Positions 1 to 64,000 of a stretch of 64,000 bases of DNA are shown here, in pieces. The position numbers were made by a program, and so were the translations under genes. Within the stretch, counting starts at the first letter, position 1, and the number at the start of each line of letters is the position of its first letter. The notes under the pieces were generated by a model, which was given only the letters and a program-made list of their open reading frames with translations, did not search any database and was not told the origin of the DNA. The stretch is from Escherichia coli (GTDB taxonomy: Bacteria > Pseudomonadota > Gammaproteobacteria > Enterobacterales > Enterobacteriaceae), in assembly GCF_024700885.2 (NCBI RefSeq), contig NZ_CP117016.1. The stretch is one strand, 5' to 3'.

Positions 1-223
1 CGCGAAATACCGGCGCGGAAATCATCGACTTACGCATAGGCGCAAAGTTAAATGGCACGAGGATAATGGCCAGAGGCACCAGTACCCACGCCGACCACAG
101 ACCAGCAACGCCGAGGGCGGCTGTCCAGGCGAGCAAAATCAGACTGCTGATAAATAAGCTCACGCGGTGATAGAACAACGCGCCGAGCAGGACAACCGTA
201 GCGAGAATACTCAAAATCATCAT
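1..223 (-). CDS. fadE: Acyl-CoA dehydrogenase FadE, N-terminal fragment; the gene continues beyond the window start
   Basis: Minus-strand translation from the ATG-ATG at 223 gives MMILSILATVVLLGALFYHRVSLF..., matching the N-terminal membrane anchor of FadE; position upstream of gmhA as in K-12. Confidence 0.75.
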   Translation of the reverse strand, partial: MMILSILATVVLLGALFYHRVSLFISSLILLAWTAALGVAGLWSAWVLVPLAIILVPFNFAPMRKSMISAPVFR

Positions 224-462
224 AACGAAAAGCCCCTTACTTGTAGGAGGTCTGACCACTTGTGATGATATGGTTGTAGTGGATGTAAAAACATTTAGCA
301 ATGTGTTTACAATATAATTACAACAAAGCTCACATTGTTGCTGTTTTTATCCGCACTTCAGGTCAAAAAGTCCTGGTCATAGCACCTGCCCGTACTTCTC
401 GCTTTTGGCGGTATCCGGTACACTGCATTTTGTCTATTACATTTATGCTGAAGGATATCCTC

Positions 463-1041
463 ATGTACCAGGATCTTATTCGTAACGAACTGAACGAAGC
501 GGCGGAAACGCTGGCTAACTTTTTAAAAGATGACGCCAATATTCACGCCATTCAGCGCGCGGCGGTCCTGTTAGCAGACAGCTTTAAAGCCGGTGGCAAA
601 GTGCTTTCCTGCGGCAACGGCGGCTCCCATTGCGACGCTATGCACTTTGCCGAAGAGTTGACCGGTCGCTACCGTGAAAACCGTCCGGGCTACCCGGCGA
701 TTGCCATTTCTGACGTTAGTCATATTTCCTGCGTCGGTAACGATTTTGGTTTCAATGATATTTTCTCCCGTTACGTTGAAGCGGTAGGTCGCGAAGGCGA
801 TGTACTGCTGGGGATCTCCACCTCCGGTAACTCTGCAAACGTGATCAAAGCGATCGCGGCGGCGCGTGAGAAGGGGATGAAAGTGATCACCCTGACCGGT
901 AAAGACGGCGGTAAAATGGCTGGCACAGCGGATATCGAAATTCGTGTTCCGCACTTTGGTTATGCCGACCGCATTCAGGAGATCCACATTAAAGTGATCC
1001 ATATCCTGATCCAGTTAATTGAAAAAGAGATGGTTAAGTAA
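463..1041 (+). CDS. gmhA: Phosphoheptose isomerase (sedoheptulose-7-phosphate isomerase), 192 aa; true start inside the longer track ORF
   Basis: ORF 301..1041 contains [17 protein letters not shown]... with a SIS domain ([16 protein letters not shown]); AAGGAT ribosome-binding site before ATG 463. Confidence 0.9.
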
Positions 1042-1049
1042 GGTCTTTT

Positions 1050-1090
1050 CTCCCTCTCCCTTTCAGGGAGAGGGCCGGGGTGAGGGTAAC
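1050..1090. repeat. GC-rich repetitive extragenic element with a 9-bp perfect hairpin (CCCTCTCCC / GGGAGAGGG) followed by GGGGTGAGGG; likely gmhA terminator or REP-like element
   Basis: Inverted repeat read directly; a near-copy of the motif GGGAGAGGG-N-GGGTGAGGG recurs at 10889-10930. Confidence 0.6.
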
Positions 1091-1162
1091 AGCCTGAACC
1101 TTTGTACTTTTTAATCAATCTTCGCCGGGGGCCATGTGCTCCCGCTGTTGTGGAGGTTACCC

Positions 1163-1930
1163 ATGTGCGAATTGCTCGGGATGAGCGCCAACGTCCCTAC
1201 CGATATCTGCTTTAGTTTCACCGGGCTTGTACAGCGTGGTGGTGGAACCGGGCCACATAAAGATGGCTGGGGCATCACCTTTTACGAAGGTAAAGGCTGT
1301 CGCACATTTAAAGATCCACAACCCAGCTTTAATTCCCCCATCGCCAAACTTGTCCAGGACTACCCGATAAAATCCTGTTCGGTGGTGGCTCATATTCGCC
1401 AGGCGAATCGGGGCGAGGTGGCGCTGGAAAATACTCACCCGTTTACCCGCGAGTTATGGGGGCGTAACTGGACTTATGCCCATAATGGGCAACTGACGGG
1501 CTATAAATCACTGGAAACCGGCAACTTCCGCCCGGTCGGTGAAACCGACAGCGAAAAAGCCTTCTGCTGGCTCCTGCATAAATTAACGCAGCGTTACCCG
1601 CGCACACCGGGCAACATGGCGGCAGTGTTTAAATATATCGCCTCACTGGCGGATGAACTGCGGCAGAAGGGCGTTTTCAACATGCTGCTTTCTGACGGGC
1701 GCTATGTAATGGCGTATTGCTCGACTAATTTACACTGGATCACCCGCCGCGCGCCGTTTGGCGTGGCAACGTTGCTGGATCAGGATGTGGAAATCGACTT
1801 CAGCTCGCAGACCACACCGAATGATGTGGTCACGGTGATTGCGACACAGCCGCTGACGGGCAATGAAACCTGGCAAAAGATTATGCCAGGCGAATGGCGC
1901 TTATTTTGCCTCGGGGAGCGTGTAGTTTGA
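1163..1930 (+). CDS. yafJ: Class II glutamine amidotransferase YafJ
   Basis: [12 protein letters not shown]... N-terminal Cys-1 Gn-AT motif; GGAGG ribosome-binding site; K-12 synteny. Confidence 0.85.
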
Positions 1931-2641
1931 TGCCAGCTGTGGCTGCACAACTTCGTGGCTTAACGGCTTGCTGACCACGTAACGACCATTGACCACAGAA
2001 ACGGTCGGTGGCTTACGGGTTTGCTCAAAGTAGTCGTAACCCGGCTTCAGCTGCTCCCAGAAGTCCTTAAAGTTGGAATATTTATGGCGCTTCATATTGG
2101 CGTCGGTCATGCGGAACGGGTAAATACTCACTTGCACGCTCGGCTGACCAAAAACCAGCGCACCAGTAACGAACTGGAAGATCTCATCAATACCCTGATT
2201 GGTCATCGCGTAGCAGCCGATGGAAACACAATCGCCGTGGATCATCAGATATTTCCCTTCATAACCATGCGCACGGTCATAGGCATTGGGGAATCCAATA
2301 TTAATCGCCTTGTAGTAACGGCTGTCTGGTTTTAACTGATTACGCTGGACGCTATAAAACCCTTCCGGGCTTTTGAAATCGCCCTGACGCTGTTTTGGCC
2401 CCAAGCCGCCGGAATATTTACAGATTTTATAGCTGTCGAGCAGTTGATATTGCTCGCCCATTTTGACGTAGAGATCGAGCGTACGTTCTTCCTTGAAGAT
2501 CTGGATGTAGACAGGGGATCCCATCAACTGCTGCTTATACTCTTTGCTCACTGGCGTGGTCGAGCTACTGCTGCCCAGCAAACCGGCAAACGAAACGCAC
2601 GGGATCAACAACATCGCAAGAATTAATGCGATTTTACGCAT
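1901..2641 (-). CDS. yafK: L,D-transpeptidase-like periplasmic protein YafK
   Basis: Signal peptide [19 protein letters not shown]; YkuD-like HGxxxxSxGC motif ([14 protein letters not shown]). Confidence 0.85.
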
Positions 2642-2932
2642 ACTGCTTATTCCTTGATAAAACGGTTACACACGCCAGGACGGCAAAATAGATCCCAAAT
2701 CGGAATAGTCTGGATTTGGAAGGCTCACATTATCACCAAAAGAGTTTTACGCAAGCCTGTCGGCGCAGGGTTTACAAATTTAGCACAGGGGCAGTTTTCA
2801 ATAGTCCGAAAAGCGCATGTATCATTTATTTCCTAAGATTATGAAACCTCAATAGTAATATGCAAATAAGCAATTAATAATCCCGTTTACTCCTCCGGTC
2901 TTTTAAAATTCTCACCTTCATTCAGCCGGTTT

Positions 2933-3691
2933 ATGTCCTTCATGTCTTCGTTCTTGCTCGGCAGATTTCTGCATCCAGGCGTGTTTTCGTTATGCGTTTT
3001 GCTCCCTTTACTCGCCAGCGCCACCACATCACATATCTCATTCAGCTACGCCGCCCGCCAGCGGATGCAAAACCGTGCGCGTTTATTAAAACAGTACCAA
3101 ACCCATCTGAAAAAACAGGCCAGCTATATTGTGGAAGGCAATGCCGAAAGCAGAAAGGCGCTGCGCCAGCACAACCGCGAACAGATAAAACAGCATCCAG
3201 AATGGTTTCCTGCGCCGCTCAAGGCAAGTGACAGACGCTGGCAGGCGCTGGCGGAGAACAACCATTTCTTAAGCAGCGACCATCTACACAACATCACCGA
3301 AGTGGCGATTCACCGCCTGGAGCAGCAGCTTGGCAAGCCTTACGTCTGGGGCGGCACGCGGCCCGATCAAGGCTTCGACTGTAGCGGGTTGGTTTTTTAT
3401 GCCTACAACAAGATCCTCGAGGCGAAGCTCCCGCGCACGGCCAATGAGATGTATCACTACCATCGGGCAACGATTGTGGCGAACAACGACCTGCGCCGGG
3501 GAGATTTGCTGTTTTTCCATATTCACAGCCGTGAAATTGCCGACCATATGGGCGTGTATCTGGGAGACGGTCAGTTTATCGAGTCGCCGCGCACGGGGGA
3601 AACCATTCGGGTAAGTCGGTTAGCTGAACCTTTCTGGCAGGATCATTTTTTAGGCGCGCGGCGGATTTTGACGGAGGAGACGATTTTGTAA
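2933..3691 (+). CDS. yafL: NlpC/P60 family peptidoglycan endopeptidase YafL (alternative start at 2942)
   Basis: NlpC/P60 catalytic region YVWGGTRPDQGFDCSGLVFYAY...H...H; signal-like N-terminus. Confidence 0.8.
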   Translation: MSFMSSFLLGRFLHPGVFSLCVLLPLLASATTSHISFSYAARQRMQNRARLLKQYQTHLKKQASYIVEGNAESRKALRQHNREQIKQHPEWFPAPLKASDRRWQALAENNHFLSSDHLHNITEVAIHRLEQQLGKPYVWGGTRPDQGFDCSGLVFYAYNKILEAKLPRTANEMYHYHRATIVANNDLRRGDLLFFHIHSREIADHMGVYLGDGQFIESPRTGETIRVSRLAEPFWQDHFLGARRILTEETIL

Positions 3692-3718
3692 ATGGGTAAT
3701 ATTGACGAACTGGCAAAA

Positions 3719-3744
3719 GGTCGGATGCCACGCGGCATCCGACC
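3719..3744. repeat. Perfect 11-bp-stem palindrome GGTCGGATGCC-acgc-GGCATCCGACC between the convergent yafL and hicB-like genes; REP-like or bidirectional terminator
   Basis: Inverted repeat read directly; no clear U-tract. Confidence 0.5.
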
Positions 3745-3747
3745 TGT

Positions 3748-4104
3748 TTACATCTGGGCTGAAAACTCACGTTCTAAGACATCAACAATGAGCTGGTTTT
3801 TTGAAATGGAATGTTGTCTGGCGACGATGGTCAGCCGCGAATCAATGTGATGAGGAACACGAAGCGTCAGGCGTTTTTGCTCTTCTTCTTCACGAAAAGG
3901 GGCAATACCGTCCTCTTCACAATCCGCCATCCACTCATCCAGCGCGCTTTCGCCTTCACGATATAATGCCTCAATACTTGTGGCTACAAAGTCACAATAA
4001 CCGTTTACATTGAGGAACTTGCCGCGAAATGCGTTGATATCGGCTTCAAATGTCACTGCGGCTGGTTGACCTTTAATTGTGATAATGTTCGATGCTTTAT
4101 TCAT
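3748..4104 (-). CDS. HicB-family antitoxin-like protein (N-terminal HicB fold plus C-terminal ribbon-helix-helix)
   Basis: 118 aa; C-terminus RLTLRVPHHIDSRLTIVARQHSISKNQLIVDVLERE is CopG/RHH-like; overlaps the upstream hicA-like gene by 8 nt. Confidence 0.6.
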   Translation of the reverse strand: MNKASNIITIKGQPAAVTFEADINAFRGKFLNVNGYCDFVATSIEALYREGESALDEWMADCEEDGIAPFREEEEQKRLTLRVPHHIDSRLTIVARQHSISKNQLIVDVLEREFSAQM

Positions 4105-4396
4105 AATCTACCCCTACACAGTTAACAAACCACTCCTTAAGACCTGCTACTGCGCCTTTATCCATCACATTCTTTGGATGTGGCTCATGTGTGCTGAATT
4201 TGGTCGTTCCAATCTGAAATTTTCGTCTGGAGCCGTTGTTATTTTTTATTGTTCCACCCACAGCTTTAATGAGTGCAACAACATCATCCCATTTAATTCC
4301 AGATTTTGGCGGCTCCGTCATTACATCGTCGAATGTTTTTCTATGACGAGAGCCTAGCGCGCTGACCTTAATCATACTATCAATCCATGACGTCAT
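4097..4396 (-). CDS. HicA/YcfA-family mRNA interferase toxin-like protein (start uncertain)
   Basis: 99 aa; ...KWDDVVALIKAVGG...THEPHPKNVMDKGAVAGLKEWF resembles the HicA double-stranded-RNA-binding-like fold; operon order toxin then antitoxin, as in hicAB. Confidence 0.55.
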   Translation of the reverse strand: MTSWIDSMIKVSALGSRHRKTFDDVMTEPPKSGIKWDDVVALIKAVGGTIKNNNGSRRKFQIGTTKFSTHEPHPKNVMDKGAVAGLKEWFVNCVGVDYE

Positions 4397-4479
4397 TGTA
4401 TGGTGTCATCGTAGTCTCTTTGCAGTGTGACGTCAATTAATGGTGTCAGGTGCTGCAAAGCATGGAAAAGATTCCTCAA

Positions 4480-6573
4480 TCAACTCAACGCCCCCATAAT
4501 CTTCAACTCCAGCTCATCCGGCACTTCGTTATACGACAGCACATGCAGCCCCGGCGCAAACAATCTCGCATAGCGCGCCAGCAAAGGACGCAACTGCGGC
4601 GGCACCAGCAGCACCGGGTCTTTCCCCGCCGCTTTCATCTGCTCCTTCACCTGCGGCATCGTGATCTGAAACTGGTTGAGCATATTCGGGTCAACCGGTA
4701 CGCTGTCGAGCATCACTTTCCCGCCCTGTTGCGCCTGATTCACCACGTTGGTCAGCAGATTTTCCAGCTCATTATTCAGCGTATACACCGTCAGCTCCTG
4801 CTTGCGAACGAGCGGATGGGTAATGCTGCGCCGTAGCGCCAGGCGCACATCAGCTGCCAGCAGAATATGATCTTTGGTCACTGTGCTACTGGCGACCAGC
4901 ACGGTGGCGATGGTGACGATATCGCGCAGGGAAACGCCTTCAGTCAGTAGCGCCCGGTACACTTTCAGCAACTGGCTGTAATTGAGCGCCGCGCTCAAAT
5001 CTTCCGCCAGTCGCGGTGCCATCGACGACAAACGGTTATGCAGCTGAGTAATATCGTCATAGTTAAACAAATCAGGAATATAGCTGCGGACAATCTTGTT
5101 CACATGGGTGGCAATCACGCTGGCGCTGTCGATCACCTGATACCCCATATTCAGCGCCTTCGCTTTCTGCGCAGGCTGAATCCAGGTGACCGGCATCCCG
5201 TACGCCGGGTCGTTCCCCAATACGCCGTCTATCTCGCCGTAGGTTTCGCTGGAGGGCAGGGCCATCAGTTTATCCGCCGGAATATCCGCTTCATCAGCCT
5301 TAATGCCGTTGATGAAAATGGCGTACTGGCTGGGCTTGAGGCGGAAATTTTCCCGAATGCGGATCTCCGGCAGCAGCACGCCGTTGCCGTCGGAAATCAC
5401 CTGCCGCACGCCGCGAATCCGCTGGGTGAGCGGGTTACCTTGGGCTTTATCGACCAGCGCCACCAGCTTGTAGCCGAGGCTTAAGCTGATGGGCTCGATC
5501 AGCGGAATGGTTTCCCAACTGACCTGTTGCTCGCTGGTTTCAGTGATAGTGCGGGTCAGCGTTTCGAGACTTTTCTCTTCTGCCTCCGCCGCCTGCGGGC
5601 GTTTGCTCATCCGCCAGCCGGTAAAGCCAAGCAGGGCGCTGAACAGCAAAAACGGCAGATGCGGCATTCCCGGCACCACCGCCAGTACGAACATGATCCC
5701 GGTGGCGGTGTAGAGCACCGACGGGCTTGCCAGCAGCTGGTGGCGCACGTCATGGGCGATATCGCCGTTGTCGCTGACGCGGGTGACGATAATCGCCGCC
5801 GCGGTGGAAAGCAGCAGGGAAGGGATCTGCGCCACCAGGCCGTCGCCGATGGTCATCAGCACATATTGCTGGAAGGCGGCGTCGGCGCTCAGGTTGTATT
5901 TGAAGATCCCGATACAGACGCCGCCGATCAGGTTGATCGCCAGAATCATCATCCCGGCTATGGCATCCCCACGCACAAACTTCGATGCCCCGTCCATCGC
6001 GCCGTAGAAATCGGCCTCGCTGGCAACATCTTTACGCCGTGTTTGCGCCTGCGCCTGGTTGATCAACCCGGCGTTAAGATCGGCGTCAATCGCCATCTGT
6101 TTGCCGGGCATCGCGTCCAGGGTAAAGCGGGCGGAAACCTCGGAAATACGCTCGGCCCCTTTGGTGACGACGATAAAGTTGATGATCATCAGGATGATAA
6201 ACACCACGAAACCGACGACAAAGTTGCCGCCAATCACCACCTGACCAAATGACTCAATCACCTTACCTGCTGCGCCCGCGCCGAGATGCCCGTGCAGTAG
6301 CACCACGCGCGTAGAAGCAACGTTCAGCGTCAGGCGCATTAAGGTGGTGATCAGCAAAATGGTCGGGAACAGGCTGAATTCCAGCGGCCTTTTCGCCGAC
6401 ACCGCCACCAGCAGCACCATCACCGCCAGCACAATGTTGAAGGTGAACAGAATATCCAGCAGCGCAGGCGGCAGCGGCAAAATAACCATCGCCAGAATAC
6501 ACAGGATCACCAGCGGCACGCCGGGATTACCGCCGCGCAGTAGCGCGAGGAACGATTTAGTTGTTTTCGCCAT
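4480..6573 (-). CDS. lfhA: Flag-2 (lateral flagellar) export apparatus protein FlhA homolog, intact 697 aa
   Basis: FlhA/type III secretion inner-membrane family with N-terminal TM domain plus cytoplasmic domain; K-12 carries only a fragment here (fhiA). Confidence 0.85.
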   Translation of the reverse strand: MAKTTKSFLALLRGGNPGVPLVILCILAMVILPLPPALLDILFTFNIVLAVMVLLVAVSAKRPLEFSLFPTILLITTLMRLTLNVASTRVVLLHGHLGAGAAGKVIESFGQVVIGGNFVVGFVVFIILMIINFIVVTKGAERISEVSARFTLDAMPGKQMAIDADLNAGLINQAQAQTRRKDVASEADFYGAMDGASKFVRGDAIAGMMILAINLIGGVCIGIFKYNLSADAAFQQYVLMTIGDGLVAQIPSLLLSTAAAIIVTRVSDNGDIAHDVRHQLLASPSVLYTATGIMFVLAVVPGMPHLPFLLFSALLGFTGWRMSKRPQAAEAEEKSLETLTRTITETSEQQVSWETIPLIEPISLSLGYKLVALVDKAQGNPLTQRIRGVRQVISDGNGVLLPEIRIRENFRLKPSQYAIFINGIKADEADIPADKLMALPSSETYGEIDGVLGNDPAYGMPVTWIQPAQKAKALNMGYQVIDSASVIATHVNKIVRSYIPDLFNYDDITQLHNRLSSMAPRLAEDLSAALNYSQLLKVYRALLTEGVSLRDIVTIATVLVASSTVTKDHILLAADVRLALRRSITHPLVRKQELTVYTLNNELENLLTNVVNQAQQGGKVMLDSVPVDPNMLNQFQITMPQVKEQMKAAGKDPVLLVPPQLRPLLARYARLFAPGLHVLSYNEVPDELELKIMGALS

Positions 6574-7696
6574 CCAGTTTAAGCACCTCTTTGGGAATGG
6601 AAATATGTCTGTTCAGGGCCGGGCGCGGCTGTGCGCCGTCGCGCCAGTGTTTCATTTGCAGGACGTAGGTCAGAACGTGGGCGATGGCCCGGTAAAGCTG
6701 AAACGGAATTTGCTGGTTCACCTGGGTGGTGTAGTAAACCGAGCGCGCCAGCCGCGGGAACTCGACCACTTCCACCTGATTCTCAGCAGCGACCTGACGA
6801 ATATAGAGGGCGATTTCATCGGTGCCTTTCGCCACCACAAACGGCGCGGCGGCGCGCGACTGGTCGTACTGCAACGCTACGGCGTAGTGGGTCGGGTTGG
6901 TGATCACCACGTTGGCTTTTGGCACCACTTTGCGGATTTGCCCCATCGCCAGCTGCCGTTGCAGCCGCCGCACGCGTGCCTTCACTTCCGGCTTGCCTTC
7001 CTGATTTTTGTACTCTTCTTTCAGCTCCTGCTTGGTCATCTTCAGTCCTTTGGTGAACAGGGCTTTCGCCAGCGGCACGTCGATTAACGCAAAGAAGATA
7101 AACAGGATGACAAAGTTGCGCATCACGCTGGCGTAGAGCGATAAACCGTCATTCATCGCCAGTTTGAACGGTAGTGCCTGCAGGCCGAGAAAGGCGGCAA
7201 AGTTATTGCGCAGGCTTACCCACAGCATCACCAGCACCACCACCGACTTCACCGTCATCTTTCCCGTTTCCGCCAGATGTTCGCTGGAAAACAGTCGCCC
7301 AATGCCTTTTAACGGGCTGATTTTGCTGAAATCCGGGAGGATTTTTTTCGGCAGAAACAGCCAGCCGCCGGGCACCAGCGAAGAGAGCAGCGCGGCGGCG
7401 GGCATCGGTAGCAAGGTAAGAATAAACTTGCCGAGAATTAACAGGTGATGGCGCAGAAACTGGCCGAGCACCTGCGGGTTATTAATCTCCTGCGCATACT
7501 GATGCACGCTGATAAAACTCTCGCGTACAAAATCGGCGTACCACGGAAAACTGCTGGAGATCACCACAAACGCCGCAAACAGGCTCGCCGCTAGCCCCAT
7601 ATCCTTCGAGCGCGGCAGTTGCCCCTCTTCACGCGCTTTACGCAGCTTTTGCGCCGAGGGTTTCTCTGTTTTTTCTTCGCTGCTGCTATCCGCCAT
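6557..7696 (-). CDS. lfhB: Flag-2 export apparatus protein FlhB homolog
   Basis: 379 aa; FlhB family with the NPTH autocleavage motif (VITNPTHYAVAL); overlaps lfhA by 17 nt. Confidence 0.85.
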   Translation of the reverse strand: MADSSSEEKTEKPSAQKLRKAREEGQLPRSKDMGLAASLFAAFVVISSSFPWYADFVRESFISVHQYAQEINNPQVLGQFLRHHLLILGKFILTLLPMPAAALLSSLVPGGWLFLPKKILPDFSKISPLKGIGRLFSSEHLAETGKMTVKSVVVLVMLWVSLRNNFAAFLGLQALPFKLAMNDGLSLYASVMRNFVILFIFFALIDVPLAKALFTKGLKMTKQELKEEYKNQEGKPEVKARVRRLQRQLAMGQIRKVVPKANVVITNPTHYAVALQYDQSRAAAPFVVAKGTDEIALYIRQVAAENQVEVVEFPRLARSVYYTTQVNQQIPFQLYRAIAHVLTYVLQMKHWRDGAQPRPALNRHISIPKEVLKLDGENN

Positions 7697-8468
7697 AGTG
7701 ACCTTTCAGCGCGTCGAGTTGCTGCAACACAAAATTCGCCAGATGCAGATAGTGATCCGGCAGGTTGTAGAGCAGGGTGGCGAAGCAGACCAGCCCCGCC
7801 AGCATGTTGATGGGAAAGCCGAGCGAAAAGAGGTTCAGCGGCGGCGCGATGCGGTTGAGCAGGCCAAAGCAGCCCTGCACAATCAGCATGATAAAGGTGG
7901 TCGGCAGCGCCAGCAGCGATGCGGACGCCAGCACCCAGCTAAAGGCCAGTGCGATGGTGCGCAGGGGTTGCGGATGCAGCGCGTTGCCAATCGGCCAGTA
8001 GGTGAAGCCCTTATACAAAACACTCACCAGCAACAGATGCCCGTCCATGGCAAAAAACAGCAGGATTGCGTAGACGTTGATTAACTCCGCCAGCACGGTG
8101 GTCGATGCGCCGCTGCTCGGGTCGTTCATCACCGCCATGCTCATCCCCATATTGAACGAGAGAATTTGCCCGGCCAGTTGCAGCGCCAGAAACAGAAACT
8201 GAAACATCAGCCCGAACAACATGCCCCATAATATTTGCTCCACCGTCAGGATCAGGCTGTTGAGCGATAGCAGGTCGTGGGGAATGGGATGGGGGATCAA
8301 CGGCGTGATGATGATTGCCAGCGCCAGCGACAAAATGATCCGCACACGCACGGTCAGGGCGCTGTTATCCAGCACCGGCACATAGCGCAGAAACGCCATA
8401 ATGCGCACGAAGGGAAACCACAGCCCCATCGCCAGATCCATCAGTTGCGTAACGTCGCTTGTACGCAT
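7686..8468 (-). CDS. lfiR: Flag-2 FliR homolog (start taken at MRTSDV...)
   Basis: Polytopic membrane protein of FliR size immediately downstream of the fliQ homolog. Confidence 0.75.
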   Translation of the reverse strand: MRTSDVTQLMDLAMGLWFPFVRIMAFLRYVPVLDNSALTVRVRIILSLALAIIITPLIPHPIPHDLLSLNSLILTVEQILWGMLFGLMFQFLFLALQLAGQILSFNMGMSMAVMNDPSSGASTTVLAELINVYAILLFFAMDGHLLLVSVLYKGFTYWPIGNALHPQPLRTIALAFSWVLASASLLALPTTFIMLIVQGCFGLLNRIAPPLNLFSLGFPINMLAGLVCFATLLYNLPDHYLHLANFVLQQLDALKGHYGG

Positions 8469-8469
8469 C

Positions 8470-8742
8470 TTAATGCACCAGCAACGCGGCCTGGGTAAAC
8501 AGATGAATACACAGATCATGCAACTGGATAATCATCCATTTGCCGCACACGCCCAGCACCACCAGCGTGACAATCAGCCTCGGCAAAAAACTCAGGGTCT
8601 GTTCGTTAATCTGCGTCACCGCCTGGAACACGCTCACCAGCAGGCCAACCAGCAGGCTCGGCACTACCAGCACGGAAACCAGCAAAATCACCACTTTTAT
8701 GCCGCTCGCGACAATGTCGGCGGCTACGTCTACGGTCAACAT
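8470..8742 (-). CDS. lfiQ: Flag-2 FliQ homolog, 90 aa
   Basis: FliQ signature ...QAVTQINEQTLSF.PRLIV... Confidence 0.8.
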   Translation of the reverse strand: MLTVDVAADIVASGIKVVILLVSVLVVPSLLVGLLVSVFQAVTQINEQTLSFLPRLIVTLVVLGVCGKWMIIQLHDLCIHLFTQAALLVH

Positions 8743-8744
8743 AA

Positions 8745-9497
8745 TCAGCCCAGCCCCAGCCCGCGAATGCTGGTGGTGAGCGTACCGATTGTCAGCGACC
8801 AGCCGTCGATCAGCACAAACAGCATCAGTTTAAAGGGCAGCGAAACAATCAGCGGCGACAGCATCATCATCCCCATCGCCATCAATACGCTGGCGACAAT
8901 CAGGTCGATAACCAGAAACGGGATGTAAATCATAAAGCCAATCTGGAAGGCGGTTTTCAGCTCGCTCAACACATAGGCAGGCACCACGATGGAGAGATCC
9001 TGATCGGCGGCATTGCCCTTCGCGCCGCCGATGGTCATGATTTGCGCCATCGCTTTTTTGTCGGTCTGCGCCAGCATAAAGCGTTTGAGCGGCGTCGCGG
9101 CGGTGCTTAATGCATCGGTCAGGGTAATCTGATCGTTTTCGAACGGCACTACCGCGTGGTCGTAAATATTGAGCCAGATAGGGCGCATCACCAGCATAGT
9201 GAGTGAGAGCGCAATACCAATCAAAATGCGGTTTGGCGGCGTTTGTTGCAGCCCCAGCGCCTGGCGCAGCAGCGACAGCACGATAATAAAGCGCGTAAAG
9301 CAGGTCATCATCAGCACCATCGTCGGCAGCAAACCGACGAGGGTCATCAGAATCAGTACCTGAATTTTGACGCTGTACTCCTGAGTGTTGCCGTGGGTGA
9401 CCACGTTAAGCAGCGCAATATCGCCACCCTGGGCTAACGCCAGCGGCGCAAGCGCCAGCAGCCCAAGGCCCAGCGTCAGTTGAGTGCGGCGTTTCAT
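8745..9497 (-). CDS. lfiP: Flag-2 FliP homolog
   Basis: 250 aa; signal peptide plus FliP family membrane topology; position in the fliPQR set. Confidence 0.8.
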   Translation of the reverse strand: MKRRTQLTLGLGLLALAPLALAQGGDIALLNVVTHGNTQEYSVKIQVLILMTLVGLLPTMVLMMTCFTRFIIVLSLLRQALGLQQTPPNRILIGIALSLTMLVMRPIWLNIYDHAVVPFENDQITLTDALSTAATPLKRFMLAQTDKKAMAQIMTIGGAKGNAADQDLSIVVPAYVLSELKTAFQIGFMIYIPFLVIDLIVASVLMAMGMMMLSPLIVSLPFKLMLFVLIDGWSLTIGTLTTSIRGLGLG

Positions 9498-9865
9498 GGT
9501 GCCAGGTCGTTGATATCGCGGGTGTTAAACTCCAGCACGCGCAGGCCGTACTTCTCGTTGACCACCACCACTTCTGCTTTGCCCAACAGGATATTGTTTA
9601 CTTTAATATCCAGCGGCTCCCCGGCGAGCTTATCCAGCTCAATCACCGTGTCGTCGTCGATGTTAAGGAGGTCGGCTAACATGATCTCTACTGATGACAC
9701 TTCCAGCGTTAAGGTCACCGGAATGCGTTTTAGCAGCGTCATCGAGTCGGAAAAACGGTCTTCCAGGCGGGTGACCAGCGTTTCAGCGTCGGCAGATTTC
9801 GCGACAGGCGCAACTTCATCGGTGAGGCCAAAATCCCCGGCTAAAATATCTTCTTGCTTACTCAT
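9494..9865 (-). CDS. lfiN: Flag-2 FliN-like switch protein (start at MSKQEDIL)
   Basis: C-terminal SpoA/FliN domain (VTLTLEVSSVEIMLADLLNI...ELDKLAGEPLDIKVNNILLGKAEVVVV). Confidence 0.75.
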   Translation of the reverse strand: MSKQEDILAGDFGLTDEVAPVAKSADAETLVTRLEDRFSDSMTLLKRIPVTLTLEVSSVEIMLADLLNIDDDTVIELDKLAGEPLDIKVNNILLGKAEVVVVNEKYGLRVLEFNTRDINDLAP

Positions 9866-10709
9866 GGCTATTCTCATTTTTGCCCGCCAGCTCCGACAAA
9901 AACAGTTTGTCTTTGTCTTCCACAATCAGGGCGCTAAATAATTCAGATTGCCCAATCGCCACCGGGAACGTTTCTCCCAGCGAGATGGGTAAAATATCCC
10001 CGGCTTTTATCTGCGTGAGATCCGCGACATTCAGCGACAGCTCGGCGATTTTGACGTTCAGGGTCAGCGGCAGAGAGCGGATAATCTCTTTAATCAGGGC
10101 CGGTTTATTAACGGATTTCGCCACCTGCTGCGGTTTACTGTGCTCGCTGTGGCGGATCAGATTCAAAATAAAATCGGTGTGGGCGTCGTCGAGCAAAATA
10201 CGAAAACTGCTCTCTTCATCGCCCGCAAGGGTAAAGGTTAATTGATACGCCCAGTGGGTAATCACCGTGCTGCTATCCAGCTTTAATTTCAGCGCAATAC
10301 CGGAGGTTTGCAGATTAAATATCAGCGTGCAGATATCCAGCGCGAGTCGGTTTTTTAAACGAGTTTCGGTTTTGGTCGGCAGCCCGTTATGCGCTTTCGC
10401 CTCTTCAAGAGAGGACTCCAGACCATAAAAATTGCCCAGCAGCATTAACAATAAGGAGCGATCAATATCAAACGCCAGATGCCCGACCTGGGAAACCATC
10501 AGTTCGGCGTTTTTATTAATAATATCCATTTCGCAGCCAATCTTTTTTAAGGTGATATTGCTGCGATGCTTTTTGAGAAAGTAGCTGCCCAGATGCGAAT
10601 CAATCACGTCAAAATTCCCCGTAAACAGGGTCGGCAGGCGATGGTAGGGGCGTCCGAGCCGATTACCTTCTAATTTAAAGATGCCTGGCGTTTTACTGTA
10701 CTTCAGCAT
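9858..10709 (-). CDS. lfiM: Flag-2 FliM-like switch protein
   Basis: 283 aa; directly upstream of and overlapping the fliN homolog; size and position consistent with FliM. Confidence 0.7.
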   Translation of the reverse strand: MLKYSKTPGIFKLEGNRLGRPYHRLPTLFTGNFDVIDSHLGSYFLKKHRSNITLKKIGCEMDIINKNAELMVSQVGHLAFDIDRSLLLMLLGNFYGLESSLEEAKAHNGLPTKTETRLKNRLALDICTLIFNLQTSGIALKLKLDSSTVITHWAYQLTFTLAGDEESSFRILLDDAHTDFILNLIRHSEHSKPQQVAKSVNKPALIKEIIRSLPLTLNVKIAELSLNVADLTQIKAGDILPISLGETFPVAIGQSELFSALIVEDKDKLFLSELAGKNENSHE

Positions 10710-10888
10710 GGCTTACTTTCTCTGCTGTAATGGTATGGGTGTTTCTGTGCACGCAAATCCGGCTGTGACACAAGGTGAGGTATTAAATAGAGGGGGAGTG
10801 AAAGGGGCAAATTATTAATAGGATGAAAAAATAATTAATCGATTAATTGCTTAATGGGAGTGATTTTCGCCAATCAGTCTGCGGTCTG

Positions 10889-10930
10889 TCCCCTCGCCCC
10901 ATCCGGGGAGAGGGTTAGGGTGAGGGGGCA
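10889..10930. repeat. Second copy of the GC-rich element seen at 1050-1090 (CCCCTCGCCCC...GGGGAGAGGGTTAGGGTGAGGGGG)
   Basis: Motif GGGAGAGGG-N-GGGTGAGGG shared with 1050-1090; imperfect hairpin. Confidence 0.55.
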
Positions 10931-11081
10931 TCACAGATGTCCAAATTAACAGTATTAATATCTAACTAATTGTTTACCATCAAATAATATTTTTATTATC
11001 GTTTAATTCGAACTTGTTAATCCCGCCGGTGATACGCTTCAGAACATCCTGTTTTCTGTCGCTACTTATATCGTTCACCCT

Positions 11082-11349
11082 ATGTCTGAACTTATTGCAA
11101 CTGCCGCTTCCAGCATTAACGCTTTTACTCTGGCAAAGCGTGTCGCCGCATTTAACGTGCCGGTGCTCATTCAGGGCGAAACCGGCGCGGGCAAAGAATG
11201 CGTGGCAAAATATATTCACACCGTCGCCTTTGGTGAAAATGATAACGCGCCCTATATCGGCGTGAACTGCGCGGCGATCCCGGAAAACATGCTGGAAGCT
11301 ACATTATTTGGCTACGACAAAGGCGCATTTACCGGCGCAATTGCCAGCG
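11082..11349 (+). pseudogene. lafK: N-terminal about 90 codons of a sigma-54-dependent activator (LafK-like), truncated by IS1
   Basis: AAA+ sigma-54 interaction Walker A GETGAGKE; the reading frame runs straight into the IS1 left inverted repeat at 11350. Confidence 0.7.
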
Positions 11350-11404
11350 GGTGATGCTGCCAACTTACTGATTTAGTGTATGATGGTGTTTTTGAGGTGC
11401 TCCA

Positions 11405-11680
11405 GTGGCTTCTGTTTCTATCAGCTGTCCCTCCTGTTCAGCTACTGACGGGGTGGTGCGTAACGGCAAAAGCACCGCCGGACATCAGCGCTATCTCTGC
11501 TCTCACTGCCGTAAAACATGGCAACTGCAGTTCACTTACACCGCTTCTCAACCCGGTACGCACCAGAAAATCATTGATATGGCCATGAATGGCGTTGGAT
11601 GCCGGGCAACCGCCCGCATTATGGGCGTTGGCCTCAACACGATTTTCCGCCATTTAAAAAACTCAGGCCGCAGTCGGTAA
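11405..11680 (+). CDS. insA: IS1 InsA (91 aa)
   Basis: [43 protein letters not shown]... canonical InsA. Confidence 0.95.
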
Positions 11681-12102
11681 CCTCGCGCATACAGCCGGGC
11701 AGTGACGTCATCGTCTGCGCGGAAATGGACGAACAGTGGGGATACGTCGGGGCTAAATCGCGCCAGCGCTGGCTGTTTTACGCGTATGACAGGCTCCGGA
11801 AGACGGTTGTTGCGCACGTATTCGGTGAACGCACTATGGCGACGCTGGGGCGTCTTATGAGCCTGCTGTCACCCTTTGACGTGGTGATATGGATGACGGA
11901 TGGCTGGCCGCTGTATGAATCCCGCCTGAAGGGAAAGCTGCACGTAATCAGCAAGCGATATACGCAGCGAATTGAGCGGCATAACCTGAATCTGAGGCAG
12001 CACCTGGCACGGCTGGGACGGAAGTCGCTGTCGTTCTCAAAATCGGTGGAGCTGCATGACAAAGTCATCGGGCATTATCTGAACATAAAACACTATCAAT
12101 AA
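11599..12102 (+). CDS. insB: IS1 InsB' frame; the InsAB' transposase is made by a -1 frameshift
   Basis: Canonical IS1 InsB sequence ...[72 protein letters not shown]. Confidence 0.9.
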
Positions 12103-12117
12103 GTTGGAGTCATTACC

Positions 12118-12273
12118 GGAATGCCTGACGGAAATGAAATTTGAAGATTTGCGCGGCATGAAAATATCCGCCATCCGCAAACTGATTTCTGATGCGCTAA
12201 AGAAAGATCTTCAGCGTCGCAAAATGAGCGCACCGTATAAGGATTTGCTGGTGAAAAAAGTGGTCTTCCAGTA
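12118..12273 (+). pseudogene. 3'-terminal remnant (about 51 codons) of the gene that preceded lafS in the Flag-2 cluster, now abutting the IS1 right end
   Basis: Open frame ...EFEDLRGMKISAIRKLISDALKKDLQRRKMSAPYKDLLVKKVVFQ* begins at the IS1 boundary with no start codon. Confidence 0.5.
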
Positions 12274-12293
12274 ATCACCAGGCGGATATAAAC

Positions 12294-13010
12294 ATGCTAC
12301 AGGACGTATTCGAGTCAGAAGAATTTGCTGCCGCGCCGGTATTAACCCCGCAGCAGGAGAGCCACTACTTGCAGGCCTATTTACCGTTGGTGCGTAAAGT
12401 GGTGCGGCAACTTGCCCCGCAGTGTAATTGCATTATTGATCGTCAGGATATGGAACAAATGGCGTTAATGGGGCTGCTTAATGCCATTCGTCGCTACGGG
12501 CTGCCGGACGAAGGTTTTGCGGGCTATGCCGTGCACCGTATTCGCGGCGCGATCCTGGATGAGCTGCGCGCTCTCGACTGGCGACCGCGCCAGCTGCGAC
12601 AGAAATATCATCAGATGAAAGATCTGATACGCGAAACGCGTAAAAAACTGGGGCACGAACCGGAGTGGTCAGAACTGGCCGTGGAAGGGATTTCGCATGA
12701 AGATTATATCGAATATCAGCAACTGGAAGGGGCGGAAACGCTCGCCAGCCTTGACGAACTGCTGAACGGCGAAGGGCCAGGCATTCCACTTGTTGGCAGG
12801 GAACTGGAAGATCAGTTTGTCACCCAGCAAATGCTGCAATACGCGCTTTCACTATTAAGCGAAAAAGAGCAACTGATCCTCTCCATGTATTACCAGCATG
12901 AGATGAATCTCAAAGAGATTGCGCTGGTATTAGGGCTAACCGAGGCCCGAATTTGTCAACTGAATAAACAGATCGCGCAGAAAATTCGTGATTTTGTCTA
13001 TCCGAATTAA
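12294..13010 (+). CDS. lafS: Flag-2 FliA-type (sigma-28 family) sigma factor
   Basis: Sigma-70 regions 2 and 4 (…LSEKEQLILSMYYQHEMNLKEIALVLGLTEARICQLNKQ…). Confidence 0.85.
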   Translation: MLQDVFESEEFAAAPVLTPQQESHYLQAYLPLVRKVVRQLAPQCNCIIDRQDMEQMALMGLLNAIRRYGLPDEGFAGYAVHRIRGAILDELRALDWRPRQLRQKYHQMKDLIRETRKKLGHEPEWSELAVEGISHEDYIEYQQLEGAETLASLDELLNGEGPGIPLVGRELEDQFVTQQMLQYALSLLSEKEQLILSMYYQHEMNLKEIALVLGLTEARICQLNKQIAQKIRDFVYPN

Positions 13011-13022
13011 AGTGAAGAAATC

Positions 13023-13886
13023 ATGCAAAAAATATTAGGTTTACTGGTGGTGCTCGGCTGCGTATTTGGCGGTTATTTTGAAGCGGGCGGGCAACTAGTG
13101 GCTATCTGGCAACCGGCGGAGATGATCATTATTTTGGGTGCCGGTTTCGGGGCGATGATTATTGGTAATCCGAAACATGTGCTGAAAGAGATTGCTCATC
13201 AAATTAAAGGCGTGATCAGTAAAAAACAGCTCGGGCCGGAGTTTCAGCGTCAGCTATTAATGTGCCTGTATGAGTTGCTCGAAATGGTACAAAACGGCGG
13301 CCTGCGCATGTTGGATCAGCATATTGAGCAGCCGGAAGAGAGCACCGTTTTCCAGAAATACCCGCTGGTGTTAACCCAGAAGCGGCTGGTGACCTTTATT
13401 GCCGATAACTTTCGCCTGATGGCGATGGGCAAAATCGACGCCCACGAACTGGAAGGCATTCTCGATCAGGAGCTGGATACCGCCGAAGAGTCGCTGCTCA
13501 CGCCGTCGCGCTCGCTGCAACGTACCGCCGAAGCGATGCCGGGATTTGGTATTTGCGCGGCGGTGCTGGGCATCATCATCACCATGCAGTCGATTGATGG
13601 ATCTATCGCCCTGATTGGCCTGAAAGTGGCGGCGGCTCTGGTGGGGACGTTTTTAGGCGTCTTTATCTGCTACTGCCTGATGGACCCGCTTGCCAACGCC
13701 ATGGAACAACAGGCGCGGGCGGAACATTCTTTGCTGGAATGTGTGCGTACCGTGCTGGTGGCGCAGGCGGGCGGTAAACCGACGCTGCTGGCGGTAGACG
13801 CCGGGCGTAAGCTGCTGCATCTAGCGTCCAAACCGACCTTCGCCAACCTCGACGCGTGGGTGAATGCGATGCTGGAGCAAGAATAA
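13023..13886 (+). CDS. lafT: Flag-2 MotA-like stator protein
   Basis: 287 aa; MotA/TolQ/ExbB family with 4 TM segments; precedes the motB-like gene. Confidence 0.8.
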   Translation: MQKILGLLVVLGCVFGGYFEAGGQLVAIWQPAEMIIILGAGFGAMIIGNPKHVLKEIAHQIKGVISKKQLGPEFQRQLLMCLYELLEMVQNGGLRMLDQHIEQPEESTVFQKYPLVLTQKRLVTFIADNFRLMAMGKIDAHELEGILDQELDTAEESLLTPSRSLQRTAEAMPGFGICAAVLGIIITMQSIDGSIALIGLKVAAALVGTFLGVFICYCLMDPLANAMEQQARAEHSLLECVRTVLVAQAGGKPTLLAVDAGRKLLHLASKPTFANLDAWVNAMLEQE

Positions 13887-13888
13887 GC

Positions 13889-14812
13889 ATGAGAAAGACG
13901 GGCAACCGCCGCGAGCGTGGGGCAAAAACCACCATCGTCCGGCGGCAGATCAAAAAGAATCATGCCGGGCATCACGGCGGGGCGTGGAAGGTGGCGTTCG
14001 CCGACTTTACTTTGGCAATGATGGCGCTATTTATGACGCTGTGGATTGTCAACAGCGTCAGTAAATCCGAGCGTGAAAGCATTATCGCCGCGCTGCACGG
14101 GCAGTCGATTTTCAATGGCGGCGGGTTGTCGCCGTTAAATAAAATCAGCCCGTCTCATCCGCCAAAACCTGCCACCGTGGCGGTGCCGGAAGAGACGGAG
14201 AAAAAAGCGCGTGACGTCAATGAGAAAACGGCGCTGCTGAAGAAGAAATCAGCCACTGAGCTTGGCGAGCTGGCGACCAGTATCAACACCATTGCCCGTG
14301 ATGCACATATGGAAGCGAATCTGGAGATGGAGATTGTTCCCCAGGGACTGCGCGTGCTGATTAAAGATGACCAGAACCGCAATATGTTTGAACGCGGCAG
14401 CGCACAGATTATGCCGTTCTTTAAAACTTTGCTGGTGGAGCTCGCGCCAGTGTTCGACTCGCTCGATAACAAAATTATTATTACCGGGCATACCGATGCG
14501 ATGGCCTACAAAAACAATATCTACAACAACTGGAACCTTTCGGGCGATCGCGCGCTTTCGGCTCGTCGGGTGCTGGAAGAGGCCGGAATGCCGGAAGATA
14601 AAGTGATGCAGGTGAGCGCGATGGCGGACCAGATGCTGCTGGACGCGAAAAATCCGCAAAGCGCGGGCAACCGACGCATTGAGATTATGGTGCTGACCAA
14701 AAGTGCGTCCGATACGCTGTATCAATACTTTGGTCAGCATGGGGATAAAGTGGTGCAGCCGCTGGTGCAAAAGCTGGATAAGCAGCAGGTGCATTCGCAG
14801 CGAACGCGCTAG
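13889..14812 (+). CDS. lafU: Flag-2 MotB-like stator protein (K-12 mbhA homolog), start at MRKTGN
   Basis: N-terminal TM segment plus C-terminal OmpA-like peptidoglycan-binding domain (IIITGHTDAM...LSGDRALSARRVLEE). Confidence 0.8.
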   Translation: MRKTGNRRERGAKTTIVRRQIKKNHAGHHGGAWKVAFADFTLAMMALFMTLWIVNSVSKSERESIIAALHGQSIFNGGGLSPLNKISPSHPPKPATVAVPEETEKKARDVNEKTALLKKKSATELGELATSINTIARDAHMEANLEMEIVPQGLRVLIKDDQNRNMFERGSAQIMPFFKTLLVELAPVFDSLDNKIIITGHTDAMAYKNNIYNNWNLSGDRALSARRVLEEAGMPEDKVMQVSAMADQMLLDAKNPQSAGNRRIEIMVLTKSASDTLYQYFGQHGDKVVQPLVQKLDKQQVHSQRTR

Positions 14813-14850
14813 ATGCTGAATCTTTACGCATTTCTCAAACCCTGAAATCA

Positions 14851-14866
14851 CTGTATACTTTACCAG
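14851..14866. promoter_or_regulatory. LexA (SOS) box CTGTATACTTTACCAG upstream of dinB
   Basis: Matches CTGT-N8-ACAG; 17 bp upstream of the dinB start. Confidence 0.8.
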
Positions 14867-14882
14867 TGTTGAGAGGTGAGCA

Positions 14883-15938
14883 ATGCGTAAAATCATTCAT
14901 GTGGATATGGACTGCTTTTTCGCAGCGGTGGAGATGCGCGACAATCCCGCCCTGCGCGATATCCCTATTGCTATTGGCGGCAGCCGCGAACGTCGGGGGG
15001 TGATCAGCACCGCCAATTATCCCGCGCGTAAATTTGGCGTACGTAGCGCTATGCCGACAGGGATGGCGCTCAAATTATGCCCACATCTCACCTTGCTTCC
15101 GGGGCGCTTTGACGCCTACAAAGAAGCCTCAAATCATATCCGTGAAATCTTCTCGCGCTACACCTCGCGTATTGAACCGTTGTCACTGGATGAAGCCTAT
15201 CTCGATGTCACTGATAGCGTCCATTGCCACGGTTCTGCGACCCTCATCGCCCAGGAAATCCGCCAGACGATTTTCAGCGAGCTGCAACTGACGGCGTCTG
15301 CGGGCGTGGCACCAGTAAAGTTTCTCGCCAAAATCGCCTCCGACATGAATAAACCCAACGGCCAGTTTGTGATTACGCCGGCAGAAGTTCCGGCATTTTT
15401 ACAAACCTTACCACTGGCAAAAATCCCCGGCGTCGGCAAAGTCTCGGCGGCAAAACTGGAAGCGATGGGGCTGCGGACCTGCGGTGATGTACAAAAGTGT
15501 GATCTGGTGATGCTGCTTAAACGCTTTGGCAAATTTGGCCGCATTTTGTGGGAGCGTAGTCAGGGGATTGACGAACGCGATGTTAACAGCGAACGGTTGC
15601 GAAAATCCGTCGGCGTGGAACGCACGATGGCGGAAGATATTCATCACTGGTCTGAATGTGAAGCGATTATCGAGCGGCTGTATCCGGAACTTGAACGCCG
15701 TCTGGCAAAGGTGAAACCTGATTTACTGATTGCTCGCCAGGGGGTGAAATTAAAGTTTGATGATTTTCAGCAAACCACTCAGGAGCACGTCTGGCCGCGG
15801 CTGAATAAAGCTGATCTAATCGCCACCGCGCGTAAAACCTGGGATGAACGCCGCGGCGGGCGCGGTGTGCGACTGGTGGGGCTGCATGTGACGTTGCTTG
15901 ACCCTCAAATGGAAAGACAACTGGTGCTGGGATTATGA
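14883..15938 (+). CDS. dinB: DNA polymerase IV
   Basis: 351 aa; [34 protein letters not shown]-family polymerase. Confidence 0.95.
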
Positions 15939-15989
15939 TGTATACTATTATGTCTATTCTGGTGTGCATTATTATGAGGGGATCACTGT

Positions 15990-16283
15990 ATGCATCGAAT
16001 TCTCGCTGAAAAATCGGTCAATATCACTGAGTTACGTAAAAACCCAGCTAAATACTTTATTGATCAACCGGTTGCGGTTCTTTCTAATAATCGCCCCGCA
16101 GGATATCTCTTAAGTGCCAGCGCATTCGAAGCGTTAATGGACATGCTTGCTGAACAAGAGGAGAAAAAACTGGTTAAGGCGCGCTTCCGTCCGAGTGCCG
16201 CAAGATTAGAGGAAATTACACGCCGCGCTGAACAATATCTTAATGATATGACGGATGATGATTTCAATGACTTTAAGGAATAA
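15990..16283 (+). CDS. yafN: Antitoxin YafN
   Basis: 97 aa Phd/YefM-like; synteny dinB-yafN-yafO-yafP. Confidence 0.85.
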   Translation: MHRILAEKSVNITELRKNPAKYFIDQPVAVLSNNRPAGYLLSASAFEALMDMLAEQEEKKLVKARFRPSAARLEEITRRAEQYLNDMTDDDFNDFKE

Positions 16284-16285
16284 GG

Positions 16286-16684
16286 ATGCGGGTATTCAAA
16301 ACAAAACTTATTTGCCTGCAACTTACAGCAGAGGAACTTGATGCGTTAACGGCGGATTTTATTTCCTATAAGCGTGACGGTGTTTTGCCAGATATATTTG
16401 GTCGCGATGCACTCTACGACGACTCGTTTACCTGGCCATTAATCAAATTTGAGCGAGTTGCTCATATTCATCTGGCAAATGTGAATAATCCATTTCCGCC
16501 ACAGTTGCGCCAATTCAGCAGAACGAATGACGAAGCGCATTTGGTATATTGTCAGGGTGCGTTTGATGAGCAAGCATGGTTGCTCATTGCCATTCTGAAA
16601 CCTGAACCTCATAAACTGGCTCGAGATAACAACCAAATGCATAAAATTGGGAAAATGGCAGAAGCGTTTCGCATGCGTTTTTGA
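16286..16684 (+). CDS. yafO: Ribosome-dependent mRNA interferase toxin YafO
   Basis: 132 aa; coupled to yafN (3-nt gap). Confidence 0.85.
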   Translation: MRVFKTKLICLQLTAEELDALTADFISYKRDGVLPDIFGRDALYDDSFTWPLIKFERVAHIHLANVNNPFPPQLRQFSRTNDEAHLVYCQGAFDEQAWLLIAILKPEPHKLARDNNQMHKIGKMAEAFRMRF

Positions 16685-16693
16685 ATTTATATT

Positions 16694-17146
16694 ATGAATA
16701 ACATACAAATAAGAAACTATCAGCCTGGCGATTTTCAGCAACTATGCGCTATTTTCCTTAGAGCGGTTACGATGACCGCCAGTCAGCATTATTCACCACA
16801 ACAAATTGCCGCCTGGGCGCAGATTGACGAATCTCGCTGGAAGGAGAAACTCGCGAAATCACAAGTATGGGTTGCGATCATTAATGCACAACCGGTTGGT
16901 TTTATTTCCCGCATTGAACACTATATCGATATGTTATTTGTTGACCCTGAATACACCCGCCGTGGGGTTGCCAGCGCTTTGTTAAAACCTTTGATTAAGT
17001 CTGAATCCGAACTTACGGTGGACGCAAGCATAACCGCAAAACCCTTTTTTGAACGTTATGGTTTTCAGACAGTTAAGCAGCAGCGCGTTGAATGCAGGGG
17101 AGCGTGGTTTACTAATTTTTCTATGCGATATAAACCGCAACATTAA
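16694..17146 (+). CDS. yafP: GNAT family N-acetyltransferase YafP
   Basis: 150 aa; GNAT fold (…RRGVASALL…). Confidence 0.8.
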   Translation: MNNIQIRNYQPGDFQQLCAIFLRAVTMTASQHYSPQQIAAWAQIDESRWKEKLAKSQVWVAIINAQPVGFISRIEHYIDMLFVDPEYTRRGVASALLKPLIKSESELTVDASITAKPFFERYGFQTVKQQRVECRGAWFTNFSMRYKPQH

Positions 17147-17378
17147 ATTCAGCTTGCAATGAAAATAACACCCGCCTGGTATGTGCGCGTTTTCTTATTC
17201 CACAAACTGCAAGGAGGTAAATCATGACAAATCCTTTATCAATGACTCTTTGCAGACCTTTCCAGGATTAATTCTTTTTTCTTGCCCTGGATTCGTCTGC
17301 CATTTCCTGATTTTTATATTTATATACTCTAAATAATTCGAGTCGCAGTACATGCAACTTGAAGTATGACGAGTATAA

Positions 17379-17945
17379 ATGGGATGGTACATGGGCAAAT
17401 CTATTCGTCCCTTATCCGATGCGGTATTTACCATCGCATCTGATGGCCTGTGGATCGAGAGTTTAGCGATCCAACAATTACACACCACGGCAAATTTACC
17501 CAACATGCAGCGCGTAGTAGGGATGCCAGATTTACACCCCGGACGCGGCTACCCGATTGGCGCAGCGTTCTTCTCCGCAGGCCGTTTTTACCCGGCAAGA
17601 CGTCGCGGTAACGGTGCTGGAAACAGAAACGGGCCGCTACTCTGACACGCTGCGTTCGGCGCTGATTTCTCTGGATGGCGATAACGCATGGGCATTAAGC
17701 GAAAGTTGGTGCGGCACTATTCAGTGGATTTGTCCGAGTCCGTATCGGCCTCATCATGGGCGCAAAAACTGGTTTCTGGGCATGCTAACAAGCGGCTGGC
17801 GCGATTGCTGATTGCCTGGAAGCTGGAACAACAGCAACAGGAAAATAGCGCGGCGCTGAAATCGCAGTGGCGAATGTTCCATCATCAAATTGAACGTGGC
17901 AACCCGCGACGGACATTTACAGGGATGGCTTTTATCGAAGGATAA
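17379..17945 (+). pseudogene. prfH: Degenerate ykfJ (RtcB-like N-terminal fragment) and prfH (release-factor homolog) remnants, in at least three frames
   Basis: 17379..17645 reads as the RtcB N-terminus (…[17 protein letters not shown]…) and then runs out of frame; 17557..17811 and 17688..17945 carry prfH-like pieces in different frames. Confidence 0.6.
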
Positions 17946-18001
17946 TGAAGGATGAAACTGCCGGAAGGCGATTAAACGCCATCCGGCAGCAAATCAAATA
18001 A

Positions 18002-19459
18002 TTACTTCGCCGGAATTTCTTTCAGCAGTTCAGTCAGCAGTGTCCAGTAATGACCAACGCTTTCGATATGAACCTGCTCATCCGGAGAGTGCGGACCGGT
18101 GATGGTTGGCCCGATAGAAACCATGTCCATTTCCGGATACGGTTTTTTAAACAGACCACATTCCAGGCCCGCGTGGATAATCTGGATGTTCGGCGTCTTG
18201 TTGAACAGACGCTGATAGGTTTCACGCACCAGGTGCATCACCGGAGAATTAGCGTCCGGCTGCCAGCCTGGATACGCGCCTTTCGCTTCGGTTTTCGCGC
18301 CAGCCAGTTTACCCAGCGAATCCAGCATGCTCACCACGTAGTCTTTACCGCTGTCGATCAGAGAACGGATCAGGCAGTGAATTTCTACGTTATTGTCAGT
18401 CATGGTCACCACACCGACGTTCAGGGAGGTTTCGACCACACCTTTTGCCACGTCGGAGTTGCGGATCACACCGTTCGGGGTAGCGTTCAGCAGACGAATA
18501 AAGGTATCGCGAGATTTCGCAATCAGGGCAGCTTTATCGTTCGCAACAGAGTCCAGCAGCAATGCCAGATTTTTCTCTTTCTCTGCCAGCTCGTTTTTCA
18601 GGATCTCCTGATAGGTATTCACCAGAGATTTCAGTGCGTCGACTTTATCAGCTGCGACAGCAATCGTCGCAAAGGCTTCACGCGGGATGGCGTTACGCAG
18701 TGTGCCACCGTTGAAATCGATAAGGCGCAGGTCCAGCTCTTCCGCATGACCCGCCAGGAAGCGCACCAGCAGTTTGTTGGCATTACCCAGGCCAACGTGG
18801 ATTTCACCGCCGGAGTGACCGCCTTTCAGGCCTTTTAAGGTTAACTTGAAGGTTTCAAAGCCAGCTGGAACCGCTTCACGATCTAAATGCAGGTTGGAGG
18901 TAAAGTCGATACCCCCCGCGCAACCCATGTAGATTTCACCTTCCTCTTCGGAGTCGGTGTTAATCAGAATATCAGCCTGCAACCAGTTGCTCTGTAAGCC
19001 AAAAGCACCATCCATACCGGCTTCTTCGGTCATGGTCAGCAGCACTTCCAGCGGGCCGTGAACCACGTTTTCGTCAGCCAGAACCGCCAGCGCAGACGCC
19101 ATACCAATGCCGTTATCCGCACCCAGCGTGGTGCCGCGCGCTTTAACCCATTCGCCATCAATATAAGGCTGGATAGGATCTTTAGTGAAGTCATGCACAG
19201 TGTCGTTATTTTTCTGCGGCACCATATCGAGGTGGGCCTGCAAGACGACCGGTTTACGATTTTCCATACCTGCGGTAGCAGGTTTACGAATCAGGATATT
19301 ACCTACCTGATCGCGTTCGACATGGAAACCTTTCTCTTTTGCCCAACCAACAATGTATTCAGCGAGTTGCTCTTCATGATAGGACGGGTGAGGAATAGAA
19401 CAGATTTTGGCAAAAATATCCCACAGCGGCTGTGGAGATAATTGAGACAGTTCAGACAC
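18002..19459 (-). CDS. pepD: Cytosol non-specific dipeptidase (aminoacyl-histidine dipeptidase)
   Basis: 485 aa M20 family; MSELSQLSPQPLWDIFAKICSIPHPSYHEE. Confidence 0.95.
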   Translation of the reverse strand: MSELSQLSPQPLWDIFAKICSIPHPSYHEEQLAEYIVGWAKEKGFHVERDQVGNILIRKPATAGMENRKPVVLQAHLDMVPQKNNDTVHDFTKDPIQPYIDGEWVKARGTTLGADNGIGMASALAVLADENVVHGPLEVLLTMTEEAGMDGAFGLQSNWLQADILINTDSEEEGEIYMGCAGGIDFTSNLHLDREAVPAGFETFKLTLKGLKGGHSGGEIHVGLGNANKLLVRFLAGHAEELDLRLIDFNGGTLRNAIPREAFATIAVAADKVDALKSLVNTYQEILKNELAEKEKNLALLLDSVANDKAALIAKSRDTFIRLLNATPNGVIRNSDVAKGVVETSLNVGVVTMTDNNVEIHCLIRSLIDSGKDYVVSMLDSLGKLAGAKTEAKGAYPGWQPDANSPVMHLVRETYQRLFNKTPNIQIIHAGLECGLFKKPYPEMDMVSIGPTITGPHSPDEQVHIESVGHYWTLLTELLKEIPAK

Positions 19460-19719
19460 GTTAAGTCTCCTTGTCGATCACCCGCAAAACAGTATTGCAG
19501 GTCACAGGGTTAGCAGAAAATGTTGTCAACACAAGACAGGCTTGCGAGATATGTTTGAGAATACCACTTTATCCCGCGTCAGGGAGAGGCAGTGCGTAAA
19601 AAGACGCGGACTCATGTGAAATACTGGTTTTTAGTGCGCCAGATCTCTATAATCTCGCGCAACCTATTTTCCCCTCGAACACTTTTTAAGCCGTAGATAA
19701 ACAGGCTGGGACACTTCAC

Positions 19720-20178
19720 ATGAGCGAAAAATACATCGTCACCTGGGACATGTTGCAGATCCATGCACGTAAACTCGCAAGCCGACTGATGCCTTCTGAA
19801 CAATGGAAAGGCATTATTGCCGTAAGCCGTGGCGGTCTGGTACCGGGTGCGTTACTGGCGCGTGAACTGGGTATTCGTCATGTCGATACCGTTTGTATTT
19901 CCAGCTACGATCACGACAACCAGCGCGAGCTTAAAGTGCTGAAACGTGCAGAAGGCGATGGCGAAGGCTTCATCGTTATTGATGACCTGGTGGATACCGG
20001 TGGTACTGCGGTTGCGATTCGTGAAATGTATCCAAAAGCGCACTTTGTCACCATCTTCGCAAAACCGGCCGGTCGCCCGCTGGTTGATGATTATGTTGTT
20101 GATATCCCGCAAGATACCTGGATCGAACAGCCGTGGGATATGGGCGTCGTATTCGTCCCGCCAATCTCCGGTCGCTAA
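19720..20178 (+). CDS. gpt: Xanthine-guanine phosphoribosyltransferase
   Basis: 152 aa; [23 protein letters not shown]...; PRPP-binding motif [11 protein letters not shown]. Confidence 0.95.
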
Positions 20179-20269
20179 TCTTTTCAACGCCTGGCACTGC
20201 CGGGCGTTGTTCTTTTTAACTTCAGGCAGGTTACAATAGTTTCCAGTAAGTATTCTGGAGGCTGCATCC

Positions 20270-21514
20270 ATGACACAGGCAAACCTGAGCGAAACCCTGT
20301 TCAAACCCCGCTTTAAACATCCTGAAACCTCGACGCTAGTTCGCCGCTTTAATCACGGCGCACAACCGCCTGTGCAGTCGGCCCTTGATGGTAAAACCAT
20401 CCCTCACTGGTATCGCATGATTAACCGTCTGATGTGGATCTGGCGCGGCATTGACCCACGTGAAATCCTCGACGTCCAGGCACGTATTGTGATGAGCGAT
20501 GCCGAACGTACCGACGATGATTTATACGATACGGTGATTGGCTACCGCGGCGGCAACTGGATTTATGAGTGGGCTACCCAGGCGATGGTGTGGCAACAAA
20601 AAGCCTGTGCGGAAGAAGATCCGCAACTCAGTGGTCGTCACTGGCTGCATGCGGCTACGTTGTACAACATTGCCGCCTATCCTCATCTGAAAGGAGATGA
20701 CCTGGCCGAGCAAGCGCAGGCTTTGTCAAACCGCGCCTATGAAGAGGCCGCCCAGCGTCTGCCGGGCACCATGCGGCAGATGGAGTTTACCGTACCCGGC
20801 GGTGCGCCCATCACCGGCTTTTTGCATATGCCGAAAGGGGATGGCCCGTTCCCGACAGTATTAATGTGTGGTGGTCTGGATGCGATGCAGACGGACTATT
20901 ACAGCCTGTATGAACGTTATTTTGCGCCGCGCGGCATTGCGATGCTGACTATTGATATGCCGTCGGTGGGCTTTTCTTCAAAATGGAAGCTCACCCAGGA
21001 CTCCAGCCTGTTGCATCAGCACGTCTTAAAGGCGCTGCCTAACGTACCGTGGGTAGATCACACTCGCGTCGCGGCCTTTGGTTTCCGTTTCGGCGCTAAC
21101 GTTGCCGTACGTCTGGCATACCTTGAATCGCCGCGTCTGAAAGCGGTTGCCTGTCTTGGTCCGGTAGTTCATACCCTGTTGAGTGATTTTAAGTGCCAGC
21201 AACAGGTGCCGGAAATGTATCTTGACGTTCTGGCGAGTCGTTTGGGGATGCATGATGCTTCCGACGAAGCGTTGCGCGTGGAGCTGAATCGCTATTCATT
21301 AAAAGTGCAAGGATTGCTGGGACGTCGCTGCCCAACGCCAATGTTATCAGGCTACTGGAAGAACGATCCGTTCAGCCCGGAAGAGGACTCACGCTTAATC
21401 ACCTCATCATCTGCTGACGGTAAATTATTAGAGATCCCATTTAACCCAGTGTATCGGAATTTTGACAAAGGTCTTCAGGAAATCACCGACTGGATCGAAA
21501 AACGATTGTGTTAA
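20270..21514 (+). CDS. frsA: Fermentation/respiration switch protein (esterase) FrsA
   Basis: 414 aa alpha/beta hydrolase; K-12 synteny. Confidence 0.9.
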
Positions 21515-21973
<459 letters not shown>

Positions 21974-22011
21974 GTGAAATGTGCCGGATGCATCACATCC
22001 GGCAATATCCA

Positions 22012-23067
22012 TTAAAACTGATAGGTCATGCCAACCGCGACAATATCATCATTATTGATGTTCAGCTTATTATCGCTATCCAGTTGGTTTATTTTATAAT
22101 CAACAAATGCCGACATATTTTTGTTGAAATAATACGTAGCACCAACATCGATATAATTGACCAGATCTTCATCACCGATGCCTTCAATATCTTTCCCTTT
22201 CGATAAGACATAACCCAGCGACGGACGTAGACCAAAGTCAAACTGGTATTGGGCGACCGCTTCAAAGTTCTGTGTCTTATTGGCAAAGCCGCCAGTTATT
22301 GGCGTCATTTTGCGTGTTTCAGAATAGAAAGTTGCCAGATAAATATTATTGGCATCGTATTTCAGACCTGTTGCCCATGCTTCTGCACGCTTGCCTGTGC
22401 CACGGCTTTGCAGGTTCTGCTCGTTGGTGCGATCAGAGTTGGTATAGGCTCCACTGATGGCGAAATCGCTGCCACCAAAGTCATATGTCAATGACGTGCC
22501 GAAGCCATCGCCGTTTTGCTTTTTAACGTCGCGGTTTTCGTTTTTCCCTTGATATTGCAGGGTTAAGTTCAGACCATCGATAACGCCGAAGAAGTCGGTG
22601 TTCCTATACGTCGCCAGACCGCTGGCACGTTTGGTCATAAAGTTGTCGGTCTGTGCGGAGGAGTCGCCACCAAATTCCGGGAACATATCGGTCCAGGCTT
22701 CCACGTCATACAGCGCGCCCAGGTTACGACCATAATCGAAAGAACCCAAATCTTTATATTTCAACCCGGCAAAAGCGAGACGTGTTTTTTGCTGTGCAGT
22801 ATCACTCTCTGCTTTATTACCGGCAAACTCTGCTTCCCAGCGACCATAACCGGTCAATTGATCGTTAATTTGTGTTTCGCCTTTAAAACCAAAACGGATA
22901 TAACTCTGGTCGCCATCTTTACTGTCATTATCACTCATATAATGCATGGCTTTAACTTTGCCATAGACATCCAGTTTATTACCGTCTTTGTTATATATTT
23001 CTGCGGCCTGTACGGATGCAGATGCCACAATGCCCATCACCACTAATGCCAGAGTGCTCTTTTTCAT
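22012..23067 (-). CDS. phoE: Outer membrane phosphoporin PhoE (start at MKKSTLAL)
   Basis: Porin family; C-terminal ...GMTYQF; signal peptide. Confidence 0.95.
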
Positions 23068-23142
23068 TTTCATTCCTGATTTTAATTAACGCGCGAATAT
23101 TCAGCGGGAGAGTCCCGTTGAAAACAGGAAAGTTTTTAACCT

Positions 23143-23166
23143 GAGATTGTTAAAGATATATTACAG
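23143..23166 (-). promoter_or_regulatory. Pho box for phoE (reverse complement CTGTAATATATCTTTAACAATC)
   Basis: Tandem CTGT(A/C)AT-type half-sites upstream of phoE on its coding strand. Confidence 0.6.
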
Positions 23167-23354
23167 ATTAATAATATTCTTAAAATGTGGTAATTTATTA
23201 AATCTGTAATAAAAGCGTAAACAACTGCCGCTACGCTTGCTGATCCCGCGCAACAAAACGCCATGCTTTGCTCGCAGATGGTTGGCAACCGACGACAGTC
23301 CTGCTAAAACGTTCGTTTGATATCATTTTTCCTAAAATTGAATGGCAGAGAATC

Positions 23355-24458
23355 ATGAGTGACAGCCAGACGCTGGTGGTAAAACTCGGCACCAGTGTGC
23401 TAACAGGCGGATCGCGCCGTCTGAACCGTGCCCATATCGTTGAACTTGTTCGCCAGTGCGCGCAGTTACATGCCGCCGGGCATCGGATTGTTATTGTGAC
23501 GTCGGGCGCGATCGCCGCCGGACGTGAGCACCTGGGTTACCCGGAACTGCCAGCGACTATCGCCTCGAAACAACTGCTGGCGGCGGTAGGGCAGAGTCGA
23601 CTGATTCAACTGTGGGAACAGCTGTTTTCTATTTATGGCATTCACGTCGGGCAAATGCTGCTGACCCGTGCTGATATGGAAGACCGTGAACGCTTCCTGA
23701 ACGCCCGCGACACCCTGCGTGCGTTGCTCGATAACAATATCGTTCCGGTAATCAATGAGAACGATGCTGTCGCTACTGCAGAGATTAAGGTCGGCGATAA
23801 CGACAATCTTTCTGCGCTGGCGGCGATTCTGGCGGGTGCCGATAAACTGTTGCTGCTGACCGATCAAAAAGGTTTGTATACCGCTGACCCGCGCAGCAAT
23901 CCGCAGGCAGAACTGATTAAAGATGTTTACGGCATTGATGACGCACTGCGCGCGATTGCTGGCGACAGCGTTTCAGGCCTCGGAACTGGCGGCATGAGTA
24001 CCAAATTGCAGGCCGCAGACGTGGCTTGCCGTGCGGGTATCGACACCATTATTGCCGCGGGCAGCAAGCCGGGCGTTATTGGTGATGTGATGGAAGGCAT
24101 TTCCGTCGGTACGCTGTTCCATGCCCAGGCGACTCCGCTTGAAAACCGTAAACGCTGGATTTTCGGTGCACCACCTGCGGGTGAAATCACGGTAGATGAA
24201 GGGGCAACCGCCGCCATTCTTGAACGCGGCAGCTCCCTGTTGCCGAAAGGCATTAAGAGCGTAACTGGCAATTTCTCGCGTGGTGAAGTCATCCGCATTT
24301 GCAACCTCGAAGGTCGCGATATCGCCCACGGCGTCAGTCGTTACAACAGCGATGCATTACGCCGCATTGCCGGACACCACTCGCAAGAAATTGATGCAAT
24401 ACTGGGATATGAATATGGCCCGGTTGCCGTTCACCGTGATGACATGATTACCCGTTAA
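23355..24458 (+). CDS. proB: Glutamate 5-kinase (start at [16 protein letters not shown])
   Basis: Amino-acid kinase plus PUA domains; track ORF extended upstream. Confidence 0.95.
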
Positions 24459-24469
24459 GGAGCAGGCTG

Positions 24470-25723
24470 ATGCTGGAACAAATGGGCATTGCCGCGAAGC
24501 AAGCCTCGTATAAATTAGCGCAACTCTCCAGCCGCGAAAAAAATCGCGTGCTGGAAAAAATCGCCGATGAACTGGAAGCACAGAGCGAAATCATCCTCAA
24601 CGCTAACGCCCAGGATGTTGCTGACGCGCGTGCCAATGGCCTTAGCGAAGCGATGATTGACCGTCTGGCACTGACGCCCGCACGGCTGAAAGGCATTGCC
24701 GATGATGTGCGCCAGGTGTGCAACCTCGCCGATCCGGTGGGGCAGGTAATCGATGGTGGCGTGCTGGACAGTGGCCTGCGTCTGGAGCGCCGTCGCGTGC
24801 CGCTGGGTGTGATTGGCGTGATTTATGAAGCGCGGCCGAACGTGACGGTTGATGTCGCTTCGCTGTGCCTGAAAACCGGTAACGCAGTGATCCTGCGTGG
24901 TGGCAAAGAAACCTGTCGCACTAACGCTGCAACGGTGGCGGTGATTCAGGACGCCCTGAAATCCTGCGATTTACCGGCAGGCGCAGTACAAGCGATTGAT
25001 AATCCTGACCGCGCGCTGGTCAGTGAAATGCTGCGTATGGATAAATACATCGACATGCTGATCCCGCGTGGTGGCGCTGGCCTGCATAAACTGTGCCGCG
25101 AACAGTCGACGATCCCGGTGATCACAGGTGGTATAGGCGTATGCCATATTTATGTTGATGAAAGTGCAGAGATCGCTGAAGCCCTGAAAGTAATCGTCAA
25201 CGCGAAAACCCAGCGTCCGAGCACATGTAATACGGTTGAAACGTTGCTGGTGAATAAAAACATCGCCGATAGCTTCCTGCCTGTGTTAAGCAAACAGATG
25301 GCTGAAAGCGGTGTGACGTTACACGCCGATGCTACCGCACTGACGCAATTGCAGGCAGGTCCCGCGAAGGTGGTTGCTGTTAAAGCTGAAGAGTATGACG
25401 ATGAGTTTCTGTCATTAGATTTGAACGTCAAAATCGTCAGCGATCTTGACGATGCCATCGCCCATATTCGTGAACACGGCACACAACACTCCGATGCGAT
25501 CCTGACCCGCGATATGCGCAACGCCCAGCGTTTTGTTAATGAAGTAGATTCATCCGCTGTTTACGTTAACGCCTCTACGCGTTTTACCGACGGCGGCCAG
25601 TTTGGACTGGGCGCGGAAGTGGCGGTAAGCACACAAAAACTCCACGCGCGTGGCCCAATGGGGCTGGAAGCGCTGACCACTTACAAGTGGATCGGCATTG
25701 GTGATTACACCATTCGTGCGTAA
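24470..25723 (+). CDS. proA: Gamma-glutamyl phosphate reductase
   Basis: 417 aa aldehyde dehydrogenase family; coupled to proB. Confidence 0.95.
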
Positions 25724-25837
25724 ATAAAACCGGGTGATGCAAAAGTAGCCATTTGATTCACAAGGCCATTGACGCATCGCCCGGTTAGTTTTAACCTTGT
25801 CCACCGTGATTCACGTTCGTGAACATGTCCTTTCAGG

Positions 25838-25913
25838 GCCGATATAGCTCAGTTGGTAGAGCAGCGCATTCGTAATGCGAAGGTCGTAGGTTCGACTCCT
25901 ATTATCGGCACCA
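25838..25913 (+). tRNA. thrW: tRNA-Thr (anticodon CGU)
   Basis: GCCGATATAGCTCAGTTGGTAGAGCAGCGCATTCGTAATGCGAAGGTCGTAGGTTCGACTCCTATTATCGGCACCA; cloverleaf with anticodon loop tTCGTAAt. Confidence 0.95.
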
Positions 25914-26077
25914 TCACCTAGTTTTCCCAAGTCAACCCACATCAACAAAATCATTTAAAAACATATATATTACGTTGTTTTCATACGTTTGAGGTCAACC
26001 CTTGTCTCTTGAAATCAACACGCGGTTGGGGGCACAATCAGGGGCATGTTCTGTTCGGTCTAGGAAATGTGCCCCCA

Positions 26078-27268
26078 ATGATGCTGAATGCCCGCAAGGT
26101 TGAAGCTGCGAAAGGAAAAGAGAAGAGCTACAAGCTGTTTGATGGAGGTGGCCTATATCTTCAGGTCGAACCTAATGGCTCGCGTTACTGGCGTATGAAA
26201 TACCGTTTTGCTGGTAAAGAGAAACGATTGTCCTTTGGTGTTTATCCAACAGTCACACTTGCTGATGCCAGACAAAAACGAGAAGACGCGAAGAAACTAC
26301 TCGCAGCAGGTGAAGATCCCGGCGAAGTCAAAAAAGCCAAAAAGCAGGCTTTAAATGCAGCGATTGAGACACTTAACCCATTCAGAGAAGTGGCGTTAGA
26401 GTGGCACAAAATGAAATCACCCAAATGGTCTGAGGGCTATGCTTCCGACATCATTGAGGCATTCGAGAAAGACATTTTCCCGCATATTGGGCACAGACCT
26501 ATAGCTGATATTCAGCCCCTTGAACTGCTTGAAGTTCTGAGATTGATAGAAGCTCGAGGCGCTATGGAGAAAGCGAAGAAAGTCCGTCAGCGATGCGGTG
26601 AAGTTTTTCGCTATGCCATCGTAACGGGTAGGGCAATCTACAATCCGGCACCGGATCTTGCCAGTGCGATGCAAGGACATGAAGCAGTCCACTATCCATT
26701 CCTCAAAGCCAACGAACTACCGGAGTTCTTTAATGCCCTTAATTCTTATTCAGGAAGTCCAATTGTATTGTTGGGGGCGCATTTACTTATCCTGACAGGT
26801 CTACGAACTGGAGAACTACGAGCAGGTGAGTGGCGAGAGGTGGATTTTGATAATGCGGTGTGGGAGATCCCAAAAGAACGTATGAAAATGCGTAGGAGCC
26901 ATATTGTCCCGTTGTCAAAACAAGCATTATCCCATCTCAAAAGTTTGAAAGAACTAACTGGGAACTACCCGCTGATGTTCCCTGGACGCAACGATCCTAG
27001 CAAATTTATGAGTGAAGCAAGCATTAATCAGGTGTTTAAACGTATTGGATATGCAGGGCGTGTTACGGGGCATGGTTTCAGGCATACGATGAGTACAATC
27101 CTACATGAGAAAGGATTTAACAGCGCTTGGATTGAAACCCAGCTTGCTCATTCGGACAAAAACTCTATTCGTGGAATTTATAACCATGCCCAATATCTCG
27201 AAGGGAGAAGAGAAATGATGCAATGGTATGCTAATTATTTATCTGAGCTAATTGGTACTCATAAATGA
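26078..27268 (+). CDS. int: P4-type tyrosine integrase (track ORF begins at 26009; likely start MMLNARK)
   Basis: N-terminus ...YKLFDGGGLYLQVEPNGSRYWRMKYRFAGKEKRLSFGVYP (P4 integrase arm-binding domain); catalytic HGFRHT...Y near the C-terminus. Confidence 0.9.
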   Translation: MMLNARKVEAAKGKEKSYKLFDGGGLYLQVEPNGSRYWRMKYRFAGKEKRLSFGVYPTVTLADARQKREDAKKLLAAGEDPGEVKKAKKQALNAAIETLNPFREVALEWHKMKSPKWSEGYASDIIEAFEKDIFPHIGHRPIADIQPLELLEVLRLIEARGAMEKAKKVRQRCGEVFRYAIVTGRAIYNPAPDLASAMQGHEAVHYPFLKANELPEFFNALNSYSGSPIVLLGAHLLILTGLRTGELRAGEWREVDFDNAVWEIPKERMKMRRSHIVPLSKQALSHLKSLKELTGNYPLMFPGRNDPSKFMSEASINQVFKRIGYAGRVTGHGFRHTMSTILHEKGFNSAWIETQLAHSDKNSIRGIYNHAQYLEGRREMMQWYANYLSELIGTHK

Positions 27269-28089
27269 ATATTTTAAAAATTAATAATACTGATTCTCTG
27301 CTCAGAGATTACTACCAGTTGGATGAAGCTTCAGAAAAAATTGGTTGTAGTGAAAAGGATATACTCTGGTTTGCCAGAGAACGAGATGTAGAGCTATGCA
27401 TGGAATTCCATGATGATGAGTATGATGTTTCATGTGGTTTGAAGATTGATGGTCAAATGGATGAGTTCTTATCTAATCTGAAATATTTACCACGAGATAG
27501 AAATGGCAATATTATGTTGTCAGACTTAAGTTCTATAAGAATCCCTGATGAAGATAATTTAATTGATAAAAATGGTTTTATTCGATGTTTCATATCCGGT
27601 TTATGGGCTGTTGATTATGAATATAAAGATCTGTTAGTTAAGCATGAGGGGCAACCGGATTCCTGGCCTATTCATTTTCTACTGGCGGGTACGCCTAATA
27701 TAAATTGTAAGGTAATTCTTTATGTAAATTATGATGAAAAAGAAAATTATTATCTTTTTGAGGTTTTGTGGATTACAAAGGTACAGATTCAAAAATTCAT
27801 TGATATAGTCTTATGCGAACAAAAGCGGATAAAAAACGCCAATAAATATAAATCACAATCTGAGGCGCAAAAACAAAAACATGCTGTTCCTCGAGCTGAA
27901 ATACTCATGGCTATTATTTCGCTCTATCATCGTGATATGAGGCTAAGAAGAGAGAGTCCAGCAGCGATAGCTGATTATCTTTTTCAACATGCCAGTGAGT
28001 TCTGGCCTAAGACCGGAGAACCGCCTTTGAGCTATGATACTGTTGTTAGTTTGCTACGTAGTTGCATGAAAAACACTAAGTTTAACTAA
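27265..28089 (+). CDS. Hypothetical 274-aa protein, AT-rich, with an N-terminal HTH_17/AlpA-like helix-turn-helix; overlaps the integrase stop by 4 nt
   Basis: YQLDEASEKIGCSEKDILWFARE resembles Xis/AlpA/MerR-type HTH; the remainder has no recognisable motif; markedly lower GC than int. Confidence 0.5.
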   Translation: MNILKINNTDSLLRDYYQLDEASEKIGCSEKDILWFARERDVELCMEFHDDEYDVSCGLKIDGQMDEFLSNLKYLPRDRNGNIMLSDLSSIRIPDEDNLIDKNGFIRCFISGLWAVDYEYKDLLVKHEGQPDSWPIHFLLAGTPNINCKVILYVNYDEKENYYLFEVLWITKVQIQKFIDIVLCEQKRIKNANKYKSQSEAQKQKHAVPRAEILMAIISLYHRDMRLRRESPAAIADYLFQHASEFWPKTGEPPLSYDTVVSLLRSCMKNTKFN

Positions 28090-28214
28090 ATATTAACAAT
28101 TATTGTGGCTAATGATTTTGGATTTTTTTCATTAGTCACATTTTTCTCATTTATAACCTATGTTTTAATTTTCCGTGTTGAAGCCAATAGACTTAGATAA
28201 ACGGAGAATGATGA

Positions 28215-28421
28215 ATGTTATCTAAACATGATAATACTACTTTGCAACGACCTTCAATGGATTCTCTGATCGATATGAAGTTTATTACTTCCGATTGTTT
28301 ATTAAGTGATAAATGGATTTATCGATTGATTTCTCTGAATCGCTTTCCAAAACCTATAAAAATAGGTCGGATGTCACGATGGCGCGCTGCTGATTATTAT
28401 AAGTGGCGAGATGGGTTTTAA
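28215..28421 (+). CDS. alpA: AlpA-family prophage transcriptional regulator
   Basis: 68 aa; ...DKWIYRLISLNRFPKPIKIGRMSRWRAADYYKWRD matches the AlpA HTH pattern. Confidence 0.75.
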   Translation: MLSKHDNTTLQRPSMDSLIDMKFITSDCLLSDKWIYRLISLNRFPKPIKIGRMSRWRAADYYKWRDGF

Positions 28422-28537
28422 GAAAACTCAGGTCAACATTTTGAGGGAATGAGAAATAAGGCAAGAGCAATTAATAAAGGGAATAGATTATCACCTACTC
28501 CCTAAGCCTTAATTGATAGTTAGTAATATTTAACTGA

Positions 28538-28711
28538 TTAGCCTTTAGGGTCAATCCCGCGTGATTGGAGTTCTTTGCGTAAAATTCTTTTAATCCAAGT
28601 TGCCAACGCGCTATCTCCATCTTTGCGCATTTCGTTTTCGAGTTGCAACCTAAAATCGTCGGTAAGACGCATTTGGAATGGTGGAGAACGTTTCTCTTGT
28701 GGTGTTGACAT
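28538..28711 (-). CDS. Ribbon-helix-helix (Arc/CopG-like) small DNA-binding protein, 57 aa; below the ORF-track cutoff
   Basis: Minus-strand translation MSTPQEKRSPPFQMRLTDDFRLQLENEMRKDGDSALATWIKRILRKELQSRGIDPKG; beta-strand then two helices typical of RHH. Confidence 0.6.
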   Translation of the reverse strand: MSTPQEKRSPPFQMRLTDDFRLQLENEMRKDGDSALATWIKRILRKELQSRGIDPKG

Positions 28712-28751
28712 GGTAATTACCCTAGAATATGATGACTACATGGTAATTACC
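28709..28751. promoter_or_regulatory. Two copies of CATGGTAATTACC (10-bp perfect palindrome GGTAATTACC), 30 bp apart; the first overlaps the RHH start codon; candidate operator
   Basis: Direct reading; spacing equals three helical turns; position at the divergent promoter region. Confidence 0.55.
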
Positions 28752-28842
28752 ATTGTAAGTATAGTTCGCTTGTAAAAGCAATGCCCGATTGTGCGGGAAC
28801 ACAAATCGGGCATTTAACCAACCGTTATAAGAGGTAACGAAG

Positions 28843-29016
28843 ATGGCTAAACAGAAGTGTACTTGGTTATTTGCGGCGATCAACCGCAGTCAACGCAATG
28901 CCCGTCCTGTGATGTTAAGGATCACCGCAGATAACGAGCGGTCAGCGCGGCGCAGACTTGCCCCGGACTATGTACTGAGCTTTGCCGGGCGCATTCCCTG
29001 CGGAGGTGAACATGCG
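28843..29016 (+). CDS. Small hypothetical ORF (57 aa), stop overlapping the next ORF start (ATGCGTAA)
   Basis: MAKQKCTWLFAAINRSQRNARPVMLRITADNERSARRRLAPDYVLSFAGRIPCGGEHA; translational-coupling geometry; no homology recognised. Confidence 0.35.
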
Positions 29017-29371
29017 TAATTATCCGCACCCCGGCGAACGCTGGCAGCATGAACGTGGCTGGACGGTCACGATTATCCGATTAATAGAAGCATCGCCCTC
29101 TGTGGCACTGGTTAATCCTGAATTCAGCTGTGAAGTGCTGATACGTCATGACAGCGACAACCAGCTTTCTTCCTGCCCTCTGGCATGGTTTGAACAGCGG
29201 TATACGCGCCTGTTTGATGTACCGCTCTTTAAGCCTGCACCAGCTCCTGCAGGCGGTAGTGGTTCCGGCCCGCTGACACTGCATCCGTCTGTGCTATTTA
29301 TCCGCTGGCGGGAGCGTAGCATATGGCGTTCTGCTGAGCCTGACGACGGTCACTATTCAAAGTTTCTCTGA
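29012..29371 (+). CDS. Hypothetical protein (start at MRNYPHPGERW)
   Basis: ORF in the island early-gene cluster; Gly/Pro linker in the middle. Confidence 0.45.
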   Translation: MRNYPHPGERWQHERGWTVTIIRLIEASPSVALVNPEFSCEVLIRHDSDNQLSSCPLAWFEQRYTRLFDVPLFKPAPAPAGGSGSGPLTLHPSVLFIRWRERSIWRSAEPDDGHYSKFL

Positions 29372-29402
29372 CAAAATACCGCTGAAAACGGAGTAATCCA
29401 CG

Positions 29403-29687
29403 ATGAATATTTCAAACGGGCACAACGGTGCTCAGGGCCACACTTTGCCTGAAAAACACAATACCGGTGCTTTTGCCTATGGGTTGTCAGAGGACAGTTT
29501 CGGAAAGCTGACCCGCGCAAGAAATGCCTGCGACATGCTCCAGCTTCTCTTTTCTGAATACCCGTCTCAGGCCGGAGCACTGGACGCTGGCTGTGCGCAT
29601 GGTGTCGCCGCGCTGATGGAGTACCTGCTGGCAGATTTGACGGATATTGCACACAGCTGCGCACTGATTGAAGGAGGTGCCAGATGA
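29403..29687 (+). CDS. Hypothetical protein, 94 aa
   Basis: ORF with AGGA-like ribosome-binding site; 4-nt overlap with the next ORF. Confidence 0.45.
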   Translation: MNISNGHNGAQGHTLPEKHNTGAFAYGLSEDSFGKLTRARNACDMLQLLFSEYPSQAGALDAGCAHGVAALMEYLLADLTDIAHSCALIEGGAR

Positions 29688-30067
29688 ACCAGCCGCAGGT
29701 TTCCATTTTCCCGGCAGAAATGACCACCGCGCTTTACCGGCGGGCTATTGCTTCAGCATGGCGGCAGAAAATGCTGAACGAAACTGGCAGTGATCAGTAT
29801 GGTCCGCACAGCCTGACGGTGGAGCGTATTGAAATGGCCATTGCGCTGCATATCGAGTGCGTACTGATTAACGAGTACGGCGAAGTGCAGGGCGCCGCTG
29901 CCGCGCTGGCACTGCTGACTGACATGCTGGAGCCGTCACTGCTGACCGCGCCGCCGGTACTGACCGCGCGCGGCTGTGAAGTGATGGCGGAGATGTACCG
30001 CACGCTTCCGGCGGCCTTTGATGACTTCTGCAGTACCGGTGTGACGTTGTATGAGGGGGAAGTATGA
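29684..30067 (+). CDS. Hypothetical protein, 127 aa; stop overlaps the primase start
   Basis: Coupled series of ORFs upstream of the alpha-like primase. Confidence 0.45.
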   Translation: MNQPQVSIFPAEMTTALYRRAIASAWRQKMLNETGSDQYGPHSLTVERIEMAIALHIECVLINEYGEVQGAAAALALLTDMLEPSLLTAPPVLTARGCEVMAEMYRTLPAAFDDFCSTGVTLYEGEV

Positions 30068-32736
30068 CAATACAGACGGTTACGCAGATTTCAGCCGCCG
30101 CACGGGGGAAATGGCCCGTTATTCTGCAGATGCTGCGTATTGATGTACCTGAAAACGGCAGGCACGGTCCCTGCCCGAAATGTGGGGGCAAGGATCGTTT
30201 TCGCCTTGATGACCTTGACGGGCGCGGGACGTGGATCTGCAGCCAGTGTGGCAATGGTGACGGTCTGGATCTGGTTAAGCTCGTAACCGGTTACAGCGTC
30301 AGAAAGGCTGCGCAGGAGGTGGCGCAGGTGCTTAATGTGCCGAATATGCAGGAACTGCCTGTTAAGCCTGCCAGACAAAAAGCCCCTAAACGCGACATGG
30401 GTCTTACCGTGGCGGCGCTGATGAAAGAGAGCCACACGGGAGAAAGCGCCTATCTGACAGGAAAAGGGTTCGCCGGATACCCGGCCTCTCTGACCGGAAG
30501 CGTGCAGCATATCAGCGGTAAGGATTTCCCTGCCGGTTCCCTGCTGTTACCACTCACGACCAACACCGGAGCCGTGACCGGTGCACAGCTTATCGCCCCG
30601 ACGGGTGAAAAAAGCATACTGCCCGGCAGCACGATGAAAGGCGCGTTTGTGTCGCTCAGCCCGTTACCGTCTGAACCACCGGTACAGGTGGTGATTACCG
30701 AAGGTTACGCTACGGCGCTGACGGTAAGTCAGCTCACTGCCGGATGCGTAGTGGCTGCCATATCTGCGGGCAACCTGCCCAATGTGGCGCAGTCGCTGCG
30801 GGCACGCTGGCCTGAGGTAAAAATTATCATCGCCGGTGATAACGATTTTCAGGACGGAGATGAGAATCCCGGCAGAGCCTTTGCTGAACGGGCGGCAAAA
30901 GCTGTTGGCGGCTGGATGACGCTGCCACCAGGAGAGATTAAGGCTGACTGGAATGACTTTCATCGGGAGCACGGTATTACCCGTGCCCGTGAAGCCTTTC
31001 GCAACGGTCTGGTACTGTGCGGGGAAGGCCGCACGCAACTGCCGCACGGGTTCCGTCTTACCCAGGAATATCTCTGGTATGAAAAGCAGGTACAGCGCAA
31101 CGGTGAGACGGAGATCCAGAACGTCAAAATATGCAGCCCGCTGCGCGTGACGGCAATCACCTGCGATGCCGATGGCGGTAACTTCGGACGACTGCTGGAA
31201 TGGGAAGATACGTGGGGTGAGTGTCGCCGCTGGGCGATGCCGATGGAAATGCTGAGCGGCAGTGGTGAGGAACTGCGCCGGGTACTGCTGGTTAACGGGC
31301 TGTCTTATATCAGCACCACCGGTGAGGCACGCGCACGCCTGATGGAATATATCTCACTGTGTAAACCGGAACGCCGCGTGACCTGCGTCAGTCGTACTGG
31401 CTGGCATGGTCAGGTTTACGTCCTGCAGGATGAGGTCAGCGGTGAAGGTGCAGAGGGTGTCATTCTCCAGACCACTTCCGTGCAGGGGCGTGATTTCCGC
31501 GTGTCGGGCACAACAGAGGAATGGCGGGAGCATGTATCCCGCTACTGTACCGGCAACTCCCGCGTGGCATTTGCTGTCAGCCTGGCCTTTGCTGCACCAC
31601 TGTTACGGCTGGTTGGTATGGACGGCGGCGGCTACCACCTCAAAGGGGAATCGACAGACGGTAAGACCACCACCATGAAAGCGGCAACCTCCGTCTGCGG
31701 CGGGCCTGACTACTGGCAGACATGGCGGGCCACCGGCAACGCGCTGGAGGGATGCGCCAGCCGCCGCAACGATGCCGCCATGATGCTTGATGAGATCCGG
31801 GAAGTTGACGGACGCGAGGCAGGCAATATCGCCTACATGCTGGCAAACGGTCAGGGCAAGGGCCGTGCCGGTACGGACGGTGAGCTGCGTACCCGTAAGC
31901 AGTGGCGCCTGTTGTTCTTTTCAACTGGCGAGTTGTCTCTGACCGAACATGCGGCAAAGGCCGGTGAGCGTACTTTTGCCGGGATGGAAGTCAGGATGAT
32001 CCAGATCCCCAGCGATTCCGGGAAGTTTGGCGTTTTTGAGGAGCTGCACGGCTTCGACAGCGGCAAGGCTCTGGCAGAGCATCTTGAATGGGCCACGTCC
32101 TGCTACTACGGTTCGCCGTTCCGGGAGTGGCTGAAAGCACTGACCGCTGATCTTAACGGACTAACGGCACAGGCAAAATCGCTGATGAAGGAATATGCTG
32201 CCGCCCTGACTCCGAAAGATGCAGGCAATCAGGTGGGCCGGGCTGTGAACCGCTTTGCTCTGGTGGCGATGGCAGGTGAACTGGCAACCCGTCTGGGTAT
32301 CACCGGCTGGCCTGAGGGTGAAGCACTGCGGGCAACCCGCGTCTGCCTGAACGCATGGCTGAAAGATCGCGGGCACACCGCCAATCAGGAAGATATCGCC
32401 GCACTGGAGCAGGTTCGCAGTTTCTTTACCGCGAATCAGTACAGCCGCTTTGCAGACTGGTATGACGAGCGCAACCGCCCCGGCAATATGGTGGGCTGGC
32501 GCAGGGTGGAGAAAGGCAGTACCGCGCAGGGCACGGAAGCTGTCACTACGTTCTATGTCATGCCGTCCGGCTGGAAAGAAATCTGCAGGGGATTTGACCC
32601 GCGCAAGGTGGCGCGTCTGTGCGCAGATCGTGGATACCTGCTGCCCTCCACAGATGGCAAACTCCAGACAACCATTCGCCCGCCAGAGATGAATCCCCGC
32701 AGGCTCTATGTCTTCAACAGCGAGGTGCCTGGTTAA
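30064..32736 (+). CDS. P4 alpha-like bifunctional primase-helicase (zinc-binding primase, Toprim and D5/P-loop NTPase domains)
   Basis: CPKCGG...CSQCG zinc ribbon near the N-terminus; Toprim-like ITEGYATALT...IIAGDND; Walker A GESTDGKTT; 890 aa. Confidence 0.85.
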   Translation: MTIQTVTQISAAARGKWPVILQMLRIDVPENGRHGPCPKCGGKDRFRLDDLDGRGTWICSQCGNGDGLDLVKLVTGYSVRKAAQEVAQVLNVPNMQELPVKPARQKAPKRDMGLTVAALMKESHTGESAYLTGKGFAGYPASLTGSVQHISGKDFPAGSLLLPLTTNTGAVTGAQLIAPTGEKSILPGSTMKGAFVSLSPLPSEPPVQVVITEGYATALTVSQLTAGCVVAAISAGNLPNVAQSLRARWPEVKIIIAGDNDFQDGDENPGRAFAERAAKAVGGWMTLPPGEIKADWNDFHREHGITRAREAFRNGLVLCGEGRTQLPHGFRLTQEYLWYEKQVQRNGETEIQNVKICSPLRVTAITCDADGGNFGRLLEWEDTWGECRRWAMPMEMLSGSGEELRRVLLVNGLSYISTTGEARARLMEYISLCKPERRVTCVSRTGWHGQVYVLQDEVSGEGAEGVILQTTSVQGRDFRVSGTTEEWREHVSRYCTGNSRVAFAVSLAFAAPLLRLVGMDGGGYHLKGESTDGKTTTMKAATSVCGGPDYWQTWRATGNALEGCASRRNDAAMMLDEIREVDGREAGNIAYMLANGQGKGRAGTDGELRTRKQWRLLFFSTGELSLTEHAAKAGERTFAGMEVRMIQIPSDSGKFGVFEELHGFDSGKALAEHLEWATSCYYGSPFREWLKALTADLNGLTAQAKSLMKEYAAALTPKDAGNQVGRAVNRFALVAMAGELATRLGITGWPEGEALRATRVCLNAWLKDRGHTANQEDIAALEQVRSFFTANQYSRFADWYDERNRPGNMVGWRRVEKGSTAQGTEAVTTFYVMPSGWKEICRGFDPRKVARLCADRGYLLPSTDGKLQTTIRPPEMNPRRLYVFNSEVPG

Positions 32737-32770
32737 GGCTTTGCGTGAGTCTTATTTATTAAGGGTAACA

Positions 32771-32958
32771 GGTGAAACAGGTGGAACAACCGTATTTTAC
32801 AGGGCTGAACCTGTTCCACCTTCTGAAATAGTGAGGTGGAACAGATGTAACGCCAGCCAATCCGCTGTTCCACCTTGTTACCCGCGATGTTCCACCGGTG
32901 CAGTGTATATAAATGCCTTATAAAACAAAGCCGTAACACATGTTTCACCTGTTCCACC
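32771..32958. repeat. Iteron cluster (replication origin): at least 8 copies of TGTT(C/T)CACC / GGTG(G/A)AACA in both orientations, plus an AT-rich patch
   Basis: Copies at 32771, 32780, 32811, 32836, 32864, 32888, 32941, 32949; the motif is one base off the P4 ori/crr repeat TGTTCACC bound by alpha. Confidence 0.7.
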
Positions 32959-33136
32959 GCATCAGGGACATAAAGCAGACTGAAACAGAGGGCATTTTTA
33001 TCTGGCTGGCTTTCATAGCCACGTCTGAATAACCGCAAGCGCCCGTTGTGCCAGCCACCACACACTGAACACCGATAGTGTGCTTGTGTCAGCCACGACA
33101 CAATTGACGTAACGAACCAACCCGACAGGAGAAGTC

Positions 33137-33880
33137 ATGAACAATACCGCAGTAAATAACAACCTTTCCACTTTTCCGGCTGTAACGCAGCGGGCACTGG
33201 AAACCATGAACACAGCCAGAAACGCATGGCTTGAAGCACGTCGTCAGCAGAAAGCGGCAGCGGATAATATTGCGACAATCCGCCAGCGTCGCGCTGAAAT
33301 GGAAGCCACGACGAACACACTGAATGAGGAGTGGCGCACGCTGTTTCGTGAAAGTCAGGGCGTGATCTCAAAGGAAATGAAAAAACTGCGCACGGAAATT
33401 GCGCTGGGACGAGAAACGCTTGAGGATTTTGATGAGCTGCTGGCGGCTCAGGAAAGCGAAAATGCACTTTTGCCGCAGAAAGCTGCAGAATTAGCCGGAA
33501 AGTATATCCACGCGCATAACATTCTTGTGGATATTCGCGCAAAACAAATCTGGGAGGATTTTATGCAGTCGCATGGAAAAGTGCTTATTCAGACGCTGAG
33601 CCTGCTTAAATCCACAATGGGCCGGGAAGCCAGTGCCGTTGTGGGTGTGGTGAATTCAGTTAATGACCCGGACACAGTGCTGAAAGACTTTATTCATAAA
33701 TATATCACCAGACCGGCTCTGGCTAACGATGCGATGCCTGAGCAGGACCCGGTGTTTAAACTGGCGGGAGTTGCCCCGGATTATGCGGCGCGTCTGGATT
33801 TCAGTAATCAACTCTCTCCGGCAGCTATGCATAAAATTAAGGTTCGTCAGGAACTTGCTGAGAAGGAGAAAGCAGTATGA
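33137..33880 (+). CDS. Hypothetical alpha-helical or coiled-coil protein, 247 aa
   Basis: A/E/R/Q-rich predicted helices; size and position are only suggestive of a Sid-like scaffold protein. Confidence 0.45.
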   Translation: MNNTAVNNNLSTFPAVTQRALETMNTARNAWLEARRQQKAAADNIATIRQRRAEMEATTNTLNEEWRTLFRESQGVISKEMKKLRTEIALGRETLEDFDELLAAQESENALLPQKAAELAGKYIHAHNILVDIRAKQIWEDFMQSHGKVLIQTLSLLKSTMGREASAVVGVVNSVNDPDTVLKDFIHKYITRPALANDAMPEQDPVFKLAGVAPDYAARLDFSNQLSPAAMHKIKVRQELAEKEKAV

Positions 33881-34428
33881 CGGCCCGAGGCACGCCTGAC
33901 CAGGCACTTACCAGTTTTCGGAATGCCCGTATTCTGTGGGCCGGACATAATGAGAGCCGAAAAGCCGTTGAACAACAGATAACATCTCTCCTCGCTGCCA
34001 CAGAAAAACCAGCAGATTATGCCCGACAGCTCGAATTACTGCGGGAACGTCTGGATGTGCTGAAATGGCAAATTAACTGTGCTGCGCGCGAATGCATTTA
34101 CTCGCAGCATTTACTGATGGAGGCCTGCACAGAAGCCGCTCTCAGCAATTTTATGCAGGCGAATGGGGCAGCCCTGACATCTGCACTGGCTCCGTTCCTG
34201 AAGGGGCGCGGAGGGGTTGACGTTGCGTCCCGTATATTACGCAGTGCTCTGGTTCGCCAGCTGGCAATAACACCGCCTGAATTTGCCGGGGATTATCGTG
34301 AGATCCTGGATGAATCCGGTTTGATGCTTGACCCCGGGATGATTCGTGATTGCCAGGGTTCTTACACCCCGGCACAACATCTGCGTTTTCAGCAACGCCT
34401 GAATGACATTAACGATATACAGGAGTGA
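33877..34428 (+). CDS. Hypothetical protein, 183 aa, coupled to the previous ORF
   Basis: 4-nt overlap with 33137..33880. Confidence 0.45.
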   Translation: MTARGTPDQALTSFRNARILWAGHNESRKAVEQQITSLLAATEKPADYARQLELLRERLDVLKWQINCAARECIYSQHLLMEACTEAALSNFMQANGAALTSALAPFLKGRGGVDVASRILRSALVRQLAITPPEFAGDYREILDESGLMLDPGMIRDCQGSYTPAQHLRFQQRLNDINDIQE

Positions 34429-34433
34429 TATTA

Positions 34434-34706
34434 ATGGCACTTAAATGTCCGGAATGCGGTACAGTTGCACACGCCAGAACAGCAGCCTATGAAGCTCCGT
34501 CAGTTAAACGCTCGTGGTATCAGTGCCAGAATCTGGAATGTTCCTGCACATTTACGGCACTGGAGAGTGTGGATAAGATAATCATGAAACCCCGGCGCAA
34601 TGAACAGGAACCAGACAAATCACAAACCCCGGTAAAACAACAGCAAACGCTCAATCGCTATGGCTCCGCGTCAAAACTGTCAAGCCGTCAGCAGATTCCT
34701 GTCTGA
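34434..34706 (+). CDS. Ogr/Delta-family zinc-finger late transcription activator (start at MALKCPECG)
   Basis: CPECG-N-H...YQCQNLECSCTF four-Cys zinc-finger pattern of P2 Ogr and P4 Delta. Confidence 0.8.
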   Translation: MALKCPECGTVAHARTAAYEAPSVKRSWYQCQNLECSCTFTALESVDKIIMKPRRNEQEPDKSQTPVKQQQTLNRYGSASKLSSRQQIPV

Positions 34707-35299
34707 TTAGAAAAAAAATGCCCACGTAATCCCGGTCGAGTACTGGGATTTTTAACACCTTACCCCTGGCTGGCCTGAGAGCGCATGAGTGCATGTCTAT
34801 GGCGCATGAAAACGCATGAGTCTCATGCACCATTTTTGACGCGAAAGCCCTTGTGTGGTGGCTTCTGAGACGATTAATGAGGTGCATGAAAACCAGTCTG
34901 TTAAGTGAAGCGGGAAGGCGTGCGGGGCTGCGCACGTAGCAGGGTTAAATGGTCAATTCTGGCGCAGCTCACGACATTAAGTCAGCCTCAATAGATGTAC
35001 GTGTTGGTAGGGGTAATTCGCTACTTTTTTGTATCCTAAATTGTATGGTTTGATGCTGATCGTTTCTTCACCGCACCTGCAGAGATATCAATTCAATGTG
35101 GACAAAAATGAGTCTGGCTCTTTCCGTATCACTAGAATTGCCAGTATTGTTAGGGATGATGCCCATATCATACGGAGGGAGCCAGTGGGGGCGATTGCGC
35201 GTGGAAAGTGCTTTGGATTTATTCATCGGTTTTATGATTCTACATAAGGAGCAAAGGTACTTGTATCGTATGAAAAAAAATAGTATAGATATAATGCTC

Positions 35300-35525
35300 C
35301 TTACGCGTTATGGCATAGTTATATGCTAGTCGGGCGATTAGCCAGACTCGAACTTATTGAACGGTATTAGGGTTGCGCTTGGTGTGCCTCTGGATTGCAC
35401 TCCATGCTGTCGCGCAATCCAGAGGCACACCAAGCGCTTCCTTTAGGTAAGTGAGTAAAAACAGCACCTTCTTCGATTTATGATGAAGGTGCTGCAATCG
35501 TAACGTTTTTTGTATACACGGATAG
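35300..35525 (+). ncRNA. Candidate retron non-coding RNA (msr-msd): 63-nt perfect hairpin 35375-35437 plus a second hairpin 35462-35494; boundaries and a1/a2 unresolved
   Basis: A perfect long inverted repeat immediately upstream of an effector-RT operon is the hallmark of msd; TATAAT at 35291. Confidence 0.5.
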
Positions 35526-35529
35526 TATA

Positions 35530-36498
35530 GTGGCTGAGACATACGAAGATAAAGTTGCTAATCATGTTTCAGAGTGGGAAATGGAAAATTTCCGTGTATG
35601 TTATGATGATCAGGTTATTTTCTTATGTGGTGCGGAAGTACTTCCTCAAGGAAGTGTTCAGACTTCAATGAGAGGGCATTTTTATCACTATTGCCTGAAT
35701 AAAAATAAAGATATAGCTGATAAAATAATTCTTGCCGAAAACTTCAAAAAATATCTTCAAAATAATCATTATCCAGACTTAATAACTTTTGAGCATGATG
35801 TTGCAAGTATATCTAGTTTAGTTGTTATTTTCTTGGAAAGCAGTGGTTCAATTGCTGAGTTAGGTGTTTTCTGTAATATTAGTGATGTCAATAAAAAATT
35901 ATTGATATTTGTTCCATCAGATGAAGTTGAAGGTGACAAGAAAGAGTCTTTCATTTACTTAGGGCCTTTATTGTTTTTAAAAGAAAAGGTCAATGAAAAA
36001 GCATTTAAGATTTATCCAAAACCCACTAATGGTTCTGATTACTCCGAGCATTTAGAGATTATGGCTGATGACTTGGCTGAACTATTACCTAGAAGTGGTA
36101 AGTTTGAAAGCTTCGATCCTGACAATTTAGGGCATATAGCTTTTCTTATATGCAGAATTGTGCATTTAGTAATGCCTATTAAGCTAAAGGAAATATTAAA
36201 TTGTTTAAAAATAATAGGTATCAATAAATATACTCTGACTGAGGTTGAAAGAATTTTGTTTTTATTGGAAACATTGGGTTTTATAAATATTTATCCGTAT
36301 GGCGATTTAAAATACTATTATTCAATGCAAGCCAGGCAAAATCTTAAATTAGGGAAAAATAAAACCGGATTCACAATCGATGAGGCTGGTATTTTTACTG
36401 ATATTAGTGTTTTTATCAATGACAATAAATTATGTAGTGATAAAAAAAGACGGCTGGTTTTGAAAGGCATTAAGGAGAAGCATAATGGACATAATTAA
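35530..36498 (+). CDS. Retron effector: nucleoside 2-deoxyribosyltransferase-like N-domain plus winged-helix-like C-domain (GTG start at 35530 or ATG at 35578)
   Basis: VIFLCGAEV and ESSGSIAELGVF resemble the NDT P-loop-like and catalytic-Glu motifs; overlaps the RT start by 14 nt; AT-rich. Confidence 0.6.
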   Translation: MAETYEDKVANHVSEWEMENFRVCYDDQVIFLCGAEVLPQGSVQTSMRGHFYHYCLNKNKDIADKIILAENFKKYLQNNHYPDLITFEHDVASISSLVVIFLESSGSIAELGVFCNISDVNKKLLIFVPSDEVEGDKKESFIYLGPLLFLKEKVNEKAFKIYPKPTNGSDYSEHLEIMADDLAELLPRSGKFESFDPDNLGHIAFLICRIVHLVMPIKLKEILNCLKIIGINKYTLTEVERILFLLETLGFINIYPYGDLKYYYSMQARQNLKLGKNKTGFTIDEAGIFTDISVFINDNKLCSDKKRRLVLKGIKEKHNGHN

Positions 36499-37417
36499 AA
36501 AAATCGCAGATGAAACTCTAATGCCGGTATCAAAAGTATCTGCTTTTATATTTACAGCCCCATATAGATATAAAGTATATCCCATCCCCAAAAGGAATGG
36601 TGGGTTTAGGGAGATTGCTCAACCGTCAAGGGCATTAAAGTTTATGCAAAGGATTGTTATTGCTGAACTAGAGAAAGTACTTAAGGTTCATGAAAACGCA
36701 TATGCTTATGTCAAAGGACGTAGTATAAAAGATAATGTGGAAAAGCATCAAAGAAACTCTTATATTTTGAAAGTTGATTTCTGCGACTTTTTTAATAGCA
36801 TAAACCCTTACGACCTTGAGTTATGTTTAAAAAACAATGGGTTAGACTCATTGTTAAGCTCACAAGAATTATTGAATAAACTTTTTTTCTATAAGAAAAG
36901 TAAAAGAGGTGCTTTATCAATGAGCATCGGGGCACCTAGTTCTCCATTTTTGTCAAATGCGATTATGTATAAGTTTGATTCAGTCATTAGTGATATGTGT
37001 TCAAATAAAAATATTACTTATACAAGATATGCTGATGATCTTACATTTTCTACTAATGAAAAAGGTATTTTGTATGAATTCATACATGAAATAGATAAAG
37101 TTCTTGAGGAGATAGATAGTCCTAAATTAAAACTAAATGATAAGAAAACCATATTTGCATCTAAAAAATGCAATCGTCATATAACAGGAATTGTTATTAA
37201 TAACGAAGAAAAACTTTCAATTGGTAGAGATAAAAAACGTTACTTAAGTAGTTTAATTCATAAATTCTCGCTTAATGCACTTAATGAGGAAGGAGTTGAA
37301 CATTTAAAAGGGTATTTGGCGTATGTAAATAAAATTGAACCTTCATTCATTAGCAGAATGAAAAGGAAATATGGAGTCGAAGTTGTCAACTCCATAATCA
37401 CATTTAATCCATTATAA
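36485..37417 (+). CDS. Retron-type reverse transcriptase, 310 aa
   Basis: RT motifs LKVDFCDFFNSI, SIGAPSSPFLSNAIMY, YTRYADDLTF (YADD) and the retron-specific ITGIVIN (VTG) motif. Confidence 0.85.
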   Translation: MDIIKKIADETLMPVSKVSAFIFTAPYRYKVYPIPKRNGGFREIAQPSRALKFMQRIVIAELEKVLKVHENAYAYVKGRSIKDNVEKHQRNSYILKVDFCDFFNSINPYDLELCLKNNGLDSLLSSQELLNKLFFYKKSKRGALSMSIGAPSSPFLSNAIMYKFDSVISDMCSNKNITYTRYADDLTFSTNEKGILYEFIHEIDKVLEEIDSPKLKLNDKKTIFASKKCNRHITGIVINNEEKLSIGRDKKRYLSSLIHKFSLNALNEEGVEHLKGYLAYVNKIEPSFISRMKRKYGVEVVNSIITFNPL

Positions 37418-37894
37418 ATGTGAACTTATTATATTTATAATGGTTGTGCTTTTTTCTTGTACCTTAGGGGTGTAAAAGAATGTCATCATGAAGATAATTA
37501 AAAAATGAATGGCAATAAGAGTAATAGGTAACATTTTTTCAATATCACTTAAATGGCGATGCCTTTTTTGTGTAATAACTTCCTCTTCTCTTTTGAAAGG
37601 AGTTATACCTATCTTGACCTCCATCTCCTGAATTACTGTAAACTTAGCAGCATTAATTCTTTTATAGGAAGTAATTAGATTTATCCAATAGATATTAATT
37701 ACGACTCCAGCGAGAGAGATTAAGATTACCCAAATAGGCTGTATTGTTGGCTTTAAAGAAAAATATCCAACAAGCGGTAAAATAGAAGAGTTTAAGGCTA
37801 ATAAAAATGTATTTGACTTAAGTCTTCGATCACTTATTCTATCCGCCATCTCAACGCATGTTTTATATATTTCTATGACTTTATCATCCGTCAC
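37412..37894 (-). CDS. Small multi-TM membrane protein (160 aa), SLATT-like topology; convergent on the RT, last gene before attR
   Basis: N-terminal amphipathic segment followed by 2-3 hydrophobic helices (ILPLVGYFSL..., IWVILISLAGVVINIYWINLI, LPITLIAIHFLIIFMMTFFY); AT-rich. Confidence 0.5.
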   Translation of the reverse strand: MTDDKVIEIYKTCVEMADRISDRRLKSNTFLLALNSSILPLVGYFSLKPTIQPIWVILISLAGVVINIYWINLITSYKRINAAKFTVIQEMEVKIGITPFKREEEVITQKRHRHLSDIEKMLPITLIAIHFLIIFMMTFFYTPKVQEKSTTIINIISSHL

Positions 37895-38137
37895 TAATAG
37901 TATCCTTATAAATTTCTGAGTTGTTCAAATAAATGTTATCATATATTTTTATCAACGTAATATGTATTTTTACGTATTTTTAACTGTGAGAGATACATAG
38001 TGATTGTTGGGTGCATGTACAATCCTTGATACTTAACAATGAAAGCGTAGTTGTGGGGGGGGGGCATATTTGGGGGCATTACTATTTAATCTTTCTTGAT
38101 TTTTATTATAAAACAACTGGTTGTATTGATGTTTTGT

Positions 38138-38153
38138 TCCTATTATCGCACCA
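38138..38153 (+). repeat. attR: TCCTATTATCGCACCA, a 15/16 match to the thrW 3' end
   Basis: Direct repeat of 25897-25913 lacking one G. Confidence 0.7.
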
Positions 38154-38280
38154 TTTAAATCAAGTAGTTACCTCACATTCAATTACACCACATTTTCCTC
38201 CTGTGCCGTATTTGTGCCATTGTAACCCTGGCAATTCATCAAAATACTGTTCTGACATCAGGCAGTGCAGGTGCAGACAT

Positions 38281-38496
38281 TTAAGCCAATTGCTGCCGCC
38301 ATTCCTTGACGTGGTCAATCAGGGCGCGGAGCTTTGGTGCAATATTGCGACGCTGTGGGAAATACAGATAGAAGCCCGGAAATTGTGGAAGAAAGTCATC
38401 AAGCAGCGATACAAGCTTACCGCTTTCAATATATGGCCTGAAAGTTTCCTGAGTGGCAATTGTTATGCCTGCGCCGGCAAGAGCCAGCCTCAACAT
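38281..38496 (-). pseudogene. C-terminal 71-aa fragment of a LysR-family regulator (yagP-like remnant) just outside attR
   Basis: LTTR C-terminal pattern ...KLVSLLDDFLPQFPGFYLYFPQRRNIAPKLRALIDHV with no N-terminal HTH. Confidence 0.6.
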
Positions 38497-38589
38497 CAGA
38501 CGCAGATCATTCTGCTAATCCCACCGATGCTTCGGTCTGGAGTGGTAAATTAATATTGGACACAGTTTTATTTTCTCTCTTTTTCGAGG

Positions 38590-38900
38590 GCTATATGAAC
38601 AGGAAGAATACATCCCTAAGCGGTTAATGCTGGCGTAATCAATAGACCAGCATTAATCACAGATGATTACCAATCAGACAGAAATGGTTAAATCGTCGAA
38701 TTCATATTTAATACGTTTTCTTACGCCGCTGAGCAACTTGAAAGCAGGAAAAGGATGTATATTTTAAATATCAGTGAAGTGAACAGTTTATTGCCGTTAT
38801 TAATAGAGATGGAGGAATAAATAGGCGTATTCTACTATTGCAACAAAAACAACGATAATGATCAGTTTTCATAATGAAGTAACCTGACAGATATAAAAAT
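38590..38900. repeat. Degenerate paralogous copy of the ykgO 3' end fused to the ykgR upstream region and coding sequence (about 28-nt internal deletion, frameshifted)
   Basis: 38600-38730 aligns with 57207-57340; 38740-38885 aligns with 58030-58190. Confidence 0.6.
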
Positions 38901-39079
38901 GTTGATTGAGGCTAAATGCCCGGATGAAGGTTGTCGAGGGAGCCAGGTGGTTTTTTCTTTTGGGTGATCTCCATTGCTGGATAGTCCTCTCTTTCTCGCT
39001 CAAAGCAGACCCTGGAATTGAATGCAGAGGGACTACCTGACACAATTTTGCACAGTGAAGAGTCGGTCGTTATTAACGT

Positions 39080-39964
39080 TCAGATTTTCAATGTATCAAT
39101 GACCATCCGCAGGGCGGGGGAGACGTTGCGATGAGGGTAATAGAGAAACAATCCCTCCATTCGCAGGCTGTAACGCTGCAACACCCTGATAAGCTTACCG
39201 TGTTCTAAATCATCCGCGACCAGTTCAACAGGAACATAGGCCAATCCGAGGCCCAGCCGGGCTGCTTCTGCTTCCATATAGCTGTCGGATAAGGCCCATT
39301 GCCCTTCAGGGCGATGAGTGATTTTTTTATCATCCTGATTGAGTTCCCACTGGTATACGCTGCCGTCGGCAAACTGATAGGCGATACAGGGATGCGCCTT
39401 TAAATCCGCCGGGGTTTGCGGAAAACCATAGCGACGAAAATGTTCCGGAGTCCCCACAATTGCCATCTCCATATCGGGCGTGATGCGTACCGCGACCATA
39501 CCCTGGCCGACTTCAGGCCCCAGGCGGACACCTGCATCGAATCTTTCCTCGATGATATCGACGAACCGGCTCTCATTTATCAGTTCAAGCCGGATATCAG
39601 GATATCTCTGTTTAAATACCGCCAGCTTTGGCAGCAGGCATTTATCAATCGCGTGCTGGCTGGCATTGATACGCACCGTGCCGGAGGGCGTCTCTCGATA
39701 GTGCGCCAGCGTGGCAAGCCCAAGATCTAACATTTCAAATCCAGATGCCGTCTTCTGGTAGAGCTGCTCGCCTGCTTGTGTCAGCGACAGTTTACGCGTG
39801 GTGCGCACTAGCAGCTGGACGCCCAGCCTTTCTTCAAGCTCGCGAACAGAACGGCTGACTCCTGACTGAGCAAGACCCAGCCGCTGAGCCGCTGCGGTAA
39901 AGCTGCCTTCCCGCACCACCTGCATAAACAGGTACAGCTCGTTGTAGTTCTCCCTTTTCGCCAT
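39080..39964 (-). CDS. LysR-family transcriptional regulator
   Basis: N-terminal HTH (FMQVVREGSFTAAAQRLGLAQSGVSRSVRELEERLG) plus substrate-binding domain. Confidence 0.85.
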   Translation of the reverse strand: MAKRENYNELYLFMQVVREGSFTAAAQRLGLAQSGVSRSVRELEERLGVQLLVRTTRKLSLTQAGEQLYQKTASGFEMLDLGLATLAHYRETPSGTVRINASQHAIDKCLLPKLAVFKQRYPDIRLELINESRFVDIIEERFDAGVRLGPEVGQGMVAVRITPDMEMAIVGTPEHFRRYGFPQTPADLKAHPCIAYQFADGSVYQWELNQDDKKITHRPEGQWALSDSYMEAEAARLGLGLAYVPVELVADDLEHGKLIRVLQRYSLRMEGLFLYYPHRNVSPALRMVIDTLKI

Positions 39965-40150
39965 TGAAACATCCCCCCTTCATGCCGGCAATCTCCGCAT
40001 TAATTTATAACAATATGGTATTAATCTTAGCATTAATCGCCCCCTAATCAGCACTAATTCTGCTCACTATAATGACCCCATCAAAGTAAAGCACCGCAGC
40101 GTTGTCCGTCGGAAACCTGTATCTCTCTGTTGTTTTTTATGGGGATTTTT

Positions 40151-41279
40151 ATGAAAGCCTTCACCCGCACGCTAAAAACCGCGATGCCGACCATGCTGCT
40201 TTTCGCATCATTAAGTGGAGTCACGACAATGAGTTATGCTGATTCAACCAATCCTAATGCCCCTGTGTCCATGACAGATAAATGGGATAAAACGTTCGCC
40301 GAGAGCCAGAAAGTCGATCACCGTAAAGTCTCGTTCCCGAACCGATATGGCATCACCTTAGTGGGCGATCTTTACCTGCCTAAAGACCGTGGCGATCGCA
40401 AGCTGGCGGCGATTGCGGTCAGTGGGCCATTTGGCGCGGTGAAAGAGCAATCCAGCGGCTTGTATGCGCAGACGCTGGCGGAACGAGGGTTTGTTACCCT
40501 GGCGTTCGATCCTTCTTACACCGGGGAAAGCGGCGGCTATCCGCGAAACGTCGCCTCACCGGATATCAACACTGAAGATTTCAGCGCGGCGGTGGATTTC
40601 TTAGGGCTGCAAAAAGAGGTAGATCGCAACCGTATCGGGCTGCTCGGTATTTGTGGCTGGGGCGGCATGGCGCTGAACGACGTGGCGATGGATACCCGCG
40701 TTAAAGCGGTAGCTACCAGCGTGATGTATGACATGAGCCGGGCGATGGGTCATGGTGTGGGGGATGGCAAAGACCGTTATTCTACCGCCGACCGTCGTGC
40801 CGTTCTGCAATATCTGAATGAACAGCGCTGGAAGGATGCGCAGAGCGGAACGTTCGCTCACGGTGGTCATGATATTAATGTCGACAGCAACGGCAAGGTC
40901 AGTGCGGGCGAGCGCATTCTGCCAGAAACGCTGCCGGCAAATCCTCATCCGGTACTGAAAGAGTTCTTTGACTACTATCGCATGCCGCGCGGCTTCCACG
41001 AACGTTCCGTTAACTCTACCGGGGCGTGGACGGCAACGATGCCGCTGGAATATGCCGCTGTTGAGCTACGCCAGTGAAATCACCATCCCGACGCTGATTG
41101 TGACCGGTGAGAAAGCGCATTCACGCTATTTTGCTGAAGATGCTTACAAGGTGGTTGGCAGTAACGACAAAGAGCTGGTGGTGGTACCAGGGGCAAATCA
41201 CGTGGACCTGTACGATAACGTGGCCGGAAAAATACCTTTCGCGAAGTTCGAACAATTTTTCCAGACCAAACTGAAATAA
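40151..41279 (+). pseudogene. Secreted alpha/beta hydrolase (dienelactone-hydrolase-like), frameshifted near 41039-41064 by a 13-bp tandem duplication
   Basis: Two overlapping frames (40130..41077 and 40968..41279) together align with the intact paralog at 60049..60969; duplicated ATGCCGCTG(G/T) unit at the junction. Confidence 0.6.
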
Positions 41280-41354
41280 AACCTCTCCTGAATTGATGCA
41301 AAGCCACCGGCCATAGGCTGGTGGCTTTTATCCTGATCTTTGTGAAATTTCACT

Positions 41355-42548
41355 ATGTCGACACTAAGCCAAACACTATCACCTCATCATCAGCGCGCAT
41401 ACTGGGGCGGTATTTTTGCCATGACCCTGTGCGTGTTTGTGCTGATTGCTTCTGAATTTATGCCCGTCAGCCTGCTCACGCCGATTACCCGCGATTTAGG
41501 CGTGACGGAGGGGCTGGCAGGGCAGGGGATTGCTATCTCCGGCGCGCTGGCGGTTCTGACCAGCCTGACGCTTTCAACGCTAGCTGGAAAGATGAATCGT
41601 AAGTTCCTGCTGCTGGGGATGACGGTTCTGATGGCCGTATCGGGGCTTATTATTGCGCTGGCTTCCAGTTATCTGATGTATATGGTCGGTCGTGCGATGA
41701 TTGGTGTGGCTATTGGCGGATTCTGGTCGATGTCAGCGGCAACGGCGATTCGTCTGGTGCCGCAGCATCAGGTCACGCGTGCGCTGGCAATTTTCAACGC
41801 CGGTAATGCGCTGGCGACGGTCGTGGCCGCACCGCTGGGAAGCTATCTGGGGGCTACGGTCGGATGGCGAGGCGCTTTCTTGTGCCTGGTGCCCATCGCG
41901 GTTGTCGCCTTTATCTGGCAGTGCATCAGCCTGCCAAGCATGGATGCGAATAAAAGCCACACTTCATGTGGCGCGGTATTCCGCTTATTTAGCCGCCGCA
42001 TGGTTGTGGTCGGCATGATAGCCTGCTGCCTGTTTTTCATGGGGCAGTTTGCACTATTCACCTATGTGCGCCCGTTTCTGGAGTCGGTGACACGGGTTAA
42101 TTCCTTAGGCTTGTCGTTGATTTTGCTGATTATCGGCGTGGCCGGTTTTATTGGCACGCTGGTTGTTTCGGCATTTCTCAACAGAAAATTCTACCCCACG
42201 CTGATGGCCATACCCGGACTGATGGCCGTCATTGCTATCGGTCTGATGCTGACCGGGCATCACGTCTGGACGGTCTCGCTGCTGTTAGGACTCTGGGGCA
42301 TGCTGGCCACCGCCGCGCCAACCGGATGGTGGACATGGATTGCGCGTACGTTGCCTGACAACGCCGAAGCCGGAGGCGGGCTCATGGTCGCGGTGATTCA
42401 GCTCTCCATCGCCCTTGGATCAACAGCAGGAGGCATCGTATTTGACCGCCTTGGCTGGCAGAGCACGTTTGCTATGAGTAGCGTGCTGCTCCTTTGCGCT
42501 GGCGTACTGACCTTTGTTACCGCACGCCAGAAGGCCGGTGCGCTTTAG
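41355..42548 (+). CDS. MFS transporter
   Basis: 12-TM profile; 397 aa. Confidence 0.8.
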   Translation: MSTLSQTLSPHHQRAYWGGIFAMTLCVFVLIASEFMPVSLLTPITRDLGVTEGLAGQGIAISGALAVLTSLTLSTLAGKMNRKFLLLGMTVLMAVSGLIIALASSYLMYMVGRAMIGVAIGGFWSMSAATAIRLVPQHQVTRALAIFNAGNALATVVAAPLGSYLGATVGWRGAFLCLVPIAVVAFIWQCISLPSMDANKSHTSCGAVFRLFSRRMVVVGMIACCLFFMGQFALFTYVRPFLESVTRVNSLGLSLILLIIGVAGFIGTLVVSAFLNRKFYPTLMAIPGLMAVIAIGLMLTGHHVWTVSLLLGLWGMLATAAPTGWWTWIARTLPDNAEAGGGLMVAVIQLSIALGSTAGGIVFDRLGWQSTFAMSSVLLLCAGVLTFVTARQKAGAL

Positions 42549-42727
42549 TCCGGCGAGGGCGCGCGTTGCTGAATAAGTTACACAAGGCGATGAGCGCCCA
42601 CTATGGGTTGGGTGCTCTTTTAAACGATTTAGGTGATTTTCTAAAACGGCTACTGCAGATTTTTCTCTTAATTTATGGGTATTTCCCCCGGAGGCGAGAA
42701 AGCGCTCTCCACGCCCGGCCGCAAGGA

Positions 42728-43684
42728 TCAGGACGACGGGGGCAGGCATGAATCCTCCTCCTGATGGAGACGTACAGAGGCGACTTCTGCCAGCACGGAG
42801 AGTGCCAGAGTATGCGCATCCCGGGCTTTGGGGAATATCCCGACGGGTGCCCGGATTTGCGCTGTCTCCTCCCTGGACCATCCCAGCTCGTGGAGCTTTT
42901 GCAGACGTAAAGTGTGGGTTCGATAGCTGCCCAATGCGCCGAGATAAAAGGGTTTTGCTTCTCGCGCGGCCTGCAACACTGGCAGCTCCCGGTTGAGATC
43001 ATGGCACAGCAAAATGACCGCCGTATCGGTATCGATCTGAGCGCTGGCTGAGGCCGGAAAAAGATCGAAGATATGGCTGTCATAGCCTGTGGCTGCTGCA
43101 AGACTCGCGGTTGCCTGCGCCTCAAGAGAACGTCCGTAAATCATCAGCCTGACGCATGGCCTGAACCCCACCTCAAAGCCATTGAGACTCCAGCCCGTCC
43201 GGGTTTGCGTGGGCAGGCACACCAGCGATTGAGCTTGCGGATCGTAGCGCAGACCCGCCGGTTTTCTCTGTTCCAGGCGGTTCAGCACGGCGAGCAGAGG
43301 CTGTGCCGAGCGTAGTTTATGGAGCGTCAGCGTGATCCCACCGCCGCAGGGCAGAACGATGTCAAACCACGGCGAACCTTCGCCATAGCGAACTTCGCGA
43401 TCGCGGCCTGAGCCCATCACCTCCAGCGCTTCAAAAGCGGCAGCGGCCTCCACGCAGCCGCCAGAGACAAAACCGCAGTAACGGCCATCTTCGCGCACCA
43501 CCATCTGCGCCCCGAGCGGGCGCGCCGCGCCGCCGCGTATCTCCACCAGCGTCACCAGCACCGCTCCTTTACCGGACATTAGCGCCTCTACGGCGAAGCG
43601 CAGAATGGTCCGGTGGTCATCGGTGAGAAACGCCTGCTCTGGCTTATGCCAGTGCTCGTCTTTATCAAAAAGCGAGTATGACAT
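42728..43684 (-). CDS. paoD: XdhC/CoxI-family molybdenum cofactor insertion chaperone
   Basis: 318 aa; follows paoABC on the same strand. Confidence 0.8.
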   Translation of the reverse strand: MSYSLFDKDEHWHKPEQAFLTDDHRTILRFAVEALMSGKGAVLVTLVEIRGGAARPLGAQMVVREDGRYCGFVSGGCVEAAAAFEALEVMGSGRDREVRYGEGSPWFDIVLPCGGGITLTLHKLRSAQPLLAVLNRLEQRKPAGLRYDPQAQSLVCLPTQTRTGWSLNGFEVGFRPCVRLMIYGRSLEAQATASLAAATGYDSHIFDLFPASASAQIDTDTAVILLCHDLNRELPVLQAAREAKPFYLGALGSYRTHTLRLQKLHELGWSREETAQIRAPVGIFPKARDAHTLALSVLAEVASVRLHQEEDSCLPPSS

Positions 43685-43693
43685 TGTTCCTCC

Positions 43694-45892
43694 TTAAACC
43701 ACATCCGGCAGTTTATCGAGCAGCTTATCCAGAGTGATGGGATAATCCCGTACCCGAATACCGGTGGCGTTATACACCGCGTTGGCGATAGCCGCGCTCA
43801 CGCCGCACAGGCCCAGCTCACCGACACCTTTGGCCTTCATCGGGGAGGAGATGGGGTCGGTATCATCCAGGAAAATCACCTCCTGTTTTGGGATATCCGC
43901 ATGAACCGGCACCTCATACCCCGCCATATCGTGATTAACGAAGTAGCCCAAACGGTCATCTACCGCCAGCTCCTCCATCAGTGCCGCGCCCATGCCCATA
44001 GTCATCGCGCCAATGACCTGGCTACGTGCAGTTTTCGGATTCAGGATGCGTCCTGCAGCACACACAGCGAGCATACGCCGGACCCGAACTTCTCCCGTCG
44101 CGCTATGCACGCCGACCTCCACAAAATGCCCGGCAAAGGTCGACTGCTGGTACTCCTTGCTCAGTGTTCCGAATTCAATGCTCTCTTCCGCTGTCAGTCT
44201 GCCGCCTGCGGTGGCCTCATGTAGCGTGGCGCTTCGGGTACCGTTGGTAATCTTGCCGTCGGCAAACTGCGACTGCTCAGGATCAAACCCGACTGCCGAG
44301 GCAATCATTTCGCGAAGTTTCACACAGGCGGCGTAAACGCCGGAGGTGGAGGTATTCGCGCCCCATTGTCCACCAGACCCCGCAGAAACCGGGAAACTGG
44401 AATCGCCGAGGTGAACCGCAACCTGCTCCAGCGGTACGCCAAGCATTTCCGCTGCCGTCTGGGCCAGAATGGTGTAGCTGCCAGTGCCAATATCGGTCAT
44501 GTCCGTTTCCACGGTAACGGTGCCGTTTTGTTCGAGATGAACCCGCGCACCCGATTTTTCCAGCAGATTATTGCGAAAGCCCGCCGCAACACCGTGGCCG
44601 ACTAGCCACTCCCCGTCGCGTACCTGTCCGGGTGTGGCGTTGCGCTGCTTCCAGCCAAATTTATCCGCTCCGGTGCGCAAGCACTCAATAAGCTGACGGC
44701 GAGAGAAGCGGCGCGTCGGGTCGGCGGGGTCAACCTGAGTGTCATTCAGGATGCGAAACTCGACGGGATCGATGCCCGCTTTTTCCGCCAGTTCATCGAT
44801 CGCGATTTCGAGCGCCATCAGACCGGGGGCTTCGCCGGGCGCACGCATGGCGTTCCCTTCCGGCAAATCAAGCGTGGCGAGCCGCAGGCCGGTATGACGA
44901 TTCGCCCCTGCGTAAAGAAATTCGCTTTGCTGTACCGCCGTTTCCGGCGTGCCGCCGGGCAGGTTTCCGGACCAGCTTTCATGTGAGATAGCAGTGATTT
45001 TCCCGCTCTGGTCGGCACCGATACGCAGGTGCTGAAGGGTGGCGGGGCGGTGCGTTGTGTTATTGGGAATAGTGGGGCGGGGGAGCATCACTTTAACCGG
45101 ACGTTTCACCGCACGGGCGGCGAGGGCCGCCAGCAGCGCATCGCTTCTCAGGAACAGCTTGCCGCCAAACCCTCCACCGATATACGGGGAGATAATACGC
45201 ACATTCTCCACGGGCACTTTCAGCGTTTTTGCCAGATCGGTGCGGCACCAGTCAATCATCTGATTTGAGGTCCAGAGGGTAAGCTTATTTCCATCCCAGA
45301 CGGCCATCGAGGCATGCGGCTCCATCGCCATATGGCTCTGGTCCGGGGTCGTGTAGGTAGCATCAATCTTCACCGCAGCGGAGGTGAAAGCCCCGTCAAA
45401 GTCACCAACATTTTTATCGGGCGTGTCTTCCGGCGGCTGACTGACGGCCTGTTTCTCGTCCGCCAGGGAGTAAGCTCCTTTATTACGGCGATAGTGCGCC
45501 TGCACCAGCGAGGCCGCCGCTCGTGCCTGTTCGAAGGTCTCGGCCACTACCAGCGCAATGGCCTGATGATAGTGCTCAATAGTGGGGCCGCCTAACAGCC
45601 TGGCGGTGTTTTTGTCGCCTTTGCCGAGCACCCCGGCGTTACTGGCGGTAATGACAGCCAGTACGCCCGGCGCTTTTTGCGCGGCGTCCGTATCGAGGGC
45701 GGTGAGGCATCCTTTGGCAATGGCGGAACCGACGATATAACCATAGGCGGCGTTGGGGGCTTCTTCATGCCATTCGTAGGCGTAGCGTGCCGTGCCGGTA
45801 GTTTTCAGCGGTCCGTCGATGCGGTCATGGGGACGACCGACAACCTTCAGCTGATCGATCGGGTTTTCCCCTGCGGGTTTATCAAATTTCAT
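43694..45892 (-). CDS. paoC: Periplasmic aldehyde oxidoreductase, molybdopterin subunit
   Basis: 732 aa xanthine-dehydrogenase-family molybdopterin-binding subunit. Confidence 0.85.
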
Positions 45893-46845
45893 GCCTGTGC
45901 CCTCGCTTCAGCCAGTACGGAGGCAAGCGTTCGCTTCGCCAACAGGAGTTTAAAGGTGTTTTCAGCGGTGGGATGGGCGCTGGCGAACAGCGCGTCATAT
46001 ACGGCCTGCGCCCCCTGGGATAGCTGAGCATCCGCAGCCTCAATGCGCCAGGGCTTATGTGCTACTCCGCCCAGCGCGACGCGCCCGCTGCCGTCAGGCT
46101 GAATAATCGCTGCGACCGATACCAGGGCAAAGGCGTAGGAGGCGCGATCGCGCACCTTACGGTAAATATGTTTTCCGCCGAGCGGCGGAGGTAACGTCAC
46201 CGCAACGATAAGCTCACCGGGAAGCAGGGCGGTTTCAATGTGCGGCGTTTTTCCCGGAGGGTGATAAAAATCAGCCAGTGTGATACTGCGAGTCTTTCCC
46301 TCCGGCGTGATGGTTTCCACCACCGCATCCAGCAACCGCATTGCGACCGCCATATCGCTCGGATGGGTGGCAATGCAGGCTTCGCTTACGCCTACCACCG
46401 CGTGCTGACGGCTAAAGCCTTCAAGTGCCGCGCAGCCGCTCCCGGGCAGGCGCTTATTGCAGGGCTGATTGGTGTCGTAAAAATAGGGGCAGCGCGTGCG
46501 CTGGAGCAGATTACCTGCGGTGGTTGCCTGATTACGTAACTGACCAGACGCGCCAGCGAGCAGGGCGCGGGAGAGTACCGCGTAATCACGACGCACGCGC
46601 TCGTGAGCTGCCAGGTCGGTGTTCCGTACCAGTGCGCCGATGCGCAGCCCACCCGCGTCGGTCACTTCAATCTTATCGAGCCCGAGCCCGTTCACATCGA
46701 TAAGGTGGGTTGGCGTTTCAATTTCCAGCTTCATCAGGTCCAGCAGATTGGTCCCGCCCGCGATAAATTTTGCGCCGGGTACGCGCTGAGCGCTAAGTGC
46801 CGCCTCGGCCGGGGTGTTCACTCGTTCATAGGTAAACGCCTTCAT
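45889..46845 (-). CDS. paoB: Aldehyde oxidoreductase FAD-binding subunit
   Basis: 318 aa FAD-binding subunit of the CO dehydrogenase flavoprotein family. Confidence 0.85.
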
Positions 46846-47531
46846 GATTTTATCTCCCCCGCAGCGTCTTCAATGGCGGCAAGGATGTTAGCGTATGCTC
46901 CACAGCGACAGATGTTGCCGCTCATACGTTCACGGATCTCATCGGCAGTTCTTTCTGGAGGGGAAACCAAATCGACCGTGACGTGACTGGGAATGCCGTC
47001 CTGAATCTCTTTTAGCACCGCTACTGATGAGCAAATTTGCCCGGAGGTGCAGTAGCCGCACTGGAAGCCATCATGCTTGATAAAGGCCGCCTGCATGGGG
47101 TGAAGATTCTCTGGTGAACCCAGGCCTTCAATGGTGGTGATCTCGGCCCCCTGATGCATGACTGCAAGCGTCAGGCAGGCATTAAGCCTGCGACCATTGA
47201 CCAGCACGGTACAGGCTCCGCACTGTCCGTGATCGCAACCTTTCTTGGTACCGAACAGATGCAGATTTTCACGCAAAGCGTCCAGTAGCGTGGTTCGGGT
47301 ATCCACCTCAAGCTGCTCGGTTTTGCCGTTCACCTTAAGTGTCAGGGGCATTATCTCTGGCGCGGGTGTAGCTGCCGGAACGCTTGCTGCAAGCGTAGAA
47401 TGAGGATAAACCACGGCGGTCGCCGCCGTTGCGGCGCTGACTTTAATCAGATCGCGACGGGTCAAACTAAAATCGTGCGGCTCGTGCTTCCCAACCCGAT
47501 TATCTTCGGGGTATTCGCCTTGGTTGCTCAT
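46842..47531 (-). CDS. paoA: Aldehyde oxidoreductase 2Fe-2S subunit with twin-arginine signal
   Basis: [16 protein letters not shown]at motif; two [2Fe-2S] Cys clusters. Confidence 0.85.
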
Positions 47532-47937
47532 ACCAGGCCTCCGGTATTCTAAAGGGGAAAATAAGAGAGCGTTGCGAGAGTGCTGATGCTTTTTTAAACG
47601 TTAAGCATAGTCGGTGAGAGCAGGAGGATTATTCTTAAAACGCGAATGCAGCTATGAGCCCGGCTAATTAATTCATATTCGCCGATGACGGGAGCTCGTT
47701 TATTGCTTTAGTTGTGCGATGCAAAAACCGATAAGGAAACCTGTGATTGTCAGCTCTGCATCACCCTACAAATCTTTGTCACTTCTAACATAAAAATAGG
47801 GAGAAATGATGGTGCTTATATTCATTGGCGATTAGGAAACTATCTTGTTATACAAAACAATACAGTTCTTTACATTTGTCTTGTTTTATGAATACTCCTG
47901 AAGAGGTGTATAACATAATGGTACAAGCAGGGTAGAT

Positions 47938-48552
47938 ATGAATATATTTGAACAAACTCCACCGAACCGCAGACGTTATGGTCTTGCTGCATTCATTGGG
48001 CTGATTGCTGGCGTTGTTTCCGCATTTGTGAAGTGGGGGGCTGAAGTTCCATTGCCGCCACGTAGCCCGGTGGATATGTTTAATGCAGCGTGTGGCCCGG
48101 AATCATTAATCAGGGCTGCTGGGCAAATTGATTGCTCCCGTAATTTTCTCAATCCTCCGTATGTTTTTCTTCGAGACTGGCTAGGGCTGACAGATCCCAA
48201 TGCGGCTGTTTATACCTTTGCCGGGCATGTCTTTAACTGGGTTGGCGTTACGCACATTATCTTTTCGATAGTGTTTGCTGTCGGTTATTGTGTGGTTGCT
48301 GAAGTATTTCCAAAAATTAAACTCTGGCAGGGCTTACTGGCAGGTGCTTTAGCCCAACTTTTTGTTCATATGATTTCATTCCCTCTCATGGGACTGACGC
48401 CACCTCTGTTTGATCTCCCGTGGTATGAGAATGTTTCTGAAATTTTTGGACATTTAGTCTGGTTCTGGTCCATTGAAATTATTCGCAGAGATTTACGAAA
48501 CAGAATTACTCATGAGCCAGACCCTGAGATCCCTTTAGGCTCAAACAGATAA
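47938..48552 (+). CDS. yagU: Inner membrane protein YagU (DUF1440)
   Basis: 204 aa; 3-4 TM segments; synteny. Confidence 0.8.
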
Positions 48553-48800
48553 TGCATTGAATAATAAAAATGGCGCAAATGCAGCGCCATTTTTATAGGT
48601 TAAAAACATTGCTTTTTACTTTCTGAAGCAGATAGCCAGTGAGTACATCGCGCTACTTCAGGATGCTGTAGATCCGGAGAACACTATAGAGGAAGATGCA
48701 TTGTTGCTGGCAGATGGAAGAAGTTTCGGGTTTTGTTATCCCTGAAAAACGAAGCCCCGCGGTTATAGCTGGCGGGGCAGTGCAATTAATTATTGCATAT

Positions 48801-49130
48801 TTATAACGGTGTCAGCCCGTATTTAGCTCTTGCACGATTGCAAGCCTCATTGACGACTCCGTTCTCACCAGACATGGCGAATTCTCTGCACGTGGACGAT
48901 CGATTTTTATATATCGTGCAGCAGGCATTTTTGCCCGGTGTTCCTGCAAGGGCAATACATCGGGGGTTTTTCTGATTGGTACCGCTCATGCATCGGTGAA
49001 AAGGGGATATTTGTTCAGTGAGCCTGGCGGGAATGGTACCGCCAGCATCGTCGGCTTCGGCCCAGTAAAAAGAGACGCGGAAAAATGCACAACAGGCACC
49101 ACACGTCATGCATGGATTCAGATTGCTCAT
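48801..49130 (-). CDS. ykgJ: YkgJ-family Cys-cluster (ferredoxin-like) protein
   Basis: 109 aa with CxxC...C motifs. Confidence 0.8.
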
Positions 49131-49443
49131 AATTCACCAGTACAGCTATAAATCGTAAAGAGAACAACGGTACATCGTATGTAAGAACGTACCGCGGTTG
49201 GCTGGGGAACTTTCGATAGTGTGAGTATTGAATGATTTCCAGCCGTTACCGATTTTACGTACTAATTCGTGAATAAACCACTCGTTAGCAGGCTGCCTGG
49301 TACCTTTCCGTGTCTCCTGAACACTATGGTGTACATATGAGAAAGCCCATCGTTACAGGTGACATTGACGATCGCTTCCACATCATTTAATCGATTATTT
49401 GAGTCTCTGAGGTGGAATTCTTCCCTCGTCCGATGGATAAGTC

Positions 49444-50154
49444 TTAGTCCGCCGAAGGGGGCTTAGCAGGACAGGAATCGCTAATCTTAATGAATTTGTC
49501 GTTATAGACCAGATAATGATTCCCCGGCTGACGTAACTCAGGCTGATGAACCACGTCTCCCGGACGTAGATACCAGGCGTCGCCTTCCTCTTCGGTCGAA
49601 TCACATCCTGGTTTAATCAGTAGCTTAAACCACGTGTTGCCGGTGTTACTTACCGTTCCTTTCACCTGGTCGAAGGACCATCTAAACTGAACCTGACGAG
49701 GTCGTACTACCAGAATGGTATCCATCACCACCACCGGCTCCGTGCTGACCTCGCCGCCGGTCGGGCTACGTCTTGTCTGGTTGCGAGTGGGGACCTCGCG
49801 AAATGAGACCCGGTAGTAGCGCTCGCGGTTATCCCGTGGACCATGATAGTAAAATTTAAAATACTCGCTCTCACCAGCCTGCAACGCCAGCTGGCGGGGG
49901 GCGAAAAGCAGTTCACCATCCACCGGTCGGGTGCGCAATTCACTGCTGCCCGGGCTATCGATAGCACTGATGGCAATACGGTATATCCGTGCGCTTTTGT
50001 TGTTATTCACTACACGTTTGCTGACAAAGTCAGTCTCGGACGGCAGCGAAAATGTCAGATTGCCGACCGAAATCGCCTGTGTCAAAGGTGCCGCTAGCAT
50101 ACAGACCACTGTCAGCAGGGCCTTAGTTAATGTTACGCCACGTCGCCTGAACAT
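49444..50154 (-). CDS. ecpE: E. coli common pilus chaperone EcpE (start at MFRRRGV)
   Basis: Signal peptide; position after ecpD. Confidence 0.8.
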
Positions 50155-51766
50155 GAATTTCTCCTGAAGCGCTGACTTCGCCAAACCAGCCGTTATCATC
50201 TACCGTACGCAGCGAAATGGCGTTATCCATTGGAATCGAAAATTTGACAGTGGTCTTATCCATCTGCCCCACTTCGCCAGAGATATCAGTCCACGGTGTA
50301 GTCAGCCACAGCGCATCGGTCATATCCCGCCAGCTATCATCGCACCCGGCATCGTAGGTTTTTGTAGCTCCGTTGCGGGTAATAAAGGAAAGCGTCGCCG
50401 GGAACGGTACTTTCGCCTTACCGTCATCGGAGCTGAAGACACAATAGGAGCGCCCGCCAATCACCTGCGCGGGTCCGGTCACCTTGATCAGCACTTCGTC
50501 GGCAGCTGTTTTACCGCTGGTGGTTACGATATAGCCGAAATCGAGTGCCGACTCGCCGCTGCCGACATATCCCTCCCGCGACGGTGTCTGAGTATATTCA
50601 TCGGAGATAATACTGATGCTGAAATCACGGGGTTTGATAATCAGCGTGTTGGAGGTAGAAAATTCATACCAGCCAGACTCCGGTGATGTCGTGTTCTGAA
50701 AGCGAAAGTTGAATAGATCTTTGGTGTTGATATCGCTGATCCCGAGGTTCACCATCTGCTTAAAGAAGTTGCTCGAGAAGAAAACATAGATCGAGTCTGC
50801 GCTCTTCATCTCGTTGAAGGTGTAGTAATAGGCAGTATTGCTCACCGGTTTCCATGAACTGCCATTCAGACTGAACTGCATATCGTACGCCCCGACGGCC
50901 GAGGCTAACGACGAGTTGGCGATCGCCGGGAATATATGGATTGAGATGTTGCTGAGTCCGTTTGTTTGCAGGGTGTAGTTGACCATCTTACAACTTAATC
51001 CTGAAAGGCTGCCGATGGTTTGCGTCCGGCAGTCGGCGTTCCCTTCGCCCAGAGTCGGTACTCCGTCGCTGTTGATAAATACCTCCGCCAGCGAGTGGGT
51101 ATTTATTAACCGCAGATTTGCTGCTTTCGTATGGGTGACATTGCGAACATACCAGTTGCCGGAGGCCTGATCCTTACAACGCGCGCCGCTGCTGGCGTCA
51201 TAGTTCACAGAGGTCTGACAGGCATTGATGGTCATTGTAAAGCTGCTGCCGACGGGCATTTGTTGCATATACTGGTAAAACGCGTCTGACAACATGCCGT
51301 GCATCCACTTCGCGCCGCCGCTGGTCACCGTCGCGCCATAAAATCCACTGGCGTCGGTGGTTTGCGGCAGGATAAGACTGGTGGTCATATTACACCCTGC
51401 GTACCAGTTGATGCAGCGCAAGCCAGTTAAAGGAGATGAAACTGGTGAATTTTCCAGCCACATATCAAACTTCCAGTTGGTATAAAGGCCGGTGTTGTAA
51501 CCGTTATCAATGTAGCCGAGGCTTTGCTGATAGATGGTTCCTGAACCATTGTATTTTAAACCGGTCCAGCGGTTGGCACCGGTCAGGCGCGGATCCAGCG
51601 CCCCGCCAGGCGTGACGAAAAAGTTGTCGTCTGAGTTGTTTTCGACAAACACAAACTCGCTTGCCGGTGCATCCGCCCAGGTTGTTTTGCTCACTGCAGC
51701 TCTGAGCGCGGTTGCAGGCCAGATTAGCGCAAATATTATCATCGCTATCAGTAGGTTAACTCTCAT
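50123..51766 (-). CDS. ecpD: ECP tip adhesin or minor pilin EcpD
   Basis: 547 aa secreted; ecp operon synteny. Confidence 0.85.
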
Positions 51767-54281
51767 TCTCTTCTCCTGTCTGCGTCACCGCCGCCCACGA
51801 TGAGAGGCCGCTGCAGACCACATCACCGACCCAGACGGCACCGCGCGCCTGGCTGAGTTCCAGTGCCACTTCGCAGGTTTTATTGCCACTGTAGCGAAAA
51901 TCGATAGTGGGGTATTTCTTATCCACGTCCATGACAAACTCGCCGTTTTCATCGGTTCGGGTTCGGCCGATATGGTTGTTAATCCGTGCGTTAGCCAGCA
52001 GTGTGCCGTCTTCCGCACGGATACGACCGGAGACGGTAACCATCTGCTTCACCTCTGGCTCAATGACAGCGACATTGCCTGGATAGAGAGTCAGATGACT
52101 TTTGCGACCGCTGACGATATCGTAACTGTCGAGTGAGTTTTTGCTGTTCTGTAACTCCACCTCATATCTTCCATAGGGAGAGAGCGGGAGATAGTTACGC
52201 TTGCCGTTAAGCGGGAAAATCCGCCCGTTGATTTTGGCGCTGATCTGACCGTCGTCCTCCAGCCCGGTGTTGAATATCACCCCAGCGTTGCCATCAGTCC
52301 GCCCGCTGGCAGCAATGTTTTTACCCTGCCAGCCGACGCTGCCATTGGCGGTCAAGTTGGTATTGACGTAGCCGTCCGCCGCGCTATTGATGTTCAGCGT
52401 TCCGCTGGCGTAACGAGCGTCGAACTGTGCATACGCTCCACCGCTGAGGGTTTTGTCATCACCGGTATCGCCGGAGATGGCTCGTGACAGATTGGCACCA
52501 ACAGTGCGAATGGTCCCTTCATCAAACTGCTTGCGTGCTGACAGGTTTGCCATGGTGTAGCCGTTTTGATGGGTCATCCCTGCGCTAAACCAGTTGCCCA
52601 GTGGTAGCGAGAGATCGAGAGCGATATATTTTCCTGTATTGGCGCTGCTGTCGCCGTTGTTATAGCGCTGAATACCGGCCCGCAGGCCAAGCGTACCAAA
52701 GGTACCGCTGTAGACACTTTGATAGTAATCTGCCGTGTAATAATGGCTGTTGTAACGGCGGTCATCATTGTAGCTGATGCTGAATGTGCCCAGCTTCGAC
52801 CACAGTGAGTTCAGGTTGAGTGTGCCGCCGATAGCACGGTTGTCGGCATCGCTACGTCGCAATTGATTGCCAATGCGGGTTTTTTCCTGATTAACCCACA
52901 GCGAACTAAAGCCTCCCGGTAGAGTGGCGCTGATGCTGCCGATGCTGCTCCATGAGCTGTCACTGGCCAGCATATTTTGCAGGTTAACGTTGATCGCTCC
53001 CCCAAGCGGCAGCGTCAGACGGGTTTCACCCACCGCCTGATTATCGTATCCATATCCCGTTGCCGCCCAGCTAAGCGTACTCAGTGAGCCGGAGGTCGAG
53101 GCACCTGCCAGCCAACTCTCTTTGGCTGGTCGCGTCTTTTTCCCGTTTTCCGACCAGCGATCCATATGAAAGCTACCGCCCCATATCTGCCACGCCAGTG
53201 GTGCACCGACGCCGCGCCCCCGGCTAAACAGCTTATTGACCCGTTGAGTGCGTTTGCTGATCACGCGACCGTTAACGATGACCTCAACTTCCACATCGTA
53301 AATACCGTACGGTAGACCCCGGGTATCCACTTCATGATTGCCCATGGTGAAGTTCTGAACGCTTAGTAGCCGCCCATCACGGGTGAGATGTACTTCGCCC
53401 GCCGCCGGTAAAAAGGCGATCACTGGCGTGGCTGACTGGCTGCTGTCGAAGATGGTGGAGCTGGCCTGGTTTCCCCAGGAAAGGCCGTAAATCTTCCCTG
53501 CTGAAATGGCGGTCATCGGCCCTAAGGACTGCAAGTTCCAGGTGTCGAGCATTCCACCGGCAAATCGGTGACCGGCAAAATCGCGTTCATACATCGCTTT
53601 ATATAATTCACTGTCCTGTTGACCGCTACCGATCCCGTACAGCGAGCCGTCGAGCACCACGTGATGTTCGCGCAGTGCAGTAACGTTATTCAGCGACAGA
53701 TAGCTGGATGTGTTGCTCCCGCCGTTACGCAACTGGTTGTTATAGACGCCGAAGTTATAGCTCAGATTACTGCTGAGGGTGTTAACACTGGACTGCCCGA
53801 TGTCTTCGCTACGTGAGCGTAGTACGGTGCCCAGCGCTTCGCGCTTGACCACTAGCTGCAGCAGCAGTTGGCGCAAGCTGAGATCCAGCTGCGCGTTGTC
53901 AGTCAGGGGGATGGTAAGGGCCTCATTGAACGGGGCGTTCGCCAGAGCCATCAGCTGCTGTCGAGTTTGTTCGCTGACACTGGCGTTATCTTCACTCTCT
54001 TCCAGCTGTATTTTCCGGATGCGTAGCTGTCCATCATCCAGCCAGATAAAAGCGCTGCCGATTCGCTGATCGTCCTGGCGACCCTGGCTACCGGCGAGAT
54101 GAATATAAAGCGGGACGCTCATGCCGTCCTGGAGCGCCTGACTGAAGGCCTGCGGAATAATCACCCCACCTATTTGCTGCGCACTTATGTCAGCAGCGCT
54201 GGCATCGGGCTGAACGAACAAAAAGACCATGCCGAAGGCAAACTGGGCTTTCAGTCCTGGGGAGAACCGTCGTAAAGGCAT
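51756..54281 (-). CDS. ecpC: ECP outer-membrane usher EcpC
   Basis: 841 aa usher-sized beta-barrel protein. Confidence 0.85.
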
Positions 54282-54306
54282 TGTCGTTATCCATCTGCAC
54301 AGCTAT

Positions 54307-54975
54307 CTATTTCACGGGAATGAACTTATCACCCTGCCAAAGTGCAACCCGTCCTTTGTTATCCGCCGTGTCCACGCGGGTAAAACGACGCGACTTGCCC
54401 GGCATCAGGTAGTAATTCTCTTTACACTCCTTACCATTGGCGGCTTTCAGGCAGGGGCCGTAGGCGAGGATCCGCAGCGTCGCATTTCCTGTATTTGTCA
54501 GGGAGCCGTTGGCGTACTGAAAGCGGTAGTTCGCCTGGCGGGGGGCGACGACCAGAATGGTGCCGATGCGGGCGGAAGCAGTGGCTACAGCGCTGCGGTT
54601 GGCATTATCGCGCTGCGCATCACTGAGGGCCTGATCGAACCAGACAATGCGGTAATAGCGCTCTTTCTCATCTACTGGTCCCTTATAGAAGAAGCGGATC
54701 ACTTCGCTGGCTTGGGCGGGTAGCAGCAAGCTAGCGGGAGTGAGTAGCAACTCATCCGGCTTGTCCATTGAGATAACCTGCCCGTCGTCAAGCGGTGAAG
54801 AGAGCCGTTCGAGACGGATATTGATGAGGCGGCCACTGTCGGTACTGTTTTGGATCGTTTTGCTCAGCGTGCTGCTGTCACTGTTCATAAACGATGATAT
54901 ATCGCCGACATCCAGCGCCTGGGCCGGAGATATTCCGGAAAACAGCAGAGCGAGAGGCAGAAGGTGCTTTTTCAT
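54307..54975 (-). CDS. ecpB: ECP periplasmic chaperone EcpB
   Basis: 222 aa with signal peptide. Confidence 0.85.
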
Positions 54976-55032
54976 AACAATTCCGTCCAGGAATAAAGCA
55001 GGGGGGCTACCCCTGCTGGTACATCAGAGAGA

Positions 55033-55620
55033 TTAACTGGTCCAGGTCGCGTCGAACTGTACGCTAACGTCGCCGCTCCAGATGCCTTCCGGTAGAGTGC
55101 TGTAATCGGTTACTGCGGTGGTACCATTGGTGGTGCCGCTGATGATGGTGAAGGTGAAACCATCCTGTGCGGTGGTACGATTGCTGGCATTGTAACCGTT
55201 AGCCAGCGGGCTAAGGTTGCCGCCCAGTACGCCGTTGGCGGTATCGATCATCACGGTATCGCCAGTTTTTTCGACTGCCGCGCCGTTATAATCCACGCCC
55301 ACATTCAGTGTGGAACCTGAGGTATCCAACTGGGTTAATGTGTTGGTGATAAGACGTGAGGTCAGTTTAAAGGCGGTAGCCGTTGAGTCACCTTCGATAG
55401 CCACGTCAAATAGACCTTTCTGTGAGTTAAAACCTTTAATGCCTTCGGCATACTGGAACGCCAGGCTACCGAGTGGCGTCACAACCAGCTTACTGGTGGT
55501 GTCTTTTTTGGCTGTTGCTGACCAGGTCGCTACAGCCTGAGCTGTTACGTCAGCAGCCTGCGCCACACCCATGCCGGTAAACACCGTTACCAGAGCTATT
55601 GCCAGAACCTTTTTTTTCAT
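55033..55620 (-). CDS. ecpA: ECP major pilin EcpA (Mat fimbrillin)
   Basis: 195 aa; [22 protein letters not shown] signal. Confidence 0.9.
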
Positions 55621-55693
55621 TGCTTTTCTTCCCGAGTTGAATTGAGGACATGAAGTCCCGGTGAGTCATTTTTAAAACTAACTTGCCTGGAGT

Positions 55694-56305
<612 letters not shown>

Positions 56306-57319
56306 TTACAGGTGCATTCAGTTTCCTTAGTAAACCGGAGGTAAATAAGATACGTAGTACATATCAATAAAGGTTAAACGAGATTAAGTTTAATTATTTT
56401 CGATTGGGCTTAAATTTATGTTTTTTTCCCGATGAGTGTCAATATGTGAACGGAAAAGGAATTCAATGGTTAAGTCAATATTTAGAAAAACTGAAAATAT
56501 TGCTTTTTTGATAAGAAGAAAAAGACATTTAGTTTCATAAGGTTATTGGCAATATAACGTTCATTTCTTACTTGCATTTTATATTGGTCAGGAACTTTGC
56601 CCTGAAGTGTTAGGAATAGTCTTAATGCGCTGTGTGATGGACTAGTAAAAAAACAAGTTTTAAGGGTAAGGGATAGAATATAAAACTATTATGAGCTGTC
56701 ATTGAAGATGATTTGCCAATCAGTAAGATATTTTAATGGATTAACATGCCGCACAAAATGGTTATAGGTGTTCATTACAATAAGTGATGGAAAATTGAAC
56801 GGGTATAAGTACGTCATCTGTTCGGTAAGTCCCCCAAGAGCCAAATTAAGTGAAGTTAAACGAAGGCTGCCAGCTGTCACAGGAACGATGGCCTCTTTGT
56901 CAGGGCACTGCATTCAGTCATCTGTGCGCATTACTCTAACTGGCACTCGAACGTCAGCGACGGGGTTACCGGTGGATCAGGCTGTTCCTGTGGCGTAAAC
57001 GTTTTTATGTTAGTACCAACAGATTTACCACATTTATCATCTTAACAGTTTGAGTGAAAATGCAGGCTGCGCCGCAAAGGGAGGAGACTGATGGCGTGTT
57101 CAGTCTAAAAGAGGGTTGATGCCAGCATACAGGGGCGAAGCTGGTCAACACGTCAACATTAATATAATGGAATATTCGGAGAGAAACGTCAGGCAGTTGA
57201 CCTTAAATGAACAGGAAGATACATCCCCAGGAAAATTAATGCTGGTGTAATAAATACACCAACATTAATCCGGTCTGATTATTAATCAGACAAATATCGT
57301 TAATTCGTCGAATTTTAAA

Positions 57320-57460
57320 TCAACGTTTTTTCTTACGACCCTGAACGGCCTTAAAACGTGGATTAGATTTACAAATCACATACAGCCGTCCTTTTCGCTT
57401 CACAATCTGACAGTCTGGATGGCGTTCTTTTGCGGTACGCAGAGAGTTAAGGACTTTCAT
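57320..57460 (-). CDS. ykgO: Zinc-independent ribosomal protein L36 paralog
   Basis: [46 protein letters not shown]. Confidence 0.9.
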
Positions 57461-57726
57461 CATGCCTCCTTTTTCGTGCTAACAAAACGACCAAAACGTT
57501 GGGTGAACCGTGCAACATTTCCTTCTGATGCCACTGTTCTCAGCTTCCCTGTATAGAACGGGTGCGATTTCGAAGAGACATCAATTGTTACGTACGGATA
57601 CGTTACGCCATCCAGCTCAATCTCACGGTCTGTTTTGATAGTCGAGCCGATTTTAAAGTACTCATCAACACTGGTGTCATGGAACACCACAGTACGATAC
57701 TCAGGATGGATATTGGGTTTCATCAT
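57460..57726 (-). CDS. ykgM: Zinc-independent ribosomal protein L31 paralog
   Basis: [32 protein letters not shown]...; stop overlaps the ykgO start. Confidence 0.9.
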
Positions 57727-57733
57727 TTTTACC

Positions 57734-57753
57734 GGTTATGTTATAACATAACC
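57734..57753. promoter_or_regulatory. Zur box: 20-bp perfect palindrome GGTTATGTTATAACATAACC upstream of ykgM
   Basis: Matches the Zur consensus core TGTTATA-ATAACA; read directly. Confidence 0.75.
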
Positions 57754-58087
57754 GCAAAGATACATGCTCATCCGGATCATTTCAACACCCAATCCCTGTG
57801 ACTATTTGTAGGATGTGGAATTTCCGCAACGGAGAAGTCTGGTATTGTTAGCAGCCATTGGCGACGCTCTCATAAACGCCTGGATGAGTGATTGATGATG
57901 GTTTCGCTGAGAGTATGAATTTTTCGAGAATGGAGGCTATCTCCACTTTACTGGCCGATGATTTATCGCAGTTTGATTGATTACCTGACAGCGTGTATTC
58001 CTCTCCCACGGATATAATAATTACTTACAAAAAAGGGAGAGGATGCATATTTTAAATATCACTGCAGTGAACAGTTTATTGCCGTTA

Positions 58088-58189
58088 TTAATAGAAATGG
58101 AGAAATAAATAGGCGTATTCTACAATTGCGACAAAAACAACGATATTAATCAGTTTATGACTGATTTGCTGTACTTTATTCTCTTTCAT
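58088..58189 (-). CDS. ykgR: Small membrane protein YkgR (33 aa)
   Basis: Minus-strand MKENKVQQISHKLINIVVFVAIVEYAYLFLHFY. Confidence 0.65.
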   Translation of the reverse strand: MKENKVQQISHKLINIVVFVAIVEYAYLFLHFY

Positions 58190-58661
58190 TGGTACTTCCT
58201 CGCTTTAAAAAAGAGTGCACTTCGTAAGTGCCCTTATATAAATAACGAGTTTGGTCAACCAATTTTTTGATATGTATCACAAATTTGAATAGATGTATTA
58301 CATCGGCTATCTTTTATTGCCCCAACGTCATTGATATATGTCGCCTGAAGTCAGTCCGGGAATGAGTCTGATCTCAAAACTGGCCCAGTCCGGGCGTTGA
58401 TTGGTGCTGAGGAGCATATCGCATCTCATCATAATGTCGTATCTCCTGGGGTGTTATACAAGATATCGTTGTTGGTGACCTGGGCGAGGAATTGAGTTCT
58501 ATTAAACCGTCAACTATGCTGGATACATACTGGATTACACTGCAGGCACGCCTTACGAGAGAACGTGCCGCAGTGACGGGTTAATTATCTGAAAGAATTT
58601 GCGAGACTGTATCGGTTACTCATTGATTTGATAGTTTTACTCTCGGGAGAGTAATAGATAT

Positions 58662-59804
58662 TTAATCTATTAACGGAAACCAGCCAGTTCCTTTCGATGC
58701 CTGAATTTGATCCCATAGTTTATCCGGAATGGTTAATTCAGGAACAAGTTGTGGATTAAGGGTTGTTTGAATTTCATGGCCTCTACCTGATTCAGCTAAA
58801 GTCACCCATTCTGGATTTATCACCAGCCCTTTACCGATCGCAACAAGTGGCAGGCCAGTGGAAATTGCTTCTTGAGCCTGAGACGGTGTGCGTATTTTAC
58901 CTGCAGCGATTACCGGCACTCTGCCTGCAATATGATTTAAAATCAATTCAATAGTTCGGGGGCCATTTGGCGACTCAACAGGGTAGCTATCGTTAATACT
59001 GACCAGCGAGGTATGTATATACGAAATACCGGATGAAATGAGCCGATCAAGGAGTTTATAAGTATCCTCTATCCGCAGCCCCCCTGTTACAGATTCTTCA
59101 GGAGATATTCTGTAACCGATAGCAAAGGGCTTTGTCGCATATTCATAGACTACATTTTTTACTTCCTGTAATACGGCCAGCGGGAAGCGCATACGTCCTT
59201 CAAGATCTCCTCCCCATCGGTCATTACGCTGGTTAAATAGAGGGGAGAAGAAATTCTGCAGAAGGAATCCGTGCGCACCATGAAGTTCAACGCCATCAAA
59301 ACCTGCTTTAATCGCCCTTTTTGTGACATCTCCGAATGCTCTAATGGTTTCCTGAATTTCGTTTTCAGTCATTTCCCTGCTTTGTACCACTCTCTTCATA
59401 AAGTCACCAGATTTTACGCTTGATGCGCTGGCACTAATAACATCGTTATTTGGTACAAGCTCCGGGATGGCTTTATTACCGGCGTGGAAAATCTGCAAAA
59501 TAGCCGGAGCCCCCCCACTTTGGGCTGCCGCTGCTAACTTTTCAAGGCTGTTAATGAAACGGTCGTCATATGCGGCAAATTCATGAGTAAACCCAATGCC
59601 GCTTGGCGTGACATAGGTACATCCTGTTATTACTAAACCAACATTTTGTGAGCGGCGTTTATAAAATTCGAGTTCTTGCTCAGAGATGGTTCCATCAGGA
59701 TTCGCTGACCAGGTCGTCATAGGGGCCATAACGATACGATTACGTAGCTTTATTTTTTCTGTCAGCATAAAAGGAGAAAACAATGATGGGTGTTTATTTG
59801 TCAT
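58662..59804 (-). CDS. NADH:flavin oxidoreductase (Old Yellow Enzyme family)
   Basis: 380 aa TIM-barrel flavin-mononucleotide reductase motifs (…VMAPMTT…HGAHGFLLQNFFSP…). Confidence 0.8.
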   Translation of the reverse strand: MTNKHPSLFSPFMLTEKIKLRNRIVMAPMTTWSANPDGTISEQELEFYKRRSQNVGLVITGCTYVTPSGIGFTHEFAAYDDRFINSLEKLAAAAQSGGAPAILQIFHAGNKAIPELVPNNDVISASASSVKSGDFMKRVVQSREMTENEIQETIRAFGDVTKRAIKAGFDGVELHGAHGFLLQNFFSPLFNQRNDRWGGDLEGRMRFPLAVLQEVKNVVYEYATKPFAIGYRISPEESVTGGLRIEDTYKLLDRLISSGISYIHTSLVSINDSYPVESPNGPRTIELILNHIAGRVPVIAAGKIRTPSQAQEAISTGLPLVAIGKGLVINPEWVTLAESGRGHEIQTTLNPQLVPELTIPDKLWDQIQASKGTGWFPLID

Positions 59805-60048
59805 AACAATACCTCAAATGTTTATCTGATTTTGATGCGTATGTTTTAACTGGTTAGTTGTTGCCAGCTTTGGAACCAAGATTTCTGGCTTTATTTATAA
59901 TCCCTTCAAAGGGTTTCTAATAATCTTAATAATTGAGTTGCTGCTTTTTTGTTTCTTTAATGAAATTTCTTTTTGAGTAATTTTATTATTGTTGTGTAGT
60001 CAATAAAGGATAAATGTCAGGGAGATAAGGAATCTCCCTGTAAAATTA

Positions 60049-60969
60049 TTACAAATGTGTTTTATAAAAAGGAATTAATTTATCGAGTGCCTGTTTCACA
60101 GGTTCTGGCTTATCATACAGGTCGTAATGTGAATAACCTTCAACCACGACCAGCTCTTTATGTTTTGAGGCAGCGCGGCCAATAATTTCGCAGCCGTCAC
60201 GGTAGGCACCAAATGCGCCCACTCTATCGCCCACCACAACCATTATTGGTTGAGTTAACAGGACTTCTGCAAGATGAAATGCATCCCAACCCACGGCAAC
60301 AGTCTGATGTGAGAATAGCGAACGATTTACCCCATTAGGTGCACAGCCTCGTGGCGAACGATAATATTCTGTGGCTTCAAAAAGGTCTATTTCTGTTAAT
60401 CCCGCTTCAAGAGCTGCATCCGGAGAAGAGGGGAGTAAATCATCTACGCGAAGTTTTGCGCCGTTAGCTTCGTCTGTTCTTTGTTGCGCCATTGCTTCGA
60501 GTGCTCCGATAGGATTAAACGCTGTAAATCCCTCACGCATAAGACGCCCGTAGTTTGCACCCGTGACAGTACCAATAGCTTTAATTCGACGTTCTGTCAT
60601 TGCGGCATTAATGGCATATCCACCTCCACCACAAATACCCAGTACACCAATACGCCCGGCATCAACGTAAGGTAAGGTGGTAAGGTAATCAACGACAATG
60701 CTGAAGTCTTTTACTCGCATTGTTGGATCTTCCAGATAACGCGGTTCCCCACCGCTGCTTCCCTGAAAACTGGCATCAAAAGCAATGACGATAAAGCCAG
60801 CTTTTGCCAGGGCGGCACCATACACACTACCCGATGTCTGTTCTTTGCAGCTTCCAATTGGATGGGCGCTGATAATGGCAGGATACTTTTTTTCACTATT
60901 AAAATCGTCAGGGAAATAGATATCAGCAGCTATATCCCAGTAAGTGTGTTTTATCGAAACAGTTTTCAT
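60049..60969 (-). CDS. Alpha/beta hydrolase (dienelactone hydrolase-like), paralog of the frameshifted gene at 40151
   Basis: 306 aa; nucleophile elbow GICGGGG. Confidence 0.75.
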   Translation of the reverse strand: MKTVSIKHTYWDIAADIYFPDDFNSEKKYPAIISAHPIGSCKEQTSGSVYGAALAKAGFIVIAFDASFQGSSGGEPRYLEDPTMRVKDFSIVVDYLTTLPYVDAGRIGVLGICGGGGYAINAAMTERRIKAIGTVTGANYGRLMREGFTAFNPIGALEAMAQQRTDEANGAKLRVDDLLPSSPDAALEAGLTEIDLFEATEYYRSPRGCAPNGVNRSLFSHQTVAVGWDAFHLAEVLLTQPIMVVVGDRVGAFGAYRDGCEIIGRAASKHKELVVVEGYSHYDLYDKPEPVKQALDKLIPFYKTHL

Positions 60970-61125
60970 TTCAAGCTCCGGGGATTTGCCTAAACAGATT
61001 TAAATATCATTTCTATTATCCGCAACTGGCATTCGTGTTCATATCGAGAACGGCGTAATAGTATGACTTGTATTGGTTATCATCAATGGTCTAATATCTA
61101 TCACAGTGTTAAGTTAAGGTTTACA

Positions 61126-62052
61126 ATGATGAAAATAGAGCCTTCAATTTTGCCTTCTCTTGCCTGGTTTGCGCATATTGTTCGTGCCGGCAGTTTTTCC
61201 AGAGCCGCTTCTGAAATGGGTATTACGCGGGCCGCATTGTCCCAGAATTTAAAATCTCTTGAGGAACGTCTTAACACCAAGCTGATATACCGTACGACCC
61301 GCAATATGTCGCTTACTGAGGAAGGACTGCGTCTGTATGAAGTGCTGGTGTCGGCTTTGGGGCAAATTGATGATGCTTTGAAAGATGTTGGTGATACCCA
61401 ACTTGAACCTACAGGCCTGTTGAGAATAAATTCCTCCCGTGTTGCAGCAAGGATGCTTATTGAGCCTCATATTGGCGAGTTTCTTACTCGTTACCCCAAA
61501 ACAAAGATAGAACTCATTATGGATGACGGTTTATCTAACATTATTGCGGACGGCTGTGATGTGGGCATACGTCTTGAGCAAGGACTGGATGAGCATATGA
61601 CTGCCGTTCCTGTTTCTCCGCTTATTAAACTGGTTACTGTGGCATCGCCAGATTATTTAAAAGAACACGGTATTCCTGAAACGCCTCAGGAACTGAGTAA
61701 CCATAATTGCCTTCGGTTGCGGCATAAAAGTAGCGGTGCACTCTCTGCATGGGAGTTTTCTAATGTTGCGGGCGGGAATGAAGAGTTCGAAATAGAGGTT
61801 TCAGGTAAGTATATTTCTAATGATGACGAAAGCATGATACGAATGGCGCTGAATGGAACGGGTATCATTCAACATCTGGATTTTGCAATCGCTGAACATA
61901 TCAATGCGGGCAAGTTACAGCCGATTCTTGAGGATTGGGCCGTTTCATTTCCTGGGTTTTATATATATGTTTCATCACGGGTGAGAATGCCCTCTAAAGT
62001 TCGTGCTTTTATTGATTTTATGGTGGAGAAAAGAGTAAAAATAGAAAGTTAA
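61126..62052 (+). CDS. LysR-family regulator (track ORF starts at 61063)
   Basis: HTH FAHIVRAGSFSRAASEMGITRAALSQNLKSLEERL. Confidence 0.8.
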   Translation: MMKIEPSILPSLAWFAHIVRAGSFSRAASEMGITRAALSQNLKSLEERLNTKLIYRTTRNMSLTEEGLRLYEVLVSALGQIDDALKDVGDTQLEPTGLLRINSSRVAARMLIEPHIGEFLTRYPKTKIELIMDDGLSNIIADGCDVGIRLEQGLDEHMTAVPVSPLIKLVTVASPDYLKEHGIPETPQELSNHNCLRLRHKSSGALSAWEFSNVAGGNEEFEIEVSGKYISNDDESMIRMALNGTGIIQHLDFAIAEHINAGKLQPILEDWAVSFPGFYIYVSSRVRMPSKVRAFIDFMVEKRVKIES

Positions 62053-62134
62053 TGATGTGTGTCAGAATATCGGTAAGAAGAATGGCACAATCGTGAGGAT
62101 ACGTTTATTCATAATAAATCTCCTGAAAGTTTAG

Positions 62135-64000
<1,866 letters not shown>

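Follow-up and report, generated by a model that had tools for sequence, protein, structure and literature searches.

The Flag-2 locus of Escherichia coli 042 was described by Ren et al. (2005), as cited in PMC3032704 and PMC6993521. The 042 cluster is complete except for a frameshifted lfgC. K-12-type genomes carry a scar at the same locus, represented by the fhiA and mbhA pseudogenes, and have lost the flagellar structural genes. The breakpoints of this scar are fixed, one in lfhA and one in lafU, at the equivalents of positions 6192 and 14044 of the window (the whole 64,000-nucleotide stretch that was analysed), so that only the equivalents of 4480-6192 and 14044-14811 are kept (positions 1-1713 of the left query and 1751-2518 of the right query). 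The scar lacks IS1 and has been attributed to recombination at direct repeats. De Maayer et al. (2020, PMC6993521) name transposition, IS1 included, among the main forces behind en bloc deletion of flag-2. Here we describe a locus in which the middle of the cluster has been replaced by IS1 and both ends are preserved.

A Flag-2 locus reduced to its ends

The window is 100% identical to the chromosome of E. coli MLI114 (NZ_CP117013.1). In the RefSeq annotation, the Flag-2 site of this strain has yafL/hicAB on one side and dinB on the other, and its gene order is lfhAB-lfiRQPNM (4480-10709, minus strand), lafK', IS1, 'lafF and lafSTU (12294-14812). Strain 042 shares the yafL-dinB site, the gene order and the orientation, and BLAST gives nucleotide identities of 96.3% and 97.5% for the two retained blocks; the border at lfhA differs, with hicAB in MLI114 and rayT in 042. 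The features of the locus are as follows.

4480-6573, minus: lfhA (FlhA-type export gate), intact, 697 aa; Pfam FHIPEP 1-656/657; 691/697 aa identical to 042
6557-7696, minus: lfhB (FlhB), intact, 379 aa; Pfam Bac_export_2, full length; 371/379 aa identical to 042
7686-8468, minus: lfiR (FliR), intact, 260 aa; Pfam Bac_export_1; RefSeq CDS; 257/260 aa identical to 042
8470-8742, minus: lfiQ (FliQ), intact, 90 aa; Pfam Bac_export_3; 90/90 aa identical to 042
8745-9497, minus: lfiP (FliP), intact, 250 aa; Pfam FliP 1-191/191; 248/250 aa identical to 042
9494-9865, minus: lfiN (FliN-type switch protein), intact, 123 aa; Pfam FliMN_C; 123/123 aa identical to 042
9858-10709, minus: lfiM (FliM-type switch protein), intact, 283 aa; Pfam FliMN_C; 282/283 aa identical to 042
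10710-11081, no strand: spacer between the divergent genes lfiM and lafK, with no change from strain 1190; inside an 11,349-bp stretch that is 100% identical
11082-11349, plus: lafK 5' fragment, 89/328 codons of a sigma-54 activator; translation, Pfam; RefSeq pseudogene 'missing C-terminus'
11350-12117, plus: complete IS1 (IS1B-type), 768 bp, insA-insB' (CDS 11405-12102); sequence, inverted repeat, Pfam, RefSeq
12118-12274, plus: lafF (FliL-family) 3' remnant; RefSeq pseudogene 'missing N-terminus'; breakpoint mapped
12294-13010, plus: lafS (sigma-28/FliA-type sigma factor), intact, 238 aa; Pfam Sigma70_r2, r4; 234/238 aa identical to 042
13023-13886, plus: lafT (MotA-type stator), intact, 287 aa; Pfam MotA_N, MotA_ExbB; 285/287 aa identical to 042
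13889-14812, plus: lafU (MotB-type stator), intact, 307 aa; Pfam MotB_plug, OmpA; 306/307 aa identical to 042

The original prediction, made from the sequence alone, held that the seven genes of the left block and the three of the right block are intact, and this is borne out: all ten have full-length Pfam matches, and their products equal the 042 orthologues in length, contain no internal stops and are 97.9-100% identical to them in amino acid sequence. The start of lafU is taken from RefSeq (13889) rather than at the GTG at 13856. The LfhA and LafS protein accessions are identical in MLI114 and in strain 1190, which carries a full cluster. The full Flag-2 set comprises about 39 conserved flagellar genes; ten intact genes and two fragments are present here, and the MLI114 locus is a degenerate member of the Enterobacterales Flag-2 loci. 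A scan for sigma-54 promoters (TGGCAC-N5-TTGC, at most one mismatch) returned seven matches across the window, against a chance expectation of 7.0, and none in the lfiM-lafK spacer. Simple scans of 10700-11090 and 12100-13100 with a looser GG/GC-anchored sigma-54 pattern and with sigma-28 patterns gave no match.

The two fragments face each other across IS1. lafK was thought to be cut after about 90 codons, and translation places 89 native codons before the element. The fragment retains Walker A and the GAFTGA motif and has lost what follows in the AAA+ domain, as well as the lid and the HTH; the Pfam Sigma54_activat match covers profile positions 3-82 of 168, compared with full length in LafK of strain 1190. 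The open frame of the fragment closes as ...GYDKGAFTGAIAS-G-stop, three residues past GAFTGA, with the stop codon supplied by the IS1 end. On the other side the first kept base is 12118, and the in-frame segment 12119-12274 encodes 51 codons plus a stop. The 51-codon gene remnant noticed beside IS1 can now be named: it is lafF/FliL, 100% identical to the C-terminal end (residues 105-155) of the FliL-family protein of strain 1190, which has 155 aa.

The element itself is complete. Its left inverted repeat, GGTGATGCTGCCAACTTACTGAT, occurs once in the window, against zero by chance, and its right end reads ...GGAGTCATTACC. The ends were placed by reading the sequence against known IS1 termini; five of the 23 positions are mismatched between the two repeats, which is why an inverted-repeat finder did not report them. 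The Pfam domains Zn_ribbon_InsA, HTH_Tnp_IS1 and DDE_Tnp_IS1 are all full length, and the RefSeq annotation gives the IS1B-family transposase as intact and dependent on a frameshift ('programmed frameshift'). Identity to the IS1 copies of other genomes is 93-99%. A simple IS1 insertion is expected to generate a target-site duplication of 8-9 bp. Strain D97-1 provides a positive control: a simple insertion of IS1 in its lfiM is flanked by an 8-bp duplication, cagttcag. At the MLI114 element there is no duplication, as had been predicted; the 9-bp flanks, ttgccagcg and ggaatgcct, differ. This is what would be expected had a rearrangement come after insertion.

Extent, loss and recency of the deletion

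Comparison with strain 1190 defines the deletion to the base. Window positions 1-11349 and 12118-22198 are 100% identical to that genome, with no mismatch in 21,430 bp; exactly 31,796 bp is missing, and the 768-bp IS1 stands in its place. In the coordinates of 042 the interval runs from lafK codon 90 to lafF codon 104 and measures 28,904 bp. Relative to strain 1190 it held 34 whole genes and parts of lafK and lafF. Removal of the hook, rod, filament and chaperone genes had been anticipated, and they are indeed gone, but that list was too short. The functions lost from the locus are the MS ring (lfiF), FliG, the FliHIJ export ATPase complex, the rod, the hook and the L/P rings, together with the hook-associated proteins, flagellin, the cap, the chaperones, FlgM/FlgN, LafZ and the cargo genes.

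We reject the alternative that the middle segment was moved elsewhere or inverted. The genes flanking the deletion are collinear with the native order, and the rod/hook block of this allele, at an identity of at least 99%, is present in exactly seven relatives and in no MLI114 replicon. Since it is absent from every replicon of the strain, the segment has been lost rather than moved.

The deletion is private to one strain and recent. Each of the two IS1 junctions occurs in one of 5,426 complete E. coli genomes, MLI114 itself, among the matches listed; for some 380-420 IS1-rich records the best 40 pieces each were examined, and a shared junction there could in principle escape. No other genome in this set has IS1 at either breakpoint site, again among the matches listed, and exact 35-36-mers spanning the left and right junctions found no match in metagenome contigs. 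All seven same-allele relatives retain the middle of the cluster. MLI121 lies 14 cgMLST alleles from MLI114 (PMC10198576).

Partial 'ends-only' Flag-2 states account for roughly 1.5-2.4% of Flag-2-positive complete genomes. A census of the rod/hook region with a 4.3-kb lfgB-lfgG query recovered 1,269 genomes, and a 23.4-kb query for the middle recovered 1,186, a number that undercounts full clusters because variable cargo reduces coverage. In about three quarters of the 5,426 complete genomes the match to the left block is only partial, and all of those sampled have K-12-type endpoints. At least four other independent IS1-bounded Flag-2 deletions are present, in E. coli PEC408, Z503, J6 and AR_0081. 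As in MLI114, a single complete IS1 without a duplication replaces the middle of the cluster; what survives in these strains is lfhAB-lfiRQPN to the left and either lafU alone or lafTU to the right. Their left breakpoints fall in the lfiM-lafK spacer or within lfiM and their right breakpoints within lafS or lafT, and their IS1 copies lie in the opposite orientation to that of MLI114 and are 93-99% identical to it. These differences in breakpoint, orientation and IS1 variant indicate that the four events arose independently of the one in MLI114. In J6 decay has gone further, with an internal stop in lfhB.

How did the middle of the cluster disappear?

That it was lost through an IS1-associated deletion of some kind is close to certain. 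Adjacent deletions by IS1, known classically from the gal and lac regions, start at an IS1 end, retain the element and leave no duplication. At the MLI114 locus one IS occupies the junction, a duplication is absent, the flanks are collinear and the interval is gone from the genome, all hallmarks of such an event, and we regard adjacent deletion by one IS1 as the probable route. A single IS1 would have entered Flag-2, in lafK or lafF, in the recent ancestry of MLI114. By intramolecular replicative transposition, one end of the element may then have targeted another position some 32 kb distant in the same DNA molecule, and the intervening 31,796 bp would have left as a circle and been lost. The product would be one IS1 joining lafK, up to codon 89, to lafF from codon 105 onwards, the 9-bp sequences on its two sides being unrelated. 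Neither the matches listed from the 5,426 complete genomes nor the metagenome contigs contain a progenitor with IS1 and a duplication at one breakpoint only, and it is for this reason that we infer the one-element route and the order of events rather than read them from an ancestor.

A possible, though less probable, route is that two IS1 copies inserted independently in the same orientation, one in lafK and one in lafF, and that RecA-dependent recombination between them left one hybrid IS1 with unmatched flanks. Such recombination yields the exact structure seen, one copy of IS1 between dissimilar flanks with the remaining genes still in parental order; IS1 does enter Flag-2, as the lfiM insertion of D97-1 demonstrates, and IS1-rich strains carry similar deletions. 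However, the route requires two insertions within 32 kb. An 11.5-kb query containing IS1 matched only seven places in the MLI114 chromosome, compared with 21-39 in the other strains with IS1 deletions, which makes two independent insertions in so short an interval less likely than one; the genome survey, among the matches listed, also offers no chromosome with IS1 at either site. Either route, with one element or with two, ends in the same structure. The original prediction of an IS1-mediated adjacent deletion therefore stands as regards the IS1-associated loss of the middle, but its single-element route is not distinguishable from two-copy recombination.

It is very improbable that illegitimate recombination first joined lafK to lafF and that IS1 later landed on the junction. 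Flag-2 deletions without an IS are known in 52F4 (lfiF'-'lafB) and PSJ-22 (lfiF'-'lafU), and a weak microhomology, ATTGC(C)AG, lies immediately 5' of both MLI114 breakpoints. Nevertheless, a later insertion should have left an 8-9 bp duplication, the element would have had to hit the junction base exactly, and none of the 5,426 complete genomes carries a lafK-lafF junction without IS1. Mis-assembly at IS copies is a well-known problem, but an assembly artefact, in which two IS1 copies and the middle genes really exist and the repeat was collapsed by the assembler, is just as hard to credit, given that the RefSeq assembly of MLI114 is closed and circular and in its second version, that none of its replicons contains, at an identity of at least 99%, the rod/hook block belonging to the missing 32 kb and that the same type of structure occurs independently in four other genomes.

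Implications for Flag-2 decay

What does the deletion mean for the decay of Flag-2? From its gene content and established flagellar biology, the MLI114 locus is predicted to be unable to build a flagellum, because structural and export genes are missing; the sigma-54 activator LafK is also truncated. The locus had been proposed to represent an intermediate between the full cluster of 042 and the K-12 remnant. In gene content it does, and the deletion lies wholly within the interval missing from K-12-type genomes. As a path the proposal fails: the K-12-type breakpoints are inside lfhA and lafU, whereas both genes are full length in MLI114. The MLI114 state is a parallel path of decay, a private side branch and not a stage towards the K-12 scar.

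The ten surviving genes are presumably intact only for want of time to decay. IS1 and 'lafF-lafS-lafT-lafU read in the same direction, and it is conceivable that read-through from IS1 might express LafS and LafTU without LafK control, and that these might cross-talk with the regulon or the motor of the primary flagellum. That lfhAB-lfiRQPN and lafU were kept in each of five independent IS1 deletions would then reflect selection rather than chance. We consider this reading highly unlikely. With zero divergence from intact relatives, the conservation of the surviving genes is uninformative.

IS1-marked decay of Flag-2 is an ordinary, already published process, of which MLI114 is one more case, and the importance of this deletion is slight outside bookkeeping. 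A report on a small panel found Flag-2 either present or entirely absent (PMC5422975); in contrast, MLI114, the four other IS1-bounded deletions and the two IS-less ones establish that partial, 'ends-only' states exist. For annotation, MLI114 should be scored as functionally Flag-2-negative despite matches to ten Flag-2 genes. The strain provides a base-accurate example of the dismantling of a cryptic Flag-2 locus, caught early enough for its flanks to be free of substitutions.

Gene content of the Flag-2 remnant

The 11.5 kb surrounding the deletion site are 100% identical to the chromosome NZ_CP117013.1 of E. coli MLI114, an ESBL-producing stool isolate from Mali (PMC10198576). In the window, the remnant of Flag-2, the lateral flagellar gene cluster, is flanked by yafL/hicAB and dinB and is arranged as follows.

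4480-6573, minus strand, lfhA, complete gene
6557-7696, minus strand, lfhB, complete gene
7686-8468, minus strand, lfiR, complete gene
8470-8742, minus strand, lfiQ, complete gene
8745-9497, minus strand, lfiP, complete gene
9494-9865, minus strand, lfiN, complete gene
9858-10709, minus strand, lfiM, complete gene
divergent lfiM-lafK spacer, 372 bp
11082-11349, plus strand, lafK fragment
11350-12117, IS1
12119-12274, plus strand, lafF fragment
12294-13010, plus strand, lafS, complete gene
13023-13886, plus strand, lafT, complete gene
13889-14812, plus strand, lafU, complete gene

The original prediction held seven export and switch genes and three distal genes to be intact. This is borne out: all 10 have full-length Pfam matches to the expected families and equal their E. 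coli 042 orthologues in length, with 97.9-100% amino-acid identity and no internal stops. The sigma-54 activator gene lafK, thought to be cut by IS1 after about 90 codons, retains 89 native codons ending ...GYDKGAFTGAIAS, to which translation into the IS1 end adds one codon and a TGA stop. The fragment still encodes Walker A and the GAFTGA loop; the remaining AAA+ domain, the lid and the Fis-type HTH, all present in the 328-aa protein of the close relative strain 1190, are missing. The 51-codon gene remnant noticed 3' of IS1 proved to be lafF, matching residues 105-155 of this 155-aa FliL-family protein at 100% identity. IS1 is complete, as proposed: it is exactly 768 bp long, its canonical left end is found once in the window against a chance expectation of zero, its InsA and DDE domains are full, and its frameshift-dependent transposase is annotated as intact (RefSeq). 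Direct comparison of the nine-base flanks, ttgccagcg and ggaatgcct, which are unrelated, revealed no target-site duplication; a simple IS1 insertion in lfiM of strain D97-1, where the expected 8-bp duplication (cagttcag) is present, served as positive control for this criterion. All elements of the initial observation are thereby confirmed.

The surroundings display further features. The lfiM-lafK spacer contains a G+C-rich imperfect palindrome, ccctcgccccatccggggagagggttagggtgaggggg (10890-10930), resembling an enterobacterial intergenic repeat element. The hicA/hicB toxin-antitoxin pair (3748-4375) lies between yafL and lfhA, where E. coli 042, PEC408 and 52F4 instead carry the REP-associated transposase gene rayT, so that the border of the locus is itself variable. 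The rtcB-family ligase and prfH genes, intact in E. coli 042, persist only as short pseudogene fragments (~17391-17945), the same as in strain 1190. A P4-like satellite prophage occupies ~25838-37417 beside tRNA-Thr, downstream of proA. RefSeq also annotates in it a TOPRIM/DUF927 primase, a polarity-suppression protein and an Ogr/Delta-like protein, with a retron reverse transcriptase and effector and a RipA-family membrane protein as cargo.

~25838-25913, tRNA-Thr
~26078-27268, satellite integrase
~35530-36498, retron effector
~36485-37417, retron reverse transcriptase, St85-family

The deleted interval and the role of IS1

The Flag-2 cluster is complete in strain 1190 (NZ_CP023386.1), which matches window positions 1-11349 and 12118-22198 with no mismatches or gaps over 21,430 bp. 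Its two breakpoints are separated by 31,796 bp (record 3825081-3856876), in place of which MLI114 carries the 768-bp IS1. Alignment to E. coli 042, suggested earlier as the means of defining the deletion, gives 28,904 bp (NC_017626.1 291561-320464). This 2.9-kb gap in deleted length is mainly due to a type II restriction-modification pair absent from 042; in strain 1190 the endonuclease and DNA cytosine methyltransferase genes lie between lfgM and lfgA (27805-30522 of the strain 1190 locus stretch, L003). The interval in strain 1190 encompasses 34 whole genes: lfiE, lfiF, lfiG, lfiH, lfiI and lfiJ; a cytidylyltransferase, a large glycosyltransferase and a hypothetical gene; lfgN, lfgM and lfgA through lfgL; the restriction-modification pair; lafW, a RelE/ParE toxin-antitoxin pair and lafZ; and lafA, lafB, lafC, lafD and lafE. 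At its ends it takes in 239 codons from the 3' part of lafK and 104 from the 5' part of lafF. The lfgB-lfgG block of the MLI114-lineage allele is found at at least 99% identity in exactly seven genomes, MLI114 not among them, and thus the segment was lost, not relocated.

How was the interval removed? The segments on either side remain collinear with the parental order and are joined by one complete IS1 whose flanks are unrelated, the hallmark of an IS-associated deletion. The original prediction specified an IS1-mediated adjacent deletion; the IS1-associated loss of the middle genes stands, and the one-IS1 subtype is the route we favour, with some confidence. IS1 would insert once in the cluster, and one of its ends would then transpose intramolecularly to a nearby target, removing the intervening DNA. 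Among the matches listed for 5,426 complete E. coli genomes no progenitor was found, and hence we infer this route from its product. Recombination between two directly oriented IS1 copies would yield the same product and is a credible but distinctly less probable course: it needs two hits within 32 kb, made less likely by the low number of matches to a query containing IS1: 7 places in the MLI114 chromosome, as against 21-39 in the other IS1-deletion strains. A deletion followed by IS1 insertion is disfavoured by the lack of a target-site duplication and by a synthetic IS1-free lafK-lafF junction, which occurs in 0 of 5,426 complete genomes, so that homologous strains sharing the junction without IS1, which would have spoken against the prediction, did not emerge. 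An assembly artefact is unlikely, as the MLI114 assembly is closed and devoid of the rod/hook block of the interval.

A BLAST right-flank match running 10 bases over the synthetic junction drew attention to an imperfect microhomology, ATTGC(C)AG, directly 5' of both breakpoints (ATTGCCAGCG in lafK, 11340-11349; ATTGCAGT in lafF, strain 1190, reverse complement). It is probably a chance occurrence, neither IS1 route explaining or requiring it.

Distribution of the junction and other Flag-2 deletions

The proposed junction survey returned the left and the right IS1 junction each in one of the 5,426 genomes, MLI114 itself, among the matches listed, where ~400 IS1-rich records were represented by 40 pieces each and a shared junction could escape detection. 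Neither junction was found in a metagenome contig collection. The identical lfiM-lafK-lfiE-lfiF allele is kept intact in seven genomes (1190, E700025, AST20, AST240 and three O166:H15 strains). Taken together, the confinement of the junctions to MLI114 and these intact alleles indicate that the event is private to MLI114 and recent.

At a coverage of at least 80%, the lfhA-lfiM left block is present in 1,289 genomes, the lafSTU right block in 1,300 and the rod/hook block in 1,269; ~20-31 genomes, roughly 1.5-2.4% of those positive for Flag-2, therefore have an end block but no middle. Around three quarters of all genomes surveyed show a partial left-block match only. In K-12-type remnants the last 1,713 nt of lfhA are fused to the last 768 nt of lafU, with the same endpoints in every genome sampled. 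Inspection of the best partial matches uncovered four more IS1-bounded middle deletions (strains PEC408, Z503, J6 and AR_0081). Like that of MLI114 they have no target-site duplication, but their breakpoints differ, IS1 is in the opposite orientation and is a different variant, 93-99% identical to the MLI114 copy; they are independent events. Two deletions are IS-less, in 52F4 (lfiF'-'lafB) and PSJ-22 (lfiF'-'lafU). Left breakpoints of altered loci concentrate in lfiM, the lfiM-lafK spacer and lafK.

Implications for Flag-2 decay

What does the deletion mean for MLI114? The sigma-54 activator of its Flag-2 system is destroyed and, judging by the genes present and by established flagellar biology, no flagellum can be assembled from this locus. 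Simple scans around the junction recognised no sigma-54 or sigma-28 promoters. Since no difference separates the retained genes from their counterparts in intact relatives, their integrity reflects too little time rather than selection. J6, whose lfhB has an internal stop, is an older example of the same deletion type. The proposal that MLI114 is intermediate between 042 and K-12 is valid for gene content, but not as a stage in a lineage: the K-12 scar has unrelated breakpoints, and the MLI114 lineage otherwise retains the full cluster.

Published work already covers the Flag-2 locus, the scar left in K-12 and the frequent decay of the locus. At least one conserved gene is missing from 22% of flag-2 loci, and transposition, IS1 being one of the families named, is a major cause of en bloc deletion (De Maayer et al. 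2020, PMC6993521). The MLI114 allele adds a new case to this known process.

What the first reader, a model, noticed from the sequence alone, without database searches (positions are those of the whole stretch)
25838..38153. A 12.3-kb P4/phiR73-like satellite island at thrW, different from the K-12 CP4-6 prophage
A P4-type integrase sits next to tRNA-Thr. It is followed by alpA, an alpha-type primase-helicase with a downstream iteron origin, an Ogr/Delta homolog and cargo. A 16-bp imperfect direct repeat of the tRNA 3' end at 38138-38153 bounds the element, right next to a LysR fragment and the pao/ecp backbone. The element lacks recognisable sid/psu/cos. It may be a reduced P2-dependent satellite or a phage-inducible chromosomal island, with its defence cargo placed distal to the integrase.
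Basis: partly seen in the sequence, partly recalled or inferred. Interest (0 to 1): 0.65.

Follow-up and report, generated by a model that had tools for sequence, protein, structure and literature searches.

The report
P4-like phage satellite carrying a retron
This is a complete 12.2-kb P4-family phage satellite inserted precisely at the thrW tRNA gene of E. coli, carrying a retron anti-phage system in the family's usual cargo slot; it is an ordinary member of a well-catalogued class, not a stripped-down or new kind of island.

Summary
A 12,240-bp insert (25914-38153) lies between thrW and a 16-nt copy of the tRNA 3' end. In 948 of 5,426 complete E. coli genomes the two flanks are joined exactly at those points.

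The element has sid (33137-33880), psu (33877-34428) and delta (34434-34706). It also has a probable P2/P4-type cos (about 34874-34935) and two TGT-N12-ACA dyads upstream of sid. So it is a full P4-like satellite, not a reduced one and not a PICI. It shares only its flanks with K-12 CP4-6.

The cargo (34937-38060) is a type II-A1 (St85/Sen2-family) retron: msr-msd, NDT effector and RT. A convergent RipA/8xMP-family membrane gene sits beside it. The cargo starts immediately after cos, which is the known P4 defence hotspot. Sister elements with the same backbone carry DRT3, an AAA ATPase plus S8 peptidase, or SMEK/DUF2326 there.

Differences from P4:
- a different module order (int-alpA-alpha-sid-psu-delta)
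- a DUF927 helicase domain in alpha
- a single-domain delta
- no detectable epsilon

Helper dependence and activity are inferred, not shown.

Side leads: 8xMP stays linked to this retron clade down to 40% identity, and a remnant of the helper portal gene lies next to cos.

The parts
25838..25913 (+). thrW tRNA-Thr(CGU). attL core = 25897-25913 (TCCTATTATCGGCACCA).
   Evidence: ARAGORN; Rfam tRNA 71.8 bits; sequence.
26078..27268 (+). P4-type tyrosine integrase (396 aa).
   Evidence: Pfam Arm-DNA-bind_3, Phage_int_M and Phage_integrase. 43% identity to P4 Int over 406 aa.
27265..28089 (+). orf274, a lineage-specific gene whose start overlaps the int stop. Low GC. Function unknown.
28215..28421 (+). 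AlpA/Vis-type HTH regulator or excisionase. 68 aa here, cut short by a TAA where sister elements read GAA and continue to 96 aa.
   Evidence: Pfam Phage_AlpA; PHROG excisionase; weak match to P4 Vis; alignment with sister elements.
28538..28711 (-). Small conserved ORF (57 aa) of unknown function between alpA and icd.
   Evidence: Annotated in all relatives. No family hit.
28843..29019 (+). Icd-like cell-division inhibitor.
   Evidence: NCBIfam phage_ICD_like 5.5e-24. 54% identity to the P4 kil/icd region.
29012..29687 (+). Two conserved small ORFs: orf119 (29012-29371) and orf94 (29403-29687). They sit where P4 has epsilon and orf151. No epsilon homology.
   Evidence: phrog_30862 and phrog_14861. 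P4 epsilon belongs to other families: phrog_10016 and Pfam Derepression.
29684..30067 (+). DUF5375 protein, homolog of P4 ORF106.
   Evidence: Pfam DUF5375. 40% identity to P4 ORF106.
30064..32736 (+). Alpha-type primase-helicase (890 aa): Zn-ribbon, Toprim and DUF927.
   Evidence: The N-terminal 316 aa are 39% identical to P4 alpha.
32771..32958 (.). Iteron cluster: 8 copies of TGTTYCACC in both orientations. Putative ori/crr.
   Evidence: 8 of the window's 9 sites; 0.93 expected. Lies immediately downstream of alpha, as crr does in P4.
33047..33102 (+). Two TGT-N12-ACA dyads (33047-33064 and 33085-33102), centres 38 bp apart. Putative Delta/Ogr-activated late promoter for sid-psu-delta.
   Evidence: Repeat family D4; sequence. 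The second dyad, TGTGTCAGCCACGACACA, resembles TGTGTCAGGGCTGGCACA upstream of P4 sid.
33137..33880 (+). sid homolog (external scaffold that sets capsid size).
   Evidence: phrog_6165 1e-91, the family of P4 Sid. 23% identity to P4 Sid over 226 aa.
33877..34428 (+). psu (capsid decoration protein and Rho antagonist).
   Evidence: Pfam Psu 5.4e-43; phrog_6366 9e-69; 29% identity to P4 Psu.
34434..34706 (+). delta (single Ogr/Delta zinc-finger domain, 90 aa).
   Evidence: Pfam Ogr_Delta 6.6e-16. 45% identity to the first half of P4 Delta.
34874..34935 (+). Probable cos. Conserved boxes TGCATGAAAACC ... GAAGCGGG, then the putative cohesive-end 19-mer GGCGTGCGGGGCTGCGCAC (34917-34935).
   Evidence: Alignment to the P2 and P4 cos junctions. 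Best P2-cos match in the 64-kb window, score 32 against at most 31 in 20 shuffles. The same boxes precede a canonical GGCGAGGCGGGGAAAGCAC in a Klebsiella satellite. Backbone identity with sister elements ends at 34936-34953.
35035..35187 (-). Degenerate remnant of the 3' end of a P2-family portal gene (Q), with an in-frame stop.
   Evidence: blastn to Fels-2 Q, 74.7%. tblastn 26/55 aa, E=4e-11. Same position relative to cos as Q in P2.
35296..35486 (+). Retron non-coding RNA: msr (35296-35365) and msd with a 24-bp perfect stem (35368-35486).
   Evidence: Rfam msr 53.4 bits (gathering score 52); STnc400 53 bits, below its gathering score; sequence.
35530..36498 (+). Retron effector, NDT-like (STM3845/RcaT family).
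   Evidence: PADLOC NDT_II-A 2.3e-79. NCBIfam retron St85 family effector 2e-66.
36485..37417 (+). Retron reverse transcriptase (YADD motif present).
   Evidence: Pfam RVT_1; PADLOC RT_II-A 6.6e-123; NCBIfam retron_St85_RT 347 bits against a cut-off of 235; sequence.
37412..37894 (-). RipA/8xMP-family membrane protein with 2 predicted TM helices. Convergent with RT, with a 6-nt overlap.
   Evidence: Pfam 8xMP 1.5e-28; hydropathy. Linked to the retron in Serratia, Klebsiella, Morganella and Salmonella.
38061..38153 (+). Conserved right end of the element (attP arm, containing TGGGGGCA at 38071-38078), ending in the attR core at 38138-38153.
   Evidence: Similarity to sister elements resumes at 38060/38061. 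Repeat. The TGGGGGCA motif is also at 26027 and 26070, but is not significant on its own.

Best explanation
The insert is a complete P4-family, P2-helper-dependent phage satellite integrated in the 3' end of thrW. Its defence cargo is a type II-A1 retron plus a linked membrane protein.

Proposed mechanism (only the insertion boundaries are shown; every step below is inferred from homology):
1. Int recombines a roughly 17-bp attP core with the tRNA 3' end and leaves the tRNA intact.
2. The element stays quiescent. AlpA/Vis-type, Icd-like and small lineage-specific genes control excision and early expression.
3. When a P2-like helper infects or is induced, Ogr or Delta acts at the two TGT-N12-ACA dyads and turns on sid-psu-delta.
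4. Delta cross-activates the helper's late genes.
5. Alpha replicates the excised circle from the TGTTYCACC iterons.
6. Sid redirects helper capsid protein into small capsids that fit about 12 kb. Psu decorates them and antagonises Rho.
7. The helper terminase cuts at the cos site next to delta.

The slot immediately after cos is the family's recombination hotspot. Here it holds a St85/Sen2-type retron. In that system the RT-msDNA complex keeps the NDT-like toxin inactive until a phage perturbs it, which causes abortive infection.
For: Precise insertion:
- 948 genomes have an empty site that joins 25913 to 38154.
- The identical element is present in 22 complete genomes.
- It has different neighbours in different strains: a P22-like prophage upstream in strain elppa4, and CP4-6-like or other islands downstream.

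Six of the seven P4 core components are detected:
- int, alpA and alpha
- sid and psu
- delta

P4-like cis elements:
- iterons
- dyads upstream of sid that resemble the sequence upstream of P4 sid
- a cos-like region

Hotspot behaviour: DRT3, AAA plus S8 peptidase, SMEK/DUF2326 and Shigella variants share the backbone at 98-99% identity. They diverge at 34936-34953 and rejoin at 38060-38138. This matches PMC9122126 and PMC13586616.

Size: 12.2-13.2 kb in all variants, against 11.6 kb for P4.

Retron: msr reaches the Rfam gathering score. RT and effector pass the NCBIfam and PADLOC models. Type II-A1 also contains Ec73, the retron of phiR73 (PMC7736814).
Against: - No epsilon/Ash homolog was found.
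- alpA carries a premature stop that removes 28 C-terminal residues.
- The putative cohesive end differs from the P2/P4 19-mer at about 7 positions. The cos alignment alone is only marginally above shuffles (32 against a maximum of 31).
- No P2-like phage with this exact 19-mer was found.
- The gene order differs from that reported for about 98% of catalogued P4-like elements (PMC8628076).
- No experimental data on excision, packaging or defence exist for this element.
Confidence: 0.85

Rival explanations
1. It is a domesticated or defective P4-like remnant. It is fixed at thrW, can no longer be mobilised, and is kept because the retron protects the host.
For: - alpA is truncated by a nonsense mutation.
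- No epsilon.
- The cos is divergent and no matching helper was found.
- The 22 copies are 100% identical, which could reflect clonal descent.
Against: - All other ORFs are intact, and the AlpA HTH domain is retained.
- The att sites are intact and precise.
- The same element lies next to different neighbours.
- Sister elements at 98-99% identity have swapped cargo exactly at cos and swapped integration modules. That points to a recently active lineage.
Confidence: 0.12
2. It is a PICI-type island or a reduced satellite that lacks capsid-size and packaging functions and relies on other helpers.
For: - int-alpA-primase is also the left-hand layout of Gram-negative PICIs.
- The primase has a DUF927 domain rather than the P4-type helicase.
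Against: - sid, psu and delta are present with strong profile matches.
- A P2/P4-type cos region and a remnant of the P2 portal gene are present.
- No PICI-type packaging or capsid-morphogenesis family was hit in Pfam or PHROGs.
Confidence: 0.02
3. The cos assignment is wrong. The true packaging site lies elsewhere, or the element uses another route such as a plasmid state or generalised transduction.
For: - The P2 cos alignment score barely exceeds the shuffles.
- The exact P2/P4 19-mer is absent, even allowing 5 mismatches.
Against: Four independent cues point to the same 60 bp:
- its position directly after psu/delta
- the conserved boxes TGCATGAAAACC and GAAGCGGG, shared with P2, P4 and a Klebsiella satellite
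- the backbone-to-cargo breakpoint at 34936 in three sister elements
- a Q-gene remnant about 100 bp to the right, as at the left end of P2
Confidence: 0.1

Closest known systems
Satellite phage P4 (NC_001609)
   Same: - P4-type Int (43% identity)
- Vis/AlpA, Icd and ORF106/DUF5375 homologs
- alpha primase N-terminus (39%)
- 8-9-nt iterons downstream of alpha
- Sid, Psu and Delta homologs
- a dyad sequence upstream of sid
- cos directly followed by accessory genes
- about 12 kb in size
   Different: - Module order is att-int-orf274-alpA...alpha-ori-sid-psu-delta-cos-cargo-att. In P4 it is att-int-cargo-cos-psu-delta-sid-alpA-eps-alpha-att.
- Alpha has a DUF927 C-terminal domain.
- Delta is a single domain of 90 aa, against a fused 166 aa in P4.
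- No epsilon.
- The cohesive end is divergent.
- It integrates at thrW (P4 uses leuX, from my own knowledge).
- The cargo is a retron instead of gop-beta-cII.
Retronphage phiR73 (P4-like, carries retron Ec73, integrated at selC)
   Same: A P4-like satellite of about 12-13 kb in a tRNA gene, carrying a type II-A1 retron. Ec73 is listed as II-A1 together with St85 in PMC7736814. P2-dependent transfer of a retron-bearing P4-like element is cited in PMC8628076.
   Different: - A different tRNA site.
- The retron here is classified by NCBIfam as St85 family.
- The phiR73 sequence was not in the searchable collections, so no direct alignment could be made.
Defence hotspot of P4-like satellites (Rousset et al. 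2022, PMC9122126; NAR 2026, PMC13586616)
   Same: Variable defence cargo directly adjacent to cos, between psu/delta and int in the circular map. The backbone is unchanged while the cargo swaps: retron, DRT3, AAA plus S8 peptidase, SMEK/DUF2326.
   Different: Here attP lies between the hotspot and int. In the prophage the cargo therefore ends up at the far end from int.
Retron-Sen2 (St85) of Salmonella, a tripartite toxin-antitoxin (bioRxiv 10.1101/2020.06.22.160168)
   Same: The same msr-msd, effector, RT order and the same families.
   Different: - A convergent 8xMP/RipA-family membrane gene overlaps the RT stop codon.
- It is conserved in enterobacterial relatives.
- It is absent next to a Pseudomonas relative.

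Membership tests
P4-like satellites (core set of Moura de Sousa & Rocha, PMC8628076) | Integrase | tested here: met
   Pfam integrase domains; 43% identity to P4 Int.
P4-like satellites | psu | tested here: met
   Pfam Psu 5.4e-43; phrog_6366 9e-69, the same PHROG as P4 Psu.
P4-like satellites | sid | tested here: met
   phrog_6165 1e-91, the same PHROG as P4 Sid (6e-116). Pairwise 23% identity over 226 aa.
P4-like satellites | delta (Ogr/Delta activator) | tested here: met
   Pfam Ogr_Delta 6.6e-16; 45% identity to P4 Delta.
P4-like satellites | alpA | tested here: met
   Pfam Phage_AlpA 21.6 bits (cut-off 21); PHROG excisionase. C-terminally truncated relative to sister elements.
P4-like satellites | alpha primase/helicase | tested here: met
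   Zn_Ribbon_Prim plus Toprim; 39% identity to the P4 alpha N-terminus. The C-terminal part is DUF927 and is not alignable to P4.
P4-like satellites | epsilon/Ash (helper derepression) | tested here: not met
   No ORF hits P4 epsilon's families (phrog_10016/3688, Pfam PF25738) or Phage_ASH, even at E<=10. The scheme tolerates one missing component ('Type B').
P4-like satellites | P2-type cos adjacent to psu/delta | tested here: inconclusive
   Homologous boxes and a divergent 19-mer at 34874-34935. The exact P2/P4 cos is absent. Cleavage was not tested.
P4-like satellites | Mobilisation and capsid-size redirection by a P2-family helper | not testable with these tools
   Needs infection or induction experiments.
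Retron type II-A1 (Mestre et al., PMC7736814) | msr-msd ncRNA upstream of the genes | tested here: met
   Rfam msr 53.4 bits, at or above the gathering score of 52. A 24-bp msd stem.
Retron type II-A1 | Retron-clade RT | tested here: met
   PADLOC RT_II-A 6.6e-123; NCBIfam retron_St85_RT 347 bits against a cut-off of 235.
Retron type II-A1 | NDT-like effector with a C-terminal DNA-binding domain | tested here: met
   PADLOC NDT_II-A 2.3e-79; NCBIfam STM3845_fam 224 bits against a cut-off of 100. The DNA-binding domain was not examined separately.
Retron type II-A1 | msDNA synthesis and toxin neutralisation | not testable with these tools
   Experimental.
PICI (phage-inducible chromosomal islands of Gram-negatives) | Packaging-redirection or capsid-morphogenesis genes of PICI type, and absence of the P4 sid/psu/delta hijack module | tested here: not met
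   sid, psu and delta are present. No PICI-type family was hit in Pfam or PHROGs.
CP4-6 cryptic prophage of K-12 | Sequence similarity to the K-12 thrW island | tested here: not met
   blastn of the element against K-12 261500-299500 matches only the thrW-side flank, the yagP-side flank and the 53-bp ptwF repeat.

The most novel reading that the evidence does not exclude
The RipA/8xMP-family two-TM membrane protein may be a conserved fourth component of an enterobacterial subclade of II-A1 retrons that travels in P4-like hotspots, for example a second effector or a membrane anchor.
- It is encoded convergently and overlaps the RT stop codon.
- The NDT, RT and 8xMP trio co-diverges: 56/56/40% identity between E. 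coli and Klebsiella, and 74/70/66% between Klebsiella and Serratia.
- The trio sits in two differently organised satellite lineages.
- The msr-msd core stays almost invariant across them.

Separately, the portal-gene remnant about 100 bp from cos would be a physical footprint of a satellite capturing the left end of its helper.
Probability: 0.3. Interest if true: 0.45.

Novelty: new member of a known kind. Interest (0 to 1): 0.22.

Why it matters
This result mainly closes a lead. The island is an ordinary P4-like satellite, and its defence cargo behaves as already described for this family.

It remains a clean worked example:
- exact att boundaries, confirmed by hundreds of empty sites
- a cargo breakpoint that coincides with the end of the putative cohesive end
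- a helper portal-gene scar beside cos

Together these fit the published idea that cos ends drive cargo exchange between P2-like phages and their satellites.

Two small leads could be tested cheaply: the retron-linked 8xMP membrane protein, and the int-linked orf274, which moves together with the integration module.

Tried and rejected
- Searched the window for the P2/P4 cohesive-end 19-mer allowing up to 5 mismatches. Nothing was found in the element. cos was found only by aligning the longer P2/P4 junctions.
- Scanned IMG/VR and the species-representative genomes for the exact putative 19-mer, hoping to find a matching P2-like helper. The results were one odd viral contig that shares about 390 bp of the cos region, one Shigella sister satellite, and unrelated matches in GC-rich genomes. 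No helper was found.
- blastn and tblastn against 50,697 phage records gave only P4 int (69%), a Fels-2 Q fragment and thrW-type attP sites. phiR73 is apparently not in the collection. Sid gave no tblastn hit at 1e-5.
- Literature searches for RipA/8xMP returned only 'RIPA buffer' and unrelated hits.
- TGGGGGCA as integrase arm sites: 3 of its 4 occurrences lie near the att ends, but the count is not above chance. Kept only as a suggestion.
- Rfam found no C4/CI-type immunity RNA. A symR-like hit at 28777-28848 is far below threshold.
- The PICI and CP4-6 readings were rejected on gene content.

Full report

ARAGORN finds a single tRNA in the window, tRNA-Thr(CGU), at 25838-25913. Its last 17 nt, TCCTATTATCGGCACCA (25897-25913), recur at 38138-38153 as TCCTATTATC-GCACCA, one G short.

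I joined 500 bp ending at 25913 to 500 bp starting at 38154 and searched 5,426 complete E. coli genomes. In 948 of them the 1000-bp construct matches as one uninterrupted piece at 99.2% identity. In strain 118UI the tRNA is followed directly by the sequence that follows 38153 in the window.

The insert is therefore 25914-38153, or 12,240 bp, with base-precise ends.

The identical element occurs in 22 complete genomes. One of its genes is indexed in thousands of assemblies.

**2. Gene content**

RefSeq annotation of an identical copy and my own profile searches give this order:

- int (26078-27268)
- orf274 (27265-28089)
- alpA (28215-28421)
- a 57-aa ORF on the minus strand
- an Icd-like gene
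- orf119 and orf94
- a DUF5375 gene
- alpha (30064-32736)
- an iteron cluster
- sid (33137-33880)
- psu (33877-34428)
- delta (34434-34706)
- a non-coding stretch
- a retron
- a convergent membrane-protein gene (37412-37894)
- about 90 bp of conserved end sequence with the attR repeat

Pairwise BLASTP against P4 proteins gives:

| Protein | Identity to P4 |
|---|---|
| Int | 43% |
| Icd region | 54% |
| ORF106/DUF5375 | 40% |
| alpha, N-terminal primase only | 39% |
| Sid | 23% |
| Psu | 29% |
| Delta | 45% |

The 247-aa ORF falls in the same PHROG as P4 Sid (1e-91, against 6e-116 for P4 Sid itself). The 183-aa ORF falls in the same PHROG as P4 Psu and in Pfam Psu (5e-43).

**3. cis elements**

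*Iterons.* Eight of the nine TGTTYCACC sites in the whole 64-kb window lie within 32771-32958, just downstream of alpha. Only 0.93 are expected by chance, and no shuffle reached 9. P4 has its crr repeats in the same position.

*Late promoter.* Upstream of sid are two TGT-N12-ACA dyads, at 33047-33064 and 33085-33102. The second, TGTGTCAGCCACGACACA, resembles TGTGTCAGGGCTGGCACA upstream of P4 sid. From my own knowledge, this dyad is the Ogr/Delta binding site of P2/P4 late promoters, and the P4 late promoters have two such sites.

*cos.* The exact P2/P4 19-mer is absent. Several lines of evidence still point to one place.

- When the P2 and P4 cos junctions are aligned to the region after delta, the boxes AGGTGCAT-AAAACC and GTGAAGCGGG line up. 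They are followed by GGCGTGCGGGGCTGCGCAC (34917-34935) where P2 and P4 have GGCGAGGCGGGGAAAGCAC.
- The best local match of a 95-nt P2 cos segment anywhere in the window, on either strand, is 34874-34927. Its score is 32, against a maximum of 31 in 20 block shuffles. On its own this is only marginal.
- A Klebsiella satellite has TGCATGAAAACC...GAAGCGGGCA in front of a canonical P2/P4 cos.
- Four sister elements, 98-99% identical over the backbone, lose similarity at 34936, 34936, 34941 and 34953. That is at or just after the end of the putative cohesive end.
- About 100 bp further right, on the minus strand, lies a decayed copy of the last 55 or so codons of a P2-family portal gene Q. It matches Fels-2 Q at 26/55 aa, E=4e-11, with an in-frame stop. 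In P2 itself the 3' end of Q sits 168 bp from the left cohesive end.

I therefore call cos probable, not proven.

**4. The cargo**

The variable segment (about 34937-38060) is AT-rich, with 27-34% GC against 52-61% in the alpha region. It contains:

- Rfam msr at 35296-35365 (53.4 bits, gathering score 52)
- an msd with a 24-bp perfect stem
- an NDT-like effector (PADLOC NDT_II-A 2e-79; NCBIfam 'retron St85 family effector')
- an RT (PADLOC RT_II-A 7e-123; NCBIfam retron_St85_RT 347 bits against a cut-off of 235; YADD motif present)

This is a type II-A1 retron. The same type includes Sen2/St85 and also Ec73, the retron of phiR73 (PMC7736814). For Sen2, the RT-msDNA complex acts as antitoxin to the effector toxin, and phage proteins trigger or block the system (bioRxiv 10.1101/2020.06.22.160168 and 160242). 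I transfer that mechanism here by homology only.

Sister elements carry other cargo in exactly the same slot: DRT3, an AAA ATPase plus S8 peptidase, or SMEK/DUF2326. This is the cos-adjacent psu-int defence hotspot described for P4-like satellites (PMC9122126; PMC13586616).

**5. What it is not**

- K-12 CP4-6 (34 kb) shares only the two flanks and the tRNA-derived repeat with this element.
- It is not a PICI. The P4 hijack module is present, and no PICI-type packaging or capsid family was detected.
- It is not 'reduced'. At 12.2 kb it is slightly larger than P4 (11.6 kb). The sister elements are 12.8-13.2 kb.

**6. How it differs from P4**

(a) *Order of modules.* P4 reads att-int-cargo-cos-(psu, delta, sid)-alpA-eps-alpha-att. 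This element reads att-int-orf274-alpA-...-alpha-iterons-(sid, psu, delta)-cos-cargo-att. The survey in PMC8628076 reports the P4 order in 77% of complete elements, a psu/delta swap in 20%, and other orders in about 1% or less each. So this is a minority architecture. It recurs in Pantoea, Serratia, Salmonella and Shigella.

(b) *Alpha.* The C-terminal half is DUF927, not alignable to P4 alpha.

(c) *Delta.* It is a single 90-aa domain.

(d) *Epsilon.* No homolog was found, even at permissive thresholds. In the published scheme the element would be 'Type B'.

(e) *alpA.* It has a TAA where sister elements have GAA, giving 68 instead of 96 aa. The HTH is retained.

These points lower confidence that this particular copy is fully active. 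They do not change the family assignment.

**7. Modularity and prevalence**

The whole backbone (int to cos) is present at 80% coverage or more in 60 of 5,426 genomes. The segment from icd to cos is found at about 98-99% identity in further genomes, without this int-orf274-alpA block and at quite different chromosomal coordinates. I did not inspect what lies upstream of it in those genomes.

If those copies are complete elements with another integrase, int, orf274 and alpA would behave as one exchangeable integration module. This fits the report that integrases of P4-like elements are often exchanged (PMC8628076).

**8. Side observations with some novelty**

The RipA/8xMP-family membrane protein has Pfam 8xMP 1.5e-28 and two predicted TM helices. 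Its gene is convergent with the RT and overlaps it by 6 nt.

The same NDT, RT and 8xMP arrangement, with a 4-nt overlap, is found in:

- a Serratia satellite
- a Klebsiella satellite with the canonical P4 layout
- Morganella and Salmonella copies

A Pseudomonas St85-family retron lacks it.

Identities for NDT/RT/8xMP are 56/56/40% between E. coli and Klebsiella, and 74/70/66% between Klebsiella and Serratia. The three genes have therefore stayed together over a long divergence. Across the same three loci the roughly 140-nt msr-msd core is almost invariant.

This linkage could reflect function, or merely a shared cassette. That cannot be decided here, and I found no paper on it.

**9. Verdict**

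The element is a new, uncharacterised member of a well-known and heavily catalogued class. Interest is low. Helper dependence, excision, cos cleavage and retron activity are all inferred from homology.

Noticed in passing
window 37412-37894 (minus strand); L042 6001-8376; L046 4034-6406: The RipA/8xMP-family 2-TM protein gene is convergent with the retron RT gene and overlaps its stop codon. The NDT, RT and 8xMP trio is kept at 40-74% identity in E. coli, Klebsiella, Serratia, Morganella and Salmonella satellites. It is absent next to a Pseudomonas St85-family retron.
   Followed up: partly
window 35035-35187 (minus strand): A decayed remnant of the C-terminal 55 or so codons of a P2-family portal gene (Q) lies about 100 bp right of the putative cos. 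This mirrors the left end of P2 and suggests past capture of helper DNA. An 84%-identical copy precedes DRT3 in another satellite (L014).
   Followed up: partly
window 35296-35486; L046 about 3800-3990; L042: The msr-msd core (about 140 nt, including the 24-bp msd stem) is almost invariant among three retrons whose RT and effector proteins are only about 56% identical.
   Followed up: no
window 38154-38222: The first 70 or so bp of 'backbone' right of the element match the attP and the 3' end of the integrase gene of thrW-integrating lambdoid phages (HK542/SfX type). They are followed by a truncated LysR gene. The same scar is present in the 'empty' genomes, so the empty site is itself the remains of an older prophage.
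   Followed up: partly
window 25866 and 25901, compared with L002 1953 and 1988: The thrW T-stem differs by a compensatory pair between the occupied site (T...A) and the empty site of strain 118UI (G...C). The A variant also occurs in phage HK542 attP. This may record past phage integrations.
   Followed up: no
window 28419-28421: alpA ends at a TAA where sister elements read GAA and continue for 28 more codons (68 against 96 aa). The HTH domain is retained. The effect on excision is unknown.
   Followed up: partly
window 27265-28089; L012 10001-10828; L008 2066-3667: orf274 is a family-less, low-GC gene that always follows int in this satellite lineage (also in Pantoea). In one E. coli strain it is disrupted by IS1. 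Copies of the icd-to-cos core at other chromosomal positions do not match the int-orf274-alpA block.
   Followed up: partly
L003 1-15000 (strain elppa4): A P22-like prophage sits between thrW and the satellite. In this strain the satellite is the second element of a tandem array at the same tRNA. Other strains have CP4-6-like or other islands on the far side (L020-L022).
   Followed up: partly
L012 15905-16863; L014 5743-6776: Some relatives of this lineage (Pantoea, and one E. coli DRT3 variant) go from sid directly to delta with no separate psu gene.
   Followed up: no
L009 11400-11880 (IMG/VR UViG_2541047958_000001): A viral contig carries about 390 bp of this cos region plus the Q remnant, flanked by unrelated sequence. 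The contig was not analysed further.
   Followed up: no

Follow-up and report, generated by a model that had tools for sequence, protein, structure and literature searches.

A P4-like satellite carries gene X between int and alpA

The window, a 64,000-nt stretch of Escherichia coli contig NZ_CP117016.1 (RefSeq assembly GCF_024700885.2), contains a P4-like phage satellite integrated at thrW, the gene for tRNA-Thr with anticodon CGU (25838..25913; all features described here lie on the plus strand), which was identified by ARAGORN and scored 71.8 bits against the Rfam tRNA model. Roughly half of all E. coli genomes contain P4-like satellites, which have been studied for their defense hotspots and for their sensing of helper phages. 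The attL core CCTATTATCGGCACCA (25898-25913) is repeated at attR, and comparison with the 3' end of the tRNA placed the attR core, CCTATTATCG-CACCA, at 38139..38153, which sets the right end of the satellite there and its length at 12.2 kb. Among the P4-like core genes, we found int, alpA (a weak match), a primase with Zn_Ribbon_Prim, Toprim_3, and DUF927 domains, a 247-aa protein with a Psu fold, Psu, and Ogr_Delta; no epsilon homologue was identified in the satellite. The gene order differs from that of canonical P4 in that the sid-psu-delta block comes after the primase. The element also carries a ribbon-helix-helix gene, a candidate immunity repressor, together with a near-consensus promoter bearing paired palindromic operators, and a cargo hotspot after delta that holds a retron. 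Both the core genes and the tRNA-Thr target agree with the setting proposed in the first-pass annotation of this DNA, a satellite at a tRNA gene.

The P4-type tyrosine integrase gene (int, 26078..27268) was recognized by its Pfam domains Arm-DNA-bind_3, Phage_int_M, and Phage_integrase. Its reading frame is open from a TTG at 26009, and RefSeq homologues begin at the ATG at 26078, as in the annotation of an identical copy. A 274-codon gene with an ATG start, which we call X (27265..28089), follows directly. The ATG of X (27265-27267) overlaps the TGA of int (27266-27268) in the context cataaATGAat. X was thus correctly read by the first-pass annotation as starting within the integrase stop codon, and the ATGA overlap (27265..27268) likewise upholds its prediction that X is translationally coupled to int. 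The int-X junction is also tight in six other Enterobacterales loci, where the two genes are 0-3 nt apart or overlap by 8 nt.

An intrinsic terminator at 28104..28152 was predicted from an inverted repeat, its RNA fold, and compensatory changes. Its 12-bp stem (28104-28115 paired with 28129-28140), which is followed by TTTTTCTCATTT, has a fold of -15 kcal/mol (z -5.6) and is preserved via compensatory changes in two related loci, L003 and L015. We also weighed whether the dyad downstream of X could serve as an operator or Ogr/Delta site and dropped these readings in favor of an RNA terminator, because of the compensatory stem changes, the variable loop, and the T-run that follows. As judged from these features, int and X form a two-gene operon in which int is the first and X the second cistron and which ends at its own conserved intrinsic terminator. 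The operon occupies the integration zone (int to alpA) of the satellite. Downstream of it lies an alpA-like regulator/excisionase gene (28215..28421; Pfam Phage_AlpA, E-value 2e-4; PHROG annotation "excisionase and transcriptional regulator"), which alignments showed to be C-terminally shortened, encoding 68 aa as opposed to 91-99 aa in its orthologues. The integration zone of P4-like satellites has been described as int plus alpA only (PMC10111431). Our literature searches returned no mention of the accession of X and no paper on P4-like or PICI elements that describes a gene lying between int and alpA.

With a GC content of 0.345 (GC3 0.284), X differs in composition from int (0.456), the primase (0.590), and icd (0.554). 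The initial description of X as more AT-rich than its neighbors is accurate with respect to int and the replication and hijack genes, and fails for alpA, since that gene, at a GC content of 0.348, is equal to X in AT-richness. In every host examined, the GC content of X lies between 0.34 and 0.43, even where that of int is 0.60.

A rare family, with X as a member, has a fixed place in the integration zone

X is present in 65 of 5426 complete E. coli genomes, where it adjoins an integrase and is labeled "hypothetical protein." It has full-length homologues of 55-94% identity, as well as more distant ones, and its comparison with two alleles about 93% identical to it gave a dN/dS of 0.11. Because of this distribution, these homologues, and this ratio, X is on comparative grounds a real gene rather than a chance open reading frame. 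The dN/dS value, which is low across all domains, also ruled out X as a pseudogene or junk sequence. The family is gammaproteobacterial and rare, with 43 clusters among 1.84 billion proteins, and a genome scan with an alignment of close X homologues found matches in only three species representatives.

Searches of Pfam, NCBIfam, PHROGs, and PADLOC with X returned no match (no Pfam family and no PADLOC-DB v2.0.0 model at E≤1), and the best E-value of an X profile against PDB sequences was 0.41. When 33 members of the family were searched, eight matched phrog_7144, a family of unknown function, and the PADLOC models gave seven different single weak matches, none of them recurring. The comparison with PADLOC that the first-pass annotation had recommended thus assigns X to no known defense model.

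The order int, X, alpA was found in every locus examined (loci from Pantoea, Erwinia, Aeromonas, Arsukibacterium, Rheinheimera, and metagenomes, together with three E. coli alleles), regardless of replication module or defense cargo. It is kept with DUF927-primase or DnaB modules and at thrW or ssrA sites, and an X-family gene accompanies this int lineage in 78 of the 79 E. coli genomes that have it (with int coverage of 80% or more). Among elements carrying X, the hotspot after delta is variable in content and holds a retron, SMC-like/AAA proteins, Kiwa, Mrr with a type I restriction-modification system, or PIN/SocA. We ruled out a retron-specific partner role for X because X also occurs in Kiwa, SMC-like, or restriction-modification satellites that have no retron.

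In sibling int modules, the slot between int and alpA holds unrelated AT-rich genes (GC 0.305 and 0.368). A 212-aa protein fills the slot in about 250 E. coli satellites, and yfjH fills it in CP4-57. Like X, yfjH and the gene for the 212-aa protein of leuX-type satellites are AT-rich genes of unknown function between a P4-type integrase gene and alpA, but they are not homologous to X (E-value of 51 for YfjH; probability of 0.6% for the 212-aa protein) and are not translationally coupled to int; yfjH, unlike X, is on the opposite strand.

These sibling modules raise the question of whether the slot is a small second hotspot, with X as a stand-alone anti-phage defense or abortive-infection gene among its cargo. 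X is AT-rich like the retron cargo (0.345 vs. 0.30-0.31), its cassette with its own terminator resembles a moron, and a few E. coli strains have copies of X disrupted by IS1 or a 1-nt deletion. Defense hotspots beside int are also known in P4-like satellites (Rousset et al. 2022, PMC9122126; NAR 2026, PMC13586616), and they share with X an AT-rich composition, a position near int, and arms-race-like evolution. However, those hotspots contain many unrelated, recognizable systems that turn over, whereas the slot of X-type modules holds a single gene from one family, which matches no defense model in our searches and in which we found no catalytic, transmembrane, or toxin signature. The true hotspot of these elements turns over completely, and yet one family has held this slot over very long evolutionary distances. 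Searches of 50,697 phage genomes by tblastn with X and a distant family member (P0039) found no homologues, which also speaks against defense cargo. We consider this explanation rather unlikely, and X is probably not cargo of the ordinary swappable kind, as the cargo hotspot of these elements lies after delta, and every X-type module examined has an X-family gene in the slot, with alleles replacing one another. In a broad sense, an anti-phage or anti-helper role for X is possible and is favored by its hypervariability (see below).

The predicted X protein joins an acidic winged helix to two parts without known structural neighbors

The AlphaFold2 model of X (pLDDT 78.9, pTM 0.61) divides the protein into three parts. 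Residues 14-62 or so (27304..27450) are predicted to form an acidic MerR/Xis-type winged helix-turn-helix, and the modeled N-terminus has the strand-helix-turn-helix-hairpin topology of the MerR type and can be superimposed on solved MerR-type DNA-binding domains. Next comes an acidic middle domain of the alpha/beta type (residues 63-172 or so; 27451..27780), which varies more than any other part of X. The remainder (about 173-270; 27781..28074), as defined by the model and by alignments A1 and A2, consists of a long basic helix (172-202, with low model confidence at 194-201) and a conserved bundle of four to five helices bearing the family motif (E/Q)(R/K)HA..R.E.L.A...(F/Y)WP....PPL. The C-terminal part has a net charge of +7 and a pI of 9.7, and the winged helix (residues 12-50) has a net charge of -6 and a pI of 4.4. 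An acidic winged helix whose recognition helix and wing are devoid of basic residues is shared by 31 of 33 family members.

Comparison of the model with the PDB revealed no structural neighbors of the middle domain or the C-terminal part. Structure prediction, another of the checks proposed in the first-pass annotation, thus supports its view that a helix-turn-helix is confined to the N-terminus and that the remainder, about 210 residues matching no known domain or solved fold, has no recognizable domain. Since two-thirds of X is without a known fold, the protein may represent a new binding scaffold.

Besides Met1, only A216 and P254 are invariant across the family, for which reason X is probably not an enzyme; D32, G112, A207, R210, L214, W247, and L255 are nearly invariant, and no catalytic-type conserved residues were seen in the family alignment.

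The N-terminal domain had been described as an AlpA/Xis/MerR-type helix-turn-helix. In the model, the MerR/Xis-type fold stands, but by sequence, profile, and charge X is not a member of the AlpA/Xis family. AlpA/Vis/Xis proteins (PF05930, PF12728) resemble X in having a MerR/Xis-type winged helix within the first ~60 residues and in being encoded in the satellite integration zone. X, in contrast, has two extra domains and no Pfam match, and the AlpA/Xis build, a single basic winged helix of about 60-100 aa, differs from its 274 aa in three parts and its acidic N-terminus. None of the 33 family members matched PF05930 (Phage_AlpA) or PF12728 (HTH_17), hhalign of alignment A2 against a 12-sequence AlpA alignment gave a probability of 0.2%, and no profile-profile similarity was seen between X and the AlpA proteins of the same elements, which are basic where X is acidic and whose true alpA gene lies just downstream of X. 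Membership in the MerR family of transcription factors was rejected as well: X has no Pfam MerR or MerR_1 match, and in place of the long dimerization helix that follows the winged helix in MerR, it has a short helix (65-74) followed by a beta-rich domain, with a long helix only at 172-202.

In phage lambda, xis is translationally coupled to int. We considered whether X could be a similar integrase accessory or directionality factor, a large Xis-like protein whose winged helix would act at the att sites together with Int. Its coupling to int, its Xis/MerR-type fold, and its constant position beside a P4-type integrase gene would be consistent with such a function, but the adjacent gene already encodes an AlpA/Vis-type factor, sibling int modules lack X, and the winged helix is acidic. 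Moreover, one would expect a specific partner of Int or of att to co-vary with it, and Int proteins that are 95-96% identical are found with X proteins that are only 27-59% identical. A directionality factor thus appears very unlikely.

Divergent X alleles are exchanged as a cassette

X diverges fastest of the genes in its module, with alleles 27-59% identical alongside Int proteins at 95-96% and AlpA proteins at 73-100% identity. Between the window and L015, identities were 95% for Int, 31% for X, and 73% for AlpA; between L015 and L022, they were 96%, 59%, and 100%; and between L011 and L013, they were 92%, 38%, and 72%, respectively. The swapped cassette begins at the last int codons and ends at the terminator loop: in the comparison of L015 with L022, the 3' edge of the divergent cassette falls inside the hairpin loop, and identity at the DNA level is 100% once the 3' arm of the hairpin is reached. 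By domain, the X proteins of the window and L015 are 37% identical in the N-terminal, 19% in the middle, and 44% in the C-terminal domain. Within one allele class, omega is 0.04-0.18 in each domain. These alignments indicate that near-identical satellites exchange X as a cassette whose alleles have diverged deeply, and the substitution ratios that each allele class is under purifying selection.

The DNA flanking the cassette bears on whether X binds DNA. The int promoter region is 91% conserved irrespective of the X allele, L015 and L022 share an identical alpA leader despite their differing X winged helices, and the recognition helix differs between X alleles that have identical flanking DNA. 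No operator that co-varies with the X allele was seen at the alpA leader or the int promoter. Because of its acidic winged helix, its variable recognition helix, and the X-independent conservation of the int promoter, X is probably not a typical DNA binder.

One of the closest parallels to X among known systems is Stl, the master repressor of the staphylococcal SaPIs. Both are encoded beside int in a phage satellite, combine an N-terminal helix-turn-helix with further domains, and diverge strongly among similar satellites, with a variable part thought to face helper-phage proteins. The two are unrelated in sequence and fold, and stl is divergent from its target operon, whereas X is co-directional with int and alpA. 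If X were a sensor-regulator of this type, it would bind satellite DNA through its winged helix or its basic C-terminal third and restrain alpA or int until a helper-phage protein bound the middle domain and released it, and so would set which helpers induce the satellite. The AT-rich immunity-type regions of phage repressors are typically exchanged as cassettes, as the AT-rich X cassette is. A MerR-type winged helix at the N-terminus, a position adjoining int and just upstream of alpA, a sensor-like variable domain between constant ones, the basic C-terminal part, and hypervariability among otherwise similar elements would all fit this explanation. Against it stand the acidity of the winged helix and the absence of basic residues from its helix 2 and wing, both seen in 31 of 33 members, and the lack of an X-co-varying operator at the conserved alpA leader (L015, L022) and int promoter. 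In addition, the sole strong dyad downstream of X has the behavior of an RNA terminator, and the ribbon-helix-helix gene already provides the element with a candidate immunity repressor. On balance, we regard an Stl-like regulator as unlikely.

Proposed role of X

We favor the reading that X is a candidate non-enzymatic binding protein facing phage or host proteins, to which we assign a probability of roughly 0.4: a gene with a conserved slot and swapping of very different alleles would most likely encode a protein that binds a fast-evolving phage or host protein. The satellite would make X in a fixed proportion with the integrase whenever int is transcribed, both on its arrival in a new cell and on activation of int by AlpA. 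The fast-evolving partner, a protein that may belong to the helper phage, a competing phage, or a host defense system, would be recognized by the variable middle domain, and a constant output would come from the conserved N- and C-terminal domains. X would then be a built-in interference, counter-defense, or sensing factor of the satellite, and neither an excisionase, nor a classical operator-binding repressor, nor a swappable hotspot defense system.

Some observations run against a binding factor. The basic C-terminal third could bind nucleic acid, which would make a regulatory role possible; a helper-interference gene would more usually be transcribed with the sid-psu-delta hijack module than, as X is, with int; and the unrelated genes in the sibling slots would fit a simple cargo slot too.

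A broader proposal, which we consider doubtful, is that X is a third, hitherto unrecognized integration-zone component of Gram-negative satellites, both P4-like and PICI-like, that decides to which helper or competing phages or host defenses they respond. It would be their long-missing counterpart, at the protein level and with a new fold, of the specificity determinant Stl of Gram-positive SaPIs. The winged helix of this hypervariable protein, co-translated with the integrase, would have been repurposed for protein binding.

A gene welded to int and yet replaced by alleles of 27-59% identity would mark a point of strong diversifying pressure, and the binding target of X would likely determine satellite-phage or satellite-host specificity. 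If X is inert or merely regulatory, the result is a modest gain in annotation for about 1.5% of E. coli genomes. The natural allele series formed by the X genes of the window, PO06021 (L015), and BCE049 (L022) amounts to a ready-made domain-swap experiment. An analogy for the binding-protein reading comes from CP4-57, in which yfjH, the non-homologous occupant of the same slot, was reported in a single overexpression screen to block RcaT, the toxin of retron-Sen2 (bioRxiv 10.1101/2020.06.22.160242).

An AT-rich gene overlaps the integrase gene of a P4-like satellite

Gene X occupies positions 27265-28089 on the plus strand (ATG start, 274 aa), and its start codon overlaps the TGA stop codon of the integrase gene int, as can be read directly from the sequence …cataaATGAat…. 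The GC content of X is 0.345 (GC3, 0.284), lower than that of int (0.456), icd (0.554), and the primase gene (0.590). The int overlap and the low GC content confirm what the first-pass annotation had observed, except that X was not more AT-rich than all of its neighbors, since the alpA-like gene 3′ of X has a GC content of 0.348. In all hosts examined, X is the backbone gene of lowest GC (0.34-0.43); in Aeromonas, the values for X, int, and primase are 0.42, 0.60, and 0.63. X is present in 65 of 5426 complete E. coli genomes, each time as a "hypothetical protein" adjoining an integrase, homologs match it over its full length, and dN/dS, calculated with the E. coli SY038 and Citrobacter sp. alleles (both ~93% identical to X of the window), is 0.11 overall and 0.04-0.18 per domain. 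We conclude from these comparisons that X is a real gene. Disruptions affect the int-X-alpA region in a few strains: IS1 interrupts X in VG12A2 (H23/H89) and lies somewhere between int and icd in NCTC9966 (H32), and the X match spans 824 rather than 825 nt in MS1170 and VTB97074v (H101, H102), probably reflecting a frameshift. X is therefore dispensable to the host and occasionally lost.

The island carrying X is a P4-like satellite, with 12.2 kb between attL and attR. Its left end is tRNA-Thr(CGU) (thrW; 25838-25913, attL core 25898-25913), and its right end is a degenerate repeat, the attR core CCTATTATCG-CACCA (38139-38153), which has a 1-base deletion relative to the tRNA 3′ end and adjoins the remnant of a truncated LysR-family gene. 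The satellite encodes a P4-type integrase (26078-27268, plus strand), X, an alpA-like gene (28215-28421, plus), a ribbon-helix-helix gene (28538-28711, minus), and, all on the plus strand, an icd-like gene (28843-29019), DUF5375 (29684-30067), a Zn-ribbon/Toprim/DUF927 primase (30064-32736), a 247-aa Psu-fold protein (33137-33880), Psu (33877-34428), and Ogr/Delta (34425-34706). The sid-psu-delta block and the cargo hotspot are placed after the primase gene, not after int, which is a minority arrangement (PMC8628076, PMC13586616). The hotspot (35296-37894) holds a St85/Sen2-type retron with an msr RNA (35296-35365, scoring above the Rfam gathering threshold), an NDT_II-A/RcaT-like effector (35530-36498), a reverse transcriptase (36485-37417), and a convergent gene for an 8xMP/RipA octameric membrane protein (37412-37894, minus). 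In E. coli elppa4 (locus L001, 1-18226), a P22-like prophage lies directly upstream of the satellite integrase, apparently sharing the thrW region with the satellite in tandem.

X is probably transcribed with int and acts as a component of the integration module

The int-X junction is tight in all Enterobacterales relatives (8-nt overlap or 0-3 nt gap). Just 3′ of the X stop codon, a 12-bp hairpin followed by a T-run (28104-28152) has a predicted folding energy of -15 kcal/mol (z -5.6). Conservation of its stem with a variable loop among relatives, double changes in Pantoea agglomerans that preserve pairing (U-A to C-G), and the stem GGCGAGUAAG/CUUACUCGCC of the E. coli PO06021 allele (-18.9 kcal/mol) show it, at the sequence level, to be an intrinsic terminator. 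The tight junction and the terminator together point to a two-gene transcription unit, apart from alpA.

When 1.84 billion cluster representatives were searched exhaustively with an HMM, only 43 proteins matched at E<=1e-3; most were 250-330 aa and aligned over their full length, and none carried a name or a Pfam domain. We surveyed gene order at about 12 independent loci, in addition to the E. coli counts, and found integrase, X, and alpA in that order on a single strand in all genomic contexts retrieved: Pantoea cypripedii, P. agglomerans, and Erwinia; a metagenomic element with HipBA as a neighbor; Aeromonas schubertii, at ssrA; Arsukibacterium and Rheinheimera, also at ssrA, with a DnaB-type replication module and, in one, a capsid gene; and three E. 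coli alleles. The likeness of the Arsukibacterium and Rheinheimera proteins to X is confined to the N-terminal domain. An X-family gene follows int in 78 of the 79 E. coli genomes (65 + 13) with the integrase lineage of the window, matched over at least 80% of int. The cargo located after delta varies among X-bearing elements (retron, SMC/AAA ATPases, a P4-cII-like gene, Kiwa, Mrr with type I restriction-modification, PIN, SocA). The constant order, the turnover after delta, and the 78/79 count indicate that X behaves like a component of the integration module rather than like cargo of the hotspot. By these sequence comparisons, X belongs to a rare and hypervariable family without a name, fixed next to the integrase in P4-like and related satellites.

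The possibility that X is a stand-alone defense gene occupying a small slot seems unlikely to us. The int-alpA slot can hold other AT-rich genes: an unrelated 212-aa protein fills it in leuX-type satellites with a backbone that is 97% identical starting from icd, and in CP4-57 it is occupied by yfjH, which is not homologous to X. Retention of a single family in a single slot speaks against ordinary defense cargo, and X matched none of the defense-system models. For yfjH, blocking of RcaT, the retron-Sen2 toxin, has been reported (bioRxiv 10.1101/2020.06.22.160242); as the genes are non-homologous, we take this for a lead and not for evidence on X.

The PO06021 and BCE049 satellites are sibling elements with integrases 95-96% identical. 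Each has a gene with the annotation "P2 family phage major capsid protein" (locus L015, 12282-13100, and L022, 10526-11530, respectively) and lacks both sid and psu; the two represent another way of hijacking capsids, built on the same integration module. The BCE049 hotspot carries Kiwa (kwaAB).

X alleles are exchanged as a cassette

X is the fastest-diverging component of the module. Between the window and PO06021, which share the thrW site, identity is 95% for Int, 31% for X, and 73% for AlpA; between PO06021 and BCE049, Int is 96% and X 59% identical, and AlpA is identical; and between Arsukibacterium and Rheinheimera, the values are 92%, 38%, and 72%. Such variation in X beside a nearly constant Int argues against X being an Int-specific partner. 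At the DNA level, 100% identity between PO06021 and BCE049 begins at the 3′ arm of the terminator hairpin and continues downstream, and divergence grows progressively going upstream through X; on the int side, likeness to the window ends within the last ~40 nt of int. These boundaries define X as a cassette between the int stop codon and the terminator, which, as judged from the alignments, is swapped among deeply diverged allele classes. Within each class, dN/dS indicates purifying selection. The middle domain is the least conserved part between the window and PO06021 (19% identity, compared to 37% for the N-terminal and 44% for the C-terminal part).

X is possibly a binding protein made alongside the integrase

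An AlphaFold2 model built on a shallow alignment of 17 sequences (pLDDT 78.9, pTM 0.61) comprises a winged helix (residues ~14-62), an alpha/beta domain (~63-171), a long helix (172-202), and a 4-5-helix bundle (210-269). The N-terminal helix-turn-helix noted in the first-pass annotation is thus borne out as a winged helix, but sequence comparison ruled out membership in AlpA or HTH_17. The caution of that annotation in assigning X was justified. X is not an excisionase of the AlpA type, nor is it a recognizable defense protein. The winged helix and middle domain are acidic across the family; in the window protein, net charges are -6, -9, and +7 for the winged helix, middle domain, and basic C-terminal third, and the recognition helix and wing contain zero basic residues. 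The (near-)invariant residues in a diverse alignment (A, P, D, G, R, L, W) form a pattern that reads as structural, not catalytic.

From this anatomy and evolutionary pattern we infer, with a probability of about 0.4, that X would be a non-enzymatic binding protein made alongside the integrase, whose variable middle domain would track a fast-evolving partner from phage or host defense. This reading best fits all of the observations. A winged helix could instead suggest a classical DNA-binding regulator or excisionase, but the domain is acidic, recognition helices differ between X proteins where the alpA leader is identical, the region of the int promoter shows 91% conservation whichever X allele is present, and there is a separate candidate immunity repressor, the ribbon-helix-helix gene. 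A Stl-like sensor-repressor seems rather doubtful, and a directionality factor highly improbable. X is of moderate interest, and its natural allele series makes it testable.

Control elements near alpA

The window alpA-like protein is C-terminally short (68 aa, vs. 91-99 aa in E. coli SY038, Pantoea, and Erwinia orthologs), ending at TTT TAA where SY038 has TTC GAA, with the helix-turn-helix part intact. alpA is frequently inactivated in P4-like elements (PMC8628076). The alpA leader (28160-28215) is strongly conserved among E. coli, Pantoea, and Erwinia, and contains a UUCCGU segment complementary to the Shine-Dalgarno region ACGGAG. Pairing between the two may mask the ribosome-binding site; by itself, the leader fold is non-significant (z -1.5). 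We found no sigma-70-like promoter in the interval from the X terminator to alpA.

The minus-strand ribbon-helix-helix gene encodes a 57-aa Arc-like protein. A plus-strand promoter of near-consensus sequence (TTGACA-17-TATGAT, 28705-28733) overlaps the start of this gene and is flanked by two copies of one palindrome, ACATGGTAATTACC (28708-28721 and 28738-28751). The gene and palindromes are probably a repressor/operator pair of the icd-to-primase operon, and this gene is a candidate immunity repressor separate from X. Just downstream of the promoter is a stable hairpin (28780-28814; -19 kcal/mol, z -2.6). Region 28777-28848 gave no C4-family match and, on the minus strand, a weak, sub-threshold Rfam symR-like match; by analogy with P4 CI or P1 c4, it might encode an immunity or antisense RNA.

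What the first reader, a model, noticed from the sequence alone, without database searches (positions are those of the whole stretch)
28538..28815. Repressor-operator-like module: RHH gene whose start codon is embedded in paired GGTAATTACC palindromes, plus a nearby 11-bp-stem hairpin
CATGGTAATTACC occurs twice, 30 bp apart (28709-28721 and 28739-28751). The first copy contains the ATG of a 57-aa ribbon-helix-helix protein on the minus strand. An 11-bp perfect inverted repeat AATGCCCGATT-N12-AATCGGGCATT follows at 28780-28814. This looks like the immunity or autoregulatory switch between the divergent alpA/RHH side and the early operon (28843 onward) of the satellite.
Basis: seen in the sequence. 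Interest (0 to 1): 0.45.

Follow-up and report, generated by a model that had tools for sequence, protein, structure and literature searches.

The report
Satellite repressor switch plus antisense RNA
This is the on/off control region of a P4-like phage satellite in E. coli: a small Arc-like repressor with its own palindromic binding sites over two face-to-face promoters, and the "nearby hairpin" is probably the terminator of a SymR-like antisense RNA that masks the ribosome-binding site of the first early gene.

Summary
ACATGGTAATTACC occurs twice, 30 bp apart; these are the only exact GGTAATTACC copies in 64 kb. The 11-bp hairpin is perfect. The element is a P4-like satellite at tRNA-Thr.

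The repressor-operator reading is supported by comparison, not by experiment. In about 50 related loci, palindrome 1 lies in the spacer of a near-consensus early promoter (TTGACA-17-TATGAT). Palindrome 2 lies at the start sites of that promoter and of the small gene's own promoter. The palindrome changes together with the predicted DNA-reading beta-strand:
- SP[PQ][FY]QMRL goes with GGTAATTACC.
- SPQFPMRL goes with GGTATATACC.
- TDQYQ[IL]RL goes with TGTAATTACA.

The hairpin is not an operator. Covariation, a 120:7 excess of G·U over A·C pairs and a downstream U-tract place it on the minus strand. A -10 box sits exactly 7 nt before AGYCAU in 51 of 51 distinct upstream sequences. It is therefore the likely terminator of a ~75-nt cis-antisense RNA (28848→~28774) covering the Shine-Dalgarno sequence and start codon of the icd/kil-like first early gene. 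This RNA and E. coli SymR find each other in reciprocal covariance-model searches.

alpA is convergent with the small gene, not co-oriented. The module occupies the slot of P4's CI-RNA immunity region. Nothing has been tested experimentally.

The parts
28538..28711 (-). 57-aa Arc/Mnt-like ribbon-helix-helix protein gene (MSTPQEKRSPPFQMRL...). It is monocistronic and is annotated as a hypothetical protein, WP_001605077.1.
   Evidence: ORF. PGAP CDS in the identical E. coli 1190 locus. 85 homologues. Third-position bias 725 against 328/195. PHROG228 'Arc-like repressor' E=0.003, and 1e-5 for the L003 homologue. hhalign against Arc and Mnt is in register, E about 1e-3. AF2 model: coil 1-17, helix 18-30, helix 33-50.
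28708..28721 (.). Operator O1: ACATGGTAATTACC (core palindrome GGTAATTACC, 28712-28721). It lies in the 17-bp spacer of P_early and abuts or overlaps the RHH start codon.
   Evidence: Conserved position and beta-strand-linked sequence in related loci.
28738..28753 (.). Operator O2: perfect 14-bp palindrome ATGGTAATTACCAT (28740-28753). It lies at the predicted +1 of P_early and the predicted +1 of P_rhh.
   Evidence: (I1, D2).
28705..28733 (+). P_early: TTGACA (28705-28710), 17 nt, TATGAT (28728-28733). The inferred start is near 28740. It drives icd-like through the DUF5375 gene to the primase.
   Evidence: 11 of 12 consensus matches. TTGACA-17/18-TAnnnT at the same place in about 45 of 52 related upstream regions. 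The start site is inferred.
28752..28781 (-). P_rhh: -10 TACAAT (28757-28752) and -35 TTGCTT (28781-28776), spacer 18, inferred start near 28745 inside O2. The -35 coincides with the U-tract of the antisense RNA terminator.
   Evidence: Read. Homologous loci have TTGTTT-17-TA(C/A)AAT at the same offset, +43 to +49. The scan did not list it (8 of 12 matches), so it is weak and inferred.
28774..28848 (-).
   Evidence: Rfam SymR hit, 31.6 bits, E=2.3e-4. Own model R1: 77 bits here and 36.4 bits, E=1.8e-7, on K-12 symR, which was not used to build it. Structure covariation: 96.9% of cells paired, 12 of 21 pairs compensatory, 0 of 500 shuffles as good. G·U to A·C ratio 120:7 on the minus strand. 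MFE -28.5 kcal/mol, z=-5.3. The ends are inferred.
28780..28814 (-). It is the terminator stem-loop of the antisense RNA, followed on the minus strand by UUGCUUUUAC (28779-28770).
   Evidence: The stem sequence varies with compensatory changes. The apical GUGUU..GCAC and the flank UGGUYAGA are conserved.
28856..28883 (-). P_as: -10 TACACT (28861-28856) and -35 TTGATC (28883-28878), spacer 16. It is embedded in codons 5-7 and 12-14 of the icd-like gene and lies 7 nt upstream of the A of AGCCAU (28848).
   Evidence: 51 of 51 distinct related sequences have TAnnnT exactly 7 nt before AGYCAU, while every other offset has at most 10 of 51. Loci without a -35 carry a TGn extended -10. K-12 symR has the same geometry (PMC1891008).
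28843..29019 (+). First early cistron: an Icd-like protein, homologous to the C-terminal (kil/eta) part of the P4 'cI ORF'. It is the target of the antisense RNA.
   Evidence: NF033153, E=5.5e-24. 54% identity to P4p10 residues 86-131.
28478..28503 (-). Terminator-like hairpin just after the RHH stop codon, between the convergent RHH and alpA-like genes.
28215..28421 (+). AlpA/Vis-like HTH gene, convergent with the RHH gene. It is context and not part of the operator set.
   Evidence: Pfam PF05930 E=2e-4. PHROG66. GGTAATTACC operators persist where this gene is unrelated or absent.

Best explanation
Region 28538-28883 is the immunity or early-control region of a P4-like satellite integrated at tRNA-Thr. 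It has two layers.

Layer 1 is inferred from anatomy and covariation. The 57-aa Arc/Mnt-like ribbon-helix-helix protein binds as dimers to the palindromes O1 and O2 (core GGTAATTACC; centres 30 bp apart, about three helical turns). O1 fills the spacer of the strong rightward promoter P_early (TTGACA-17-TATGAT). O2 covers the start site of P_early and the start site of the weak leftward promoter P_rhh, whose -10 abuts O2. Occupancy therefore shuts off the early operon (icd/kil-like through DUF5375 to the alpha-type primase) and autoregulates the repressor. Because the two promoters face each other with start sites about 5 bp apart, they probably also compete for RNA polymerase.

Layer 2 is inferred from covariation and from homology to SymR. 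A ~75-nt RNA is transcribed from P_as inside the icd-like ORF. It is fully complementary to the translation-initiation region of the first early cistron. By analogy with SymR, it blocks that cistron's translation. By analogy with P4 CI/kil and P1 c4/icd, this may also promote premature termination upstream of the primase.

Shown here: the sequences, their positions, their conservation, protein-operator covariation and RNA covariation with strand asymmetry. Not shown: binding, repression, or the existence of the RNA.
For: Context: int, alpA-like gene, Icd-like gene, DUF5375, TOPRIM/DUF927 primase, Sid-like protein, Psu and Delta.

Operators: the 14-mer is exact in both copies and unique in the window. 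P_early matches 11 of 12 consensus positions, with O1 in its spacer. The architecture is conserved in Enterobacterales, Pasteurellaceae, Orbaceae and Aeromonadales.

Covariation between beta-strand motif and palindrome:
- SP[PQ][FY]QMRL goes with GGTAATTACC.
- SPQFPMRL goes with GGTATATACC.
- TDQYQ[IL]RL and S[QKT]QYQxRL go with TGTAATTACA.
- NPPFQFRL goes with TGTAATG/CATTACA.
The variable residues align with Arc Q9/N11 and Mnt H6/N8.

The operators stay the same where the neighbouring AlpA-like gene is 45% identical, unrelated or absent.

E. coli relatives share the early operon but carry a different small minus-strand gene with its own repeats. L002 has a YlcI/YnfO protein and 3 copies of AGGTGCGATTCA, which indicates exchangeable specificity cassettes.

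Antisense RNA. Model hits lie on the RHH strand just upstream of the gene in 55 of 66 loci.

SymR is an experimentally shown 77-nt translational repressor whose promoter is embedded in the target ORF (PMC1891008).
Against: No experiment supports any step. The RHH assignment is weak at the profile level:
- no Pfam or NCBIfam hit for the window protein;
- hhalign probability only 17-18%;

Operator and protein are physically linked, so part of the covariation could be co-inheritance. P_rhh is a poor consensus match and the scan did not call it. The window's U-tract has only four consecutive U, and the terminator scan did not call the hairpin. The L002 variant lacks a U-tract. The SymR match is far below Rfam's gathering score (31.6 against 61). 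How the helper phage lifts repression is unknown.
Confidence: 0.72

Rival explanations
1. The palindromes are bound by the neighbouring AlpA/Vis-like HTH protein, as Vis acts at P4 promoters, or by a helper-phage protein. On this reading the small ORF is only a passenger.
For: The alpA-like gene lies 120 bp away. Established knowledge: in P4, Vis regulates the PLE and PLL promoters. The module alpA + small gene + operators is replaced as a block between E. coli elements.
Against: The same GGTAATTACC operators occur in Xenorhabdus, Gilliamella, Oceanisphaera, Yersinia and Serratia loci, where the adjacent AlpA-like ORF is 45% identical, undetectable or absent, while the small protein keeps its beta-strand motif. 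Palindrome changes track single residues of that motif.
Confidence: 0.08
2. The hairpin acts in the plus-strand early mRNA leader, as a stabiliser, a processing site, an attenuator or a protein-binding stem-loop. No separate antisense RNA exists.
For: It lies in the predicted 5' UTR of the early operon, between about 28740 and 28842. In the window the stem is perfect on both strands. The leader necessarily contains the complementary structure.
Against: On the plus strand the non-Watson-Crick cells are mostly C·A or A·C (22) rather than G·U (6). On the minus strand the ratio is 120 G·U to 7 A·C. The conserved T-tract follows the stem only on the minus strand. An invariantly placed -10 precedes it on the minus strand. 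There is reciprocal similarity to SymR, a minus-type antisense RNA.
Confidence: 0.1
3. The small protein only autoregulates itself, like an orphan RHH antitoxin or plasmid CopG-type regulator. It does not control the satellite's early operon, and immunity is set elsewhere.
For: RHH antitoxins and CopG-type proteins typically autoregulate (established knowledge). O2 overlaps the predicted P_rhh start.
Against: No toxin partner is present; the gene is monocistronic with its own terminator. O1 sits inside the spacer of the conserved, near-consensus P_early. No C4, IsrK or CI-type RNA was found anywhere in the element.
Confidence: 0.07
4. The repeats and hairpin are chance or non-functional remnants.
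For: These are short motifs in an AT-rich intergenic region.
Against: Exact copies are unique in the window. Position and sequence are conserved across four bacterial orders. RNA covariation beats all shuffle and slide controls.
Confidence: 0.02

Closest known systems
Phage P22 immunity I region (Mnt and Arc ribbon-helix-helix repressors plus sar antisense RNA controlling ant)
   Same: Small RHH repressor or repressors with palindromic operators placed in and around opposed, overlapping promoters, combined with a short antisense RNA against the ribosome-binding region of the regulated gene (P22 description: PMC2629481). The beta-strand aligns in register: RSPQYQMRL, KMPQFNLRW (Arc) and DDPHFNFRM (Mnt).
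   Different: Here there is one RHH gene, not two. The regulated unit is a satellite replication operon headed by an Icd/Kil-like gene, not an antirepressor. The antisense RNA is related to SymR, and no relation to sar was tested. Sequence similarity to Arc and Mnt is marginal.
SymR/symE of E. coli K-12 (Rfam RF01809; Kawano et al. 2007, PMC1891008)
   Same: A ~77-nt cis-antisense RNA that starts opposite the start codon (AGYCAU). Its promoter is embedded in the target ORF, with the -10 box 7 nt upstream. The fold is the same: 5' stem, stem-loop carrying the anti-SD, UGRUUAG, and a terminal hairpin with apical GUGUU..GCAC. Covariance-model hits are reciprocal.
   Different: The score is below Rfam's gathering threshold (31.6 against 61). 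The target in the window is Icd-like, not the AbrB-fold SymE; one relative, L046, does have a SymE-like first gene. Here the RNA sits next to an RHH repressor inside a satellite, not next to a LexA-controlled promoter in the hsd/mcr region.
Satellite phage P4 immunity (CI RNA, seqA/seqC, kil/eta, PLE)
   Same: Same genomic slot: after vis/alpA and before the Icd/Kil-like gene, DUF5375 and the alpha primase. The logic is the same, an RNA acting on the leader and first cistron of the early operon.
   Different: P4 uses a trans-acting RNA processed from the sense transcript, of the kind detectable with Rfam C4/isrK models (PMC10111431). No such hit exists here, and P4 has no match to the antisense model. 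P4 has no RHH gene.
P1/P7 immI (c4 antisense RNA, icd, ant)
   Same: An RNA represses translation of an icd-type first cistron, with polar effects downstream (established knowledge).
   Different: c4 is encoded in the same orientation, upstream of its target, and is processed. Here the RNA is a true cis-antisense transcript. There is no Rfam C4 hit.

Membership tests
Ribbon-helix-helix (Arc/MetJ/Mnt-type) repressors | Sequence-profile membership | tested here: inconclusive
   No Pfam or NCBIfam hit for the window protein. PHROG228 'Arc-like repressor' E=0.003, and 1e-5 for the L003 homologue. hhalign against Arc and Mnt: E about 1e-3, probability 17-18%, in register. Some database members are named 'Arc family DNA-binding protein'.
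Ribbon-helix-helix (Arc/MetJ/Mnt-type) repressors | Beta-alpha-alpha fold forming an intertwined dimer | tested here: inconclusive
Ribbon-helix-helix (Arc/MetJ/Mnt-type) repressors | Short palindromic or tandem operators at its own or a divergent promoter, read by N-terminal strand residues | tested here: met
   O1 and O2 positions. Strand-motif to operator covariation across about 40 distinct loci.
Ribbon-helix-helix (Arc/MetJ/Mnt-type) repressors | Demonstrated DNA binding and repression | not testable with these tools
   Needs EMSA, footprinting or reporter fusions.
SymR antisense RNA (Rfam RF01809) | Score at or above the family gathering threshold (61 bits) | tested here: not met
   31.6 bits, E=2.3e-4 over 301 nt. 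This makes it a relative, not a member as curated.
SymR antisense RNA (Rfam RF01809) | Cis-antisense position over the SD and start codon, with the promoter inside the target ORF | tested here: met
   Coordinates 28848→~28774 against ATG 28843 and SD 28830-28834. A -10 box 7 nt before AGYCAU in 51 of 51 distinct sequences, and in K-12 symR.
SymR antisense RNA (Rfam RF01809) | Shared secondary structure supported by covariation | tested here: met
   The independent model R1 finds K-12 symR at 36.4 bits, E=1.8e-7.
SymR antisense RNA (Rfam RF01809) | Target is a SymE (AbrB-fold) toxin | tested here: not met
   The window target is Icd-like. Only L046 among the relatives has a SymE-like first gene.
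P4 CI / P1 C4 / IsrK immunity RNAs | Match to Rfam C4 or isrK models in the immunity region | tested here: not met
   No such hit at E<=1 in 25500-40000. The P4 leader sequence shows no similarity.
P4-like satellite | Integrase, alpA/vis, alpha-type primase, sid, psu and delta, about 10-19 kb, at a tRNA gene | tested here: met
   tRNA-Thr at 25838-25910. Psu and a Psu-fold Sid-like protein, DUF5375. PGAP annotation of the identical locus.
Intrinsic (Rho-independent) terminator | GC-rich stem followed by a U-tract on the transcribed strand | tested here: inconclusive
   The stem is strong. The minus-strand tail UUGCUUUUAC has 4 consecutive U and was not called by the scan. A T-rich tail is conserved in most relatives but absent in L002.

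The most novel reading that the evidence does not exclude
A large clade of P4-like satellites (Enterobacterales, Pasteurellaceae, Orbaceae, Aeromonadales) has replaced the textbook P4 CI-RNA immunity with a composite cassette. The cassette is an exchangeable RHH repressor with its operator set, fused at a fixed breakpoint to a conserved cis-antisense RNA that gates translation of the first early cistron. The chromosomal type I antitoxin SymR of E. coli K-12 would then be a domesticated or escaped member of this satellite RNA family.
Probability: 0.5. Interest if true: 0.6.

Novelty: new variant of a known kind. Interest (0 to 1): 0.48.

Why it matters
P4-like satellites occur in over 30% of Enterobacterales genomes (PMC8628076) and carry defence cargo; this one carries a retron. 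Their regulation, however, is still described from P4 alone. If this module is the real lysogeny and immunity switch of a major subgroup, three things follow.
- It gives concrete handles for inducing, curing or engineering these satellites: one 57-aa protein, two 14-bp sites and one ~75-nt RNA.
- The beta-strand to operator table predicts immunity groups from sequence.
- It gives SymR, so far an isolated chromosomal type I antitoxin RNA, a family and a plausible mobile-element origin.

The literature searches run here found none of this described. The library searched is incomplete, so earlier descriptions cannot be excluded.

Tried and rejected
1. I tested whether the hairpin arm repeated inside the icd ORF (GCAATGCCCG at 28895-28904, D1 and I2) forms a P4-like seqA/B/C alternative pairing. 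Rejected: the intragenic copy is invariant in L003 while the hairpin stem differs there.
2. I looked for homology of the hairpin or leader to the P4 CI region. None was seen by eye, with the covariance model, or as Rfam C4/isrK hits.
5. The intrinsic-terminator scan did not call the hairpin on either strand, so the terminator reading rests on comparative data.
6. The simple promoter scorer picks different 'best' P_rhh candidates in some loci, including the window. P_rhh placement rests on the recurrent TTGTTT-17-TA(C/A)AAT at offset +43 to +49.
7. Two paper-tool calls failed because a search term was too short.

Full report
**1. Context**

The window is E. coli chromosome. The sequence proB, proA, tRNA-Thr (25838-25910; Rfam) is followed by a P4-like satellite with these genes:
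- integrase, 26009-27268;
- a 274-aa unknown protein;
- an AlpA/Vis-like HTH protein, 28215-28421 (+);
- the 57-aa minus-strand ORF, 28538-28711;
- an Icd-like gene, 28843-29019;
- two small ORFs and a DUF5375 gene;
- a TOPRIM/DUF927 (P4 alpha-type) primase, 30064-32736;
- a Psu-fold Sid-like protein, then Psu and Delta;
- a retron as cargo.

An identical module is annotated in E. coli strain 1190. There the small ORF is a 'hypothetical protein' and no RNA gene is annotated.

**2. The observation**

All the reported elements are present. The direct repeat is 14 nt, ACATGGTAATTACC, at 28708-28721 and 28738-28751. The second copy is a perfect 14-bp palindrome, ATGGTAATTACCAT. GGTAATTACC occurs nowhere else in the 64 kb, and 0 of 100 shuffles reach the observed count at up to 1 mismatch. 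The hairpin arms are 11/11 complementary with a 13-nt loop. The stem continues through GUG/CAC. The alpA-like gene is on the + strand, so it is convergent with the small ORF.

**3. The small gene is real and Arc-like**

There are 85 homologues. Across 24 distinct 57-codon homologues, differences fall 328, 195 and 725 times on codon positions 1, 2 and 3. Pfam and NCBIfam give nothing for the window protein. PHROGs gives 'Arc-like repressor' at E=0.003, and at 1e-5 for the E. coli homologue in L003. Some database entries are named 'Arc family DNA-binding protein'.

hhalign against Arc and Mnt gives E about 1e-3 with low probability. It aligns RSPQYQMRL with Arc KMPQFNLRW and Mnt DDPHFNFRM, which puts the strand in register. 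The AF2 monomer model has an N-terminal coil and two helices of Arc-like length. Fold searches were uninformative. RHH membership is therefore probable but not proven.

**4. Promoters and operators**

The scan finds TTGACA (28705)-17-TATGAT (28733), an 11 of 12 match, on the + strand. O1 fills its spacer, and O2 begins at the expected start site near 28740. On the minus strand, TACAAT (28757-28752) abuts O2, with TTGCTT 18 nt upstream. This places the start of the small gene's own transcript inside O2 (read). The two promoters therefore face each other with start sites about 5 bp apart.

**5. Comparative test of the operators**

A scan of one genome per species returned 66 loci encoding relatives. 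Reading their upstream regions in the window's orientation shows one architecture throughout:
- TTGACA overlapping the small gene's start;
- palindrome 1;
- an AT-rich -10;
- palindrome 2;
- often a third partial site;
- a hairpin with a variable stem;
- the conserved flank TCT(A/G)ACCA;
- a Shine-Dalgarno sequence and ATGGCT.

TTGACA-17/18-TAnnnT is found at the same offset in about 45 of 52 upstream regions.

The palindrome changes with the predicted DNA-reading strand:
- SP[PQ][FY]QMRL goes with GGTAATTACC.
- SPQFPMRL goes with GGTATATACC.
- TDQYQ[IL]RL and the Pasteurellaceae S[QKT]QYQxRL go with TGTAATTACA.
- NPPFQFRL, in E. coli L003, goes with TGTAATG...CATTACA.

The residues that vary (positions 10, 11 and 13) align with or adjoin Arc Gln9/Asn11 and Mnt His6/Asn8. 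From established knowledge, those residues contact bases.

The same operator persists where the neighbouring AlpA-like gene is 45% identical, unrelated or absent. This argues that the small protein, not AlpA, is the binder.

Within E. coli, 65 of 5,426 genomes carry the whole module. About 270 others match only from 28783 or 28817 rightwards. Those carry a different small minus-strand gene with its own repeats. One example is a YlcI/YnfO-family protein with three AGGTGCGATTCA repeats. The slot therefore behaves as an exchangeable specificity cassette.

**6. The hairpin re-read**

Aligning the hairpin from 36 distinct loci gives a stem with compensatory changes at 7 of 10 pairs. On the + strand, however, most non-canonical cells are C·A or A·C (22) rather than G·U (6).

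On the minus strand, RNAalifold finds three helices. P1 pairs GCCA with UGGU. P2 is a 4-6 bp stem whose loop carries CCUC, the anti-Shine-Dalgarno sequence. P3 is the hairpin.

The pair counts support this fold:
- 96.9% of cells are paired, against 86.4% in shuffles, and 0 of 500 shuffles do as well.
- 12 of 21 pairs show changes on both sides.
- Sliding the partner columns drops pairing to 35-49%.

On the minus strand there are 120 G·U cells against 7 A·C, or 83 against 7 without one invariant pair. The structure was predicted on that strand, which favours it somewhat. The + strand count is independent and points the same way. A T-rich tract follows the stem only on the minus strand in most loci.

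Upstream on the minus strand, all 51 distinct sequences have a TAnnnT hexamer exactly 7 nt before the A of AGYCAU. No other offset exceeds 10 of 51. Loci without a recognisable -35 have a TGn extended -10. This holds even though the overlapping N-terminal codons of the first early gene differ widely.

The window RNA (28848→28772) folds at -28.5 kcal/mol, z = -5.3.

**7. Relation to SymR**

Rfam's only hit in the region is SymR on the minus strand, 28848→28777, at 31.6 bits (gathering score 61), E=0.011 over 14.5 kb and 2.3e-4 over 301 nt. The aligned layout is the same throughout: AGYCAU, an anti-SD loop, UGRUUAG and an apical GUGUU..GCAC.

A covariance model built only from the satellite loci finds K-12 symR at 36.4 bits, E=1.8e-7. 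It finds nothing in P4 and a single copy in the window.

K-12 symR has TAGAAT, 7 nt, then AGTCAT. SymR is a 77-nt RNA whose promoter lies within symE and which represses symE translation (PMC1891008).

The model hits 55 of the 66 loci. Every hit is on the strand of the small gene and just upstream of it. One relative, L046, has a SymE-like protein as its first early gene.

**8. Relation to P4**

Gene order matches P4: vis, then the immunity region, then the kil/eta ORF, eps, DUF5375 and alpha. The Icd-like protein is 54% identical to the C-terminal part of the P4 'cI ORF'. P4's CI-type RNA is reported to be detectable with Rfam C4/isrK models (PMC10111431), and none is found here. The RHH, operator and antisense-RNA module thus occupies the place of P4's PLE/CI region.

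**9. Mechanism proposed**

See the best explanation. The protein acts at the two promoters, and the RNA acts at the ribosome-binding site of the first early cistron. A polar effect on the primase is inferred by analogy with P4 CI/kil and P1 c4/icd. The closest overall analogue is P22 immI, which has two RHH repressors and the sar antisense RNA (PMC2629481). All functional steps are inferred.

**10. Novelty**

The literature searches found no description of an RHH repressor or a SymR-like RNA in P4-like satellites. The library is incomplete. Each component is of a known kind. New here are the combination, its place in P4-like satellites and the link to SymR.

Noticed in passing
window 35296-35486 and about 35530-37417: Retron cargo in the satellite's variable region. 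There is an Rfam msr hit at 35296-35365 (53.4 bits, gathering score 52) and a sub-threshold STnc400 hit at 35368-35486 (53 against 80), which is probably the msd part. The identical E. coli 1190 locus annotates a retron St85-family effector and reverse transcriptase, followed by a RipA-family membrane protein.
   Followed up: no
L046 (Limnobaculum allomyrinae) about 2821-2916 and the gene to its left: In this relative, the first early gene behind the antisense RNA encodes a SymE-like AbrB-fold protein (…ISGKWLEELGFTTGQAVTV…). It places a SymE/SymR-like pair inside the RHH-controlled module.
   Followed up: partly
L025, L026, L028, L029, L030 (Photorhabdus) about 1633-1723: A second, higher-scoring copy of the antisense-RNA model lies about 1.2 kb upstream of the copy next to the RHH gene, on the same strand. 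It may be a tandem module or a second regulated gene.
   Followed up: no
L002 (E. coli 219, tRNA-Leu element) 3689-4069: This element has the same early operon and antisense RNA, but the small minus-strand gene is a YlcI/YnfO-family protein with three AGGTGCGATTCA direct repeats (45 and 35 bp apart). Its antisense RNA hairpin has no U-tract, so it may read through into that gene.
   Followed up: partly
window 28895-28904, compared with 28778-28787: GCAATGCCCG from the hairpin's left arm recurs inside the icd-like ORF and could pair with the hairpin's right arm (D1 and I2). The intragenic copy does not co-vary with the hairpin in L003, so it is probably coincidental.
   Followed up: yes
L070 (phage P4) 8171-8584 minus strand: The C-terminal 46 residues of the historical P4 'cI ORF' product are 54% identical to the window's Icd-like protein. 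This probably explains why PHROGs labels Icd-like proteins 'transcriptional repressor', although P4 immunity is RNA-based.
   Followed up: partly
window 27265-28089: A 274-aa ORF between the integrase and alpA has no Pfam or PHROG family. The corresponding position holds different hypothetical proteins in L002 and L003. It is a second variable slot.
   Followed up: no
window 28478-28503: A terminator-like hairpin lies between the convergent alpA-like and RHH genes. It was called on the minus strand and may serve both genes.
   Followed up: no
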